Shown: in pieces, positions 1 through 64,000 of the stretch
Layout of the letters: each line of letters opens with the position of its first letter
Position numbering within the stretch: the first letter of the stretch is position 1
NCBI GenBank assembly: GCA_027604505.1
Contig: JADIIX010000095.1
Location: forward strand, 1 to 64,000
DNA: 64,000 nucleotides
Origin: Gonapodya sp. JEL0774
Lineage: Eukaryota
Reading direction: 5' to 3'
Translations under genes and position numbers: made by a program
The notes under the pieces: model-generated
The model's database searches: none
What the model was told of the DNA's origin: nothing
What the model saw: only the letters and a program-made list of their open reading frames with translations

Positions 1-628
1 ATGAGGAGTTCAAATACCATACCTACCACCCTTATTTGTATAAGAATATTACAAACCACAAAAAGGAGGGTTTACCCGGGCGGGGGCCCCCCCCGGGGGG
101 GGGGGGGGGGGGGGGTGGAGTTTGGGGTGGGGGGTGGTACGGGGGGTGTTGGGACTGGTCCTGCGGCGGGGGCGGGTGGGGTGAAGGGGAAGGGGAAGAG
201 GAGTGCGGGGGCGGTGGAAAGGGGGCAGGGGAAGGATAAGGTGAGGGGGGACGGGAGGAAGAGGAGGAGGCAGGAATGAAAAGGGGGGATGGAGGTGGAA
301 GGGTAGGGTGATTTGAGAACGAACGGGATATGGGAACAGGGAGACGGGAGACAGGACAGGGAGACGGGGGTCGGGGGTCGGGCGAGGGGTGTGACACAAG
401 TGAACCATTTGCACGCGCATTTTGTGGATTGTGGACATGAACTGTAATTATATCTTGTTTCGATGAGGGGAATTAATTTCAAGTATGATTTGATGAGTTT
501 GGGAAGAAGTATGTATGTTTGTTTGAGGGAGGGGGGGGGGAGGGGTGAGGGGGCGCGAATCACTATGACAACCTTATCTCCACGTCTCAATGGCCTACCA
601 TGCGGTGCACGTATTGGGAGAGTGACTG

Positions 629-750
629 TTTCAAATTGTTGACCAACCCATTTGGTCCCCACCGACAGAGATTAAAAAGCAAACCACCAGTGTAGAATGG
701 ACGATAGTATAAAAGGTTTCTAGACGAGGCCGACTAACACAGAGTGTGAC
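629..750 (+). pseudogene. Orphan 3' fragment (end of last intron, last exon, 3' UTR) of a third UPF0658-like paralog
   Basis: 629-750 closely matches ~6548-6665. The exon at 669-712 encodes (E)IKKQTTSVEWTIV*, versus (E)IKKQPTSVEWTIV* in the second copy. No upstream exons are recognisable; the sequence upstream is G-rich. Confidence 0.65.
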
Positions 751-1326
751 TGAGGTTATAATTTGGTGACTACTCGTTACAGCTGTGAACAAGAGAACCT
801 CTAAGAATATTGTAAATTCAGATTCACAGATACCAATTGCACATTGAAAGCTCAGAGCTTGCTTGAACCTTCTTGTATCACTGAGTGATCAGAGAGACCA
901 CAATCGAGGGGAACAGTGGAATGACGGGGAGGAGTGAGAAACGCTCAGACCCTGGTCCAAAAAGAAGTTGATGTATCAAAAGTTTCTTGGAATGTGGCAA
1001 AACCGAGCAACCCTTTCCAATTATGGAGGAAGAGAATGGAGAACGAAACGCCAGAGGTGCATTGCCATCAAAGCCGTCAGAGTTACGTCGGACTGGCAAC
1101 CCGCAAAGCGCATTCGACGAGTAATAAACGAAGCGTGGAGTTTTATTGTCAGGGATGCGTGGGGTGAGCTGCCTGAGGGGGGGAACCTGCCGAGGTACGA
1201 CGGCCTCCGGCCAGAGATTGGGAACAAAACAAAGCGGTCGAGTCGCTGCGCAATCAAAACATCTCTTGTACTCTATGGACACTACCTCTCTGCCGCCCAG
1301 ATCCCACAGACATAACCATCGTCGAC

Positions 1327-3475
1327 ATGCATGAGCGTCAACTCTCGGATCTTCGCGATGGGTCCCTCCACACCTCATCACTTCCCGGGGACACGCTCGG
1401 TCACCGAAAGGACCGAATGTCCGCACTGAGTCGTTTTGCTACTTGCGGATCGAATGATTTTTCCAAGGAGGAGGTCATTGCGGGGAAGAGGAATACGAAA
1501 CAGAACCCGTCGGATAGTACGGGCAACAACAGTTCCGACAGTCAACCCAACGGAACAGTCTCCACTCCAGACTCAAGTAACACCCTAGGTGCACTATCGG
1601 AGTACCTTGAGGACAATCATTCTTCAGTGGGGCGAACAGCCACCTCAAAACTTGGTGGCCGAACCCTGTCTCAATGCGTGAAACAACTTTCTTTGGATCG
1701 AGACCGGGACTTCTTTGAGTCTTACCACCAACATCCCACTGCTCGGACGTCATCACCCAGGCACCAGAATTGTGGCAACGGTGAGGCAGATGGGACGGAA
1801 TGTGCAAGCGACGCATCGACAATCCACTCCAGGACCCAGTACGGAAGGTTGGAATACCCGGATGTTCAAGGCAACCGTACCAACAAGATGGAGTTCCTTA
1901 AAGATAATAAGGTACATTAGCGTCTCGCTGCTTAATACCAACCCTTCGCACTAGTTCAGAAGAGGACCTGGTTCTCGCGCCCTCCAGGTGACCACTTATA
2001 CACGACGTGCACTCACTGCTGGCATTACCCTCGCATGGACTCAAGCAATTTTCGCCATGGTCTTCACATCGGTGATGATGTACTCTCTTGAGACTGTGGA
2101 GTACAATGCCGACTTCGACAATGGTTCATCCGATACCATTAGGGTGAGCACCTCGGCAAGAATTTCAAAAGAATTCAAACCTCAGACTGCGTTGATGTCT
2201 TCTACGCCGATGCACAGTCTTTGAATCTGACCTTGAAGTCCGTGGTGTGCACTTATTTGATGACTCAGTTGGCTGGGTTTTGGCTATACCTCAGCGCGGT
2301 GAGCAGAACGAGCTGTCGAATCACATCTCTTCTCCCTTCAATTTTCAATGTACTTTTAATCTTGCTTAGATCACGATTCGGAATCAAGTAGAACTGTGCG
2401 TGTTTAACCAAAGTTTTCGTATGTGAGGAAACACTCAACTCAACAAAACCTCATCGCAGAGCCGGCTTCGCCATCTTTGTAGTTGCCAATGCATGCATAT
2501 CGGTAGCGATGACTTTTCAGCATTTTCTCATCAGATCCGACATTGCCACGCGATTTCCTGATTTTCACTGCTCCGGCTTGGACACTCTAATGCGTTACTT
2601 TGTGATCTTAAATAGTGCTCTGAGTGGGATCGGCATTATCGCGTGGGCGGTGATCATTTGGCGTATATACTTCCATCTTGATTGGAGAATTTGCTGGCTG
2701 AACAGGGCCGACGCGAAGGCAAAACGTGAGGCGTTTGGAACTGATCCCTAAGCTTATGCGCAATCGCGTTCATATCTCCGTCTTGATCATATAGGTCGTA
2801 CTTCGTTCCTCCACGTCTTTCAGGTCCTGCTTAAGATTACGACCGTGACGCTGATTGCCAACTCATTCTACTACTACATATTGATTCATGTCCCAGGGCT
2901 TGAGTGCCCCGCCACCATCTCTGGGATGTACCTCTTTGCCGATATTTTTATATCTGGTGTAATCGTTATATTCGGGCGCAGTGCGGTGAGATACGGAAAC
3001 ACCTTGACAGGCAAGCTCTCTACGATTGATTGACACCCCGTTATTCCATCGCAGTTGACGAAGCAATCTGCGGCAACGATGAAACTCTTTGTCTTGGGCT
3101 GCGTCGGACTCATTATTATCTTGGTCCAATCAGAGTTCGACCAGATCACTTACATTATCAAACAGAGCTCGTCGTCATCGCAAAGAACCGTGTCAATCAT
3201 CATCGTTGCACGTGTGTATGATATTTCTATGATCACGCTAAGTCGTGGACCTTGAACCTCTTATACTTATAATCCAGAGGGATTGTCAATCGTCACTCTC
3301 GCTATCAGTGCGATACTTGGGGCAAGACTGGCCTCTCGGTTTTCCAAAGTCTCGTATTCAGGTGCGCCAGATGCACCTCTGCTCTTTTTGGTCTCATAAT
3401 GTGACACTCAAATGTCTTCCTCCGTCCACAGAACTTCAGAGGCTGCCCACCAGCATAGACTGGTCCATAGATTAG
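1327..3475 (+). CDS. Multipass membrane protein, UPF0658-like fungal family, copy 1 (multi-exon)
   Basis: Ser-rich disordered N-terminal exon, then spliced hydrophobic exons including WRIYFHLDWRICWLNRADAKAK|RTSFLHVFQVLLK. This resembles the family motif GWxxYxxxGAD...LLK. GT-AG introns link the ORF fragments. Confidence 0.65.
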
Positions 3476-4512
3476 CAGTTTTCTGAATGTTTGCGACTCT
3501 TCGATGGAGGTTTGGCAAGTTTTGGACCAGCATATTCTATTACCCGGCACGCCAATCACTCATGTAGCATGTCATTCACTTATTATTAATTTTGTAATTG
3601 TAATTTATGTAGTGTAGCTTTCGGAGAGTTCTGATGTCTCGTTGAAAGTGCGAGGCAAGGGTGAGCGGCGTCAGTCTTTGTGGCCGTCGGAGTGATGATG
3701 ATCACTTAGTGAGGGGGTTCTAATCGTATTAGTGATCACCACCATTATGTAAGCTGGCTAATAATTATACAGATTCCCAACGAGGCGACAACGAGAGCAT
3801 TTATAGGTTCATCTCCACGGTATTTTCATCAGCACAAGAAACGTTGGCCGGGTCATGAACTGCGAGAGTGACAGTGTGCAAGTGATCGTGTCGTCGGGTC
3901 CCCTGGAGATCAACAGGGATCTGAGGGAGGGACAGAGTTTGGAGTTGGACGTTTGGGAATTACAGTAGGAAAGGGCATCACGGATAGAATCAATTAATCT
4001 AATGAAGACCTCTCAATTCTAGTGCAAGCCATCTCTACAAGTGAGCGCCCAACTTTCAGTTCATCAAGCCCCATCGGTCGCAGCGCACGGCACAAACAGT
4101 AAACAGGAAAGCCGCCACAAAAGGGGTGGGTAAAAGCTCTCATGACAGATCGCTGACCACCCACACAGTCGTCATATGTGGATTTCTCCTTTGGCCAACA
4201 GATATTATCGAATGGAGTTATGCAGTTCCGACTCTTGTTCATGGCCGGCCAGGCGGCGATAATCGAAAACCAAAGCTCTCAACGTATTATATCCCTCAAT
4301 CATTTGGTTGTGTGAGAGTGTATGTTGCCTCTAGGATGATTCTGGGGTGCACCTCATGACAGCAGGGTGAGGGGGTTTCAGGCCAAGAAGACCGATTTCG
4401 TGACCCAAAAATAACACACAAATCCAAGTGATTGGGGACAGAAGCACAGACGCTGCACAAAAAAGCTTGTTCTTCTTGGGCATCAGTTCCTTGTCATCCC
4501 GATCCCAAAGAA

Positions 4513-6634
4513 ATGACCCCAATCCATGAGCAGCGGCTCTCAGATCACAATGTCACACTCCACGTCCCATCATTTGCCGTTGACAGTCTCGGTCGCCGAA
4601 AAAGCAGCATATCTGCACTGAGTCGCTTCGCTACTTGGGGGTCGATTATATTTTCGAAGGGGGAGGTTGCGGAGGAGAATACAGGTTCTGCGAACAGTTC
4701 CAATCAACCAAATGGAACTGTCTCCACTCCCGAATCGACAACCTTGGGTGCAGGCTTAAACCGACTATCAGGGTACCTTGAGGACAACTGTTCATCTGTT
4801 GGTCGAACGGCCACATCAAAACTTGGTGGACGGACACTCTCTCAGCGCGCACATCGCAACTCTTGGGACCGTAATCAGGATGTCTCTTACCATCAACACT
4901 CCACTGCCCGGGCGTCATCACCCAACGAGGAGGAGCACGGTGATGGTAACAATTTCGAAATGAAGGCGGCAGAGTGTGAAAGCGGGGCGTCTACAATTAT
5001 CTCGAGAACTAAAAACTTAAGCTCAGGAAACGTGGATGTTCAAGGCAACCGAAAAAACAAGACGGAGTATCTTAGGGATGAAAAGGTACGGGTTGCTGCT
5101 TAGCACCGACTCTATACAGTGACTGGAATCGGTGCTCTATTTCATGCCCGCTAGATGACGCCATATACCCGCCGGGCACTCAGCGCCGGCATTACTCTCG
5201 CATGGACACAGGCAATTTTCACTATGGTCTTTGGATCGGTCATGACATATTCTCTGGGGACTATAGAGTATGATGCCGACTTCAACGAGGGGTCATCAGA
5301 TACCGTTAGGGTGAGCACCTCAGCAAGAATCCCAAGAGAATTCAAACCCCAGACTGCACTGATATTTTGTACTCCGATGCACAGTCCTTAAATCTGACGT
5401 TGAAGTCTGTGGTGTTCACTTATTTGATGACTCAGTTGGCGGGGTTTTGGCTCTATCTCAGTGCAGTAAGCTGAACGAAGGAGCGAACTGTTATTCTTGT
5501 CCCGTTCACTATCCGCATTACATTTTGTCTAGGTCACAACTGGGAATCAAATAGAATTGTGCGTGACGGAGAAAGTGTTTCCTGTGCGACCATCAACAAT
5601 ATGATAATCGATACTCCATCACAGAGCCGGCTTTGCAATCTTCGTAGTCGCCAATGCATGCATATCGGTAGCGATGACTTTCCAGCATTTTCTCATCAGA
5701 TTCGACATTGCAACGCTCTTCCCTGGATTTCACTACCCCGTTTTGGACACGGTGATGCGGTGGTTTGTGATTTCAAACAGTGCTTTGAGTGGGATCGGCG
5801 TTTTTGCTTGGGTAGTGATTATTTGGCGTTTGTACTTCCATCTTGGCTGGAGAATTTACTGGCTGAACGGGGCCGACGCGAAGGCAAAACGTGAGGCGTT
5901 TGGAACTGATCCCTGAGCTTATGCGCAATCGCGTTCATATCTTCCTCTTGATCATATAGGACGTACCTCGTTCCTCCACGTCTTTCAGGTCCTGCTTAAG
6001 ATTACGACCGTGACGCTGATTGCCAACTCATTCTACTACTACATATTGATTCATATCCCTGGGGTGGAGTACAGTGCCACTACATCTGGGATGTATTTCT
6101 TTGTCTTCGTTGCCATATCTGGTGTAATTGTTTTATTTGGACACAGTGCCGTGAGTTTGTGATTAGTTGATCAAACGAGTTCCGCTTCAATGCTGAGCTT
6201 TAAATTAACTTCTCTTAGGTGACGGAGCAGTCTGCAGCAACAATGACGCTCTTCGTGTTGAGCTGCGTCGCACTTATTATTCCCCTTGCACAATCGGAGG
6301 TCAGCCAGTGCAAGCATATCATCAACCAGATCACACCGTCATCTCGAAGAACGTTGCCAATAACCGTTATTGCACGTGTGTATAAGTTCTCCTGTGGTAA
6401 GGTTGGTTGCGAATTCGACCCTTCCGTTTGATGTTATCCAGAAGGATTGTCGATTCTCACACTATCACTGAGTGGAATACTGGGGATGAGGCTGGCTTTT
6501 CTGTTCAGCAAGGTCCCATATGAAGGTGCAGTGATCTGCTTCTTCTGCTGTTTCAAATTGTTGACCAACCCGTTTGGTCTCCACTGACAGAGATTAAAAA
6601 GCAACCCACCAGCGTAGAATGGACGATAGTATAA
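4513..6634 (+). CDS. Multipass membrane protein, UPF0658-like fungal family, copy 2 (tandem paralog)
   Basis: Same exon structure as copy 1; LYFHLGWRIYWLNGADAKAK...QVLLK; last exon ends TSVEWTIV*. Confidence 0.7.
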
Positions 6635-8411
6635 AACTTTTCTTGATGATGGCGACACAGAGTGTGAATAAGTTTTGACAAAGTTGAACCATAATTTTGT
6701 TATTGCGTATAGTGTACTCAATATTGAGCATGGAAAGCCTCCCTTTGCCCGACGTTCTACGACTCTTCCACCGTCGTCCTCCATTCAAACCAGTGCATAG
6801 CTCAAGTTACCCGTTCAAAGGCTTCACCTCGCCATATCAACTCATTGGTACTCAGAGTCGGGTGACGTTGATATCGCACACCATTTTCCGAAAGTCAATG
6901 TTTCACATAACAGTCGACCCACCCATGAACCTGTAGGAATGTTATTATCCAAACGATAATCAATTCCTATATGTTTGCATAGGGATCGTTGTGAGACATG
7001 GGTTCGGATATCCTAAATCACCAGCCAAAAACTCACCTACTTTGCAGTTGACGTGAATCTTCCTCCTTTCCGTCCACTCGAACCACCTCCACTTGCGCCT
7101 CGACGGAGGGTTGCAGCCTCACGCTCCCGGGTCACTGATCGGAACGCGCTTTTCTGCGGTCTCCCGCAGACGGCATGCAAACGAGTCTCAGGCGTAGGTA
7201 GAGTTGGGTCTAACGCGTGACAAGAACAAAAGAATCAGGATTTGCAGAGGCAATGTAACGCCGGCAGAGACCCACGGCAGACGCTACCGAAAATGAGCAA
7301 CTCCCTGAGTGAGAGGTCAAGTGAACGTTTGTGAACGGGGAAGACCTAGGCTGGTGAACCTGAATGCGAGTTTGGGAAGACTAGGGTTGCTGCCTTTGCA
7401 GAGGTGCTGTTGACCACAGTGTGGCAAAGCACAGGTGTCGAAAATCAAACCTCTATTGTCAAATTTCGTTCCTGCATTATCAGAGACATTATGATGCGTT
7501 TGTTCAAACCTGGTGTCAAATGCCAATGCTTTCTTCGCCCTCCGTTTGGAGCTCTGGATCGATATCACCAAAAAATCAATTTAAAACTATCTACGAATAT
7601 TAAGCTGATTGAAGTTAGATAAGAATTCGTCTATGGCAAGCTATGAAAGCAACCTGCATTAGATGGGGTGTTCTTGTGCACATTGAAAATGGAAACCCGT
7701 CGTGGCTGAAAGCTCCATTCCAGTGAAACCACCACTGGTCCAGTCATGCCTCTCGTGAGTCGCAAAATCGTAGGAGGGATTCACGCTCAGCTCTTTGATC
7801 CGCATTGTTGTTTCCATCACCCTGTGTCGGACTGTTCCCGCTTCCCTTCACCGTTGTGTTCTTCCCCCTCTTCCATTCCTAACGAATCGCAAACCAACCC
7901 CTTATTCAACCCCTCTCTTGTCCTAAACTCTCTCTTTGCGTCAATCGACTTGCTTCCTGACTTTCTTTTGGGCACCGACTCTCCAATCGCTACTCTCGTG
8001 GGTCGCCACGCCACACCGCATTGTATCCACGTTTCCAGGAGTACGCCCTGCAATACCGCTCGACCGGTCAATTCGCTGACCCGGGTCCATGGAAACAGCC
8101 CACGTGGGTTTTTGGCGTGAAAGGGAGGGGCTTGAATCGTGAAGGGAACAGGGGTCGTGGTTGGAGTTGGAAGGAGCAGTCAAAGCTGCAGAGCGATTCG
8201 CCCACTCCCCCTAGACATGGAGAAACATGAGAATTGCTTTCGTGCCCTGGAGCTGCTTGTCAGAGGGACGTTGCTCATCTACTTCAGCTGCCGGAGGTCT
8301 GAAACGATGAAAGGACATTGCAGTAGCAGGATAATCAGCAACTTAGCATGTGGCTCCTCTCAACTATTGCCTCTCCTCGTATTCTCACCCTACTCATTAA
8401 TACCCTCTCAG

Positions 8412-10167
8412 CTCCGTTTCCAAGCCCATCACCGGCCCACTCGGTATCGACGCCATCGCCCGACAGCGTGTCGTGCGCTCCCAGAGAGCTCCGTTCGCTC
8501 TCAATGTTCTCGTGGCGGGCGAAACCGGATTGGGCAAGACCACCTTCATCAACACTTTGTTCGATTCGAAGCTGACGGATCAATGGAAGCGGGAGACGAT
8601 TGCCGCGAAGACGGTGGAAATTAAACCCGTCACGTACGGTGAGTTTAGTAGCTGCTTGTTGCCAACATTGCAGGAATGCCCCCTACTGGTGGTGTGGTCG
8701 GAGAGCATTAGGTGGCGAGCGAGATGAACTTGCTTGCGAACGGGGTCTGCCATTCAGTTGTGTCACCCAGGGTACAATCCCCGCACTCATTTCCACTCCA
8801 CCCCTCCAACAGAACTGGTGGAGCCCGACGACAAGGGCAAGGAGGTCGTTCTTCACCTCACCATTATCGACACACCGGGCTTCGGTGATGCCATGAACCG
8901 TGAGAGGGAGTGAGTGCAGCAAAGTTTTGTCGGCGGTCCGTTCGCTCTGACTTCACTGGCGTCGTTTGCACTTTCCAGCTTGGAACCCATTCTCAACTAC
9001 ATCGATAACCAAAACCACGGCTACCTATCCGCCGAAACTACTCACTCTGTCCGTGGTGATATTCGTGACACCCGTGTTCATTGCGTTCTCTACTTCATCG
9101 CGCCGAGCGGCACCGGGGGTCTCAGAGATGTGGACAAGTACTTTTTGAGGGCGGTTGGTCCAAAGGCCAACGTTATTCCATTGATTGCCAAGGCAGATAC
9201 GTTGACCCCGGAGGAGCTTGCGGCGTTCAAGAAGAGGGTGTGTTGGATATCTCATTTTGAAGACGCGACAACTTTCCATGCTAACAATCTGACTCACTCG
9301 AATATGTCCTTGTTCGCGCCCCGTGTTGTGCAGCTCCTGAAAGACCTTGAATCGTTCAGCTACAAGATCTACCCGCTCAACTGGTCCGAGGACCATGAGA
9401 ACTACAACTCGCTCGTGGTGAGTGGTCATGAACACTTTCGAAGCGTTTATATGGTGCATAGAGATAATGATTTTGCTTTTTTGTACAGCAATTCATGCCC
9501 TTCGCTGTGATTGGAAGCGACTACTACGTCGATGTCGGTGGGGGTAAGAAGGCTCGGGGTAGAAGTTACAAGTGGGGAAATGTGCTCGGTATGTTTTCTT
9601 CTTCAAGGACTCGCAACTCTCTTTTGTGGCTTACACCACATGCCACACATCCAGTCGAGGACCCCAAGCACTGCGACTTTATCTACCTCCGCGAACTCCT
9701 CATCCGCCGTAACCTCGTGGACCTCATCGATACCACCAACACCTTCCACTACGCTGGTCACCGTGGCACGAAGCTCTCCCGCGCCGGTCGCCCTCGTTCC
9801 ATCCTCGAGTGCGACGACGAGTACGACGGCAGGTTGGCTACGGCTAAGAAGCTCTCGTTGGAGGAGATGCAACGGAAGGAGGATGAGATTCGATCCAAAT
9901 TCGTTGCCCAGGTCAAGGAGACGGAGGCGGCGCTTCGGGAGAGGGAAGAAAAGGTGAGTTTTTGGTGATGCTCTGGTATCGCGGCTTTACACCTCGATGT
10001 GTTGCTGAGCGAACATCTCGTCCTTCACCTGCTAGCTCTCCAACGACTCCAAGCGTTTCACCGAAGAGCTCGAAAAACTCCGCTCTCAACTCGAGCACGA
10101 GGCCAAAGACCTGGAGGAGTTTGAGCGGCAACGGAACGCCAAGAGGGCGGCCCAGCAGATGCGATAA
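8412..10167 (+). CDS. Septin GTPase (first exon/start not resolved)
   Basis: G1 motif NVLVAGETGLGKTTFINTLF, G3 IIDTPGFGD, DTRVHCVLYFI, G4 AKAD, septin element PFAVIGS..RGRSYKWG..HCDF, and a C-terminal coiled coil. Confidence 0.95.
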
Positions 10168-10524
10168 ACTATCTGCCGTACCGTTGGCGAGTGGTTGAAG
10201 AGGAAGTACCCGAGAATTTAATGACGAGCGACGGGTGTTATTTTATTACGGTGGACGTGTTGAGAACGTCCATCGGGGGGGTGTGCTCGCACTGAGAGAC
10301 CTCCACGCATTGCGGTGATGTTTGATTTGATGTAGAGAAGGACCAGTTTCTTCTGTTTGCTGAATACAAACGGGCCTGCTTTTATACTCTATACTCAGAA
10401 CGACATGGTGGATTTGTATGTCGGGTATCAATGCTTTTCATGTCGTTCCTTTCATTGTCTACACTTTCTCCGTCGACATTTCCACCCATGTGACCGAGTA
10501 ATGATTCCCGCTGTCACCATCCCA

Positions 10525-13500
10525 CTACACGGACACCTGCTCCTGCTCTTTCGCCTTCCTCGTACTCGGGGTAGGGCCCGACGCGAAGTGTGCTGTGCAC
10601 GATTTGAACAATCTGCCAGGGTTACCACCCGAAATGATGTGCGAACGACTGGCGATATCGGGGGGAGTAGGGGAGTGTACATGAGAACGACAGAAAACAC
10701 CGTCGCGAACCCCTGTCGCGCCAAACGTGCACCGCATCGTCGCACAGCAACTCACACCACCAGCTCCTGACCCAGCGTGACGCCTCCGCCTCCCTGCTGC
10801 CTCATCACTTTGGCATCGATGTAGTACCTCAACAGCCCCTCCACCTCTTGCCTACTCAACACCGGAACCTCGAACCTGACCAAGCCCGGAATCTCTTTGA
10901 CCTCCTTGGCCACCGCGTCCATTTTCGGCGAGTGCAGGCCGACCACCTTGGTAGGATCCGGTACGCGGGCCAGTACCATGGCCGGGTCGTAAGGGGACGA
11001 TTTCCGCGGCGGGGCGGCAGAGACCGTGGTTTGTGCGTCCTTGGCGTTGATGATGGGCGCGGAGGCGAGGAGGGACTTGAGCGTGGGACTCTGGACCAGG
11101 GATTCGGACCCGTTGTCGGCGCCGATGAGGACGGCGTTGTGAAGGGTGGTTTTCCCCAGGAACGGGTTCAAAAAAGGTCGGACGAGGGAGAGGTGGGTCG
11201 AGGGGAGCGGCTCGTTGGTAAGCGAGGTGTAGGATGTGGTGGAGAGGAGTGCGGGGAGGGAGTCAATGGCGAGGAGGAGGGGGGGGCGGCTGGAAGATGG
11301 AAGAGAGAGTTTGGAAGGGGGAAGGTGTAAGCAACGTCTCGCAATCGAAAGGTGAGCGCATTCGACCGTCGCTGCATTTCAAATACCCCACAATCCCTAC
11401 CACAACCCCACCATCACTTCCCGCTCCTCCTCGCTCCCCACCCTTCTCCCCCACACCCCTCGGCCACCCAACACCCACCTCTCGTTCTCCACGCCCATCT
11501 CCTCGAAAAACGCCTCGAGCACCGCGTGGGCCTGCGCGGGATCCTTTGCTCCCACGGCCAACATTTCCGCCACGTTCGTCGTACCACCACCACCCGCCGG
11601 CATCTGCGTGCGGCCAAACGTGCGGGGTTTGGAAAGGGGGATCTGGGGAAGGGGTGGCGACGTGGGAGGTGCACCGGGGTGTGTGTGAGGTAAAACCGCG
11701 GGTCAGACACCACCCCGCCCCCCGCACGGCCCTCCCCCTCCGCGGGCCCACCTTTTCCAGCACGTGTGCGTTCATGGTCCTGATATCTCCCACCACGCGG
11801 GCCGCCAAGGCCGGTTGGTCGAACATTTGGGGGTCCCCGCTCCCATCGCGGGGTTGGAAAGGCTCCATGGCAGAGGTCCATTCGGCGGCTAGGAGGTGTG
11901 CGTGTGGGGGCGCCGGGGGGAGGGGCGGGGGTGACGGGACCGGATGATGACGTTGAGGCGAGGTGCTCCATCAGAAACGAGGAACGACGGACGAGGCGGG
12001 GGGAGGGATGGATAGCGATGGGCCACGCACGGTCCATGGTCCACCACCACTCACGAAAAAAAAGAACCCAAACTGCACGGCACGGCACATGCACGACGCA
12101 CAGTGCCCTACCCCACTTTCCATCCCCACCCCCACCCCCACACCACTCCCCGCTACTCACGCCTCGCCACATACACCACGACCCACCCCATCTCACTACA
12201 CCGGGCAGCGACCTGGACGAGCGTGGCGGACTTGCCCGAGCCGGGGGGGCCGCCTTTTTTTCGGGGAGGAGGGTGCGGGTGTGCGGGGGGGGGGAGGGGG
12301 AGGGGGAGTTACGCGATGTGGTGATGACGCGGTGAGGGTGGGACCGGGGCCCTGTCGAAGTGTGTTCAACTCACAGATGACGATCTTCTCTGCCTGCCCT
12401 GTCCGGGATGCGTCCTCCCCTCCCTGCCGGTGCAGGACCCGGTTGAGCAGGGCGAGGACCGAGGGACGGAGGAGGAGGGCGGGGGAGGGGGCGGAGGGAG
12501 ATGGGAGGGTGTGAATAGGTATGAAAGTTTACTAATAACAACAGCGCGACGGACAGTGCACACGGCGCACCCGGTCCACCCGGTCCACCGGTCTACAGGG
12601 TCCACAGAGTCTACAGGGTCCACAGGGTCCACACGGCGGACACTCAGTCCGCACCACACATATCCCCACAAGTCCTCCCCCCCCCCACCACCTTCCAAAC
12701 AGCAGGCCGGGCCTTGTCCCTTCCCCCTTTCCCCCCCTGGAGACCAGAAACCAACACAACTCACGGCGGACAAGTTCTCGAGGACGATCTTAGGGGGAGG
12801 TCTTTTCTCTGTGGGAGCGGTGATGGAGGTGAGGATGGAGGAGGAGCCGGGCTGGGGGTGGGATGGGGGATGGGGGATGGGGATTGTGGGAGTGGAGTGA
12901 GGCGGAGTCAACATGTGGAGTGTGCACATCAGAGAGAGGACAAAGGGCAAAGGGNNNNNNNNNNCTTGGTCTTTTGGTTCGGCCTCGGCCACCCACCCGA
13001 ATTTGGATATGGACGAGATGACGGTCCCGTCCGCGTTCCCCCATCCCTGCCACGTGTCCCTTGCTGTGCACTCCCCTCACGCACTCCCCCCTATCGCCCC
13101 GCCCCCCCCCCTCTCGGACCTTCCACTCACATCCCTCTCCAACGCCTTCGGCATCTTCTGAGTCCCCATGCGTTTCACAAAGGTGTCTGGAAGGCGGAGG
13201 ACGCGGTGGAGGTGGGATGGGGTGGAGGTGGACTTTGNNNNNNNNNNTTTTTGTGGGTGTGTAGTGAGGCGGTGTCAACATTGGGAGTGTGCACATCATA
13301 GAGTGGACAACGGGCAACGGGGGGGTGGAAGGGGGGTGGATGCGAGGGGTGAAAGACGTACTCTGTCGCCCGCGGGTTTTTTGACAGCGACTGCAGATTT
13401 TTTGAGAGGACCGGTTATTTTCTTTTTACCAGGGACGAGAGCTGTGGGTTGGGTGGGGGGTAGGGGGGGAGAGGGGAGGGAGAGTGAGAAGAGGGAGATG

Positions 13501-13710
13501 GGAGAAGGGAGGACAGAACAGACCGAGAAGAGAAGGCGATTGATGGAAGAGTCTGTGAGAAGGGAGAAGAGAGAGGGGAAGGGTGAGGGGAGTGGGAGAC
13601 AGGCAGTGAGGGACAAAGGAAGAGGGAGTGGGAGTGCGGGGGAGGTGGAGGAGCGATGGGGATTGGGGGGATTGAAAGAGTGGGAGACACGAGTGCGAGT
13701 GGGAGACATG
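10525..13710 (-). CDS. RSM23: Mitochondrial ribosomal protein mS29 (DAP3/Rsm23); 5' end approximate, spans two N gaps
   Basis: Walker A PPGSGKSATLVQ (~12200-12250), FDQPALAARVVGDIRTMN, FEVPVLSRQEVEGLLRYY, C-terminal ISGGNP. Confidence 0.8.
12570..12632. repeat. Degenerate 9-bp tandem repeat (ccggtccac / agggtccac), intronic
   Basis: About 7 imperfect units visible directly. Confidence 0.8.
12896..13322. repeat. ~58-bp imperfect direct repeat (12896-12954 and 13263-13322) within the mS29 gene
   Basis: agtgaggcggagtcaacatgtggagtgtgcacatcagagagaggacaaagggcaaaggg versus agtgaggcggtgtcaacattgggagtgtgcacatcatagagtggacaacgggcaacggg. Confidence 0.8.
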
Positions 13711-13922
13711 GGAGACACTGCAACGTCGCATTTGTGGGGCACGCGACTCCTGCCACTGCTGTCTGAGTGTGTGTGAATGGTGTGGAGGTGAAGAACCAGA
13801 ACCGGCCAACCTGGCTGTGGTCGCTGTGGTCATCACCCTCCTCCGCACACACCACCCTCGCACTCATCAATCACACACAATCACACGCCGCAAATCCGCA
13901 ATCCGCCGCACCGCACCAAAAG

Positions 13923-15363
13923 ATGGCCGCATCCGCCGCATCGTCTCTGCCGCTGTTCTTCTCTGTCACGTTCTCAGGCCAGATCGAGTCCGCCCATGTG
14001 GGTGTTTGGTGTGCCGGCGTCTCTCACCCCTCCCGTCCCCCCTACTCAAACTGTGCCACACCCCTCTGTCTTTCCAGTTTTCCCACCACAGCGATCTCTA
14101 CTGCAAGTTTTCCTTCCTCTACGGCCCAGACTGGGTGGTGGTGGCGGTGCGTACTCACACACGCACACCCGCACTCGATTCCCCCCCTCCACCACACTCC
14201 CCCTTATTCACCCCCTCTCCACCACCCACCACCACACTCCCCATACCCTCTCCAGGGCCTCGAAGAAGGCCTCACCCAAATGGCAAGCCCTGGTCCTGGC
14301 CCTGACTCCGCCTCAAAATCCTGCGTATGGAACTTCCCAATCGAAATCACTTTCAAGTCCACAAACGCTTTCGGTGCGTGCCTTTGTGTTGCGTCCGGCG
14401 TCCGGCGTGCGACGTGCGACGTGCGCCATGCGCCGTGCGTTGGGTTCTGGTTTCGGTTACCGCCCTACCCCAAAAGCCAACCGCTCAACCCCTCACCCAC
14501 CCCTTCCCCCACCCCCCCCCCCCCCCCAATCCCCAATAGGCTGGCCCCAACTCATCCTCTCCGTGTACGGCCTCGACAGTTTCGGCCGCGACGTGGTCCG
14601 CGGGTACGCGGCGCTCAGGATGCCCACAAAGGGGGGGAGGTGGGTCGCGGGCATTGTGGGGAGGTGGGGTGGGCGGTCGAATGGGGGCGGGTCGGATAGG
14701 GTTGAGGACACGTGTCGCAGCGGTGTGGTACCGTGTGGTACCGGGTGGGAACCATCACCCTCAGGGGGGGGGGCGCGTCGCAGCCTGTCGGAGCGTGTGA
14801 CACCGTGTGGTACCGTGAGGTACCACCGCCTTCATCACACTCTTTTGCGGGGCGGAGTGCCTCACCACGTACACCTAGTCCCACCACACTCACCACCCAC
14901 CATTTCCCCATTGCCCCCGTACCAGCACCACCCGCCATGCCCCCCTCTTCACCCCGCTCGCCACGTCCCCCTTCAACTACTACCTCTCCTGGCTCGCAGG
15001 CCGGCTGCCAGAGTTCGTCGACCCGGCGTTCGTGGGGAAGGGCGAGGGGAGGGGGGGTGGGTAAGCGGGGGGCCGGGGGGCCGGGGGGCCGGGGGGGGGC
15101 GCGGCCGTGTGTGTTTTTTTGGACTGGGGTGTGAGGTGGCCGTGCCGTTTGCTCACCATTGTTCCGCCCGCCCGCCCGCCACGCACGCACGCACAAAACT
15201 CTCACGCGCGCAACGCACCCCCCACCCCGCCCCGCGACGACAATGCCGCCGCCACAAAGTCACCCGTGTGACGAGCGCGGGGTCGGTCAAGGTGGTCGTC
15301 CACGCGTTGCAAAGGGATGTGGAGAGGTTTGGGTATGCGGTCGGGGTGGGGGGGGGAAGGTGA
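13923..15363 (+). CDS. B9D1: B9 domain-containing protein 1 (ciliary transition zone, MKS module)
   Basis: [79 protein letters not shown]. Confidence 0.93.
14720..14828. repeat. Intronic 10-bp repeat cluster (gtgtggtacc)
   Basis: Two pairs of gtgtggtacc/gtgaggtacc units inside a B9D1 intron. Confidence 0.7.
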
Positions 15364-16500
15364 TCGGGATTTGGGCGTGTGGGGGGGAGGGAGGGAGGGG
15401 GGGGGAAGATAGAAGGGGCGAAGGGGGGAGTGGAGTGGAGGGATGTGACGTAATTTGGTTTCTTGCTTCGTTGGTGTATTTCTTTCTTTCGTACAATGAT
15501 TATATATGTTTGTGTCATCACGGTGCACAACCTCGCTTCCTCGGTTTCTGCAAACCGAAGCGTCTGTCAAACCAGACTCGGCTGGTGTGTTTTCGCTCCT
15601 ATTGTACCCGGTTCCCTTCCACCACTGGTCTTGCACCGTGCACGACCGCAGGAGGAAACCGAAACCCGCCTGGCCTCTCGTCACTCTATTGAAAACAAAG
15701 CCTCCCTTAGTAGATGGCGAAATCTGCAAGGACCAAAACACCTACCGAAGAATCCCCCTAGGGCGCTGGTGAGCGCCTGCTCATAATTGCATGTCCAATC
15801 TCAGGGCTTTCTGCTCTCATCCGCTTGTGCGCAGCTTCGCACGACGAACTTCATCTCTCGCTATGAGATGAGCCCGCCTGAGTGACGGATGGTCTCTCAA
15901 GGACCGACTGCGCCTCTGAGCGTCCTGCCGCCTCCCACCGGCATAGCCCTCACGGCCAGTGCTCTCAAGAAACTCGTATATACAAGGCAGGTTTCATCAT
16001 TCAATCCGTGCTCGATGCTGCCGAGTGAAGCCTGTCCGGAGGAAGTTCGCGATCCCGGACCCACGTCTCTTCGAAAAAAACCCATTCACTAGGCCTGATT
16101 CGGAGAGGAATGGCAGACTCTGACCACGTCTCAGAGGCTACACCATGACCGCGTCTCGGGGTGTAGGGGGACGGCACAAACCAACGGCCTTCTGCTCCAA
16201 AGGCGCTTCACTTGGCGGCAACAGCGGGGTTTGGCACATTGATACGTGCATTTTGCCTTTTTGCAGAAAGACAAGACCTTACCACAATACTTACGCTGGA
16301 CCAAGTCATTGGGGAGAAGATAGATTTGAAGTTAGGCGTAGCTCCGAATCAGTGGACGCCTGAAAGTCTCGCCTGCGGCTCACACAGCACACATACATCG
16401 CAAGCCACACCCCGCATTACATGATCTCTTCCGACCGCTCAGGTTCCCGCATCACCTGAGTTAGGGAGACTTCAACATTAGCATCGACCACCTCTTGCAA

Positions 16501-17560
16501 ATGGCGCATGAGGCAGGATTGGAGAAAGCAGGAGCTGCCTCCGCCATCGCCATTGAAAGTGAAAGAAACGCCGCGGCTCTAGCACAAGAAGCGTCAAAGC
16601 GCATGGTTGCGGAGGAACGGTTGACGGCGGAGAGGATGCTCCACGAGAAAGAAAATGCAACACCTTCAGGAGATCAACCGTATGGAGCAGGAGAAGCTCA
16701 TGCTCGAGAACCGCTACTGTCTCGCTCTCGCAACACTGACAACCGAACTCGCGAAGAAAACGGCGCGGGCAAAAGTCGGTACGTAAGGTCAGCAGAGCAT
16801 CACATTGCTATCAAGACTGACCAAAGAAGGCTCGGCCTAGAAAATGCGCTCACCATTGTAAACCTCAAGATCAAGCAGAAGAATAAGAGCGCACCCAACG
16901 GGACCGCACCCAACGGGACAATATCACGTGCCTTGATGGCGCTCATGCGTGATCCACTGTCTGAAAGGGATAAAAGAGCAAGAGCTCGGAATTGCGAGAA
17001 ATACCACGGGTTGAGCGGCACCAACGTGTTGAAGGCTGAGGAGTCCATTTACGCTTCGCTCTCGACGAATGCACACTCTGCCGGTTCAAGCCACGCGTCA
17101 TATGACACACCAGACCTCCCAAATGAAGCGTTTCCCAATGTGGAGTTGTACGCCTTTGCGAGGGAGCTTTGCCGGCGGGTTGGCATCCCTGTCGTCGGTT
17201 GTGAGCGAGCTCAAGTCCGCATGGCTGGCGCAATTTCATCTCACTTTTGATTGGTCTCAAGCTCCCGAGCAGGTTGAAGCTGCGGACCGCTGCTTCAAAA
17301 GTGATTTTGACAAACTACACCCTGTCCCCTGCGCATGCCTGATTTGCAAGACCTGAGGTATAGTGCAAGAAGACGTCTCAGAGATGGGAAATGATCATTT
17401 CGATATGGCTAAGGCAGCATTCTGGACGTACGTGCAACGCTGGTTTGGGAGTTATGAGGGGATGGAGAGTCGGGGAGAAAATGAACACTGGCAACACTAT
17501 CACAACAGAAAATATATTTTCACGATGCACATGTCGCTCGGTATTAGCTTATCTCTCTAT
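16501..17560 (+). other. Unassigned coding-like segment (coiled-coil N-terminal part); possibly a decayed gene or mobile-element relic
   Basis: 251-aa ORF 16495-17250, then a frame change and an in-frame TGA at 17354 between two coding-looking segments. Contains a 15-bp tandem duplication (APNGTAPNGT). Confidence 0.35.
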
Positions 17561-17653
17561 GTATGTACTGGACGATCAGATACGGACTACATAGCCCTTC
17601 GGTCCATCAAGACCGCACAGAATCAATTCACCTTCCCCACCCCACAACTGACC

Positions 17654-19962
17654 ATGTCCGACGGCAGCGACAGCGAGTTTCTGGAGGAGATGCTTGGCGG
17701 GGGAAAGAAACCCAAATCCTCCGCCAAGGTCGAGAAGAAGAGGAAGCGGGTCAAGACGTGCGTGACCGACGAGGACGTGGACGTTCCCGATCAGTCTCTG
17801 CTGGGACATTATTGTTCCCGAGTTGTGTTTATAGTGGGATTTACATACCAACCTACGATGCTTTACCCCTGTCTCCTCCCTCCTTCCGCCCCGTTCCTCG
17901 CTCTAGAAAACGAGACCCTGGGGATTCGGACTCCTCGCTCTCCTCCTTCTCGTCCGCCTCTTCAGCTCCCTCCTCTGCCTCGTCGGGCGATTCTGCCTCG
18001 GATTCTGATGCAGAGGTGCGGCAGTTGCGGGAGACGGTCAAGAAGTATGACAAGGACGGGTATTTGGACGATGCGGACAGGAAGGCGTTGGCGAGGATGT
18101 CGGAGATGGACAGGGAAAGGATCTTGGCGGAGAGAATTGAAAAGGTGAAGGACCGGTCGAGTCCGGTTGGGCGTGTGGGAGGGATCGTGTCGCTGATGTG
18201 GTTGGGTGTGTTAGAGGGAAGAAATTCAGCTGCGATTGGAGGCCAAACGAAAACTCAAGAATAAGGACGGGAAGAGAAAGTCATCCAGTTGAGTTCACCG
18301 CGTGGCTGGTTGACCAGCAAGGCGTCCGGTGGTCTCACACCGCGAATCGAACACGACATTCCCTTCCCTTTCACACCGGCCCCCCCCCACCCCCATAACA
18401 CCGCGACCGCACACGTCCCACTCACGTGCATAGAACGCTCTGACCGAGATAAAGGAAGTCGAAAAACGGAGGACGCGAAGAAAGGGAAGCGGAAGCGGCA
18501 CGGTGACGACGAGGTGCGCAAGCAGGATGCGGAGGCAGAGAGGGAGAGGGACAGGCTGGCGAGGGAAGATGAAGAAACGGTGAGTCGAATGGATGTGGAG
18601 TGATTTTCTTGGGCTGAGTGCTGAATGAGTTCTCCTTGGGGTGCCCCCACTTTGACGGGACAAACAATGCCCAATAAAGAAACGTCGTGAAGAGATTACC
18701 TATGACCTCATGCGATCGGTGCAAGTCACAAGGGAAGAACTTGCAAAGTGGGACTACTTTGCACACCAAGAGAGCACTCTCGTGGGTGTGTTTCACATGA
18801 CTTTTCCACAGAGTGGGGGTGGAAGAAAATGGCTCGGCCCAGCTGACATGCGTTGTTGTTCATGGTGGACTAGGTGCTTACGTGAGAGTTTTTATCGGCC
18901 CTCATCCTTTGAACAGGTCGGCGGTGTACAGGTTGTGTTTGATTGAATGTAAGTGGAACGAGCACTTTCGCGAGATTCGGTGACCTATTACAGCCACATT
19001 CGCTCCTTTCTCGAAACGAATGGAAATTTTCTTTTCTCAGCGCTAATTGAAATCAATCCCAACCAACAACCATACGTGATTGAGCGGACCAAACCGCAGA
19101 TCGTGACACGGCACGCGCTCAAAGTGCTTCATGGGAAGGCGAGCAAGGTGTTCAATTTTGATTTGATTTCTAACTCAAATCATTCGATGGTATGAGGTGG
19201 CGCTTTACTGCTCAACGTAGGCCGCAGGACGTTTCTTACTGGTCCGTTTATTTCTTCTTTCCAGGACGAGTTCCGGAGGTGGCAACAAGCTTTGACAACT
19301 GACAAAGCCGAATGGCCATCGAAGCATGAACTTCAGCTAAAGGCGAATCAGCTCGCGGCCATTCGTGAACGGAAAACAACCCAAGCAGAATTTGATGAGA
19401 TGATCAAAAACAAACTCTCGTTGCAAAAGGGGCCGCGGAATCTCGGTGCTGAGAAGGCTCGCCTTTTGAACGCACTGAACGTGGCGCAGGATGCGGGTGA
19501 ACTCGAGAGGGTGGCGGAGATAAAGGAAGAGCTTGCCAAGTTGGACGAGAAGTCGCAATCCAAGGCGGCTACTTTGAAGGACTGGTCGATCATCAACGAG
19601 AGGAACAGAAAAAAGGAAATGGAGCAACTTAAAGCTGCGGCGATGATTGAGCGACAAAAGAAGCATGGTCCGTATAATGCAATCGTTGGTGTTGATGCAT
19701 GGGCTCTCATTGTTAAGATCTGCTGTTTCAACTCTCTTCAGGCATCAAGGCGGAATCGAAAACTGACGAAAACGGCGTGAAATTGTGAGTTTGCTCTTCT
19801 TTTTGACATCGTCTAAGACGTCTTTGGCTGAGGAACTGTGCCTTATCCAGGGAGGACGTGATGGACCTTGATGGGGGCGCAGTGCTAGACCTGCCGATGG
19901 ACAGCTATCCTGGGAAATCGAGATTCGAAGTAGCATTAGCTCAATACCCAATAGTTTTGTAA
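17654..19962 (+). CDS. RTF1: PAF1 complex subunit Rtf1 (Plus3 domain); 3' end approximate
   Basis: HMD-type motif GYLDDADRKALARMSEMDRERILAER; Plus3 region VTREELAKW..GAYVRVFIG..YRLCLI..LHGKASKVFNFDLISNS..DEFRRW; INERNRKK. Confidence 0.9.
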
Positions 19963-20078
19963 ATACAGGTTGGCTTCTCTCGAACCTGTGGCACAAATAT
20001 TCCGGCAGTATGGCAAGTGCTCCGAGCTCCGATTTTATCCTTTCACCCACATATCCCTGCCCACCATCAACTATCACG

Positions 20079-22773
20079 ATGGGGTCGTCATTCTACAACT
20101 TCAAACGGATAGGCATTGTGGTGAGTGATCTCTGTACTCATTTTGTTCGCGGTTCTTAGTTGAGCTTATCGTTTCCCTTTCTCCCCATCTTTAGCCTCCT
20201 GCTGCTGGTGAGCTATCTTTGCAACTCAAGTCCCTATACTGGACTATACAACACTCAATCTTACCTTCTTTCTTTCCTTTCCGTGCCCGAACCGACAGAC
20301 TTCATTGATATCACATTGAGCAAAATCCAAAGGAAGACACCCACTGTTGTCCACCCGGGCTACCACATCAACCGTATTCGCCAGTTTTACATGCGGAAGG
20401 TTAAGTTTGCTCAGGATTGCTTTGAAGAACGCCTCACGGCCATTCTAACGGACTTTCCCAAGTTGGACGTGAGCTGGTTTGAGAGTGAATAATTGGAGGT
20501 CCAGGCCGACAATCGACACGGCACCCCCGCCTTTCCATAGGAAATTCACCCCTTCTATGCGGATCTTCTCAATGTTCTCTATGACAGGGACCACTACAAG
20601 CTCGCTCTTGGGCAAATCAACCAGGCAAAGCATCTCGTGGACAACGTTGCCAAGGACTACGTACGCTTACTCAAGTTTGGTGACTCCTTGTACCGCTGCA
20701 AACAGCTCAAGAGAGCTGCACTTGGACGGTATGTTGTCATGTGCTGGAGTGTAACCCCGTGTTGGGGCTTCTGGTGGGATATGCTTAAGTACGCGTTTTG
20801 CAGGATGTGCACCATCATGAAGAGGCAGAAGGACTCCCTCTCCTACCTCGAGCAAGTTCGCCAGCACATGGCACGTCTCCCATCCATTGATCCCAACACT
20901 CGCACTCTTCTCGTCTGCGGGTATCCTAATGTCGGCAAATCGAGCTTCATGAACAAGCTTACTCGAGCTCAGGTCGACGTTCAACCGTACGCCTTCACCA
21001 CTAAAAGCTTGTTTGTGGGACACATGGACTACAAATATTTGCGTTGGCAGGTTCGGTCCCCGTTCGTGATTTCGTATAGATAGCCCGGAGTTGATTCAAT
21101 CTCCCCGTCCCATTTTGCAGGTTATTGACACTCCTGGTATTCTCGACCATCCTCTTGAGCAAAGAAACACAATCGAAATGCAGTCTATCACAGCTTTAGC
21201 TCATCTGCGGGCTTGCGTCCTATTTTTTATTGACTTGACGGAACAGTGTGGATACAGCGTGAAGCAGCAGGTGAGATAGTGATGGAAGGTCCGTATGGTC
21301 GTTGTTTTATTTACGTCTACAATTTTCAATACCGCAGGTTGATTTGTTCCACTCTATCAAACCTCTTTTTGCGAACAAACCGACAATGGTTGTCATAAAC
21401 AAAATTGATATCCGGAAGCTCTCAGATCTTCAAGGTGAAGAAAAGGAGTTGGTGGACTCAATGCTGTCCAAGGATGGCGTGGAGCATTTCGAGTTGAGCT
21501 GCTATACAGACGAGGGAGTGATGGAAGCCAGGAACAAAGGCTGTGACATTCTGCTCCAATCTCGGGTTGAATTGAAAGTCAAACAAAACAAAGTTGGAGA
21601 CGATGTGTTAAATAGATTGCACATGGCAGTGCCCCAAGCGAGGGATGAGAAGGTGGGTCGGTGCGCTTGGTTATGTTGTCGGATGGAAGTAACGTGCGGA
21701 ATCGTCATTAGGAACGCCCAGCTTTCATTCCCGACGCAATCGTGGCGCGGAGAAAGGCCAAAGATGCGAACGCGATGGAAGAAGATGAGGAACTACAACC
21801 GAGGAAGTTGGAGAAGGACATCGAGCTGGAGAACGGAGGGCCTGGCGTTTACAACTATGACCTGAAGAGTGCGTACGAAGCGTATTGGTTCGATTTCTGT
21901 CTCCAGTCCAATCGTTTAATTGCTGAATCGTGTTCAGAGCTGTACCTCTACAAGAACCCCGAATGGAAGCACGATATAATCCCGGAAATTATGGACGGAC
22001 ACAACGTCGCCGATTTCTTCGATGAGGACATTGAGGAGCGGCTTGTCATGCTTGAACGCGAAGAGGAACGCTTGGAGGCCGAAGGTTTCTACGAGGAGGA
22101 AAGTCTACTGGGAGATTCTGATGATGAGGCATTGGATAAGGCCGTGAAGGAAATGTTCAGCAGAAAGAAGGTTGACCAAATCACTGCTAGGCTCGGGGCG
22201 ACAAAGAAGGGATTACGCAGGGGTGTGGGACCGAGGGTGCGTTCTTGTCAGTTCCGAGCCTTTCACCTTTACAATGATTGATTCCTTTCACATAGGCTGC
22301 TGCCCCCGGGGATTTCGAGGGTATGCTGAAGAAGCGAGGGCTGTCTGTGGATGCGAGTGTTATTCGGAGTCGCTCAATAGCTACAAAGAAACGAACACGA
22401 GATGAAGCGGATATGGACGTGGACGAGCCAGCAGTGGAAGCCTCTGCGGCGGCCCGATCCAAGAGCAGGATTACATCATTGCAGAGAAGCCGATCAAAGG
22501 GAGCTAGTGTCGCTCGAGAACCATCTGAAATGGGTCTTCGAAACAAGAAGGTGTGTTTCAGCCTTATGCCATTCGTGTGGAAGGGCAAGGTTTTCATGAC
22601 ATTGTTCTGTCTTTGCACAGCAAAAACGTGATGCAGAAAAATTGCGAAACTTATCTCAAGTTTCACGTAATCTTCACGGCCGGGCAGGCGAGGCTGACAG
22701 GCATATTGCCGTCAAGTTGCCGAAGCATCTCTTCTCTGGGAAACGCGGGATTGGTAAAGCGGATCATCGTTAA
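20079..22773 (+). CDS. NOG1: Nucleolar GTP-binding protein 1
   Basis: [64 protein letters not shown]-terminal [17 protein letters not shown]. Confidence 0.98.
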
Positions 22774-22898
22774 GGCTACTGTGTTGATTATAATTTACGT
22801 AATACATAAATGATCTCGGCGCCGAGATGTTGATGTTCTTTAAACCAGCTCTCGCACCTTCCACAACAATCCTCACCAGTCAAACCAATCTGAAGGCC

Positions 22899-24378
22899 AT
22901 GGCGTATGGGGCACATAGCTCCCATCGGCGGGTACCATCTGCAGAGAATTTCATATCGCAGTGGGAGAGCGAGTACAAGGTGCCGTCATATGTGAAGGTA
23001 CCTCGAGAACAACCGTCTCCTCCAACCGATTTTTGAACCCCAGCGCGAATTCGTGTGGAAAACGCCTCTTGTGCTTCCATCTTCGATATACTATGCTACT
23101 CAGCCTGACCACAGATCCTCAGCTTCTTCACCACGGCCTGTCGTGACTGACTCTGATCGACTTCGAGAAAACAGCTCAAAATTTCTCTCGTTGAACCAAG
23201 GACAGGAGGCTGAGCTTGAGGGGACGAGGGAGCAATTTGTGGCCGGTCGCTCGCGCTCCCCGACATCTCCGGTGATCCCCCAACAAGTCGATTTGCAGGC
23301 AGGGGGATCACCGTTCAGGACTCGGGAAGCGGCTCGTATACTTTCCAAAGAAGTCAAACTGTCCCCCTTGCCTGGGAGATACTTTTTGCACGAAGGGGTG
23401 AGTGAGCACACCCACGAACATGTACACACCTTGTTCAGTCGCATGATTTCAGCGTCCTCGTAGAGTGATGATACTTCTTCCCATGGACGGAGAGGCTCTA
23501 ATGGAGAGAACAGGCCCGTCGTCTGTAGTGCCGGTGCAGCGGATACCCTCAACGTGACGGGGTTACAACAGCATACGATGCCCTTCGACGAGCGACGTGC
23601 GGGCCTTGCGAGGAAACAGAGAACAAAAATGCCAAGCACTTTACCGGACATTCTGTTTGAAGATCACCTCAAGGGGTTTGCTGGCATTCCTGAAAAGGAG
23701 ACGTGGCAGAGTACCTATACAAGAGAGTTCGTGGACTGGAGCAGGTGAGCAGAGTTCTGCTATGAAACTGTGTCATAGGCCGTCGATCCTCACTGAGAGG
23801 GAAAGTTTTGGCGTTTCCCCCCGTCAGTTCTCTCACCAGCATGGGGAAACAGTCTCCAAATCAGATATCGATGACAGTTCACTAACTCCTCCCAGACGAC
23901 CAACCATAATCATTGATGAGACGCATCGAAGTCCTCCAGAAGATGTCATTCTGGATGATACGGAGTTGGATCCAAAAGAGCCAAAGCTACCGGTTCGTGG
24001 AAGTGATCAACTTCAAAGGCATTGTGTAACGTCGCTGAAATGCCCTTGGTATTGCTTTTGATGAAGGTTAACAGTGAACACGACAGCGTCGTATTTGCCG
24101 CACCCGCGAGATCCAGTGCAGTTGCCGTGCAAAATCGCGAAAGATTGAAATACCACGAAAGCGGATCACGACTAGCTAAATCCACGACGCCATTGAATAA
24201 AATGACGGGGACAATCAGCAATTTTGGGCCGCTTCATCCAATTCGGAGAAGGAGCAGAGGCACGGTGGAAGATAGCTTGGACAAGTTTAATCGCGCCAAA
24301 TCCCTCGCCAGCGCCTTAGGAACTCAATCAACTAAATGGGAATCTGGGAACGGTTCAACCAGACGGCTTCACTTTTGA
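22899..24378 (+). CDS. Uncharacterised, mostly disordered protein with SEY / STYxxxFxxW motifs
   Basis: ORF fragments joined by GT-AG introns; motifs WESEYKVP and TWQSTYTREFVDW. Confidence 0.6.
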
Positions 24379-24567
24379 CGGGATACACGAGTCGACGGAA
24401 TATACGTTAAGTGTGCAAAGTGAGTGAATGTGGTGTGACGTCTCCCCAACGGCAGGCGTGGTTTGTGCTTACTGCCCGGTAGTGGAAACAATAATCAGTT
24501 TCACATGTATGCATTATTCCACAACGGTAATACAAAATTTAAAGATAAAATCCAATGCAAGTCCGTA

Positions 24568-26965
24568 TTACATCACAGAGCAACGATCACGATCCATTTG
24601 TTTCCCATACTCTTTTGATCCCCGTTTCGAAGATGGCGCTGATGGAGGGCCACCCCCACCATGTACTTCCCGCATCATCAATTTCACTTCATCGTCAGTC
24701 AACTTTTCTCCTCTGGCCATAAGCACAGACATCTCCGAGAGAAGCACCTGCCACGCTCTCGCCTCCCTTTGCCGTTGTTCATCAGAGATATGAGCTCGTA
24801 CAACGCCGATCGCGTAAACAACGCCTGCGACCATGGCTTTGTAGTCCTCCAAGGTTAAACCGAGTTTGGCTTTGTGCATGTGCCCAATGAGGAACAGATC
24901 CGCCACCACCTCCCGATGATTTCTCCCCAGAGATCGGTGAGTTTGTGTGGCAATGGTATCAATAATTTTTATGAAGGGGAAAGACTCCGGAGAGCTGTAC
25001 AAGCGCTCGTAGGCTGAAAACATGAGCAACCCGGTCGGAAAAAGACTCATGCTCTCACCACCATCGCATCGCACTCACAAGCACTTTGTGAAAACAAGCA
25101 TTCTTTTGTGAGCTTACCCTGCACGCGCAGATGGACAAGGACATCAAACCACAGCGCGAAAAGAAGCCGAGGAACTCTTGATTACTCACAAACAGGTCTG
25201 TCGCATCATCCCTTTTGATAGCTGACCAGCTCGTCACCACATCATCCATCTGTTTCTTGGTCACGTCGACAGTCAAATCTTCCCAGTGCCCCTTCTTTGA
25301 GTTAATAAGCGCATTCCAGTCCATATCCAGTTTCAGATAAGGCACTTTGACACTGGCGGTGTGGAAAGAACGTTGTTCAACCGAAACTCGTGATTCAGAA
25401 GGAGTAGCGTGGGCGCTAGACATGGGGGGGACCTGATTTGCTGAATGTACCGAACGGGAGGGCTGGACAGAGGCAGCTCCGGAGCCTGGTCCATTGCTGG
25501 GAGGAATCGAGGCAGCATCTGAATTTGCAGTGTTTGGTGGTGTTCGCAGTCTTTGGTATTGAAGGAAATGCGTGTTCACTCGGATCTCTCTTTGAGAGGG
25601 GTTGAAATACCTGCCAACTGGCACTCACTTGATGACCATGGCTTTGAGAAGCATGTTCTGGGGCGCGTCACCGTCAGAGAAGGCTTGTTCGAAATCTTCC
25701 GGCGACAAATCAGCGAAGCGAACCATCCTCCACAGGGAGTCGGTTGCAGTATCTCCGAGACCCTGGTGTGTCACGATGTAGTTGCGAACCACCACGTACC
25801 CCGCTGCCGCAGAAAGTATCGTATCACCGTGCTCGTCTGGGAGCGATCCATGTTCAACAGTCGCTCGGAACAATTCCGGAGACGCCGCGTTGAGCGAACC
25901 GGGTTCCGTCGCAAGCTTGTTAGCAAGCGCTCGCAACACAAACTGTCTAGGCACTTGAGGATCGTGGTAAGCCGCTTCAAGGTCCTGCAGCGACAAGCGC
26001 TCGAATGGCACCTGAGACCACAGTGCGATGATGTTGTCTTGGTCCAGGGCGTCGGTTGAACGGGATTTGATAGCAACATATCGTCGCACCAGGTCGAAGT
26101 TCTTTCCCAGGTCTGCGTAGCCAGCAATGGTAGCAAACGCCTCAAAGGAGGTATTGGCAAGAGTCTGGTCCGATGCTTCGCTGCCCATGATGCGTTCCAT
26201 TAGAACGCTCATGGCCCTTCGCTCAATCGTAGGCACCCCCCATGTCCTTGCCTCCTGCGCAATGACGTGTAGCTCATCAGTGTGAGTCGTAGGTTTGTCG
26301 ATGGCCGTACGCAAGAGGTTATCAGCATAGGCGTTCAGGCGAGCGAGCCGGAATATTTCCGAGACCCGGTGGATTCCGATAACCTGGTCCCACTTGGTCT
26401 CGGGCAGCGTGACCTCTCCGTCGTCGAGGCTGTAAATCCACCACAAGCACAATCCGAGGACTTCATGCCGCGACTTGTGGGCAGGGAGGATTGGGACGTG
26501 GTAGATTGGCAGACCCTTGGAGCTGTAGCCCGGGACGGGACCCGGGGCGTTGAAAAGGTCATTAAAGAAAGGGCTTCGGTATGCGAGAATGATTCGATGT
26601 ACCGGAAGAGATGATATCTGAAAAGTAGACAAAGGTGGAGCAAGGAGAGTACCCCATGTGAGGCAACATCATGGAACGCAGGATCAATACCTGCCCACCT
26701 TATTGTCGGACGTTCGAATGTGAAGGAGAGCATCTGCAAATCTTCCTTCTGTGAGAAATGGAAGGAGGCCCGAGGTACTGACGCTTCCCATAGAGCTTGA
26801 ACCTGCCACAGAGCTCTTTCTGGAAGATTCATACGAAACGGTAGAGAGAAGAGTCTGGGAGGCATGAGAAGGGTGACCGGCAGGCAGTTGACCCTGCGAG
26901 GAGTGAAAGAGTGCAAAGTCGCCCGGCGATTGCGGGGACAGAGGCCGTTCGCCGTTTCCCATCAT
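24568..26965 (-). CDS. BTB/POZ + two BACK/NPH3-like repeats + C-terminal globin-like domain (paralog A)
   Basis: BTB: GRFADALLHI..LPVHRIILAYRSPFFNDLF. C-terminus after splicing: VTKKQMDDVVTSWSAIK..LFGKLTKECLFSQSASYERLY..IGHMHKAKLGLTLEDY..AWQVLLSEMSVLM. Confidence 0.85.
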
Positions 26966-27395
26966 CGTGAAAGTGAGTACCGAAAAGGGAAAGTTCCTGT
27001 TTCGGAGCGATCGCAGACAGAGCTCGTTCAATGCAGGGACGGCTATGCCGAAACGCAATCGCTTGCGTGTTGGTCAAGGTTGTTGAACAGAAAACAAAGA
27101 GTGGAAAGGAGACAAAGTTCTTTTCACCGGCCGATGACACACATGAGCACAGTCATTCGAGTACCTCAAATCGGGTAATCATTCAAACAACCGCTGCCCA
27201 ATCACAGCCGCATAACAAGAAATCTTCTAAATTTTGCTATTTCCATTATCGGCACATTCTGGAGACAATATAACTCCGTCCTCTGTGTGAAATCTTGGTT
27301 GTGGCTGTGGTCACGCGGAGCGGTCGCTCCCCACCTCCACCAGCCTCGACAAACTTTAGTACCGGGACACCCGGGCCAATAAGCAGTTGCAATAT

Positions 27396-28392
27396 ATGTT
27401 CAAGATTTTCAGCAAACCGGATCCCAAAGAGCAGGTTTGGGAACTGATACTGGTATGGGAGCTCCGATTTTGCAGCTAAGCTCCTCCAAATGCATGTAGG
27501 CACGAAAGAGTCGACAGGAGCTCCGGTCGGCCGAGCGTGATATTAACAAAGAGATGTAGGGATTACTCTCTCCGCGGAATGTGCATCGGTCGAATCACAA
27601 CTCGCTCACGATGTTGAACGTCCAGTTCGAAAATGGCCTTGGAAGAAGCCAAGGTAATAAAGGATATGAAAGCTGCTGCTGCGCAAGGGAACACTGCAAC
27701 AGCTAGGATTTTGGCAAAGCAATTGGTCGCGCTGCGAAAAGCAAAGGGTGGGTGTCCATGTTGGGTCGCATTTGAGCGAAGCGTTTGTGATGTTGTTCCT
27801 TCAGCACAGACCAGCAAATGAGGGCGAAGACACAGATATCGGGCGTTCAGCACCGAGTGACCCAAGTTGCAGCCCAGCAAACAGTTTCCTCTTCGATGAA
27901 AACGGCGACAAAGGCATTTGCCGTGGCCAACAAAGCAACCAACATCCACCAAATACGGCAGAATGTACAGCAGTTTCAACATGAAAGTGCGAAGCTGAGT
28001 ATATCGGAGGAAGCGATGCAAGATGGACTCGATGAGGTAGGTGTAACCTTGTCATTGCCTTTAAACCACAAACTCCAGCCCCATCTCCGGCCTGATCCGA
28101 TACAATAAAAAGGCTCTCTTTGACGAAGAAGATGAGGAAGAGTCCACCAGAGTGATGAACGAGCTCTATGATGAGATTGGTAGGTCTCTGTCCTTACTGG
28201 GCGCAACACGGTGGCCTTCAACTTTCAACTGTGTGTGCAAAAGGTTTGGACGTCTCGTCAAAGCTTGGAACTTCTTCAATCCCTTCTGCCATTCCGTCGA
28301 GCACCACTGGGCAGCGTGCACGTGTGCGACAACAGTCGCAAGAAGATCTTGAGGCAGAGGAAGAACTACGAAGGCTCGGTATAAATGTGTAG
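27396..28392 (+). CDS. ESCRT-III subunit, Vps2/CHMP2B-like (Snf7 family)
   Basis: MFKIFSKPDPKEQ|ARKSRQELRSAERDINKE..ARILAKQLVALRKAK..FQHESAKLSISEEAMQDGLDE..VMNELYDEIG|LD; C-terminal MIM-like EEELRRLG. Confidence 0.88.
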
Positions 28393-28653
28393 TAGAGCCC
28401 ACTTTTGAGACATGTGTATATGTTGCTCCCAATTTGAGCATATAATGGGTTTGGAGTTCTCATTTCATTTGTTTATGTAATGGCAAAAAAAAAAGAGTAC
28501 GAATAACTGCGACTCACAAATCTAAGAAAGGCATCGGCGAACCACCAAAACTAAACTTCCCCTCACTGTATGGTACTGCCACATTGTCCATGGCAGGTAT
28601 AAAAGTACTGCCCATCCTGCCACCCCTCCCTGCCGGTCACACCCTTCATCAGT

Positions 28654-29890
28654 TTACGTCCTCTTCGCGTGCCTCGTCAACCATTGCAGCGTCAGATCCA
28701 TGCCCGATCCACTCTTGCAGCTCGTAGAATACGCCATTACCTCTCTCGTACCACCGAGCTCCTTAAGACCCATCTGCTCCGCAACCTGCTCCGCATTTAA
28801 GGCGTTCGGCAGGTCGTTTTTGTTACCGAGGACAAGGACGGGAATGGTGGCGAGGGAAGGCTTTTGGAGCAGTGCTTGGAGCTCGGCACGGGCTGCGGGG
28901 AGCTTCGCAGGGTCCGTAGCGTCGAGGACAAAGCTGCGAATGGAGTCGGTCAAAACACTGAGCACAGCTCCCCACCTCATTCAAACATTCTCCGAAGACG
29001 CCAACTCCCGAAGCGCGTAGCGCTTCAATTGTAATGCAAGGATAAATTGCAATGGCCAAAGAGTCCAAGTGTCGTCGGCAATCCTCCAATGGCACCAATC
29101 CTGAAGAAGCCAACCCCAAGGCACCAATCTGTAAGCTACCAATCCAAAAGCCACGAATCGCAGACTTCTCAGGAAGACTTCACAATATTGTATTCCTGAT
29201 CTGCGCATGGAATTGTCGAGCGGAACGGCCCCCGCGAGTTGTCAGATCGATAGACACTCACACAATAGCGTTAACGCCTTTGCAGTATCGCTCCCACATA
29301 TTGCGGAATCGTGCTTGTCCACCCAGGTCCCAGAGCTGAGAGGGTATCGCATGTCCACACAGAGATCCCAGATGGGCAGCAGAGCGGACAGTAGACAAGT
29401 ACACAAACAGATATTCCAAGAGATTTGAATGAAATCGGGCAGGACATACGATGGTGTGTGGAGCGACAACCTTGTCATTGAGCCAAAGCCACAGCCCAAA
29501 TACAACCACTTTCACGTACCTTCATTGTCACGTTCCCCTTTGTTACCTTTCTCATATTGAATCCGACTGTAGGTGTTTGGTCCTCTGCATACCGACCTTG
29601 CTGCAAGCGTTTACGAGGGAAACGAACACAAGAACATGGGATACGAAGCTGTGAGGAAGTTTCAACGGGGCGACTACCAATGAGAATCACTCACGCAAAT
29701 AACGTTCACAAGTGTAGTTTTTCCTGAGTTCTGTAGACCGACGAGCGTCAGCTCCATTTCCTGTTAAGGAGCGGCTTGTTTTCAGTCGAATGTTCTAAAT
29801 CATATGTACCCGACAAGGTGCGGAATAAACCACCTCTTTGAAGAAAAGAGAGCGTAGCCAGTCGAGGAACCACGTGAACCAAGTGGACAT
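28654..29890 (-). CDS. ARL8: ADP-ribosylation factor-like GTPase 8
   Basis: [71 protein letters not shown]. Confidence 0.95.
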
Positions 29891-30009
29891 TTTTGCGCGG
29901 ATGCGATGTAAGTTCGTTGCTCGAAATCACTGACTCGAGGGACAAGCACCATGTCGATGACCAAAGCCCACAAGATCCTACAAAACAGAAAACTGCTCGT
30001 GCAGTGGGA

Positions 30010-32544
30010 ATGCCGTCCAAGAAGAGAAAGACAGGAACTGGAGCATCAGCCCGCGGTGATGCTTTATCTGTCTCCGCCTCCACGCCACGGGCCAATACGG
30101 AGGAGAGATCTGGGGAAAATACTTTGAAGCTCATCGCTCGCTTGGAGCACGAGTTCACCACATCACGAACGAATGCGAACAACCTTTTGGAACTTTTGAG
30201 CATTGCAGTAAGCGGAAACATGGCGCTTCTTAGCTCCATGTGCCATTAACCATCTGTTTTGCAGAAATCCGAATCAAATCCTGAAGTCGTACATGCCGTT
30301 CTCCAGTCTCTTCAACGCATATTTGTGGCATTGCTAAAGGATGGAGAGCTGGACAAACCTTCAAAGAAAAGTGTTGGTAACTCCGAGGAGCTTGGGATGG
30401 CAGGCAAGCCCAAGGCTCAGAAGAGGAACCGTGATGGAGAAGAAGCAGATGCACTTGACAACTCGCCCGAAGTAGCCATACGCAGTTGGCTTCGGAGGAC
30501 ATATTCGGAGTATCAAGAGGTACTTCTAGTTTCTTTGAGAAGTGATGAAGCTGCTGTACAGGTGAGCATTTCGGAGAAATGGAACTACAAAAGTGCTGGC
30601 TTGAGGTTTCTATGGAACAATTATATGCCACAAGGTCACGTTGGAGCAGATTTTCTCATGACACGTGCAATAGATTGGGTGGATGGCGTCTGTCGCACCT
30701 CCTTGAGTTACCTACCGCACTCATGATGATGTTTATCAGCTTCTCGCGCTTCGCCTGTTCCTCGCTCTCGTCAAACTCTCCACCATCCGCCTCTCGCACC
30801 GCTCTCGCTCTTACTCCTTCGACGCCGCCCTTATGTATCGCGCAGTTGAGGCGCTCGTCCTCGTTATGGAACCGACCCAGACAGATACTAAGAAAGTGGA
30901 GGACCGAAACGATGAACCAGTTGGGGACACGTACACGATAAAAATGAAAAAGCGTGAGGCGAAAAGGAGAGCAAGGTTCGAGGCTCATCTGGGACCAGCA
31001 ATTGTCGAGGCGGCAACAAAGTGGGATGATGTGAGATTGTTTCTGTGGAGAGGTGTAACCAAGGCATGCGATAACTGGACAACCGAAAGTAATGCTCAGA
31101 AGGTGAAAGCCACAATCTTTGAGATGTAAAGCGGAAACACTCTATAATTTTATTTTACTCTCGCTCTAGGCGTCGACAATCCCACCTACAGCTCCGTCCA
31201 CTCTCTTCTACATTCTTTCCTCTCTCCCTCCCCCATCGTCAACCCCTCCCGCCTCCTTTTTGGCTGGTGACCCTTCGTCCTTCCACAAGAGCACCAGCAA
31301 ATCTGAGCCCCCCCAAGTCCTGGACCCTGACATCTACAAGCGCGCCTTCTCTGACGCGTGGCTTGCCCTGCTCCGTGTGCCTCTGGATGATGCCACACTA
31401 GAAGAGGCCCTCGTGGTAGTGCACAGGAGGATCGTACCTCACATGACGGGTCCAGCGAGACTTATGGATTTCTTGACCGCCGCGTACGACTCTGGTGAGC
31501 AGTTGTCTGTGTAGTTCTCAAGAATCGCTCCGCTTGTGACACGAAACGTCTTCTTGGGCTCTTATGCCCAATGCTCCCGGATGGTAGGCGGCGTGTTGTC
31601 GATATTGGCCCTCAACGGTGTATTTGCGCTTGTCCAGCATCACAATCTGTGAGTCACGAATGAGTGTTCACATTCCTAGACGCCTCCTCGAACAGCGCGA
31701 CGCGAGTAATCCTCCTGTGATTTGGTTCTAGGGACTACCCAAATTTCTATCCCAAGCTGTACCGGCTTCTTGATGAAGATCTGATGCGTGTGAAGTACCT
31801 CTCTAGGTTCCTGAGGTTACTAGACCTATTTTTAAGTTCATCGTAAGTTACCGCCAAGACAGAGAAAAGGGAGCAGATCAACTCAATGATACTCAACATT
31901 CCTCCTGTTCTTATCCTGAAGTCACCTACCAGCCTACCTTGTCGCCGCCTTCGCTAAACGCCTCTCGCGACTCCTCCTTCACGCACCCCCGGCGGCCTGC
32001 ATTGCCGTTCTTCCCTTGATTCACAACCTCCTAAAACGACACCCAGCGTGCTTAGTCCTCATTCACCGATCCGACGCACAAATCGCCGACTGGCGCACAC
32101 AGCTTGTTGCAAAGGGTGGGACAGGCACGGGGTACCCCGATCCTTACGATCACACAGAGCAAGATCCAGCAAAGTGTAACGCGTTGATGTCGTCGTTGTG
32201 GGAGGTCAAGACTATGAGAAATCATTACTTGCCAGCGGTGAAAGGCCTAGCGAGGGCGTTTGAGGACCGGATGGGCAGGGAGGAGTTTACCCTGGAAGAA
32301 TTTTTGGACGAGGATTATGTAACGGTATGTTGTCCGTTGAGTGGTGAGGGATTTCGGTGGTGGAAAATAGTCGATAGCTGATTATGTTATGGGCAAACCC
32401 CTCCGCCAGCTGCTTGAAGCGGAGTTATCACGGAAGATGAAGGTCGATGCCCCACCCATTGGTGCCAAAGTAGACCTGAGCTGGATTGAGAAGGACAAAC
32501 AGTTCGCGAGCATTATCAAGGAGTGGAAGAGTGCCAAGAAGTAG
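30010..32544 (+). CDS. NOC4: Nucleolar complex protein 4 (CBF/Mak21 family)
   Basis: YKRAFSDAWLALL, LMDFLTAAYDSGGVLSILALNGVF, DYPNFYPKLY, HLPAYLVAAFAKRLSR, DPAKCNALMSSLWE. Confidence 0.93.
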
Positions 32545-32679
32545 TGAATTAAACTCATGTGCGATGGGTGGTTGCTGACCAAAGTCACGATTGTAGATCA
32601 TTTGTAAATTATACATTCTGAGTTTGCTCCTGATAGTCCTGACAAGTTCGTTGATGGGGTTCTCTTACCGAGACAGGCC

Positions 32680-33212
32680 CTATCTCTTGCCTCGCTGTGC
32701 ATTCGCGTAAACAATTTTCCTGTTATTTTGCGCTCTGATATACGCCCTTGAAGGCGGTATTGACCCATCTGACGATCCTGCCTCGTCACCCCAATCTCGA
32801 TCCTTGCGCTTCACCTGGTTTGCAAGGTTGAATACCCAAGGGGGACTTCAGAAAAGACCAAAACAAAAGCACTATAGTACCTGCGCATCAAAAGAGAGTA
32901 ACAGGGACAAAGCACAGCTCACTATTCTGAATCGTCCATTGCAACTGGGTCCGACTTCCCAACGAGGAAATTGAGGCCCTTCAAGGGTGTGCCTTTGGGG
33001 ACGGACGATTTCGGGATAGAATCAGCAATGGGTTGCTGCGAGGATGTGGAGTATGCTCTGGGTACAGGTGCATGTTGGTTTGGAGTGGGACGTACTCGAC
33101 AGAGTTGAGATGAAGTAAGATAGGAGACGATTGATGGTGGAGGAAGGAGTAAAAAAGACACAAGGGGGGCTCGGGAGGAGTGACGTGTGAGGGGAAGGAG
33201 AGAGCAGGACAT
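32680..33212 (-). CDS. MRPL37: Mitochondrial ribosomal protein mL54 (start approximate)
   Basis: SSVPKGTPLKGLNFLVGKSDPVAMDDSE-Y|PPWVFNL across one intron; Arg/Ser-rich presequence-like N-terminus. Confidence 0.85.
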
Positions 33213-33365
33213 GGGGGGTAAGAAGTAAGTTCAGAGTTGATGTGTTCGTGAGTGACATACAAAATATTGTCAACAAATCCTTTGAAACCACCGGAAGAAC
33301 GCATTATCATAATATATTCGTGGCAGCATTCCCTCGTACAAGCTAACGCTACCTTGTGTATAGAG

Positions 33366-33486
33366 CAATACAACCCTTTCTTTCTTCTCAATACCTCACT
33401 TTCCCGAGGAGTTGTCGTTAAACAACCAACGCCTCAGTGCCCATGCGGGATTTTGAAAGTGTCGGTAATCATACGGAGTTGATTGT
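33366..33486 (-). promoter_or_regulatory. Candidate eukaryotic SECIS element in the 3' UTR of the FrnE/DsbA-like gene
   Basis: Minus strand: helix I caat-caactc / gggttg-t-attg; core AUGAU (AUGA at 33472-33469) with UGAG (33390-33387); helix II UACC-GA-CACUUUC / GAAAGUG-A-GGUA; unpaired AAAA directly after helix II; about 120 nt downstream of the stop codon. Confidence 0.7.
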
Positions 33487-33590
33487 CCACATCCACACAA
33501 GCTTCGCAATATCTTGCCAAGGAACTGGTCCCAAATCCAGATCACACCGCGTCATCACAGACATCCATGTCAAATTCACCAAGAGCAAGT

Positions 33591-34823
33591 TCACTTCTTC
33601 TCAGCCAGCTCCTCGATGAGCTCTACCAAGAGATCCGGCGGCTGAGCTCCGCTTAAAGCATACTTCTTGTCAAAGATGAAATAGGGGACGCCGGTCACGC
33701 CACGCCGAGGCCACGAGTTGCACTCAGCCAGAATTTGTGCGCGATCAGCATCAGTGGAGAGATATGCATGGATTGTTTGGCGGTCGAGACCGACCTACAA
33801 ATAATCTTGCTTTAGAACAACGCGTACAATGGTGGCAGCAAATTATCGTACCTTGAGGGCAGCATCAGCTAGCACATTGATATCACCAATATTTTTCGAT
33901 TGTTCGAAGTAGTTCTTGAAGAGCTCCTCTATCAATGCGTCGGTCTTCTCTTTGTCCACAAGCTTGTTCTGAACGTACTGTGTAGATAGATTGAAAAAGG
34001 AGACACCCAACGCGCGAATAGCCAGGGCGGGAAGACCGAGCGTTAAGAAGTTGGTTGCTCAGTGTTCCTCAACTGTTTTACTCACACTGATGAGCCTGTG
34101 ACTGTCGATGGTGCTCGCAACCACTTCCAAAACGAGAAGTCGATCGACCACTCATCACCATCGACGAACCCATCAACAGTTCAGCTAATTCCAACTTACA
34201 ACCATCGTAGGTGAACTCAACGCCATCTGCGCGACCAGTCGCGATCATCTGCGTTGTCATCTTCTCAAAACGTTCTTTACCAAACTTGCGGTAGTAATTT
34301 TCGCGCTTTGGGATTCCTTCCTTGGGTAAAGTGGGATCTAATTGGAAGGGATGCCAAGTAATGGAGTACTTGACTTCAGTTCCGTTTTCGGCCACTTGAC
34401 GGAACGCCTAAAAGGGAACTACTGAGCGGAGTGCGACTTTCCGCAACCACTACTAGCTCACCTTTTCGAGTCGGCGTTTGCCCTGATGCAGTTATGAGAT
34501 AGATTAGAGATGGAACAGGTAGTGATGTCAGGAATAATTGACCAGTTGCCCAGAAAGCACTCGTACATCTCTCTCTCACAAGGAAGCACCAGGGTCAAAC
34601 AGTGTCAGCTATTTCCGAACAACATAGCCAGAGGGAACATTTCGGCACGCAGTTAGTTCCCAGTTGAGTGCCACGCACGATCGGAACCTAATGGAATCCC
34701 GTACTGACAGACAATATCGATTGTTATTTCCTTCGATGACATGAAGATTTTGCGAGTGCTGATAAGCGATGGCTTGAGGGTGAAGTTGAAGCGGGTGAGA
34801 GATGCCCTGAGGGCAAAGTTCAT
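33591..34823 (-). CDS. FrnE/DsbA-like thioredoxin-fold oxidoreductase with UxxC active site (probable selenoprotein)
   Basis: Spliced: ITIDIV-S|DTV(TGA)PWCFL|GKRRLEK|AFRQV..ITWHPFQLDP..STIDSHRLI..GVTGVPYFIFDKKYALSGAQP. The TGA is at 34597-34595. Confidence 0.9.
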
Positions 34824-34941
34824 GAAAAGGTGCGGGGGGTGATTTGTGCCTGGGGACTTCATGTGAGGTGTCACTTCGTTCCTCCACCACTTTCAAAGTT
34901 GTCGTCAGTCACTCATCATGAGCTCCAAACTCTACCACAAA

Positions 34942-36142
34942 ATGAAAGGCGGAAACCTTTTGAAGCCCAAGCGGGTTAATGTCCCTCCAGAGCAACGATT
35001 GAAGAACCCAAAAATTCTCGTTGGAGATCTGGTTGGTTCATTTCCCATTGGCATCTCATTTGCGTGATAAATCAACCTCATTCCTCGCTTTGCTTCCCTC
35101 TGATTACTCCTGTTGGGTGTTGGACCATGTTGCTTCACGTTATTCTGATAATCACACAAAGGTGCAAGTCCTGAAAGGCTCCGCAGCCGGCCAACAGGGC
35201 AAAATTGTGCGCATGGATCGAGATAGAGGTCTTGTCTTTGTGGAAGGCGTTGCCAAGGTCAGTAGCTTCGGAATTGGTATCCTCACTTAACATCGCACAG
35301 TCTGGCAAAATTCACCAAATGACTCCCTTTTCTGTAATCAATGAAAATTTTCTTACCAGCGCCTGCATCGAATAGCTCCCAATCCGCAGTTCCCCGAGGG
35401 CACGACGGTAACACTGGAGGGGGCACTCCGGTATAGCAACATCGCACTCGTGGACCCAGTGCACAAGTGAGTGGAAAGCGAGAAGACAATGAAATACGAA
35501 TCAGCGAATATGAGCGAAATGGGATGTGACTTGGAACGGCAACGCCGTCTAGACCACGATTTGAAGTGTCTCGCTAGTGCAGGAAGCACAGCTGGGTACC
35601 ATTGAGGCAAATCTCCAACGAGTTTAGAGATATCTGGAGCGTGTGCTTTGTAGTGGCCTTTACTGCCCACATTGCTCGGCTGTGACTGACTTTCAAATTC
35701 TCATGTGGATTCGAAAGAATACCAACTAAAATCACGTACGCCGCCGCCCAACATCCGGGCACCGGCCTAACCCGCAAATACCGTGTATCAAAACTCTCGG
35801 GAGAGGTAATACCATTTCCAGAGAAGGAAGACCCCACCAAGGATGCTGTAGGTGAGTGTAACGCTGTGTATGAGGAAACTCGAATGTATGAGTTTCCCGG
35901 ACAAATGTGTGGAACTGTTCAGTTGGATCCTACCTTTTATAAAATTTGTGACTCATTTGTTTCTCTTTGTGATTTGTTCGGGTGTTGCGGTCTTAACCCC
36001 AGAGGGTCCCCGTGACACCACTTCCCGCCTCGTCGACCAAATCACCTTCACGGCCACATATGACAAGCCCCCTCTGCCAGTACCTTTGCTCAACGAGATA
36101 TTCAGATGGGAGCGACACGGTAAAGGCGGAAGAGGCTTCTAG
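34942..36142 (+). CDS. MRPL40: Mitochondrial ribosomal protein uL24m (KOW motif)
   Basis: KILVGDL|VQVLKGSAAGQQGKIVRMDRDRGLVFVEG, EGALRYSNIALVDP, RVSKLSGEVIPFP, EGPRDT, PPLPVPLLNE. Confidence 0.9.
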
Positions 36143-36447
36143 TGGGTCAAGTATGTAGGTGGAGTCGGCAGGAGCTGTTACTGCATGTACATGTTCGAGC
36201 TTTGTATGACAGCCACGTAGTGTATAGATAGCATTTAGAGACACTAATTCGTTGATTTACGCGTCTCACGACCTCATCCCATCGTGCCCAATTTGTGACG
36301 GTGTGTGTTTGGACACAGTAACCAGGAGCGATACCCTTTGGGGTGACCAGGAAATTGGTTGAACTTCGCAAACCTAATTTCGTAAGTGCGATTGGTCTCT
36401 CTGTTATTAAAAACAAATAAGCTCTTTGTGAAGAAGAATAAAGAGGT

Positions 36448-38972
36448 CTACATAACTCTGCATTTCTTGTTCGCCTCCGGTCCCTTAGCACCCGGTCGTA
36501 CCCGCGACCTACCCCCATCCCATGACATCCGACTGCTGTTAGACTGCGGAGCTTTTGTACCACGACCGTCCGTCCCCTCCCCATGCACAGCGCGCATGAG
36601 GGCAGACCGTTCCTGCTCCGTCATCTTTTCGCCCCTGTACATGATGGCCGACATTTCGGAAAGGAGCACTTGCCACGCGTGGACTTCCCGGGCTTTTTGA
36701 TCCGAGGAGGCATTGCCGTGAACGGCGGTCATGGCATAAACACTGTCAAGTCAGGAGAACTACTGTCTTGAACCCAGAATCCATGCAGAAAGGTACCTCC
36801 CGCAAAACCACTTACACTGAAACGGTCATCGCTTTGTAGTCGTTAATGCTCAGACGCAAGCGCGTCCAGTGCATGTTCCCAATAAGCATCAGGTCCGCAA
36901 CCACTTCTCTTTGATTCCGGCCAAGGGATCGGTGCGTCTGCGTTGCGACTGTATCAATAATTTTAACGAAGGGAAACGAATCAGCTGAAGCGAAGAGCTT
37001 CTCGTAATCTGAGGTGGGAGGTAGGAGTTCAGGCTCAGAACTTTCCAGAACAAGGCAAGCCATTCCGTGTTTACCTGGATTCTCGGTAAAAAGGCATTCC
37101 TTGGTTAGGCGCGCCTGCATAACACAGAAGACATGTAGACAAGTGGTGAAACATAATGAGTGATTTCGCCAAAGTTATATTTCAGCTCACAAACTCCTCC
37201 ACAAGTCCATCCCTCCTCAAGGCGCTCCAGCTTGCGACGACATCATCCATCTGCCTCTTCGTGATATTCAGAGTCAAATCTTCCCAGTGATCTACCTGCT
37301 TGGACTTAATCAAGGCCGTCCAGTCTAAATCGCCTTTGGAAATGGGTGTCTGAGGATGAACACTTGAGCCGGAGATCCGAGATTTGCTGCTAATGGAGCT
37401 ACGAGCACCATCAGGACCAAAAGGACCTTGGGGACCATGAGGAGAGGAGGGCGGTGTCATATGGTCACCGTAATAATTTGACGAGGGTCCTCTTTGAGAA
37501 GACCCCACGGTAGGAGGGGGCAAACTAAGTCTGATGGAGGAAGAGCAGTCAAGACATGAGGCAATTTGGCAACGCAAGTCGATGCCCCAACTCACTTTGA
37601 GAACATCGCTTTGAGCATCATATCCTGGGGAGCTATTGCTTCCGCAAACGCCCTTTCTAGCTCCTCTACAGATAGATCCACGAATTTCACCATCGTCCAC
37701 AGTTCTAGGCGCGCCCTCTCATCTACTTCCTGGTGGTTTAGTACGTAGCCTCGAATAACGCCATATGCCTCGGGTGCTCGTAACGCCGAGATACCCGCAG
37801 CGTTGGGAGTTGTGACTTGCTTTATCAGAGACCGGAAAGCGTCTGGTGACATCGCCAGAAGAGCCGCAGGATTGTCCATAAACTCCGGGAGTGGGGGCGC
37901 TTTAGGTACTTCTGGCATCACTGGCTCCATTTCCGACTGATTGAAAGGTACCCGCGCCCACAAAGCATCCGCCTGTTCCCGAGACAGTGGCTTGCCTGCT
38001 CGATGCTTGGCATCTGTATAGCGCTGAACGAGGCCGTAATTTTTGACTAGGTCCGCGTGCTCCAGAAGGCTGGCGAAGGTGTCGTAAGAGGTGGCGGCAA
38101 GGGTGGCGTCAGACGCATCGGAGGACACCACATTCGCAATTAGAGAGCTGATGCAGGTAGTTAATGTTTAGATGAATCGTTTGTGCGGAAATATCACCTA
38201 TGTGAGCTCACTCCATTGCCCGATGCTCAATATCTGGGCAACCCCAAATTCGGCCCTCTTTCGCTATTGTGTACAAATCGTCCGGCAGAGTGCTCTGATG
38301 TTCAATGGCCGAATGCAGGAGGTGTGCAGAGTAGTCGAAGAGTGTGCCTAGTTGGAAAAGATCGGAAATGCGATGGATGCCGACAACCTGATCCCATTTT
38401 GTATCCGGTAGTGTGAGTTCGTGCTCATCCAGACTGTATATCCACCAGAGACACAATCCTAAGACCTCATGCAGGGAAGGATGAGCAGGAAGTACGGGTG
38501 TTTGGTAAATGGGAAGCCCCTTGGGACTTATGGTGGGTTGAGTGGAAGAGAAGAGCTCATAGAAGTAGGGACTCCTGTATGCGAGTACGATTCGGTGAAT
38601 GGGCAGAGAGCTCGACTAAGATTGGAAAGCAACCCGAGTAGGGGAATAGATGAGCATCAGCTTGTGTCGAACCTTCAGTGTCGTCCAAACCTGTCCCAAT
38701 TGAGGGCGGCAACGATTTACCTTCTCCTCTGTCGTTTTTATCTGCAGCAGAGCATCAGCAAATGTCCCTTCCTTCAAGAATGGCAAAAGTCCAGACAAAT
38801 TGCCCGGCATCGCCCCCCCTGTACCACGGGCTCGTGCCTTGCCCGGTGCAGTGGAGGTTCCCGACATCCTTCCGGTATTCGATGTTATTGTGTGCTGCGA
38901 TCCAAGAGAGTTGCGCGATGAGTAGAGAGTCGATAGCGTTGAGTCGTCGGTGCCCCCGTGACTGGCGAGCAT
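36448..38972 (-). CDS. BTB/POZ + BACK/NPH3-like repeats + C-terminal globin-like domain (paralog B)
   Basis: BTB: GTFADALLQI..LPIHRIVLAYRSPYFYELF. C-terminus after splicing: ITKRQMDDVVASWSALRR..EEFARLTKECLFTENPDYEKLF..LIGNMHWTRLRLSINDY..AWQVLLSEMSAIM. Confidence 0.85.
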
Positions 38973-39105
38973 TGGTTGAGGAAATCAGCTTTCCCTATTC
39001 CATGTCCGCAATGACGAGTGGCGTTCAGTTGTGGACACGAAATGCTTGCAGGGAAACCGACAAACCCGCAAAGGCAATTGCAAATATATTTAAATTTCTG
39101 TTCAT

Positions 39106-40908
39106 TCACATGCGAAAAACTAGGGAGCTCGAGTCATCCGAAGCTGTGACGACGGTACGGCCGTCTCTGCCAAACAACAAACAGAGCACCACGAACCAAG
39201 CGTCAGACAGATTAAACGTACGAACGGTTTGATGACAGAGGTGGTACCAACCTCGAGAGCGCAAAGTCCAAAATTGGCTCCCGATGGCCTGTCCAGGTTC
39301 TCTCACACGCTCCCGTTCGAGCGTCCCATACTCGAACGGTTCGGTCGGTGGAAGAAGATGTAATCAACGGGGATGAGGTGTGCCAGGAGAGGCTAGTGAC
39401 GCCGTCCTGAGAGCAAGAGAGAAATCGACAGGAAATCAGATTCCCGCCATGACGGGGAGGAATTGGCGGTCAAAAGACAAACATCGTCAACTCGCACTGT
39501 GAGACATTGTCTGCCTTAGCCGTAATGTTTGTACATCCCAGAGTTTCAAAGAGCCATCAAGGGAACCTGTGGCAAATATTGGTAGTCTGAGGGCAGAGGA
39601 GCAACAATGTGTCAAATCATGCCCGTTACTGAGGTTGGAAACTGGTAAACGTGCTCATCTTTCTACTCACGTCGGAGAAAAGCCCACCGCCTCGACAGAG
39701 TCCGTGTTTCCCTCAAAGGAACCAAGTATCTGCATGTTTGAAAAGCGAAGATTGAAACGAAAAACTTTGATTGTTAAAGATTGAACACACTACCAACCTT
39801 TCCGTTACCAAGGTGTAGCAACTTCGCCGTTCCATCTTCGCTTCCGGTTCCCGCAACAGTTCCATCAGTCTTGACATCCACGCAGGTGATGGTGTCGCCA
39901 TGCCAGCGTGCGTCTCCCCCGCTCAGCTTTCGAACAAGATGTCCATTCTTGGGATCCCAAACGGCGAAACTACCGTCTTCGGACCCAGAAACCACCGTTT
40001 TCCCATCCGGTGTGAACATTCCACAAGATACTGGGCCAGTGTGGCCACCAGAGAACACAGACATACAGGAGCCTGTGGGCGCGTTCCACATCCAAACAGT
40101 CGCATCGGAAGTTCCTGCCAACAGAACAGCACCGCGAGGATGCCATTTAATCCACTATATTGGAGTGGAAGTGGTTCACGTGAGTGTAACAGGTAGTCCA
40201 TGAGGCAAGCGAAGTTGTGGAATAGACCACTTACTGTTATTTCACTGGGTCCTTGAAGATTTTGCACCAACTTGCCATCTTGAACTGACCACACCTTCAC
40301 TACACCGTCCATGCCTCCAGTCGCAACAAGCTTTCCGTCACACGAGAACCCAGCAGAAATAACAGAGTCTGTGTGGCCAGACAGCTCAAAAGCAGGTTGA
40401 CCTGTGTCCGTGCGCCAAACGTACGCTTTGTCGTCCTCCCCACCCGTAACTGCGAGTGTTTGATCCGTTGGGGATAACGCAACACAGAATACCGAACCTG
40501 TGCAAGGAGAAGCACAGGCCATACCCATGAATTGCCATGTCACGGTATTGGAAGTAATCTTTTAATACCATTGTGACCCAAAAACCCTGCTATGGAGTCA
40601 TCTTTTATCTCTTCCATGGGTTCACCTTCTGACGGAGCATATGTACGAGCAGAAAGGAAACCAATACCACATTAGAATAACGGTGAGCAAGGATTGAATA
40701 AGAGGATCTGAAACAAACCACCGACATCTTCATCCTCCCCATCATCCAGGACGTCTGGTCCTTCGTCGGCATCGGAATCCATTGCAACATCTTCATCCTC
40801 CTGGACAACCTCCTGCGCCTCTCCATCATCAAGATACACGGCTCCCTCATCGTCACCATCGATACTCTCTGTGTCGTGGGGCTCGTGCTCTGGTTGATGG
40901 TCGTTCAT
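39106..40908 (-). CDS. SQT1: WD40 ribosome assembly chaperone Sqt1/AAMP
   Basis: Acidic N-terminus, then [54 protein letters not shown], ending [11 protein letters not shown]. Confidence 0.9.
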
Positions 40909-43375
40909 GACCGCCAGTGTGTCGATTTGAATTAAAAATCGTTTCTCCTGCACACAACTGAACTGGGGTATGTTTTGTGGCACAGCACTCCCGTCCCAAT
41001 TTGACCACCCCTCAGACTTAATTCCAAGTGACCCAGAGTAGCAACAGACTCGTACTTGTGAAGTCAAAGAGTAAACAATATAAGAGCTACGCGCTGTGGG
41101 TAGTAGGATTTGCACACTACGCTTTTGAAAGACCGCTATCCCCTATTCAAATCATAAAGAACGTTTAGCCCGATTCACACAGTAGAGTTTAGCAACAAGT
41201 ACATTAAACTAAACTGAAGAAAACTTTCAACAACTTTACAGAGCGGATTTTTGTTATCGGTTTTATTGGACAAGTTGGAGAATCGAGGCACGGAACAACC
41301 ACATCCACACTGCGATTTTTGGGGAGAGGGGCGGGCGTTGCTCAGAGAATTGACATCGTTTCACAGCACAACGTTTAAAAGTCTGCAGATGTAACGGTAT
41401 GTGAGAAAGATCTTTGTAAGATCTCCAGGTGAAGACCGATCAAACACGTGCTGGGCTGTGGGCAGACTATCGTTTGTCCAAAGAACGTACTCAAAACTTC
41501 CCAATTTTCACGAATCTCACTTGGATGGTCACAACAAAACGATTTGGTCAGCTGGCGCTCGCTAGGAGGTTCCGAGCATGTCCTGGTGGAAATCCTCAGC
41601 ACCTGCCGAAAAGAAATAGCAAGGTCGTTTCAGACATGTTCAACGGATCGCAGTCAAATGAAGTCGAAATGGAGATCGTGGGAAATCAAATAGGTGTTGT
41701 GGGAGCAGGTATGACGTCCGTTTTGCGAGTCTGTTCTCGTGAGAGTTGCTGAAAATCGCGTGTTGCATCAGTCGATTGACGATTCCCAAGTTGCATCAGA
41801 TTACAGCGATGGATCGAAGCCAAATGAAGCAGCGAAGGATATTATGGACGCTCAAAGAGAGGTTCTGGAGGATTGTAGCAGCTCGTTCTGCACCAAACCA
41901 CTTGCCATGTTCCCCCCAGCAATCAAAGACTTGACCCAAAATGAATGCTTTGTCTGCATATCGGGAAGCAATGTCAAACAGCACTACGCCTAGAGTGACA
42001 TGTGGGGCTTGTGGGGTGCTCAAATTTCCGAATGAAATGTCCCATTGTTTTCACTGAGTCCGATTTGATTCTTGGACTGTTATACGACCACTCTTGTCTA
42101 TTGAGGACTCGGGAATCTATGATACTTTTTATTTCCGTGCAATATCTTCACCAAGAAACCACCGCAAAATCAATGAAAAAGAACAGCTCGAGTGAGCGAA
42201 CAGGGCGATCATTGCGGCGTCTACCTCTACTGTGGGCTTTGGGCTGCAATACAGAATGTGAGCAACTCGAAATTGATAGATAAGTGGAAGAAGCAGCATT
42301 GGGTAAGGTGAGTTTATCTGTCAGCTGGATCTTCAAATCACGTAAACTGGACGCGGTTCGTCTCTGTCCTGTCAATGAATGCAACTAGAAATCTACCCAG
42401 CGTATGCAATGGAGCTACAACTCTTCTCCCCAGTGATTCGGCCTTTGGTCTCGGTCTCGTGGTTGCTGACCGTTTCCCCTCTTGCACCAACTTCCCTGCC
42501 CACTGAGAGCTTCTCCGACCTCCGGCTCAACTCAAAGACGTCAAACACAATGAAAAGGCACTCTGTGTAGCCGGTGGATACAGTGGAGTCAATGGGCCTC
42601 AGTGAAGATGAGTGAACAGGGGTGGTGGAACCTCTGACAGGAGCCTTCTGTTGTGGAAGTTTGGAACCTTCTCTGTACACACCTATCTGCTCCCAAGTAC
42701 CACCACTTATGGGATGTGTCACACCTTGGGAGTCGGTGGTTTTCAAGATCACAGTGTGTGGTTTGGTCTTTGTGGTGGGCGCTGGGCACCTTGGGTGACC
42801 ACAGTCCGGAGTCCAGAGAAAAATGCAGAAAGTCATACATCTATAGTGTAGGATCTATCTAGACATCATAAATCCGTCCTACATCTACCTGTCCAGTCCA
42901 ATACGGGACATCACATCTTCAGCTCTGTAAACGTTGGGATACGCCTAGTATTGGTGTGCTAGACTATAAGGGAAACAGTTAAACTGTGCCTGCATACGTG
43001 TTCACAGTCTCTGGTTGTGTGCACCGCAGCGTTCCTCCGTTTTACCAGACGCACGAGCTGACACCCCACCACGCCCAACAACTCCCCACAATGAATGGTA
43101 GAAAATCCTGTTCTGTTGAATGACGCTGTTTTAGTGCTACATCCAAAATTCATTCCTCTCTCTGCTTCAAACTCCTCCAATTATCCCACTTGAGCTTCTA
43201 GATTTTAAGCTAAATGCGTATTCGGAGTCAACCTCTTTCATTCAAATCGACGGCCTTCCCTGCGGTTTTACGAACTTGAGAGCCTGGTCGGGCGACTTCT
43301 TGTTCGGCCACAGTACTTACTGTCATATTCACTGCAGGTCCTTGCACGACGAGAGAGCCGCTGTCCAACGACCAA

Positions 43376-46183
<2,808 letters not shown>

Positions 46184-46280
46184 TAGAATTCCCAAACCAT
46201 TGAGACCATTGTGCAGTACGAGTTGACCACAGTTACACCTTTCACGGCATTGCCAGCCCTCTCACCAGAATTATAAGTAA

Positions 46281-47197
46281 ATGCGGTTTCCTTTGAAGAG
46301 CTTCGTCATAGTTTCGCTTGCACTAGTACTTCCTCCGTCAGTTTTGTCGGATCACTCGGATGAGATTATTTGTCAAGGAGCGGGGTCTGGAGATTGTTAC
46401 CCAAATTACTTCGTTGCAGGGGATCAATTCAAGGAGGTTCGCGAGGGACAGATTGTCGGTGAAGGACTTCATATCAGGATGGACTTTCAGACGGGGAAGA
46501 AAGAGGCCAAGCGTCTCAACGGCCATGATGAAACTTCCGATTCCCTCCTGGCTGTACCAACGCCGGATTGGGCATATGAACCTGCGAATGAAGGCTTTGC
46601 AAAGCACTATGGAGCGTTGGGAAGCAGTGTGGTGACGGAACAGGAACTGGTCTTGGACAACCTGGAGACTGAGATTCATGATGTGGGTCTCCTCTTATTC
46701 CCATACCGCACCAGCACCTTTTCAATGCCCCAACATTGTAGTTGGACTTCGCTGAGAGGTTTTCTCGCTCCCAGTGGGCTATGACCTCCGTCAAGAATCT
46801 GCTGCAGTCGCCAGAACCTTCAGTGCGGTGCAAGGCTTTTCTTGTCCTTGGAGGGCTCCTGAGCAACAATCCCAAGGTTCAGGAGCGTGCGGAACACTAT
46901 CGTCTATATGAGGCAATATCCAGATCCTTGATGGAAGAGGAGTCGATGGCTTGTCTGAAACAGGAGCTGTTTGCTTTTGGTGCAATGATGCGAGGTAGTG
47001 CTGATGGGCTCAGGCATTTCGAGGAGAACGGGTTTGCGCTGCTCCAGAAAGTTGTTGTACGCGCGCAGAAGGCGGGGAGAAATGATATCGTGTTGAGAGT
47101 GAGGCAGATTGTGTCTGATATGATGGATACCTCACAGTTTCCTGGAGGTATCAGTTTGAGTTGTAGCGACCCGTCTTCGTGCAGCTTAGCGCTATGA
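46281..47197 (+). CDS. SIL1: ER nucleotide exchange factor SIL1-like
   Basis: Signal peptide, then CYPNYFVAGDQFKEVREGQIVGEGLHIRMDFQTGKKEAK, and an ARM region with LLSNNPKVQ. Confidence 0.85.
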
Positions 47198-47292
47198 TGA
47201 TAGATTCTGTGGTTATTGTAAAATAAAGCCTTTAGGCTCCAAGATTTAGACCCGTTTCTCACACATCTTGTTCACTTCCCCCTCTCTTCACT

Positions 47293-48625
47293 ATGACAAA
47301 CAGAAATCATCCAATTGCCTCAGAAGAAAAGCTTGTTGAACTGGACCCAGAGTGTGCGAAGAGGGTCAACGGATTCCTTGATACATTTCAGAATCATATA
47401 ATGGAACTACAAACCAATCGTCCTTCGATGGAATGTTCATTCGATCGATTCGATCCCAACAATATCCAAATTTCTTTGGAACGGGACTCGAGCTTGCTCT
47501 CCGCGGAAACGACAAAACTCGCACTCACCATGAGGCCTCCATTCGAGCTTGACCTTTTGAACTTCATACTCGGGAATCTGGAGGCGGCTGCAGAAAGATT
47601 GGTGGTTACTGTCCAAAGCATCCCTGCTACGCGTGGGGAGCTCCTTTCAAAAGAAGTGAGGTGAGGGTCAACTTCTGGTTGCGAGGTTCGTACAATTCTT
47701 TTCACCAGCCCACCTGCGAACACCACCCCTAAAACTCACGTTTGTGATCCAAGATATGCTGCTTCCAGCACCCTCCTTCACGTGGCGGCCCTCGCAAACT
47801 CTTATCTCACCACGCCGCGGAACCTGGACGAACTATGTCGGCTTTCAGGGAACCCGTTTCATAACACAGGCGCGGGTATGAATGTCCCACTAAGTTTTGA
47901 GAGCTCTACAAACTTCTGACGCCTGCAATGGAATGTTCAGTTTGGCAATCCGCGGACTTGTTCAAGGGCCTCGTTATATCGAACAGGGCTTGGGTCGCGT
48001 CTAAGCTGCAAAATTTGACGAGTTTGTTGGATGATGCATTGGAAGAAACCGAGGCAACTCTAACGGCGCAAAACGACTCCGGTATTGAAGATGGAGGAGG
48101 CTCAGGATCAGACGAGGAAGGAGACTTGTACGATGATTTTGCAATGCTGACGGACCGAGAACGCGAAGTTGTCGGCAAGATTGTTTCGCTGCTAAAGCTG
48201 GTAAAGCTGACTTTCAAAAAGTTGACTGTTCGGACTTTTGTGGACGTTGTGGACGACACTCAAGAGCACGTGCTATGGTACGATGAAATATGGGACAAGG
48301 CAGTGAGTATATAGGTGGAACATCCGTACGTGTGACCGTGTGAGTGTGTTGTTTATGGTGACCATGCCACGCCTACTTGCAGACAGTTGTATCGTCGAAG
48401 GTTGACGACTTGGCATCTACCGCTCAGAGTCCGCCCTTCTCTCCAGATGAAATTGTGGGTGATGCCCGAGTACTTGTAGCTGAGTGTAAACAGCTTTGCG
48501 CCATGGCACAGAGCAAGAGCGAGGGCAAGAATGCCCTCTGGTGGCAAAATGCGCAACAGCAGCTAGAAAAGGCTGCGATATCGTTTGAGGAGCTGATGGG
48601 GCAGAGTGACTCAGTAGTATTGTAG
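47293..48625 (+). CDS. GCIP / cyclin-D1-binding protein 1 family
   Basis: LLSAETTKLAL..PP; VWQSADLF..ISNRAWV..LLDDALEE followed by an acidic linker and LTDRE; VDDLAST. Confidence 0.75.
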
Positions 48626-48664
48626 TTGAGATTGTAAAGTAAGATTCTACTACGTATTCGACTT

Positions 48665-49958
48665 CTAGTCGTACTTGGGGTCGAGCTTTTTGTCGGTCTC
48701 CAAAAAGGTCTTTATTGTTTCTACCAAGAAAGTTCCCGCCCGGCAGACGCCTTCCACAAAAATACCTCTGAATGCAAAAGTTAACACGCAGCAAAATGTA
48801 TACATAACCGGGCGGAAGTTTTGACCGAAATATTGGAGGGGTCCGATTGGTGGGTGCATGAGCTGGTAAAAAGTGAACAGGTGATGTGAGAATCGGGCGG
48901 CAAGCTGGCAACAATACCAACACGCACGTAATTGAGGTTGTAGGAGGTGAGGACAGCCATTCCACTCAAGACAACGGAGTGATAGAGGGCGAATAAAAGG
49001 AAAGACGCCATGACGAAATCGAAAGTGAAGGGATACAAAATGAAGCGCTTGTTAATGGCCAGCAGGAGCGGAACTACAGCTACCAAAACGTGCTGCATAG
49101 GTACAAAACAATTGTAGAAAGGGAGAATGGACACCAACAGGCGTTTCAAAATGACGCACCTCAAGCCAAAACACTTCTGGCTCCAAAAACATGGTTTGGT
49201 TCCGCAAGTCGGGGTTCACTGATGTCGTTGACAGTTTCAGCAAACGAACCGTGGAGCAGATCTTACGATTCGCACTCACCTAGAGCGAGCCAGGCACCCC
49301 ACATGATCGTCACATACAAATTAAAGTACGTGTGGGTTTTTCGCTGCTTCGGGTCGGACCATATCAGGTACATGATCTGATACGGTCCCAGTTGAACATC
49401 ACGCATAATCGTCATCAAATGTGCAACCAAACGTACTAAGAGGCAGCTCATGTGACACGGCTGCACCAGATAAATAAGAGACCCTCGGTAGCACTTATGC
49501 ACCGTGATAATGCCGAACGATGCTGCCGATAGGCCGAACACGACCTCGTCGAGCACAGGTATCCGCTTCATGGTGGGTAACTTGGCCTCCACCTCACGCA
49601 CAAGTTGAGGCCTTTGAGCAGAAGAAAACCGAGCGATGGACGCATATAAGCGTTTGGAAAAGGTGCGAGTGCGCTAGAGCGGATGTGCCCACGATTCCCA
49701 CGCCCGTCCATTGAAGTAAAGAAATGCGGGCACGAATACCGCATTGAACGCAAAAAACTCCTTGATATGTCGTGCCGGGTGGAGGTACCAAGATCCCGAA
49801 AGTGCGTCTTCAGGGTCCGGAGTGGTGAGTAGGTCTTTTGCAATTATGTAAGATGAAGTGACGGACGTAAGATTGAGTCGTTCGAATCCCCGTTCAGAAC
49901 ATCTCAGCCATATGATGAAGCACGTACGCGGATGGAGGTCTTCGAAGAACGATGCCAT
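48665..49958 (-). CDS. TMEM164-family membrane protein
   Basis: HKCYRGSLIYLVQPCHMSCLL, EPEVFWLE|HVLVAVVP, LYH..LTSYNLNY, YR motif. Confidence 0.85.
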
Positions 49959-50468
49959 CGGGTCGATGAACTTTTCAACGCAACGAGTTTCCGGCACAGA
50001 GACAGCCATTCAAAATCACGATGGAGGTTCAATAAAGCACGCCGAGGAATGGAGCCATCCGTTAAAGCATTCCGATGGCGAAACATGGCGCGGGACGGAT
50101 GCAAGAAAGAGAGGGCGTTCCGATCACGGTGTGTCCGTAACGATGACATGCGTCCAGACTGCCTGGCACAGAGAAACAGGCTCACATAATCCTGGATAGT
50201 CCTCCAAGGCATCGTGGTGAGGTAGGGATGACTTTGCAGAGGAGCAAGAAAAGCAATTGTTTTGGAGATGTCGGTCTCTGAGAACTGCTAACATGTCCGG
50301 CACGTTCCCCGCCCCCAACAAGGGATGCAAAATCGTAAATATTATTCGGGAGTCAGAAGCACAATTAAAAGGTATTCCAGCGAGATAGAAATGTAATAGG
50401 CACCGTTATTGCCCCATCAGCCCTTCACTCTTCCCAAAGTCTGGGGCTCCTCGACCTCCACCATAACA

Positions 50469-51723
50469 TCACGAGTTCATCGCCTCTTGCCTCACCCGTC
50501 TTGTAGGCGTCCCTACAGGCTCTGTAGCAATGGGTTCGAGTTCCGCAAGCGTGTCGGAGGGAGTTGGGAGAGCTTGTCCCAGGAGACCTGTCGGGCATGA
50601 ACATTTGACCAAAGTTAGTTTCATTACTAGCGAGATGAATGGTCCGAGGTGCAGATGTGAGGAATATAGTGCAGAACGGTGGTGACTGTGACTCGCGCGA
50701 TAATTTCGTTCTTCATCCTCTCATCCATATTCACCCGCTGCCCTGGGTTCTGCCGCGCCCCCAAACCCAACAAACCAATTACCATACTAAACCCACCATC
50801 TGTTACTTCGAACAAAACCTTGTCAACTTCCATCTCTGCCTCTTCTTCTAGTTCTTCTGCGTCTGCTCCATCGATGACAGTGTCCAACGCCTCCGAGACC
50901 ATTTCGTCCGCAACCCCGGCTTTCACCATCTCCTTTTGCAGTTCTCTCATCTGCTGGGAAATTTGAGGTAGGGAAATCACGTGATTCACTGAGCGCATGA
51001 GTTGAGCAGATTTTTGCAGAGTGCCGACGAGCTTGGCTTGTGCTTTCGGGACGCGGTAAAAACACAATTGGCATTAATCAGAGCGGACAGGGGAATGAAG
51101 GGGTTGGGGAAGGGGCAAGGAGGGAGAGTGCGATGAAAGAGGGGGACAGGGGTCAAATGGGGACAGATGTAAAACGACCTGCCCGCCCGGAAGCACCGTG
51201 AATTTTCATTCAGCTTACCAAGAGCTTCGTTAAGTTGTAAGCCAATTGAACCCAGCTGGGCTTTGCCGGTTGCCAATCTGTCCCTCGTCTTCCTCCCGTA
51301 CACAATCTGCTTGGCCAACATTCTCGCAGAAACCTTGTCACCCCGTTTCGCTGCCTTCTGCAGTTCCCGTTTCGCTTTATCTTCCTCCATTTGAATGGCG
51401 CGAGTCTGCCTGTCGAGTTCCCGTTGCTGGTTTCTCACATCAGTACGCCATTTCTTAACCTGTGTTCCCAGCCAGCAAACAAGGAGCTTGAGGGCAATTA
51501 CAGCAAGGTAAAGATTGAGGCACGATCTCACTTGTTCATCTGGTGTAAGCTTCCTGCCTGAAATATGCCAGATTCAAGGAAATGAGGGAGGGAGCATCAG
51601 TTGGAGGCTTGCTCGGTCATGTTCCTCCTTGTATACTCGGGCTAATGTGCTTCATGGAAACACCTCAAGCAATATCGACGCACCGAACAGCGCTTTCGTT
51701 ATGTTCAATTGTGAGCCGGACAT
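50469..51723 (-). CDS. VPS24: ESCRT-III subunit Vps24/CHMP3 (3' end approximate)
   Basis: TPDEQ|VKKWRTDVRNQQRELDRQ, KAQLGSIGLQL, GTLQKSAQLM, ELQKEMVKAGV, EVDKVLFEVT. Confidence 0.93.
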
Positions 51724-51810
51724 TCGGTTTGATTTGTCTCGGTATCTGTGGGGGGTCGGTGCCCATCGGCCACAGCACCGTTGATGCCCAATTCCGTTCA
51801 TCATTGGTCC

Positions 51811-52329
51811 ATGTCAGAAAGCTCGAGCGCTGTTCCCCCACTCCCACGCGCGCCTTCTTCCGTAGATGGAATTCTCTCAGAAGTTCGACAGCTCAGACTC
51901 AATGAGGAGAAGGTGAACTTCACCGCCAATGATTGGAGCAGACGCAGACCCTAACGCAGACTGTATCTCTGAACACTCAACTACATGCTTTATTATACCT
52001 ACAACAGAATAATATTCGCATAGCGAATGAGCTCTATCTTCGCGCCCATCCTGAGATTCGAGATATTTGCGACTACCTAGTTCGAACTGTCCTCTCAAAC
52101 AGAAACCAAAGCGACCCCGCAATAGATATGCAAGCATACGTTGCAGGTGAAAATTGTTCCTCCGCTGTTTGGAGTCTCCCGGGATTGTACCCAGTCCCGT
52201 TTTCAACATTCCCCTCGCGACAACACTTAACTGCAATCGCTGAACTCACAAGGTATTCTCTCAGAATCCAATCTCCGCTCAAAAGTCGAGCAACACAAAC
52301 TCTCGGTTAGGAAAGTTGATCGTGAATAA
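51811..52329 (+). CDS. Small RIIa/DPY30-like dimerisation-domain protein (RIIAD1-like)
   Basis: LRLNEEK|NNIRIANELYLRAHPEIRDICDYLVRTVL..AYVA resembles the RIIAD1 NExYLRxHxE motif. Confidence 0.75.
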
Positions 52330-52420
52330 GACTGAACGGACCGAATCTCTATTGTGAATGTACACTTTGCAGAATGTATGAATCTGTTTAAGCTCGAATT
52401 GACATCTTAATGGATACCCG

Positions 52421-55303
52421 TCACACCTCCACCTCGGAAACATCCTTGCTTCCCCGCCTCCCTCTCCTCGCCAGCGCGCCCTTCAACTCCTCCAGCATCC
52501 TGCCAGCTTCCGACCGTCGCGTCCGCTCCCGTGCTTCTTCTTCTCGCCGCGCTGCTGCGAGTGCAATGCGCTCGGCGCGAGGCAATATGGCAAACTGAAC
52601 GTGGTCACAAAAAATGAGCCAAAGTGAGAACCCCAGACCCGAGTAAATGGAACCGTCGCGCCACACTCAGCTCACCTTCCCAACAGGTTCCGCCTCGCCC
52701 TCCCAAACCTCTTCATCGCCAACCCCGCGCTGATCACCCTCTGCAATATCCTCGTCTTCGCTCCATAGCCTCACCAACCTCTCGGCTTTCTCAAAGGGCG
52801 AACGAGAAGGCTCGCTATCTTCCTCACCCTCCGTCGTATCGTCCTTTATCCCCCCTCCATCATCCTTGCCCGCCGTTTTCCGCTCGAAAAGCTCTCGCTC
52901 CTCTTCCATGGCCACCATAGCCTCGTCGAATTCTGCTCCCACACGTCGAAAATCTGTCCGCAGCTGATCGTACGCCGCCTTGAACGCTCGCCACGCCATG
53001 GGCGGACCGTGCAAGACAGAGAGAGAAGATGAAGTGGCCTGTCCATCCTCGTTACCAGTGTCTGTATCTGCCCGTTCACCTGTGCGGCGAGAGACAACAT
53101 ACAGCTTGGTACGTAGGCTGGCTAAATCACGGTCGAGTTCAGCGAGGCGGTGAAGTAAGGGGGAGTGGGAGGCGGCGTATCGAGTGCGAGTGGGGAACGG
53201 AGAGTTTTGTGAGGATGGCAAAACGGGAGTGCTGAAATGGGACATTGAAGTGGATGCCGACAGGGGGGAGTCTGTCGAGATTCCTGTCCAGAACAAAACA
53301 AATAGGCAACGTGTATAAGTTCTACGATAGACATAAATGAAAGTGAAAAAAGTGATGCTCACGAAATTCCTCCGTTTCTGCCTCTTCAATCACCAGCCCA
53401 GCCCTCTGCGCAGCCCTCCGTGTATCCCTCAACGCTGCTGAAACCCTCGTCCAAGCCTTGACGAGTGCATCCACAGCCTTTGGTGGCCGCTCAGCCCGTA
53501 TCGACTTGCCATGAGGCTCCGCCAACGGCCTGCAGGCGCGGACGAAACGAGCGAGCATGGAAAGAAGGGCAAGATTGTCCCGCCCAAGAGCGTCCAGTTG
53601 GATCCGAAGCGCTTCAAGTGTCACTGTTCCGTCCCGAGAAGGCGGCCGTGACGGCGGCCGTGCTCGGCGGGAATCGTCGCTGCTCCGAGATGGTGGCCGC
53701 GGGGACGCAACGTCTACGTCTTCATCCTCCCCATCGTCCTCATCTCCGTCCCGATTCTCACCCAAAGCGATAGTTACAACGCGCATTTCCGAAATGGCCT
53801 CGTCGATTTCATGTCGTGCGGAAGCGCAGGCGAGCAGAGATTGGGCTAAGGCGACGTGTAACGAGCGCTTCAATCGGGCGCAAAGGGTCGGCGGTTCGTA
53901 TTCGTCCGTGGGGGAGGAAGGCTCATCAACATCGGAGCTGAGTGGAGTGGGCGTCATGTGAGAGAATCGAGGTCAGCTTTGCGAGGTACACACCACCTAC
54001 ACCATTCGCAGCGTTCACCTAACAAATCCACGTGCGGAGGCTTCCACCTCAGCAACTGCGCGCACACAACGTCGGGCAGCACGCTCAAGGCGCTGAGTAG
54101 CATCGAGGTGACCGCGAAGAGCTGCGAGATGGTGCGATTCAGCTTGTCGGTATTGCAGTGAGAGCTGTTTGTGACGGATGTGCGGGGAGAGTGAGTAACT
54201 GTACAAGACCGATTACACCGATACACTTCGTCCATCAGACCGGGTGTCAAATAGGCCAAGAGTGTATCACGAGAGCTGTTACCTCTTCCAGCATCGAAGC
54301 TCATATTCCACGTGCATTCAGCTCATTTGTTTCATCAAGCATTGCATCGCACCGCCACAACCGAGATCTTCAAAACTCCACAGAAAGACGTCATTGATTT
54401 CTTGTCGCTGTTCTTTGGTTTGAGTTGGACTCACCATTCTTGCCTTCGAAATACGGTATGCCCCCAACAACGCCAACAAGAGTAGACCAATGAAGAAAAT
54501 GTCACCAACAAATCGCAGGCCTCTTTTATTTCTCAGGTTCCACCATTTCCCGGCTCGGATTAAAATCTGAGGAGTGGCGATGAGTGCAACAGGTCCGATC
54601 CAGACTTCGGCGTGCTTTAGCATAGCGGATGTCAGTCGGTCGAGTACTGAGTGTGTGGTGTTCGGAGGTAGTTCTTGAAGAGAAATAATTCCAGAGTTTA
54701 TTGATGCGAGGAGGTGTGCGGGCCATACAATAGAATGTCCAAGTGGTTTCGATTGGAGGTGGAGGAGAAAATGTTCGAGTGTCAGGGCCACCGTCTGCAA
54801 AAACGGTGGTGCAAACAGTGGACGAGGCTTGATATGGGCAGAGGCGGGGTGTTTGGAGGGAATGGAGTGTGATGGTGGGTAGGTATGCAGATGGGAAACG
54901 GTGGGGAGGAGGGAATGTTGTCCATTTTTAATGAAGTGGTATGAGAAAGACATGGACAGCAATTTAGTATAATCCCAAAAGTAGGATAGTTCAACTCCAT
55001 CGTTCCAGTCACTCGAGTAGTCACATACCTTGAAAGAGTAAGTGATTTTCTTCCTAACTCTCATCCACCACAAACGGCTTCTGTTGGCGCCATCGAGCGC
55101 TGATGCTACATCTTCATGTCCATGTTCGACGTCAGCGTCTGAGAAAGAAGTGCATCGAAATTATCAAGTTTAGGTTCCCGGGAGACGTTCACCTTGTCAC
55201 CACAATCGTGCAGATAGGATCCTCTAAAAATAGTCTGAGACGCAGGCCTACCTTCCAGGATGTCCGCCATCGGAGTACCTGCGAAGACGACAGGTTCTCC
55301 CAT
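52421..55303 (-). CDS. Vezatin-like (VezA / myosin-binding domain) membrane protein
   Basis: N-terminal EPVVFAGTPMADILEG, a central hydrophobic hairpin, and C-terminal VWEG..LPRAERIA..RMLEELKGALARR, all typical of fungal vezatins. Confidence 0.75.
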
Positions 55304-55566
55304 CCTGAAAATGAATGATCGGAATGGTGATTGACCCGTCGGTCATGAGCAGATGAAGGCCTCGAATGCATTCCGACTTTCGAATTTATAATTATTCAAC
55401 CATGGATTCTCAGAATCAATCAAGAGATACATGGCAGTGTTTCATAAGTATTTTACGTACCCTTCGTTCTTTGGAACTAAGTGATCATGGCTGAGAGTAA
55501 ACAGCCATCCCGTTCCTGACATGTTCCACAATAGTTTGAAATATCTCTTGAACCTGGACGCTGTTT

Positions 55567-57383
<1,817 letters not shown>

Positions 57384-57685
57384 ATTTGGTGACGTCAGTT
57401 TTGCATGGACGGTGTTTGAGCCATGTGTCGTTAGACAGATTTGCACCTCCGTCAAATATCACTCGACTTGCTGTGCCCTAAGATCTAAATAACGTAGATC
57501 GAGTAGAATCAACATATTTAAAATGACGCTTCGGAGCTTGTCAATTCTTGAGTGTAGTTGTTCCGTTGTTGAACGTGAGTACCCATGCAAATTCAATCCC
57601 GACGAAAGCAAAGCTGGATGCGACTCGGCTGAAAAATGTGGAAGACAGAATTTTGCAGTACTGTTGATCCATGTTGCACACTAAC

Positions 57686-60514
57686 ATGGTTGGACCGCAC
57701 CAGTCCGACCACGAAAATTTTGAATCAACTACATTCCAAAACTTGTGATTACATCCTCTTGCAACATTGGTATATTGAGCCACTGGGTAATATGAACGGC
57801 TACGAGCGCTCAGAGTTATGGGGCGTCGCTCCAGGTGGAGCTAATGGTGGAGGGCGAGAGGAGTGGTTTCAGCAGCTCGTATCCAGAGTGATTTCGGAAC
57901 CAGAGCACCAGGAAACTACCACACAATCGATATCAAGTGTTAATGGAGGTGAACCTAGGTTGCTTCTTTACGGATTCGTAGACCTATTGAACCTTTGGTG
58001 AGTTGGAAGTGTGCTCATCAACTCAGTGTTGGCCGTCGCAACCCTTTGATTCCCACTGACTCAAACTTTCTCGTTATCCGTTTCCGTTATTATGATGGAA
58101 CTTGATCCTGTGTAGGGGGACCGGAGCTCAAGCTATGGGGCAGGCGCTTGGTCTTGGCGACCTAGATGATCGAGCTAGAGTAGATTTCAGAAGACTCGCA
58201 GGCATTGCTTCAATGCAAGAACAAATTATTGCAGGGACTTCAAGTCAAGTTCTTTGGGCAGAAGGTGAGCGGCTGTGGAGAGCGAATGCCTGGACAAAAG
58301 CGTATTGCGAAGATGGTGGTCACTGCCACTGGAGGACTTTGTGCTCAAGTGGGGACACGAGCCACAGTGAACTCTCCTATGAGGAAATTTGTGGCAGCGA
58401 GTTGGATCGTAGTTTGGAAAAGCGTAATTGATCTCTTGTGAGACTAGCAATGAGGCCAGAGAAAGTTCTTGGATCCACTCCCTGGAATGGTTTCGTCGTT
58501 GATGCACTCTCCTATGAGATCTCATTCAAATTTATTGCAGGGTGGTACTTCACTCCGTCTGATCCTCAAACTGCGGCAGGAATCCTCGTCCCCAACGAGA
58601 ACCCCGAAGCGCCAGCGGACACCCCAGATGAGTGGTGGCGAACATGCATTGTTAGATACGAGGGTAACGAAAGAATGAGGAGTATGGAGGGCAAAGTGGG
58701 CAACACCTCGTACTCCAGGTATGGAGACACGAGACCGGACCCGCAAATGTTGTCTCGCGCTGCGAGTCTAGCCACGGAGCTTATGGAAGTGTGGGAAGTT
58801 GGGGTGAAAAGCGTGGTGGTGCTTTTTAGTGGGAGTGGGGAGCTTGGGACACTGGTCGAGGTCAGTGTTTGCCAGCAACACTAGTGGTCCTGCGGCGCAG
58901 ACATCGCCAACCTGACCACAACATTAAATCATCACGACTACTGCACTTGCTAGACCGCGCTTTCTCATCGTGCGCGTCGAGCCGACCGTTTTTCTGTCGA
59001 CGAAACCTCGATACCAGTTCCCAAGTTTGTCTTTTATGCCCCTCGTGGATTCATGTCACCAGACCTCATTTCGCTCGCCAACCTTCATCCAACAATGTGT
59101 GAGTGCAGGGAACTAGACCTGGGGCTGAGTGGTGAAGCAGTGAATACCGTGTGGATGATCGAGTGGTTATACTTTAAAATCTCACGAAGACCGTATCCAG
59201 GCTCTCGTGCCACCGCTCTGCGTCCCCCACCCAAGATTTCCCCCTACGTCTTTGGTGCATTTGCCATCGGGGCGGACGGCCTTACTTCGCAAACTTCGAG
59301 TGCCGGCCACTGCCCATTCGCTGCCACATCTAGACGCTCTTGCAATTGATTTAAGCCGTCGCTACGGTGTAGTTACACGGTGGTGCGTCGTTGTGAATGC
59401 GCCCATAGTCGCACGCGCTCCCGGGGAAGGGTCTTGGGATTTGGCTGTGGTGTTTGGGACCGGAGCAGTCACAGAATGGGATCGATGTAGAGAAGGCGTG
59501 GCAGCGTTGTTGGAAAATCCGGAAACGTATTCCGCAGAAGAGGCCGGGGAGGTTGGGTTTCCTGGAGGGTAAGTGCGTGTACCTATCGTTCCCCCATTGG
59601 TGGTCACTCTTGACACCACCGTATCGCCATCAATAGAACACCACGACCTTCCCCTGCGCGGTCCAGTCACTCCACACCAACGAAAGCGAAGGCAGCCGTG
59701 CCTCCAGCATTGACGACGCCAATATCATCTGGTTCCAGGATGCCTAGTCCACCAACTTCCGCTAGTCTCGGGCCCGCGACCACGACTGTGACGTCCGTTG
59801 TGACACCGATACGAAATGGAGGTGGTATGGTTGGAAGCGGGAGCATGGTGGGGATGCTTTCCGTCATGTTGTGCTGCCACACTTCATAACATGACCTTTA
59901 GCCAAGCACTCCAAGCCCTAGTCCTGGTATGAGCAATCAGGAGCTCCCCACAAAAGGTGCTAGCCAAGAGGTTGAAGTGAGTCATGAAAAGATGAGGCTT
60001 GGCGTTGTGCCCGCGGCTGTAATCTCTCCTCCTCCCACAGTACTTGAATGACCACGATACTCCTCTTTGGCTAGCTAGGGCTCGCTCACCCACCCCGGAG
60101 CCAGAACGGGAGTTTGTGACTATCAAGACACGGAAGCGAGCACCGTCGCCATCCAAGGGACTGAGCTTCAGCGCTGTTGCAAAACCTGGTGCCCCAAAGT
60201 TGGCTTCCGGCCCCGAACGTCAAGCAAATGTTGTCGGCTCACCTCCTGCCCCACCGTCGACCTTTGCATCTCCCGTAAAGCTCTGCCTGGACTCGTTCGC
60301 ATGCCCTAAAGGTCTCGATTGCGCCCTGCGACATGAACCAGAAGAGCGCCGATTCTTTGGCATGCTCAAGCGCTTGAATGCAAAACTTCCAGGAGCGAGA
60401 TACAAAGCTCAACCTTGTCGTGCTTGGCTTGAAGGGACCAAGTGTCGCAACCTGGACGGAGATCAACCGGGGAAAACGGCCATGTGTAGTTGGGCTCACG
60501 GTAAGGGAACGTGA
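57686..60514 (+). CDS. Uncharacterised multi-exon protein ending in two CCCH-type zinc fingers (might be two genes)
   Basis: Spliceable ORF fragments; C-terminus KLCLDSFACPKGLDCALRH and YKAQPCRAWLEGTKC..MCSWAHG. Confidence 0.55.
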
Positions 60515-60963
60515 CGTGTCTTTTCGGGTGCGAATCCATGCTGCATCTGATAGTGGACCTTCTGCACCATTTGTCGAACTTTCTCTGCATTCTACAGGCT
60601 CCTCAGGTAAGTCTAACGTAGTTCTTGCGGCCTTCAGTGCACAAGCCCACCTCAATAATTTTTTCAGATTATTGGTGTCTATACTGCCATACAATAGGCC
60701 ACAAGAGCGAACATTGTGAGAGGAGATGGAAGCAAAGATCTTAGAACGGTACAAGCCTTCATTCCACGCACTAATCGCAGTAACGTCGATTCACATCACT
60801 CAGATTGCACGGAAAGAGGTTTTTGGAAGCCCCTACTTCCTGAATTGTAAAATGAAATCTACGATATTCTTTTGTGAGCAAGTGCATGACCAAAGCGAAC
60901 CAGGGACTGGGACCGTTGAAACACCAGCCGTACCCATTGATTTATTCACTGCTTCTCCTTGAA

Positions 60964-62076
60964 ATGCTGTCCCCTGAATCTCGTACAGACGAAGACGTCA
61001 CTGTTGAAGACGTCAAAGGTGAAATCCTCAAGTTCATGGCGGAAGAGCAGGTTCGTTCCACGGCATGGGGGTGGGGAACTGACCGTTCTTGATTTGATTC
61101 TCGCTCGAGAGGGTTTGATCCGGCAAGAAAACAATCAAATCACTTTACTATGCCTACATTCTTTGATAATCACGGCGTTTATTGCCTTGTGGACTCTCCT
61201 GGTTCCCGTGTTCACTGAAATCCCACTCACGGCTCTCTGGTCTCCTGTTGTTCACCGACGAAGCCTGAAGAGGACAACGAGGACACTGACTACAAAGAAG
61301 ATGGAGTGGAAGAGGATGAAGATGATGCCGAAGATTCCAAGGTTGGTTGGCTGCCACTGTTGCTCTCTCTACCTTCCCGTCTCGTTCAAATTTTTTTTTG
61401 ATTTGACCTTTATTCTCATGTCACTGCTTTGAAAATCTCGCGGATCTTACTATTCATACCAAAATTTGCACTTCAGGACACCATCTCGCCGGACGAAATC
61501 GAGATTGAGCAAGAAGAAATCGACGCGACTGTTGCAGAAGCAGTTTCGGGAGACGCAGAATTCTCCGTGCCCGGAATCATTACACCCGCGCAAGTGCTGA
61601 GGTCGGGAAAGAAGGTGTGGACTGAAGTTCGCGGAACCACTCTGGAGAAGGCCGAGTTCGTGAGTGTTGCGGTGTCAATCTTCAGGTTCGACGGTAGTTT
61701 GTATGTGCTGCATCATGTTTCCAAAATCAGGATGACGAAGAAGACTCCGATTTCGAGGATGCAGATCCCGACGAAGAGGACGACGATGAGGAATTAGATG
61801 AGGTAATTCGACCCCCACGAGATGCTTTCTGCGTTGCTGACACCCACGAACCCCAGGCTGATCCCGTCAACGAGGATGAACTCCGACAGATTGTGAAAGA
61901 AGGAGGTGCGTGACGTGCAATTAGTTTATGTCAGTTACTTGAGTCACCGACACTGCTTAAATGCAGAAATCGACCCAAAGTTTCTAAAGGCGGCACGTAC
62001 ACTGCGGGGCGGCAAAGAGATCAAGGACGAGGATATGGAAGATGTAACAGGGCGCATTCAGGCGCTCATGAATTAG
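60964..62076 (+). CDS. Small, highly acidic protein with two LR(S/G)GK motifs
   Basis: Exons joined by GT-AG introns; D/E tracts; QVLRSGKK and RTLRGGKE. Confidence 0.7.
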
Positions 62077-62581
62077 TACGGTGATCAGTCGAGGTTGAAT
62101 TTAGTGTCTCATGTTTATCCCTGGGTGATGAATGAGCCAGTTGGGTGGGAAATTAATGATGTGCGATTAGGATGAAAGGTACATGAGATTGATAGGGTTT
62201 TGGTGCCATCCATGCCATGCACCAGTGAATCGAGAATATTACGTTGGTGTGGAAGTGGAGGGTTAAAAGGGAGCACCGCCCCAGACACTCGCACCCTGGA
62301 AATTGGGGGGCGGCGGTAATGTGGCGCGGTCATGGCCTTTTGTGAATTCGCTTGTGGCCAGCCCAACTAAGGCCAAACCCTCCGTCTCCCCTCGCCTTCC
62401 CGAAACATTCAATCCATTCAAATCTGGACAATTCTTCGACTTCACACATCTTCAATCGGCAAGTGAGATACGATTAATTCTGTGCATCATTCAATCGTTG
62501 AAAGTTCACGGAGAAACCGCTTATTTGAAAAAGGTTTCCCCGCTCAACCTCTTTACAATCCAACACCGATAGACCTTCGTC

Positions 62582-64000
62582 ATGGCTGATGACGCTATCA
62601 GAAACCTCGGTGAGGCTCCTGCTCTTCCTCTTCTTAATTACCTTGGAAAGCTCTTACCCTTCCATGAACGATTTCTGTCGTAGAATCTCAAAAGAGATGG
62701 CTCAACATGGCCATGGACGACGCTCGGGACTTCAGTGGTATCGAACAGAAAATTCAAAAGTTCAGGGCTACTCTCGACTCATCAATGAGCGTTCTTGCTG
62801 GTCATCCCTATGTTGCGTCCGCGCGACAGTATCTGGTTGAACAGGAGGTAATCTCGCTGATTGCGTTTTGCTGATTTCAGATTACGGAAACCGAAACCTC
62901 TTCTGCCTCTTTTACTCAAGAATTTATTCATTTTCAAGCAAGCAACCGAGCAAGCAGAAAGGGAAATATCCAAAGCCAAGAATTTGCTCCGGTACGCGGA
63001 GATGTCGATGCCTCAAGTGAGTGAGCAGAGATACTGGTATTGCTTTCGATTGTTAAGCATTACGTTTTTTGCCTAAGCAAATGGATCGTGCCAAGCAACA
63101 AGTACAAGAAGCTATTGCGGTCGCCACTGGGCTCTTGTCCAACCCTCAATACTCTGGCCTTCCTGTGGTGCACGCATTCGCGCCGGCCTTCCTCGCTGGG
63201 CCAGCCAAGGAAATGGACATCAAAGTTAACTCGGCGGCCATCCTTCAAGAGGCTGAAGACAAGATTCGAGTCGCTAAAAACAACTTACGATATGTGCAAG
63301 GACAGCTGGACAGCTCCGTGAGTAGTCCTGGGTCCTCTAAAATCGTGTTCCGTTATTATTCATTCGTGGCTCTATTAGAACGCAGAGGGGGCACAGAGAT
63401 ATCTGAAGGCCGCTCTCGATGCAGCGCAACCCCTTCGTGCTGACCCCAAGTTTCTCATCGTACCGGAAGTTGTCGCTTTCTTGAACGATTTGGCAGTCTC
63501 AGAATCCGAGCTGGGTGCCAAAATCAAACATGTTGGGCTCATTTCAGAGTATCAATCCGCTGTGTACCCTGCGCGGAACCTTGAGCGCCAAATGGGTAAG
63601 TGAACACCATGGAGCCCTCGCGACAATCTCCTGAACTTCTAAACCTGATTCGTTATCAACCGCTTGCAAGAAAATCTCAAAACAATGGACGACGTCACGT
63701 ACATGGGCAAAGATCGTGCCCTAAGCACACTCTCTCAGCTCAAAAAGACCATCGACGATTTCACAGCTCGTTTTGGATCTCTGGACGTCGCTGCACCCAC
63801 CATTCTTTCCATGCGTTCGGCTGCCGAGAAAGCAGAACAGCTACTGGGTGTTGGCCAACGAGCTCCTGAACCACAGGTCGTCGTACGCGCTCCTCCTCCC
63901 CAAGCCAAGCCAGAGCCGCAAATCGTTGTCCCAGCGAGTAGTCAGTCGCGCACGCAGGAGCCGCAGGCGACGCGTGCACCCACTGGACCTCCCATTCAGC
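62582..64000 (+). CDS. Uncharacterised helical-repeat protein (runs off the window)
   Basis: Spliced ORF from MADDAIRNL|ESQKRW..; internal repeats AEREISKAKNLLRY / AEDKIRVAKNNLRY; then a Pro/Gln-rich linker. Confidence 0.7.

What the first reader, a model, noticed from the sequence alone, without database searches (positions are those of the whole stretch)
33591..34823. Probable fungal selenoprotein: FrnE/DsbA-like oxidoreductase with TGA at the catalytic Cys (UPWC)
Seen: exon 1 ends ATC GAT ATT GTC T|gt (34709). A 29-nt exon at 34608-34580 reads CT GAC ACT GTT TGA CCC TGG TGC TTC CTT, and a 21-nt exon at 34482-34462 gives GKRRLEK. Together they encode IDIVSDTV-*-PWCFLGKRRLEKA, and no other lesion is evident in the downstream exons. 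Known: FrnE/DsbA-like proteins have SDxxCPWC here, Sec typically replaces the first Cys of CxxC, and Sec use in fungi is limited to a few early-branching lineages. Inference: the TGA encodes selenocysteine. I do not recall FrnE/DsbA among the reported fungal selenoprotein families, so it may be an addition. Gene predictors would probably truncate or skip this micro-exon.
Basis: partly seen in the sequence, partly recalled or inferred. Interest (0 to 1): 0.92.

Follow-up and report, generated by a model that had tools for sequence, protein, structure and literature searches.

The report
Likely fungal selenocysteine FrnE oxidoreductase
A redox-enzyme gene of the water mould Gonapodya has a UGA stop codon exactly where its catalytic cysteine should be; it is likely read as the rare amino acid selenocysteine, which would add a new family to the few fungal selenoproteins, but a recent nonsense mutation or assembly error is not excluded.

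Summary
A seven-exon FrnE/DsbA gene has one internal stop, TGA at 34597-34595, giving SDTV-*-PWC, and no stop-free splice path restores a Cys. The gene matches a named Gonapodya sp. JEL0774 protein whose public model skips this exon. Its congener G. prolifera is one of the few selenocysteine (Sec)-using fungi.

For Sec: the family uses TGA at this column (102 of 103 metagenome loci with the pattern are FrnE; 28 of 47 eukaryote-type ones show a SECIS-like hairpin). A random nonsense change would hit this codon about 1% of the time, and the protein shows no decay.

Against Sec: 35 of 35 other named fungal homologues have Cys, including the G. prolifera orthologue and paralogue. No canonical SECIS lies downstream, although only 5 of 16 published fungal selenoprotein genes had one. 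The genome, the Sec machinery, raw reads and RNA could not be tested.

Verdict: Sec about 0.62, recent nonsense allele or assembly error about 0.28. It is a new member of a known selenoprotein family, with no fungal report in my searches. The scan had not noted it elsewhere, but had logged a similar fungal TGA that was judged a nonsense mutation.

The parts
34709..34823 (-). Exon 1: ATG1 at 34823, a 27-aa basic presequence-like leader, ATG2 at 34742, then the start of the thioredoxin-fold domain up to IDIV-S
   Evidence: P0001 also starts at ATG1
34742..34823 (-). Predicted mitochondrial targeting peptide (5 R/K, 0 D/E, 6 S/T) before the second ATG; suggests two isoforms
   Evidence: composition; similar leader plus second Met in P0235, P0008 and P0020; targeting inferred, no predictor run
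34707..34712 (-). Alternative donor GTCTGT (4 of 6 consensus matches, against 5 of 6 for the donor at 34708) used by the public model to skip exon 2
34580..34608 (-). 29-nt micro-exon 2 encoding (S)DTV-*-PWCF(L), the active site
34595..34597 (-). In-frame TGA, codon 43, at the first Cys of CxxC; likely selenocysteine
   Evidence: column is Cys in 35 of 35 other named fungal homologues and TGA in 102 of 103 pattern-selected metagenome loci
34462..34482 (-). 21-nt exon 3 (GKRRLEK)
34200..34407 (-). Exon 4
   Evidence: 100% to P0001, 79% to P0002; weak DSBA hit, E 7e-4
34086..34123 (-). Exon 5 (LVASTIDSHRLIS)
   Evidence: matches P0001
33852..33977 (-). Exon 6
   Evidence: matches P0001
33591..33794 (-). 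Exon 7 with Cys204, the GVP loop and the terminal TGA
   Evidence: DSBA 30.9 bits, above the 25.6 cut-off
33100..33590 (-). Putative 3' UTR region. No canonical SECIS; the best relaxed hairpins (33310-33269, 33555-33503) score at chance level

Best explanation
The gene is an intact seven-exon FrnE-type thiol-disulfide oxidoreductase with an in-frame UGA at its first catalytic cysteine, and that UGA is likely read as selenocysteine, giving a predicted U-P-W-C active site. Shown: the exon structure, the position of the UGA, the family and the fungal placement. Inferred: exon 2 is spliced in. The eukaryotic Sec system reported for the congener G. prolifera (tRNA-Sec, eEFSec, SBP2) recodes the UGA, using a 3' UTR signal that does not fit the canonical SECIS. 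The Sec43 selenolate attacks substrate disulfides, Cys46 resolves it, and a thioredoxin reductase re-reduces the enzyme (by analogy to Deinococcus FrnE, whose C-terminal CxxxxC is absent here). Two in-frame ATGs would give mitochondrial and cytosolic forms. On the tree the UGA is either one recent Cys-to-Sec gain or a retained Sec with several independent conversions to Cys in relatives.
For: (1) The TGA is the only lesion and sits exactly at Cys1. It is 1 of 90 single-base routes to a stop, a 0.7-1.1% share. (2) The genus includes one of five (later nine) Sec-using fungi among about 1200 genomes (10.1101/314781; PMC10573291). (3) The family is a selenoprotein family at this column: 102 of 103 pattern-selected metagenome loci are FrnE homologues. 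28 of 47 eukaryote-type ones carry a SECIS-like hairpin, with 88% of cells paired and 6 of 7 pairs changed on both sides (the alignment was fitted to the model). Sec-DsbA/FrnE is described in Ciona, amphioxus and prasinophytes. (4) No decay: 50 of 59 conserved columns are kept in both Gonapodya proteins, the relative-rate test is not significant with 7 outgroups (p 0.14-0.80), and the micro-exon and leader are intact. (5) Only 5 of 16 published fungal selenoprotein genes had a detectable SECIS.
Against: (1) 35 of 35 other named fungal homologues have Cys. These include the sister orthologue P0002, the paralogue P0003 and Sec-using Bifiguratus P0006; the unnamed relative P0235 also has Cys. Protein databases under-report UGA forms, but these four are plainly Cys. 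(2) None of 60 TGA loci placed on the tree falls among the fungal rows. (3) No SECIS was found by a scanner that finds 19 of 47 controls, nor by a covariance model that finds 11 of 38 held-out loci. Relaxed candidates are matched by 33 of 90 background tiles. (4) The preprint saw no Sec-to-Cys conversions in fungi, and Cys-to-Sec gains are described as hard without a SECIS already in place (PMC7539508). (5) The branch is longer than its sister's (0.31 vs 0.11; 0.22 vs 0.15), and lineage-specific changes are more numerous with 6 of 7 outgroups, though not significantly. (6) Sec machinery is not shown for this genome.
Confidence: 0.62

Rival explanations
1. The TGA is a very recent TGY-to-TGA nonsense mutation (one isolate or allele) or a single-base assembly error in an ordinary Cys FrnE gene. 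It happens to lie in a genus that uses Sec.
For: Most parsimonious on the tree: one change among all-Cys relatives. No SECIS found. The congener has two FrnE paralogues, so redundancy is possible. A slightly longer branch. An earlier scan note (e1-9714198, unchecked) reports this kind of event in a non-Sec fungus, so a large scan does turn such cases up.
Against: It needs a hit on 1 of about 90 stop routes, in a rare Sec-using genus and in a family that uses Sec at that very column. There is no second lesion or loss of conserved residues. No second FrnE from this strain appeared or 72-74; this is weak, since one search also missed known members.
Confidence: 0.28
2. The gene is functional without Sec. 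Either the UGA is read through with Cys or Trp at low level, or exon 2 is skipped through the alternative donor to give the catalytically dead in-frame protein of the public model, or it is a relic of a Sec gene after recent loss of the machinery.
For: An in-frame skip exists (P0001). Non-Sec UGA readthrough without a SECIS is documented for insect SPS1 (PMC4561486 passages). A hairpin follows the UGA in the spliced mRNA (-18.8 kcal/mol vs -14.9 +/- 3.0 in shuffles, not significant).
Against: The skip donor is weaker (4 of 6 vs 5 of 6) and exon 2 remains highly conserved as protein. Skipping deletes the whole active site. There is no RNA evidence.
Confidence: 0.1

Closest known systems
Sec-containing DsbA/FrnE selenoproteins of Ciona, Branchiostoma, Micromonas/Mamiellophyceae and marine bacteria (PMC2874816, PMC6627142, PMC3965025; passages read)
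   Same: Same family. UGA replaces the upstream Cys of CxxC. Same DIVSDT[IV]-U-PWC[FY]xGKRRLE context as the metagenome TGA loci. Also mis-annotated in databases.
   Different: Fungal, and nested among Cys-bearing fungal proteins. No canonical SECIS detected, whereas those genes have one. The UGA sits on a 29-nt micro-exon. PMC2874816 states that no Sec-DsbA was found in its fungal group.
Fungal selenoproteins of Gonapodya prolifera and other early-branching fungi (SPS, AhpC, MsrA, DI-like, TR, SelenoU, SelenoH; 10.1101/314781, whole text read, figures and supplements not seen)
   Same: Same genus. UGA aligned to a known Sec position in an oxidoreductase. Often no detectable SECIS (11 of 16).
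   Different: FrnE/DsbA is not among the seven families. It has Cys orthologues across fungi, which the preprint did not see for its families, and the G. prolifera orthologue itself is Cys. The final nine-species paper was not available.
Deinococcus radiodurans FrnE (PDB 5CNW/5CP1; PMC8945050 passages)
   Same: Best solved relative (E 6e-47). CPWC motif near the N-terminus, DsbA-like thioredoxin fold, cytoplasmic disulfide reductase/isomerase activity.
   Different: It has Cys rather than UGA, and a C-terminal CxxxxC tail for regeneration that is absent here. The Gonapodya pair has a private third Cys (2 of 27 rows).

Membership tests
FrnE subfamily of DsbA-like oxidoreductases | DSBA-like thioredoxin domain (PF01323) with closest similarity to FrnE | tested here: met
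   exon 7 scores 30.9 bits, above the cut-off; the profile hits D. radiodurans FrnE at E 6e-47 and periplasmic DsbA only at about 1e-4
FrnE subfamily of DsbA-like oxidoreductases | N-terminal CP(W/F)C active site | tested here: inconclusive
   reads *-P-W-C; met only if UGA is decoded
FrnE subfamily of DsbA-like oxidoreductases | C-terminal CxxxxC tail (many members, not all) | tested here: not met
   only Cys46 and Cys204 are present; the tail is also absent from some bacterial FrnE
Eukaryotic selenoprotein | In-frame UGA aligned with a redox Cys or known Sec position, coding conserved on both sides | tested here: met
Eukaryotic selenoprotein | UGA conserved in orthologues | tested here: not met
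   0 of 35 other named fungal homologues; the sister orthologue is Cys. TGA is seen only in non-fungal family members
Eukaryotic selenoprotein | Canonical SECIS in the 3' UTR | tested here: not met
   none by scanner, covariance model or relaxed scan; joint sensitivity on protist-type controls 28 of 47; published detection in fungi 5 of 16
Eukaryotic selenoprotein | Sec machinery (tRNA-Sec, eEFSec, SBP2, PSTK, SecS, SPS) in the same genome | not testable with these tools
   no genome held; no tRNA in the window; present in the congener per 10.1101/314781
Eukaryotic selenoprotein | Transcript includes the UGA exon; Se incorporated | not testable with these tools
   no RNA run shown to hold the organism

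The most novel reading that the evidence does not exclude
The first fungal Sec-FrnE arose by a recent Cys-to-Sec gain on one Gonapodya branch without any canonical SECIS. This would mean that fungal Sec insertion uses a different or relaxed RNA signal, and the Sec/Cys pair of sister orthologues would be a natural experiment for finding it.
Probability: 0.25. Interest if true: 0.8.

Novelty: new member of a known kind. Interest (0 to 1): 0.5.

Why it matters
Fungal selenoproteins are known from only about nine species and, in the preprint read, seven families, and most lack a recognisable SECIS; how they are decoded is an open question. A Sec FrnE whose 76%-identical sister orthologue has Cys would add a family. 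It would let one compare two closely related 3' UTRs to locate the fungal recoding signal, and it could be a rare eukaryotic Cys-to-Sec gain. It also shows micro-exon UGA codons being erased by annotation. If it is a nonsense allele it is ordinary.

Tried and rejected
Own-genome search for Sec machinery: no genome held.

Sequencing runs: no RNA holder listed. RNA runs X2 and X3 laid 0 reads on the gene and on 19.9 kb around it, which is no test. DNA run X1 gave one 204-nt contig at 33725-33928 with 0 differences, not covering the TGA.

Rfam: no SECIS hit in the window, but also none in 20 of 20 control loci, so uninformative.

Candidate hairpins at 33555-33503 and 33310-33269 were rejected as SECIS: wrong register at the quartet, and 33 of 90 background tiles score as well. 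The UTR fold z-score is -1.77.

A hidden intron splitting the TGA, or another splice route to Cys: 0 of 1254 paths. A-to-I editing was rejected on general knowledge (UGA would read as Trp, not Cys). An old pseudogene was rejected.

Fungal models lacking the CxxC: 16 of 145 representatives had an odd or missing motif. I looked up 6 of the 16; two are named chytrids (P0226, a partial model that starts at the second Cys, and P0296), and their DNA could not be seen.

NCBIfam gave only a sub-threshold hit. MAFFT alignments A2 and A3 of SECIS candidates were poor, so the model was built from 9 of 18.

Literature: no fungal Sec-FrnE/DsbA surfaced in ten searches (listings only, unless a paper is cited as read). 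The final Nature Microbiology paper was not held, and the bioRxiv supplements and figures were not seen; either could list the family. No structure was predicted because the fold is clear from sequence.

Full report
Observation. The minus strand carries a seven-exon gene (34823-34709, 34608-34580, 34482-34462, 34407-34200, 34123-34086, 33977-33852, 33794-33591) with six GT-AG introns of 54-108 nt. It gives 246 codons with a single internal stop, TGA at 34597-34595 (codon 43), in IDIVSDTV-*-PWCFLGKRRLEKA. Exon 2 scores 27.2 bits on a motif matrix from 202 homologues; the best of 5000 shuffles of the span scores 14.4. None of 1254 stop-free splice paths between ATG2 and exon 4 contains CxxC or PWC.

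Identity. Exon 4 is 100% identical to the named protein P0001 (Gonapodya sp. JEL0774, KAJ3338140.1) and 79% identical to G. prolifera P0002. P0001 is this gene with exon 2 skipped through a weaker donor at 34712, so the public model has no active site. Gonapodya belongs to the Monoblepharidomycetes, and a B9 ciliary domain in the window fits a flagellated fungus. The protein is FrnE-type: DSBA domain, best solved relative D. radiodurans FrnE at E 6e-47. That enzyme is described as a cytoplasmic disulfide reductase/isomerase with a C-terminal CxxxxC (PMC8945050 passages), which is lacking here. A 27-residue basic leader precedes a second ATG, as in P0235, P0008 and P0020. Dual mitochondrial and cytosolic targeting is my inference.

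Evidence for selenocysteine. The preprint 10.1101/314781 (whole text read; figures and supplements not seen) found eukaryotic Sec machinery in 5 of 1197 fungal genomes, G. prolifera among them. It lists seven families, none of them FrnE/DsbA, and found a SECIS in only 5 of 16 genes. A citing paper gives nine species for the final version, which was not held. Sec-DsbA/FrnE with Sec at the upstream Cys is described in Ciona, amphioxus and prasinophytes (passages).

I tested the family directly. A pattern for D-T-[IV]-TGA-P-W-C-[FY] found 103 metagenome loci, of which 102 are FrnE homologues. 61 have at least 180 open codons from the motif and a scannable UTR; the other 42 were left out as short, cut or interrupted. 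I split the 61 by a crude motif rule, not by taxonomy, into 47 eukaryote-type and 14 bacterial-type. A SECIS scanner hit 19 of 47 (1.7 expected from shuffles) and 1 of 14. A covariance model built from 9 of these hits found 11 of 38 held-out loci at 20 bits or more. The union is 28 of 47, with strong pair covariation on a model-fitted alignment. So this column is a real Sec site in the family.

For the window gene, the TGA is 1 of 90 single-base routes to a stop, a 0.7-1.1% share. The protein keeps 50 of 59 conserved columns, the same as its sister (the exon-2 columns are excluded because P0001 lacks them), and relative-rate tests with 7 outgroups are not significant.

Evidence against. All 35 other named fungal homologues have Cys. 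In a quick IQ-TREE run (the careful search did not finish) the gene is sister to the Cys orthologue P0002 (SH-aLRT 97), next to the Cys paralogue P0003 (99), within 16 fungal rows (87) of which it is the only TGA. None of the 60 TGA loci joins them. A FastTree run adds the unnamed Cys protein P0235 as the next relative (99). Sec-using Bifiguratus also has Cys. Retention of ancestral Sec therefore needs several conversions to Cys, which the preprint says it did not see in fungi. A gain needs a recoding signal, and gains are described as difficult without an existing SECIS. No canonical SECIS was found: none by the scanner at thresholds 14 and 10 over 33590-32990, and a best score of 7 bits for the model over 31000-35600 with nothing listed in the UTR. 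The best relaxed hairpin is equalled by 33 of 90 background tiles. Rfam is uninformative (0 of 20 controls). The branch is somewhat longer than its sister's (0.31 vs 0.11; 0.22 vs 0.15). An earlier scan note (e1-9714198, not checked by me) describes a TGC-to-TGA nonsense change at an active-site Cys in a non-Sec fungus, a reminder of the look-elsewhere effect.

Not testable. No genome was held, so the machinery in this strain is inferred from the congener. No run covered the TGA or showed expression.

Weighing (judgement, not a computed result). Under the nonsense or error reading, three things must coincide: a roughly 1% codon hit, a genus among the very few Sec-using fungi, and a family that uses Sec at this column. 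Under the Sec reading, the costs are an awkward phylogenetic pattern and a missing SECIS, the latter being common in fungi. I put Sec at 0.62, recent nonsense or assembly error at 0.28, and skipping, non-Sec readthrough or relic at 0.10.

Mechanism if Sec (inferred). Exon 2 is included and the UGA is recoded by tRNA-Sec, eEFSec and a divergent SBP2 through a non-canonical UTR element. The U43-P-W-C46 site cycles between selenolate/thiol and selenenylsulfide to reduce or shuffle protein disulfides, and is recycled by a thioredoxin reductase. Cys204, shared only with P0002 among 27 aligned rows, might assist, but this is untested.

Novelty. Sec-FrnE is a known kind. A fungal member did not surface in ten literature searches, with the caveat that the final fungal paper and the preprint's supplements were not seen. 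The scan's index held nothing on this genome or sequence. Verdict: new member of a known kind, interest 0.5. The boldest reading, a recent SECIS-less Cys-to-Sec gain, has probability about 0.25 and interest 0.8.

Noticed in passing
window 33692-33690 region, codon 204 in exon 7 (minus): A third Cys shortly before the GVTGVP loop is shared only by the two Gonapodya orthologues (2 of 27 rows; 0 of the 16 TGA homologues in which the loop motif was matched); it could be a private resolving Cys.
   Followed up: partly
P0226 (Cladochytrium replicatum, KAI8810425.1): A partial chytrid FrnE model that begins at the second Cys (CFLGKRR); could hide a UGA or just a missed micro-exon.
   Followed up: no
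L001-L103, e.g. L018:842-903, L039:935-1004: Many protist-type Sec-FrnE transcripts have covarying SECIS-like hairpins, often without apical AA, that Rfam 15 does not detect (0 of 20 loci); a separate bacterial-type DT[IV]UPWCY[FI] clade of 15 rows also appears.
   Followed up: partly
window 24568-26668 and 36812-38984 (minus): Two similar stretches about 12 kb apart (BTB-like ORFs plus a shared downstream ORF piece) flank the Noc4-like and FrnE genes; they look like a local gene duplication. The Noc4 label is recalled, not from a call.
   Followed up: no
window 1177-1920 and 4432-5103 (plus): Two related low-complexity ORFs with shared peptide blocks, an apparent tandem duplication.
   Followed up: no
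window 10700-15700: A GC-rich, low-complexity stretch with two 10-N gaps (12955-12964, 13238-13247) and a B9-C2 ciliary domain gene; the assembly is weaker here.
   Followed up: partly
window 55567-56394 (minus): Acetate kinase family gene (PF00871, E 2e-21).
   Followed up: no
window 33725-33928: A 204-nt contig of run X1 matches with 0 differences, intron 6 included; it is the only real piece over 19.9 kb, so it supports no claim on habitat.
   Followed up: yes

What the first reader, a model, noticed from the sequence alone, without database searches (positions are those of the whole stretch)
36448..38972. BTB/POZ-globin fusion: candidate heme/O2/NO-sensing CUL3 ubiquitin-ligase adaptor (paralog B)
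Seen after removing three short introns (~37290-36620): ITKRQMDDVVASWSALRR (A helix with Trp), FARLTKECLFTENPDYEKLF (B/C helices with C2 Pro and CD1 Phe), FVKIIDTVA (E), LMLIGNMH (F helix, proximal His F8), LRLSINDYKAM (FG/G) and AWQVLLSEMSAIM (H helix). This order and spacing match the 3/3 globin pattern. The N-terminus is a clear BTB domain. Known: BTB-BACK proteins are CUL3 substrate adaptors, and fungal globins are mostly flavohemoglobins or single-domain/sensor types. Inference: a ligand-gated degradation or signalling module. I know of no described BTB-globin architecture. The CD-E segment is short and has no obvious distal His/Gln, which suggests an atypical pocket.
Basis: partly seen in the sequence, partly recalled or inferred. 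Interest (0 to 1): 0.86.

Follow-up and report, generated by a model that had tools for sequence, protein, structure and literature searches.

The report
Lipid-anchored BTB-globin fusion in water mould
This fungal gene joins a BTB protein-interaction domain to a predicted haemoglobin-like domain that standard databases miss, and it ends in a lipid-anchor signal shared by a whole undescribed globin family of the genus Gonapodya, so it likely acts as a membrane-bound oxygen or redox sensor; a link to protein degradation is possible but untested.

Summary
Seven exons with GT-AG introns splice to a stop-free 691-aa BTB–(BACK-like)2–globin protein. It has a paralog 9.5 kb away, and both have orthologs in Gonapodya prolifera.

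Pfam misses the globin. A family profile hits only globins in the PDB (17 of 17, best E 1.8e-4), and the ortholog's AlphaFold model matches the 3/3 globin fold (Z 13.2). The proximal His is invariant, and no distal His or Gln is seen.

The protein ends in a CaaX prenylation box. It is also one branch of a globin family found only in Gonapodya, in which 12 of 12 members keep F8 His and CaaX while the N-terminal module varies (BTB-BACK, PB1-like, low-complexity).

The CUL3-adaptor reading is weaker: the α3-β4 loop has no acidic residue in 4 of 4 proteins, so no φ-x-E motif.

Best reading: a prenylated, membrane-tethered heme sensor with a BTB scaffold. Heme binding, prenylation and expression are untested. 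No BTB-globin or prenylated globin was found in print. The scan noted a CaaX globin before in yeasts.

The parts
36448..38972 (-). Gene B coding region: 7 exons (38972-38721, 38615-38212, 38147-37596, 37530-37191, 37114-37075, 37008-36816, 36742-36448), 691 aa
   Evidence: Stop-free splice with six GT-AG introns. Four of the six introns sit at the same aligned position and phase in paralog A. Ortholog P0003.
38313..38792 (-). BTB/POZ domain (aa about 61-185), split by intron 1; alpha3-beta4 loop without an acidic residue
   Evidence: PF00651 above cut-off. ESM Atlas features 0.91 to BTB clusters. Loop inspection.
37527..38312 (-). Two BACK-like helical units (aa about 186-292 and 312-404)
   Evidence: Atlas structure rows are BTB or BTB-BACK proteins, TM 0.43-0.49 by query. 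The full model hits KBTBD2 (prob 0.99, E 0.06). The internal repeat is seen in paralog A (21/64 identical, pairwise E 6e-10) but not by BLAST in B. No Pfam BACK hit, so this is a likeness, not a family call.
37266..37331 (-). Family-specific two-tryptophan motif just before globin helix A (aa 470-491)
   Evidence: Present in 11 of 11 family members that reach this region.
36628..37265 (-). Divergent 3/3 globin domain (aa about 492-632) over four exons: Trp504 (A12), Lys521 (B10), Pro529 (C2), Phe535 (CD1), Gly573, His576 (F8), Asp586/Tyr587 (G4/G5), Trp617 (H8)
   Evidence: Profile against PDB, 17 of 17 hits globins. AF2 model of the ortholog's domain, pLDDT 70.8, VIA Z 13.2. Residue table.
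36869..36871 (-). Codon of proximal His576 (F8)
   Evidence: Aligns with the F8 His of haemoglobin zeta. Invariant in 12 of 12. Coordinate.
37009..37074 (-). Intron 5 (66 nt, in frame, no stop); kept in the public model P0004, where it puts 22 aa into the globin C helix
   Evidence: Ortholog P0003 and paralog A lack the insert. Paralog A has a 65-nt intron at the same position and phase.
36580..36627 (-). Extra helix after globin helix H (aa 633-648), opened by a conserved Arg-Gly
   Evidence: Predicted helix 151-162 of the domain model. Arg-Gly invariant in 11 of 11 rows of alignment A4.
36451..36462 (-). C-terminal CaaX box (Cys688-Arg-Val-Met) after a basic, flexible tail
   Evidence: Cys at -4 in 12 of 12 family members, with aliphatic a2 and Met or Gln as X. 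Net charge +4 in the 15 residues before it in B. Motif rules from passages of PMC1175975.
24568..26965 (-). Paralog A: 5 exons, 700 aa, same BTB-(BACK-like)2-globin-CaaX layout
   Evidence: tblastn in the window, gene model, ortholog P0002.

Best explanation
One spliced gene encodes a BTB domain, two BACK-like helical units, a predicted 3/3 globin with an invariant proximal histidine and a C-terminal CaaX box, and the protein likely works as a prenylated, membrane-tethered heme sensor of oxygen, nitric oxide or redox state whose BTB part likely dimerises it and recruits partners. Shown by sequence and comparison: the gene structure, the domain order, the conserved His and CaaX, and membership of a Gonapodya globin family in which globin plus CaaX is constant and the N-terminus varies. 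Predicted: the globin fold. Inferred: heme b bound through His576; farnesylation (X = Met) with the basic tail holding the protein on a membrane; a distal pocket without His, Gln or Tyr (E7 is Ile546 or Pro542 by register, B10 is Lys521), which suits ligand or redox sensing better than oxygen storage; and signal output through the N-terminal module. An ancestral globin-CaaX gene likely gained BTB-BACK once and then duplicated before the two species split.
For: Gene; introns conserved between paralogs; 4 of 4 public models join BTB and globin; the G. prolifera B linker has no Met that could start a separate globin. Fold: 17 of 17 PDB hits of the 11-sequence profile are globins, best E 1.8e-4; VIA best Z 13.2, rmsd 2.6, 130 aligned, all 50 rows globin-fold, with non-heme RsbR rows lower at Z 9.9-10.3; 46 of 47 Foldseek rows carry globin or heme-protein titles; Atlas features 0.88 and TM 0.71 to globin clusters. 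Heme: F8 His, Gly at F8-3, G4 Asp and H8 Trp are invariant in 12 of 12 proteins that are only 23-30% identical across the deepest split. Anchor: CaaX in 12 of 12 although tails differ in length and sequence (8/29 identical between paralogs). Modularity: 8 of 12 members have no BTB; 2 carry a PB1-like N-terminus (34% identical to each other; Pfam PB1 E 0.022, under cut-off, in one of them); the BTB forms are one side of a branch with 97/97 support. Precedent: lipid-anchored animal globins with a redox role (abstract of PMC3520999; passages of PMC7771090).
Against: No experiment, and no evidence of expression. No Pfam or NCBIfam globin hit. The 3-sequence profile found no globin in the PDB, only calmodulin at E 0.3-0.7 on the extra helix. 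No Foldseek row reached E 0.001, and only one of five AF2 models was confident (70.8 against 47-50). The folded sequence is the ortholog's, not the window's own. The full-length model has pTM 0.33 and a 47-76 residue low-complexity linker separates BACK and globin, so nothing shows how a heme signal reaches the BTB part. The basic patch before CaaX is absent in 4 of 12 members. A CaaX box need not set location: RhoBTB3 reaches the Golgi without its own.
Confidence: 0.5

Rival explanations
1. It is a CUL3 ubiquitin-ligase adaptor on membranes: BTB and the first BACK hairpin bind CUL3, and the globin sits in the substrate-binding position and gates ubiquitination by gas or redox state.
For: The BTB-BACK-C-terminal-domain layout matches KLHL, KBTBD and BTBD adaptors; Atlas structure rows are such proteins and Foldseek finds KBTBD2 in CRL3 complexes (prob 0.99, E 0.06). 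The BTB is well conserved (120/125 between orthologs). KCTD proteins bind CUL3 without phi-x-E. RhoBTB3 is a membrane-associated CUL3 partner with a CAAX motif (listing and passages of PMC3812982).
Against: The alpha3-beta4 loop has no Asp or Glu and is 10-12 residues of variable sequence in 4 of 4 proteins, whereas loss of that Glu severely disrupts CUL3 binding in KLHL3. 8 of 12 family members lack BTB, so the family's core job does not need a ligase.
Confidence: 0.2
2. The globin is a membrane-bound redox catalyst or protector (NO or ROS scavenger, or electron-transfer centre) like GLB-26 or globin X, and BTB-BACK only clusters or places it; no signal passes to the N-terminus.
For: Long flexible linker and no fixed domain arrangement in the model. 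Several members have only low-complexity N-termini. Membrane globins with redox roles are described.
Against: No reductase domain is fused in any of 12 members. Recruitment of two different interaction modules (BTB-BACK, PB1-like) fits signalling better; this is inference.
Confidence: 0.2
3. The domain has the globin fold but binds no heme, as RsbR does, and serves as a protein-interaction or lipid-binding module.
For: No Pfam globin score. CD1 is Ile in 2 members and B10 is Lys in the BTB clade. RsbR-type rows appear in the fold search.
Against: F8 His is invariant in 12 of 12 at 23-30% identity and aligns with the haemoglobin F8. Heme globins outrank RsbR by about 3 Z units.
Confidence: 0.06
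4. BTB-BACK and globin are two neighbouring genes joined wrongly by gene prediction.
For: All models are predictions. The donor of intron 3 holds an in-frame TGA, so an unspliced transcript would end right after BACK in both paralogs. B has a Met in the linker.
Against: The gap is only 65 nt (78 in A) with GT-AG ends, at the same position and phase in both paralogs. The G. prolifera B linker has no Met. 4 of 4 public models are fused.
Confidence: 0.04

Closest known systems
Lipid-anchored animal globins (globin X and X-like; C. elegans GLB-26)
   Same: 3/3 globin with a lipid-attachment signal, read as membrane-bound and non-respiratory (passages of PMC7771090; abstract of PMC3520999).
   Different: Those are N-myristoylated or palmitoylated and have no BTB. 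Here the signal is a C-terminal CaaX. The word 'prenyl' does not occur in the main text of PMC7771090, PMC7457136 or PMC7475203.
BTB-BACK CUL3 adaptors (KLHL3, KEAP1, SPOP, KBTBD2, BTBD family)
   Same: BTB followed by BACK-like helices and a C-terminal domain. KEAP1 is a redox-sensing adaptor.
   Different: No phi-x-E motif, a duplicated BACK-like unit, a globin in place of Kelch, and a CaaX tail. CUL3 binding is untested.
Fungal globins (flavohaemoglobins, single-domain F globins, S globins, T1 globins incl. the LRR-T1 chimera of Allomyces)
   Same: Fungal globin domain inside a larger protein, some with long N-terminal extensions (passages of PMC3287990).
   Different: No reductase domain. 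None of these families was reached in the sequence searches. 'BTB' does not occur in that paper's main text.
Globin-coupled sensors (HemAT, DosC, AfGcHK)
   Same: Globin fused to a putative output domain; fold matches at Z about 10-11.
   Different: Those have an N-terminal S-family globin and a C-terminal enzyme or transducer. Here the globin is C-terminal, scores best with F-type and animal globins, and the partner domain is a scaffold.
RhoBTB3
   Same: BTB-containing, CUL3-associated, membrane-located protein with a CAAX motif.
   Different: It has a Rho-related ATPase domain and no globin, and its Golgi location does not need the CAAX motif.
S. cerevisiae Ynl234w
   Same: Fungal haemoglobin-like heme b protein of unknown function. 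An earlier scan note says its family keeps a CaaX tail; I did not check this.
   Different: It was not among the hits, and no BTB is mentioned in the passages I read.

Membership tests
Globin superfamily, 3/3 fold | Helices A-H in myoglobin topology | tested here: met
   AF2 model of the ortholog domain; VIA Z 13.2, rmsd 2.6, 130 aligned, 50 of 50 rows globin-fold; Atlas TM 0.71. Predicted structure only.
Globin superfamily, 3/3 fold | Sequence homology to known globins | tested here: met
   Family profile: haemoglobin zeta E 1.8e-4, 17 of 17 hits globins. Single sequences give only E 0.13-0.19 and no Pfam Globin hit.
Heme-binding globins | Proximal His F8 | tested here: met
   His576, 12 of 12, aligned to F8.
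Heme-binding globins | Phe at CD1 | tested here: met
   Phe535 in B. In the family Phe 4, Tyr 4, Ile 2, missing 2 of 12.
Heme-binding globins | Distal His or Gln at E7 (respiratory and most F globins) | tested here: not met
   E7 is Ile546 by the alignment, or Pro542 if the register is one turn earlier. Neither is polar.
Heme-binding globins | Actual heme and gas binding | not testable with these tools
   Needs spectroscopy.
Flavohaemoglobin | C-terminal FAD/NAD reductase domains | tested here: not met
   No such Pfam domain; the protein ends 59 residues after the globin.
Globin-coupled sensor (S family) | N-terminal globin with C-terminal output domain | tested here: not met
   The order is reversed and no enzyme domain is found.
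BTB/POZ proteins | PF00651 above gathering score | tested here: met
   31.2 bits against 20.5.
BTB-BACK CUL3 adaptors | BACK domain or 3-box after the BTB | tested here: inconclusive
   Helical units and structural likeness; no Pfam BACK hit.
BTB-BACK CUL3 adaptors | phi-x-E motif in the alpha3-beta4 loop | tested here: not met
   No acidic residue in the loop in 4 of 4; motif defined. The loop was located by sequence pattern, not by superposition.
BTB-BACK CUL3 adaptors | Binding to CUL3 | not testable with these tools
CaaX-prenylated proteins | Cys at -4, aliphatic a2, Met/Gln/Ser/Leu as X, flexible hydrophilic linker | tested here: met
   12 of 12. Linker and a1/a2 rules from PMC1175975 passages; the full list of X residues is recalled.
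CaaX-prenylated proteins | Prenylation and membrane location in vivo | not testable with these tools
   Needs labelling or imaging.

The most novel reading that the evidence does not exclude
A farnesylated, membrane-bound CUL3 adaptor whose substrate-receptor domain is a heme globin, so that oxygen, NO or redox state directly switches ubiquitination at the membrane. It would be a direct gas-gated E3 ligase receptor, built on an undescribed modular family of prenylated sensor globins in early-diverging fungi, with the Lys at B10 found only in the BTB clade as a switchable distal group.
Probability: 0.15. Interest if true: 0.88.

Novelty: new variant of a known kind. Interest (0 to 1): 0.62.

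Why it matters
Known eukaryotic membrane globins are anchored at the N-terminus, and known sensor globins carry enzyme outputs. This family would add a C-terminally prenylated globin class that swaps interaction modules (BTB-BACK, PB1-like), in a fungal genus whose proteins carry no Pfam globin hit. It shows that globin counts built on Pfam can miss whole families in early-diverging fungi. It gives a small, testable candidate for oxygen or redox sensing in a zoosporic aquatic fungus. If the BTB part binds CUL3, it would link gas sensing directly to protein degradation. The limit is its range: so far one genus.

Tried and rejected
No whole genome is held for this window. No RNA holder was listed; this says nothing about expression. 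Pfam and NCBIfam gave no globin or BACK hit. Weak hits to IU_nuc_hydro (E 0.035-0.11), GlpM and calmodulin (E 0.3-0.7, extra helix only) were rejected as chance. phmmer of paralog A's BTB-BACK exon against the PDB gave 0 hits at E 10. A predicted BTB-BACK homodimer gave no verdict (score 0.42, one control 0.33) and is not used either way. Searches for relatives outside Gonapodya found none: 9 of 9 hits among 1.84 billion representatives, 6 of 6, 4 of 4 for the BTB-BACK part, 4 of 4. The word-index searches were length-limited and one search missed known members, so they are weak evidence of absence; stand-alone relatives of 90-360 aa were covered only, with a 3-sequence profile. A metagenome scan gave 196 pattern matches, none confirmed. 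Literature: globin + BTB + 'chimeric globin' 0 papers; six phrasings of prenylated globin 0 papers; 16 papers with 3 of 4 terms, of which one holds 'BTB domain' and is on haemoglobinopathy gene editing (listing only); searches listed nothing on this architecture. The library holds open-licence papers only and I read no supplements. The public model that keeps intron 5 was rejected as the main form, though it could be a minor isoform. BLAST did not detect the BACK-like repeat in B.

Full report
Gene structure. The region is an intron-rich fungal gene on the minus strand. Six GT-AG introns of 64-105 nt give a 2076-nt frame and a 691-aa product without an internal stop. The same call found a second copy at about 24.6-26.8 kb. 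I modelled it as 5 exons and 700 aa at 26965..24568. Four of B's six introns lie at the same aligned column and phase as A's four introns. A search with A's unbroken last exon returned 4 proteins among 315 candidates: the public models of A and B, labelled Gonapodya sp. JEL0774, and orthologs of both in Gonapodya prolifera, all called hypothetical or BTB domain-containing. The public model of B keeps the 66-nt intron 5, which is in frame; the ortholog and the paralog lack this insert. The fusion rests on prediction only. It is supported by the conserved 65-nt intron between BACK and linker, and by the lack of any Met in the G. prolifera B linker.

Selection. Against its ortholog, B is identical at 120/125 positions in BTB, 134/144 in the globin, 19/40 in the linker and 20/37 in the tail. 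Between A and B, pN is 0.22 (BTB) and 0.26 (globin) against a saturated pS of 0.77-0.80. Both domains are under purifying selection.

Is it a globin? Curated models say nothing: no Globin hit in Pfam or NCBIfam for any member tested. phmmer of the ortholog gives three myoglobins at E 0.13-0.19, and a 3-sequence profile gives no globin. With 11 family members the profile gives haemoglobin zeta at E 1.8e-4, and all 17 PDB sequences up to E 1 are globins. AlphaFold2 on the ortholog's domain gave one confident model of five (pLDDT 70.8, pTM 0.69). Foldseek listed 47 rows, 46 with globin or heme-protein titles, none at E 0.001 or better. VIA-align against 48,161 chains gave best Z 13.2 (rmsd 2.6, 130 aligned), and all 50 rows shown are globin-fold proteins; the full-length model repeats this at Z 13.7. 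The tool warns that Z near 13 can be a common helical arrangement, but the uniform list and the independent sequence result make the fold secure. The ESM Atlas agrees (features 0.88, a lead by its own scale; TM 0.71).

Heme pocket. By the alignment, Trp504 is A12, Lys521 is B10, Pro529 is C2, Phe535 is CD1, His576 is F8 and Trp617 is H8. That alignment deletes the segment holding the distal His and makes E7 Ile546; a register one turn earlier makes it Pro542. Either way the distal side has no His, Gln or Tyr. B10 is Lys in the 4 BTB-fused proteins and Met, Leu or Phe in the 7 others that cover it. Heme binding is inferred from the invariant His. A role of Lys521 as distal ligand is speculation.

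The family. An HMMER search of 1.84 billion representatives returned 9 proteins at E 0.001 or better; all are Gonapodya proteins. With A, B and their orthologs this makes 12 proteins, 7 from the window's species and 5 from G. prolifera; I left out the two public models of A and B in favour of my own. Identity over the globin falls to 23-30% across the deepest split. F8 His, the Gly three before it, G4 Asp and H8 Trp are invariant in 12 of 12. A two-Trp motif precedes helix A in 11 of 11 that reach it, and an extra helix follows helix H. All 12 end in Cys-x-(Val/Met)-(Met/Gln), although Cys is 0.8% of their residues and the tails differ in length and sequence. This fits the CaaX description in passages of PMC1175975: free a1, aliphatic a2, small hydrophilic linker. 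The N-termini differ. Four have BTB-BACK; two have a PB1-like domain (34% identical to each other over about 100 aa; Pfam PB1 E 0.022, under cut-off); five have long, mostly low-complexity N-termini; one is a fragment. In a tree of the globin-CaaX part the BTB forms lie on one side of a branch with 97/97 support and split into A and B pairs. The root is unknown, so a single gain of BTB followed by duplication is the simplest reading, not a proven one.

The BTB part. PF00651 passes its cut-off. The Atlas places residues 1-352 of the ortholog with BTB and BTB-BACK proteins by features (0.91) and structure, and Foldseek finds KBTBD2 at E 0.06. The helical region looks duplicated (paralog A halves 21/64 identical; not detected in B). 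No relative of this part was found outside the four proteins. In dimeric KLHL and SPOP adaptors a phi-x-E motif in the alpha3-beta4 loop inserts into CUL3 (passages of 10.1101/2023.02.15.528651), and the E85A change in KLHL3 severely disrupts binding (passages of PMC3616122). Here the loop has no acidic residue and varies in length in 4 of 4 proteins. KCTD proteins bind CUL3 without the motif (passage of 10.1101/2023.09.20.558662), so this lowers the ligase reading without excluding it. I had no CUL3 sequence to co-fold.

How it likely works. The CaaX cysteine would be farnesylated and, with the basic tail, hold the globin on a membrane, where O2 and NO concentrate (established knowledge, recalled). 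The heme, bound through His576 in a non-polar distal pocket, would change ligand or redox state. The BTB-BACK part would dimerise the protein and recruit partners, as PB1-like domains would in the sister proteins. How the signal crosses the 47-76 residue linker is not shown: the full-length model has no fixed arrangement (pTM 0.33). I give this reading 0.5, the CUL3-adaptor reading 0.2, a purely catalytic or protective membrane globin 0.2, a heme-free globin fold 0.06 and two separate genes 0.04.

Comparison and novelty. Lipid-anchored globins are known in animals through N-terminal acylation (passages of PMC7771090; abstract of PMC3520999). The fungal globin census lists flavohaemoglobins, S globins, single-domain F globins and T1 globins, and its main text has no 'BTB' (passages of PMC3287990). 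A 2020 review has neither 'BTB' nor 'prenyl' in its main text (PMC7475203, term search and passages), and PMC7457136 has no 'prenyl' (term search only). Searches for BTB-globin and prenylated globins found nothing relevant in an open-licence library; I read no supplements, and the species table of PMC3287990 could bear on the claim. RhoBTB3 is a precedent for a CUL3 partner with a CAAX motif (listing and passages of PMC3812982). I confirmed only that Ynl234w is listed as a haemoglobin-like heme b protein of unknown function (passages of PMC13722074 and PMC4494051). The neighbours are unrelated housekeeping genes and give no functional clue.

Verdict. The fusion is real as far as sequence can show, the globin call is right, and the anchor and the modular family are new additions. 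It is a new variant of a known kind (chimeric, lipid-anchored globin), so far confined to one genus. Interest 0.62.

Noticed in passing
window 24568-26965 (-): Paralog A, same layout as B. Its public model P0001 has a different N-terminus and skips most of the linker; my 700-aa model matches the G. prolifera ortholog from the first Met.
   Followed up: yes
P0010 and P0012, residues 1-105: Family members with a PB1-like N-terminal domain fused to the same globin-CaaX core: a second undescribed globin architecture.
   Followed up: partly
P0005: Holds the pre-globin motif twice (241 and 516); the first globin copy stops after the C helix. It may be a gene model that merges two tandem copies.
   Followed up: no
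P0012, globin C-CD region: Lacks about 13 residues including C2 and CD1, probably a missed exon in the public model.
   Followed up: no
window 11001-16000: GC-rich stretch (0.59-0.65 against about 0.49 elsewhere) with many long overlapping frames; part hits the ciliary B9-C2 domain.
   Followed up: no
window 1-1000: Strong G over C skew (0.41), probably low-complexity sequence.
   Followed up: no
window 8914-9968, 20541-22281, 31920-32381, 39774-40561, 45523-46077, 50627-51573, 55567-56394: Neighbouring genes by Pfam: septin, NOG1 GTPase, CBF/Mak21, WD40 repeat, RRM protein, Snf7 and acetate kinase. No shared theme with the globins.
   Followed up: partly
window 37595 and 25628 (donors of the intron between BACK and linker): The donor holds an in-frame TGA in both paralogs, so retention of this intron would give a BTB-BACK-only protein without globin or anchor.
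   Followed up: no
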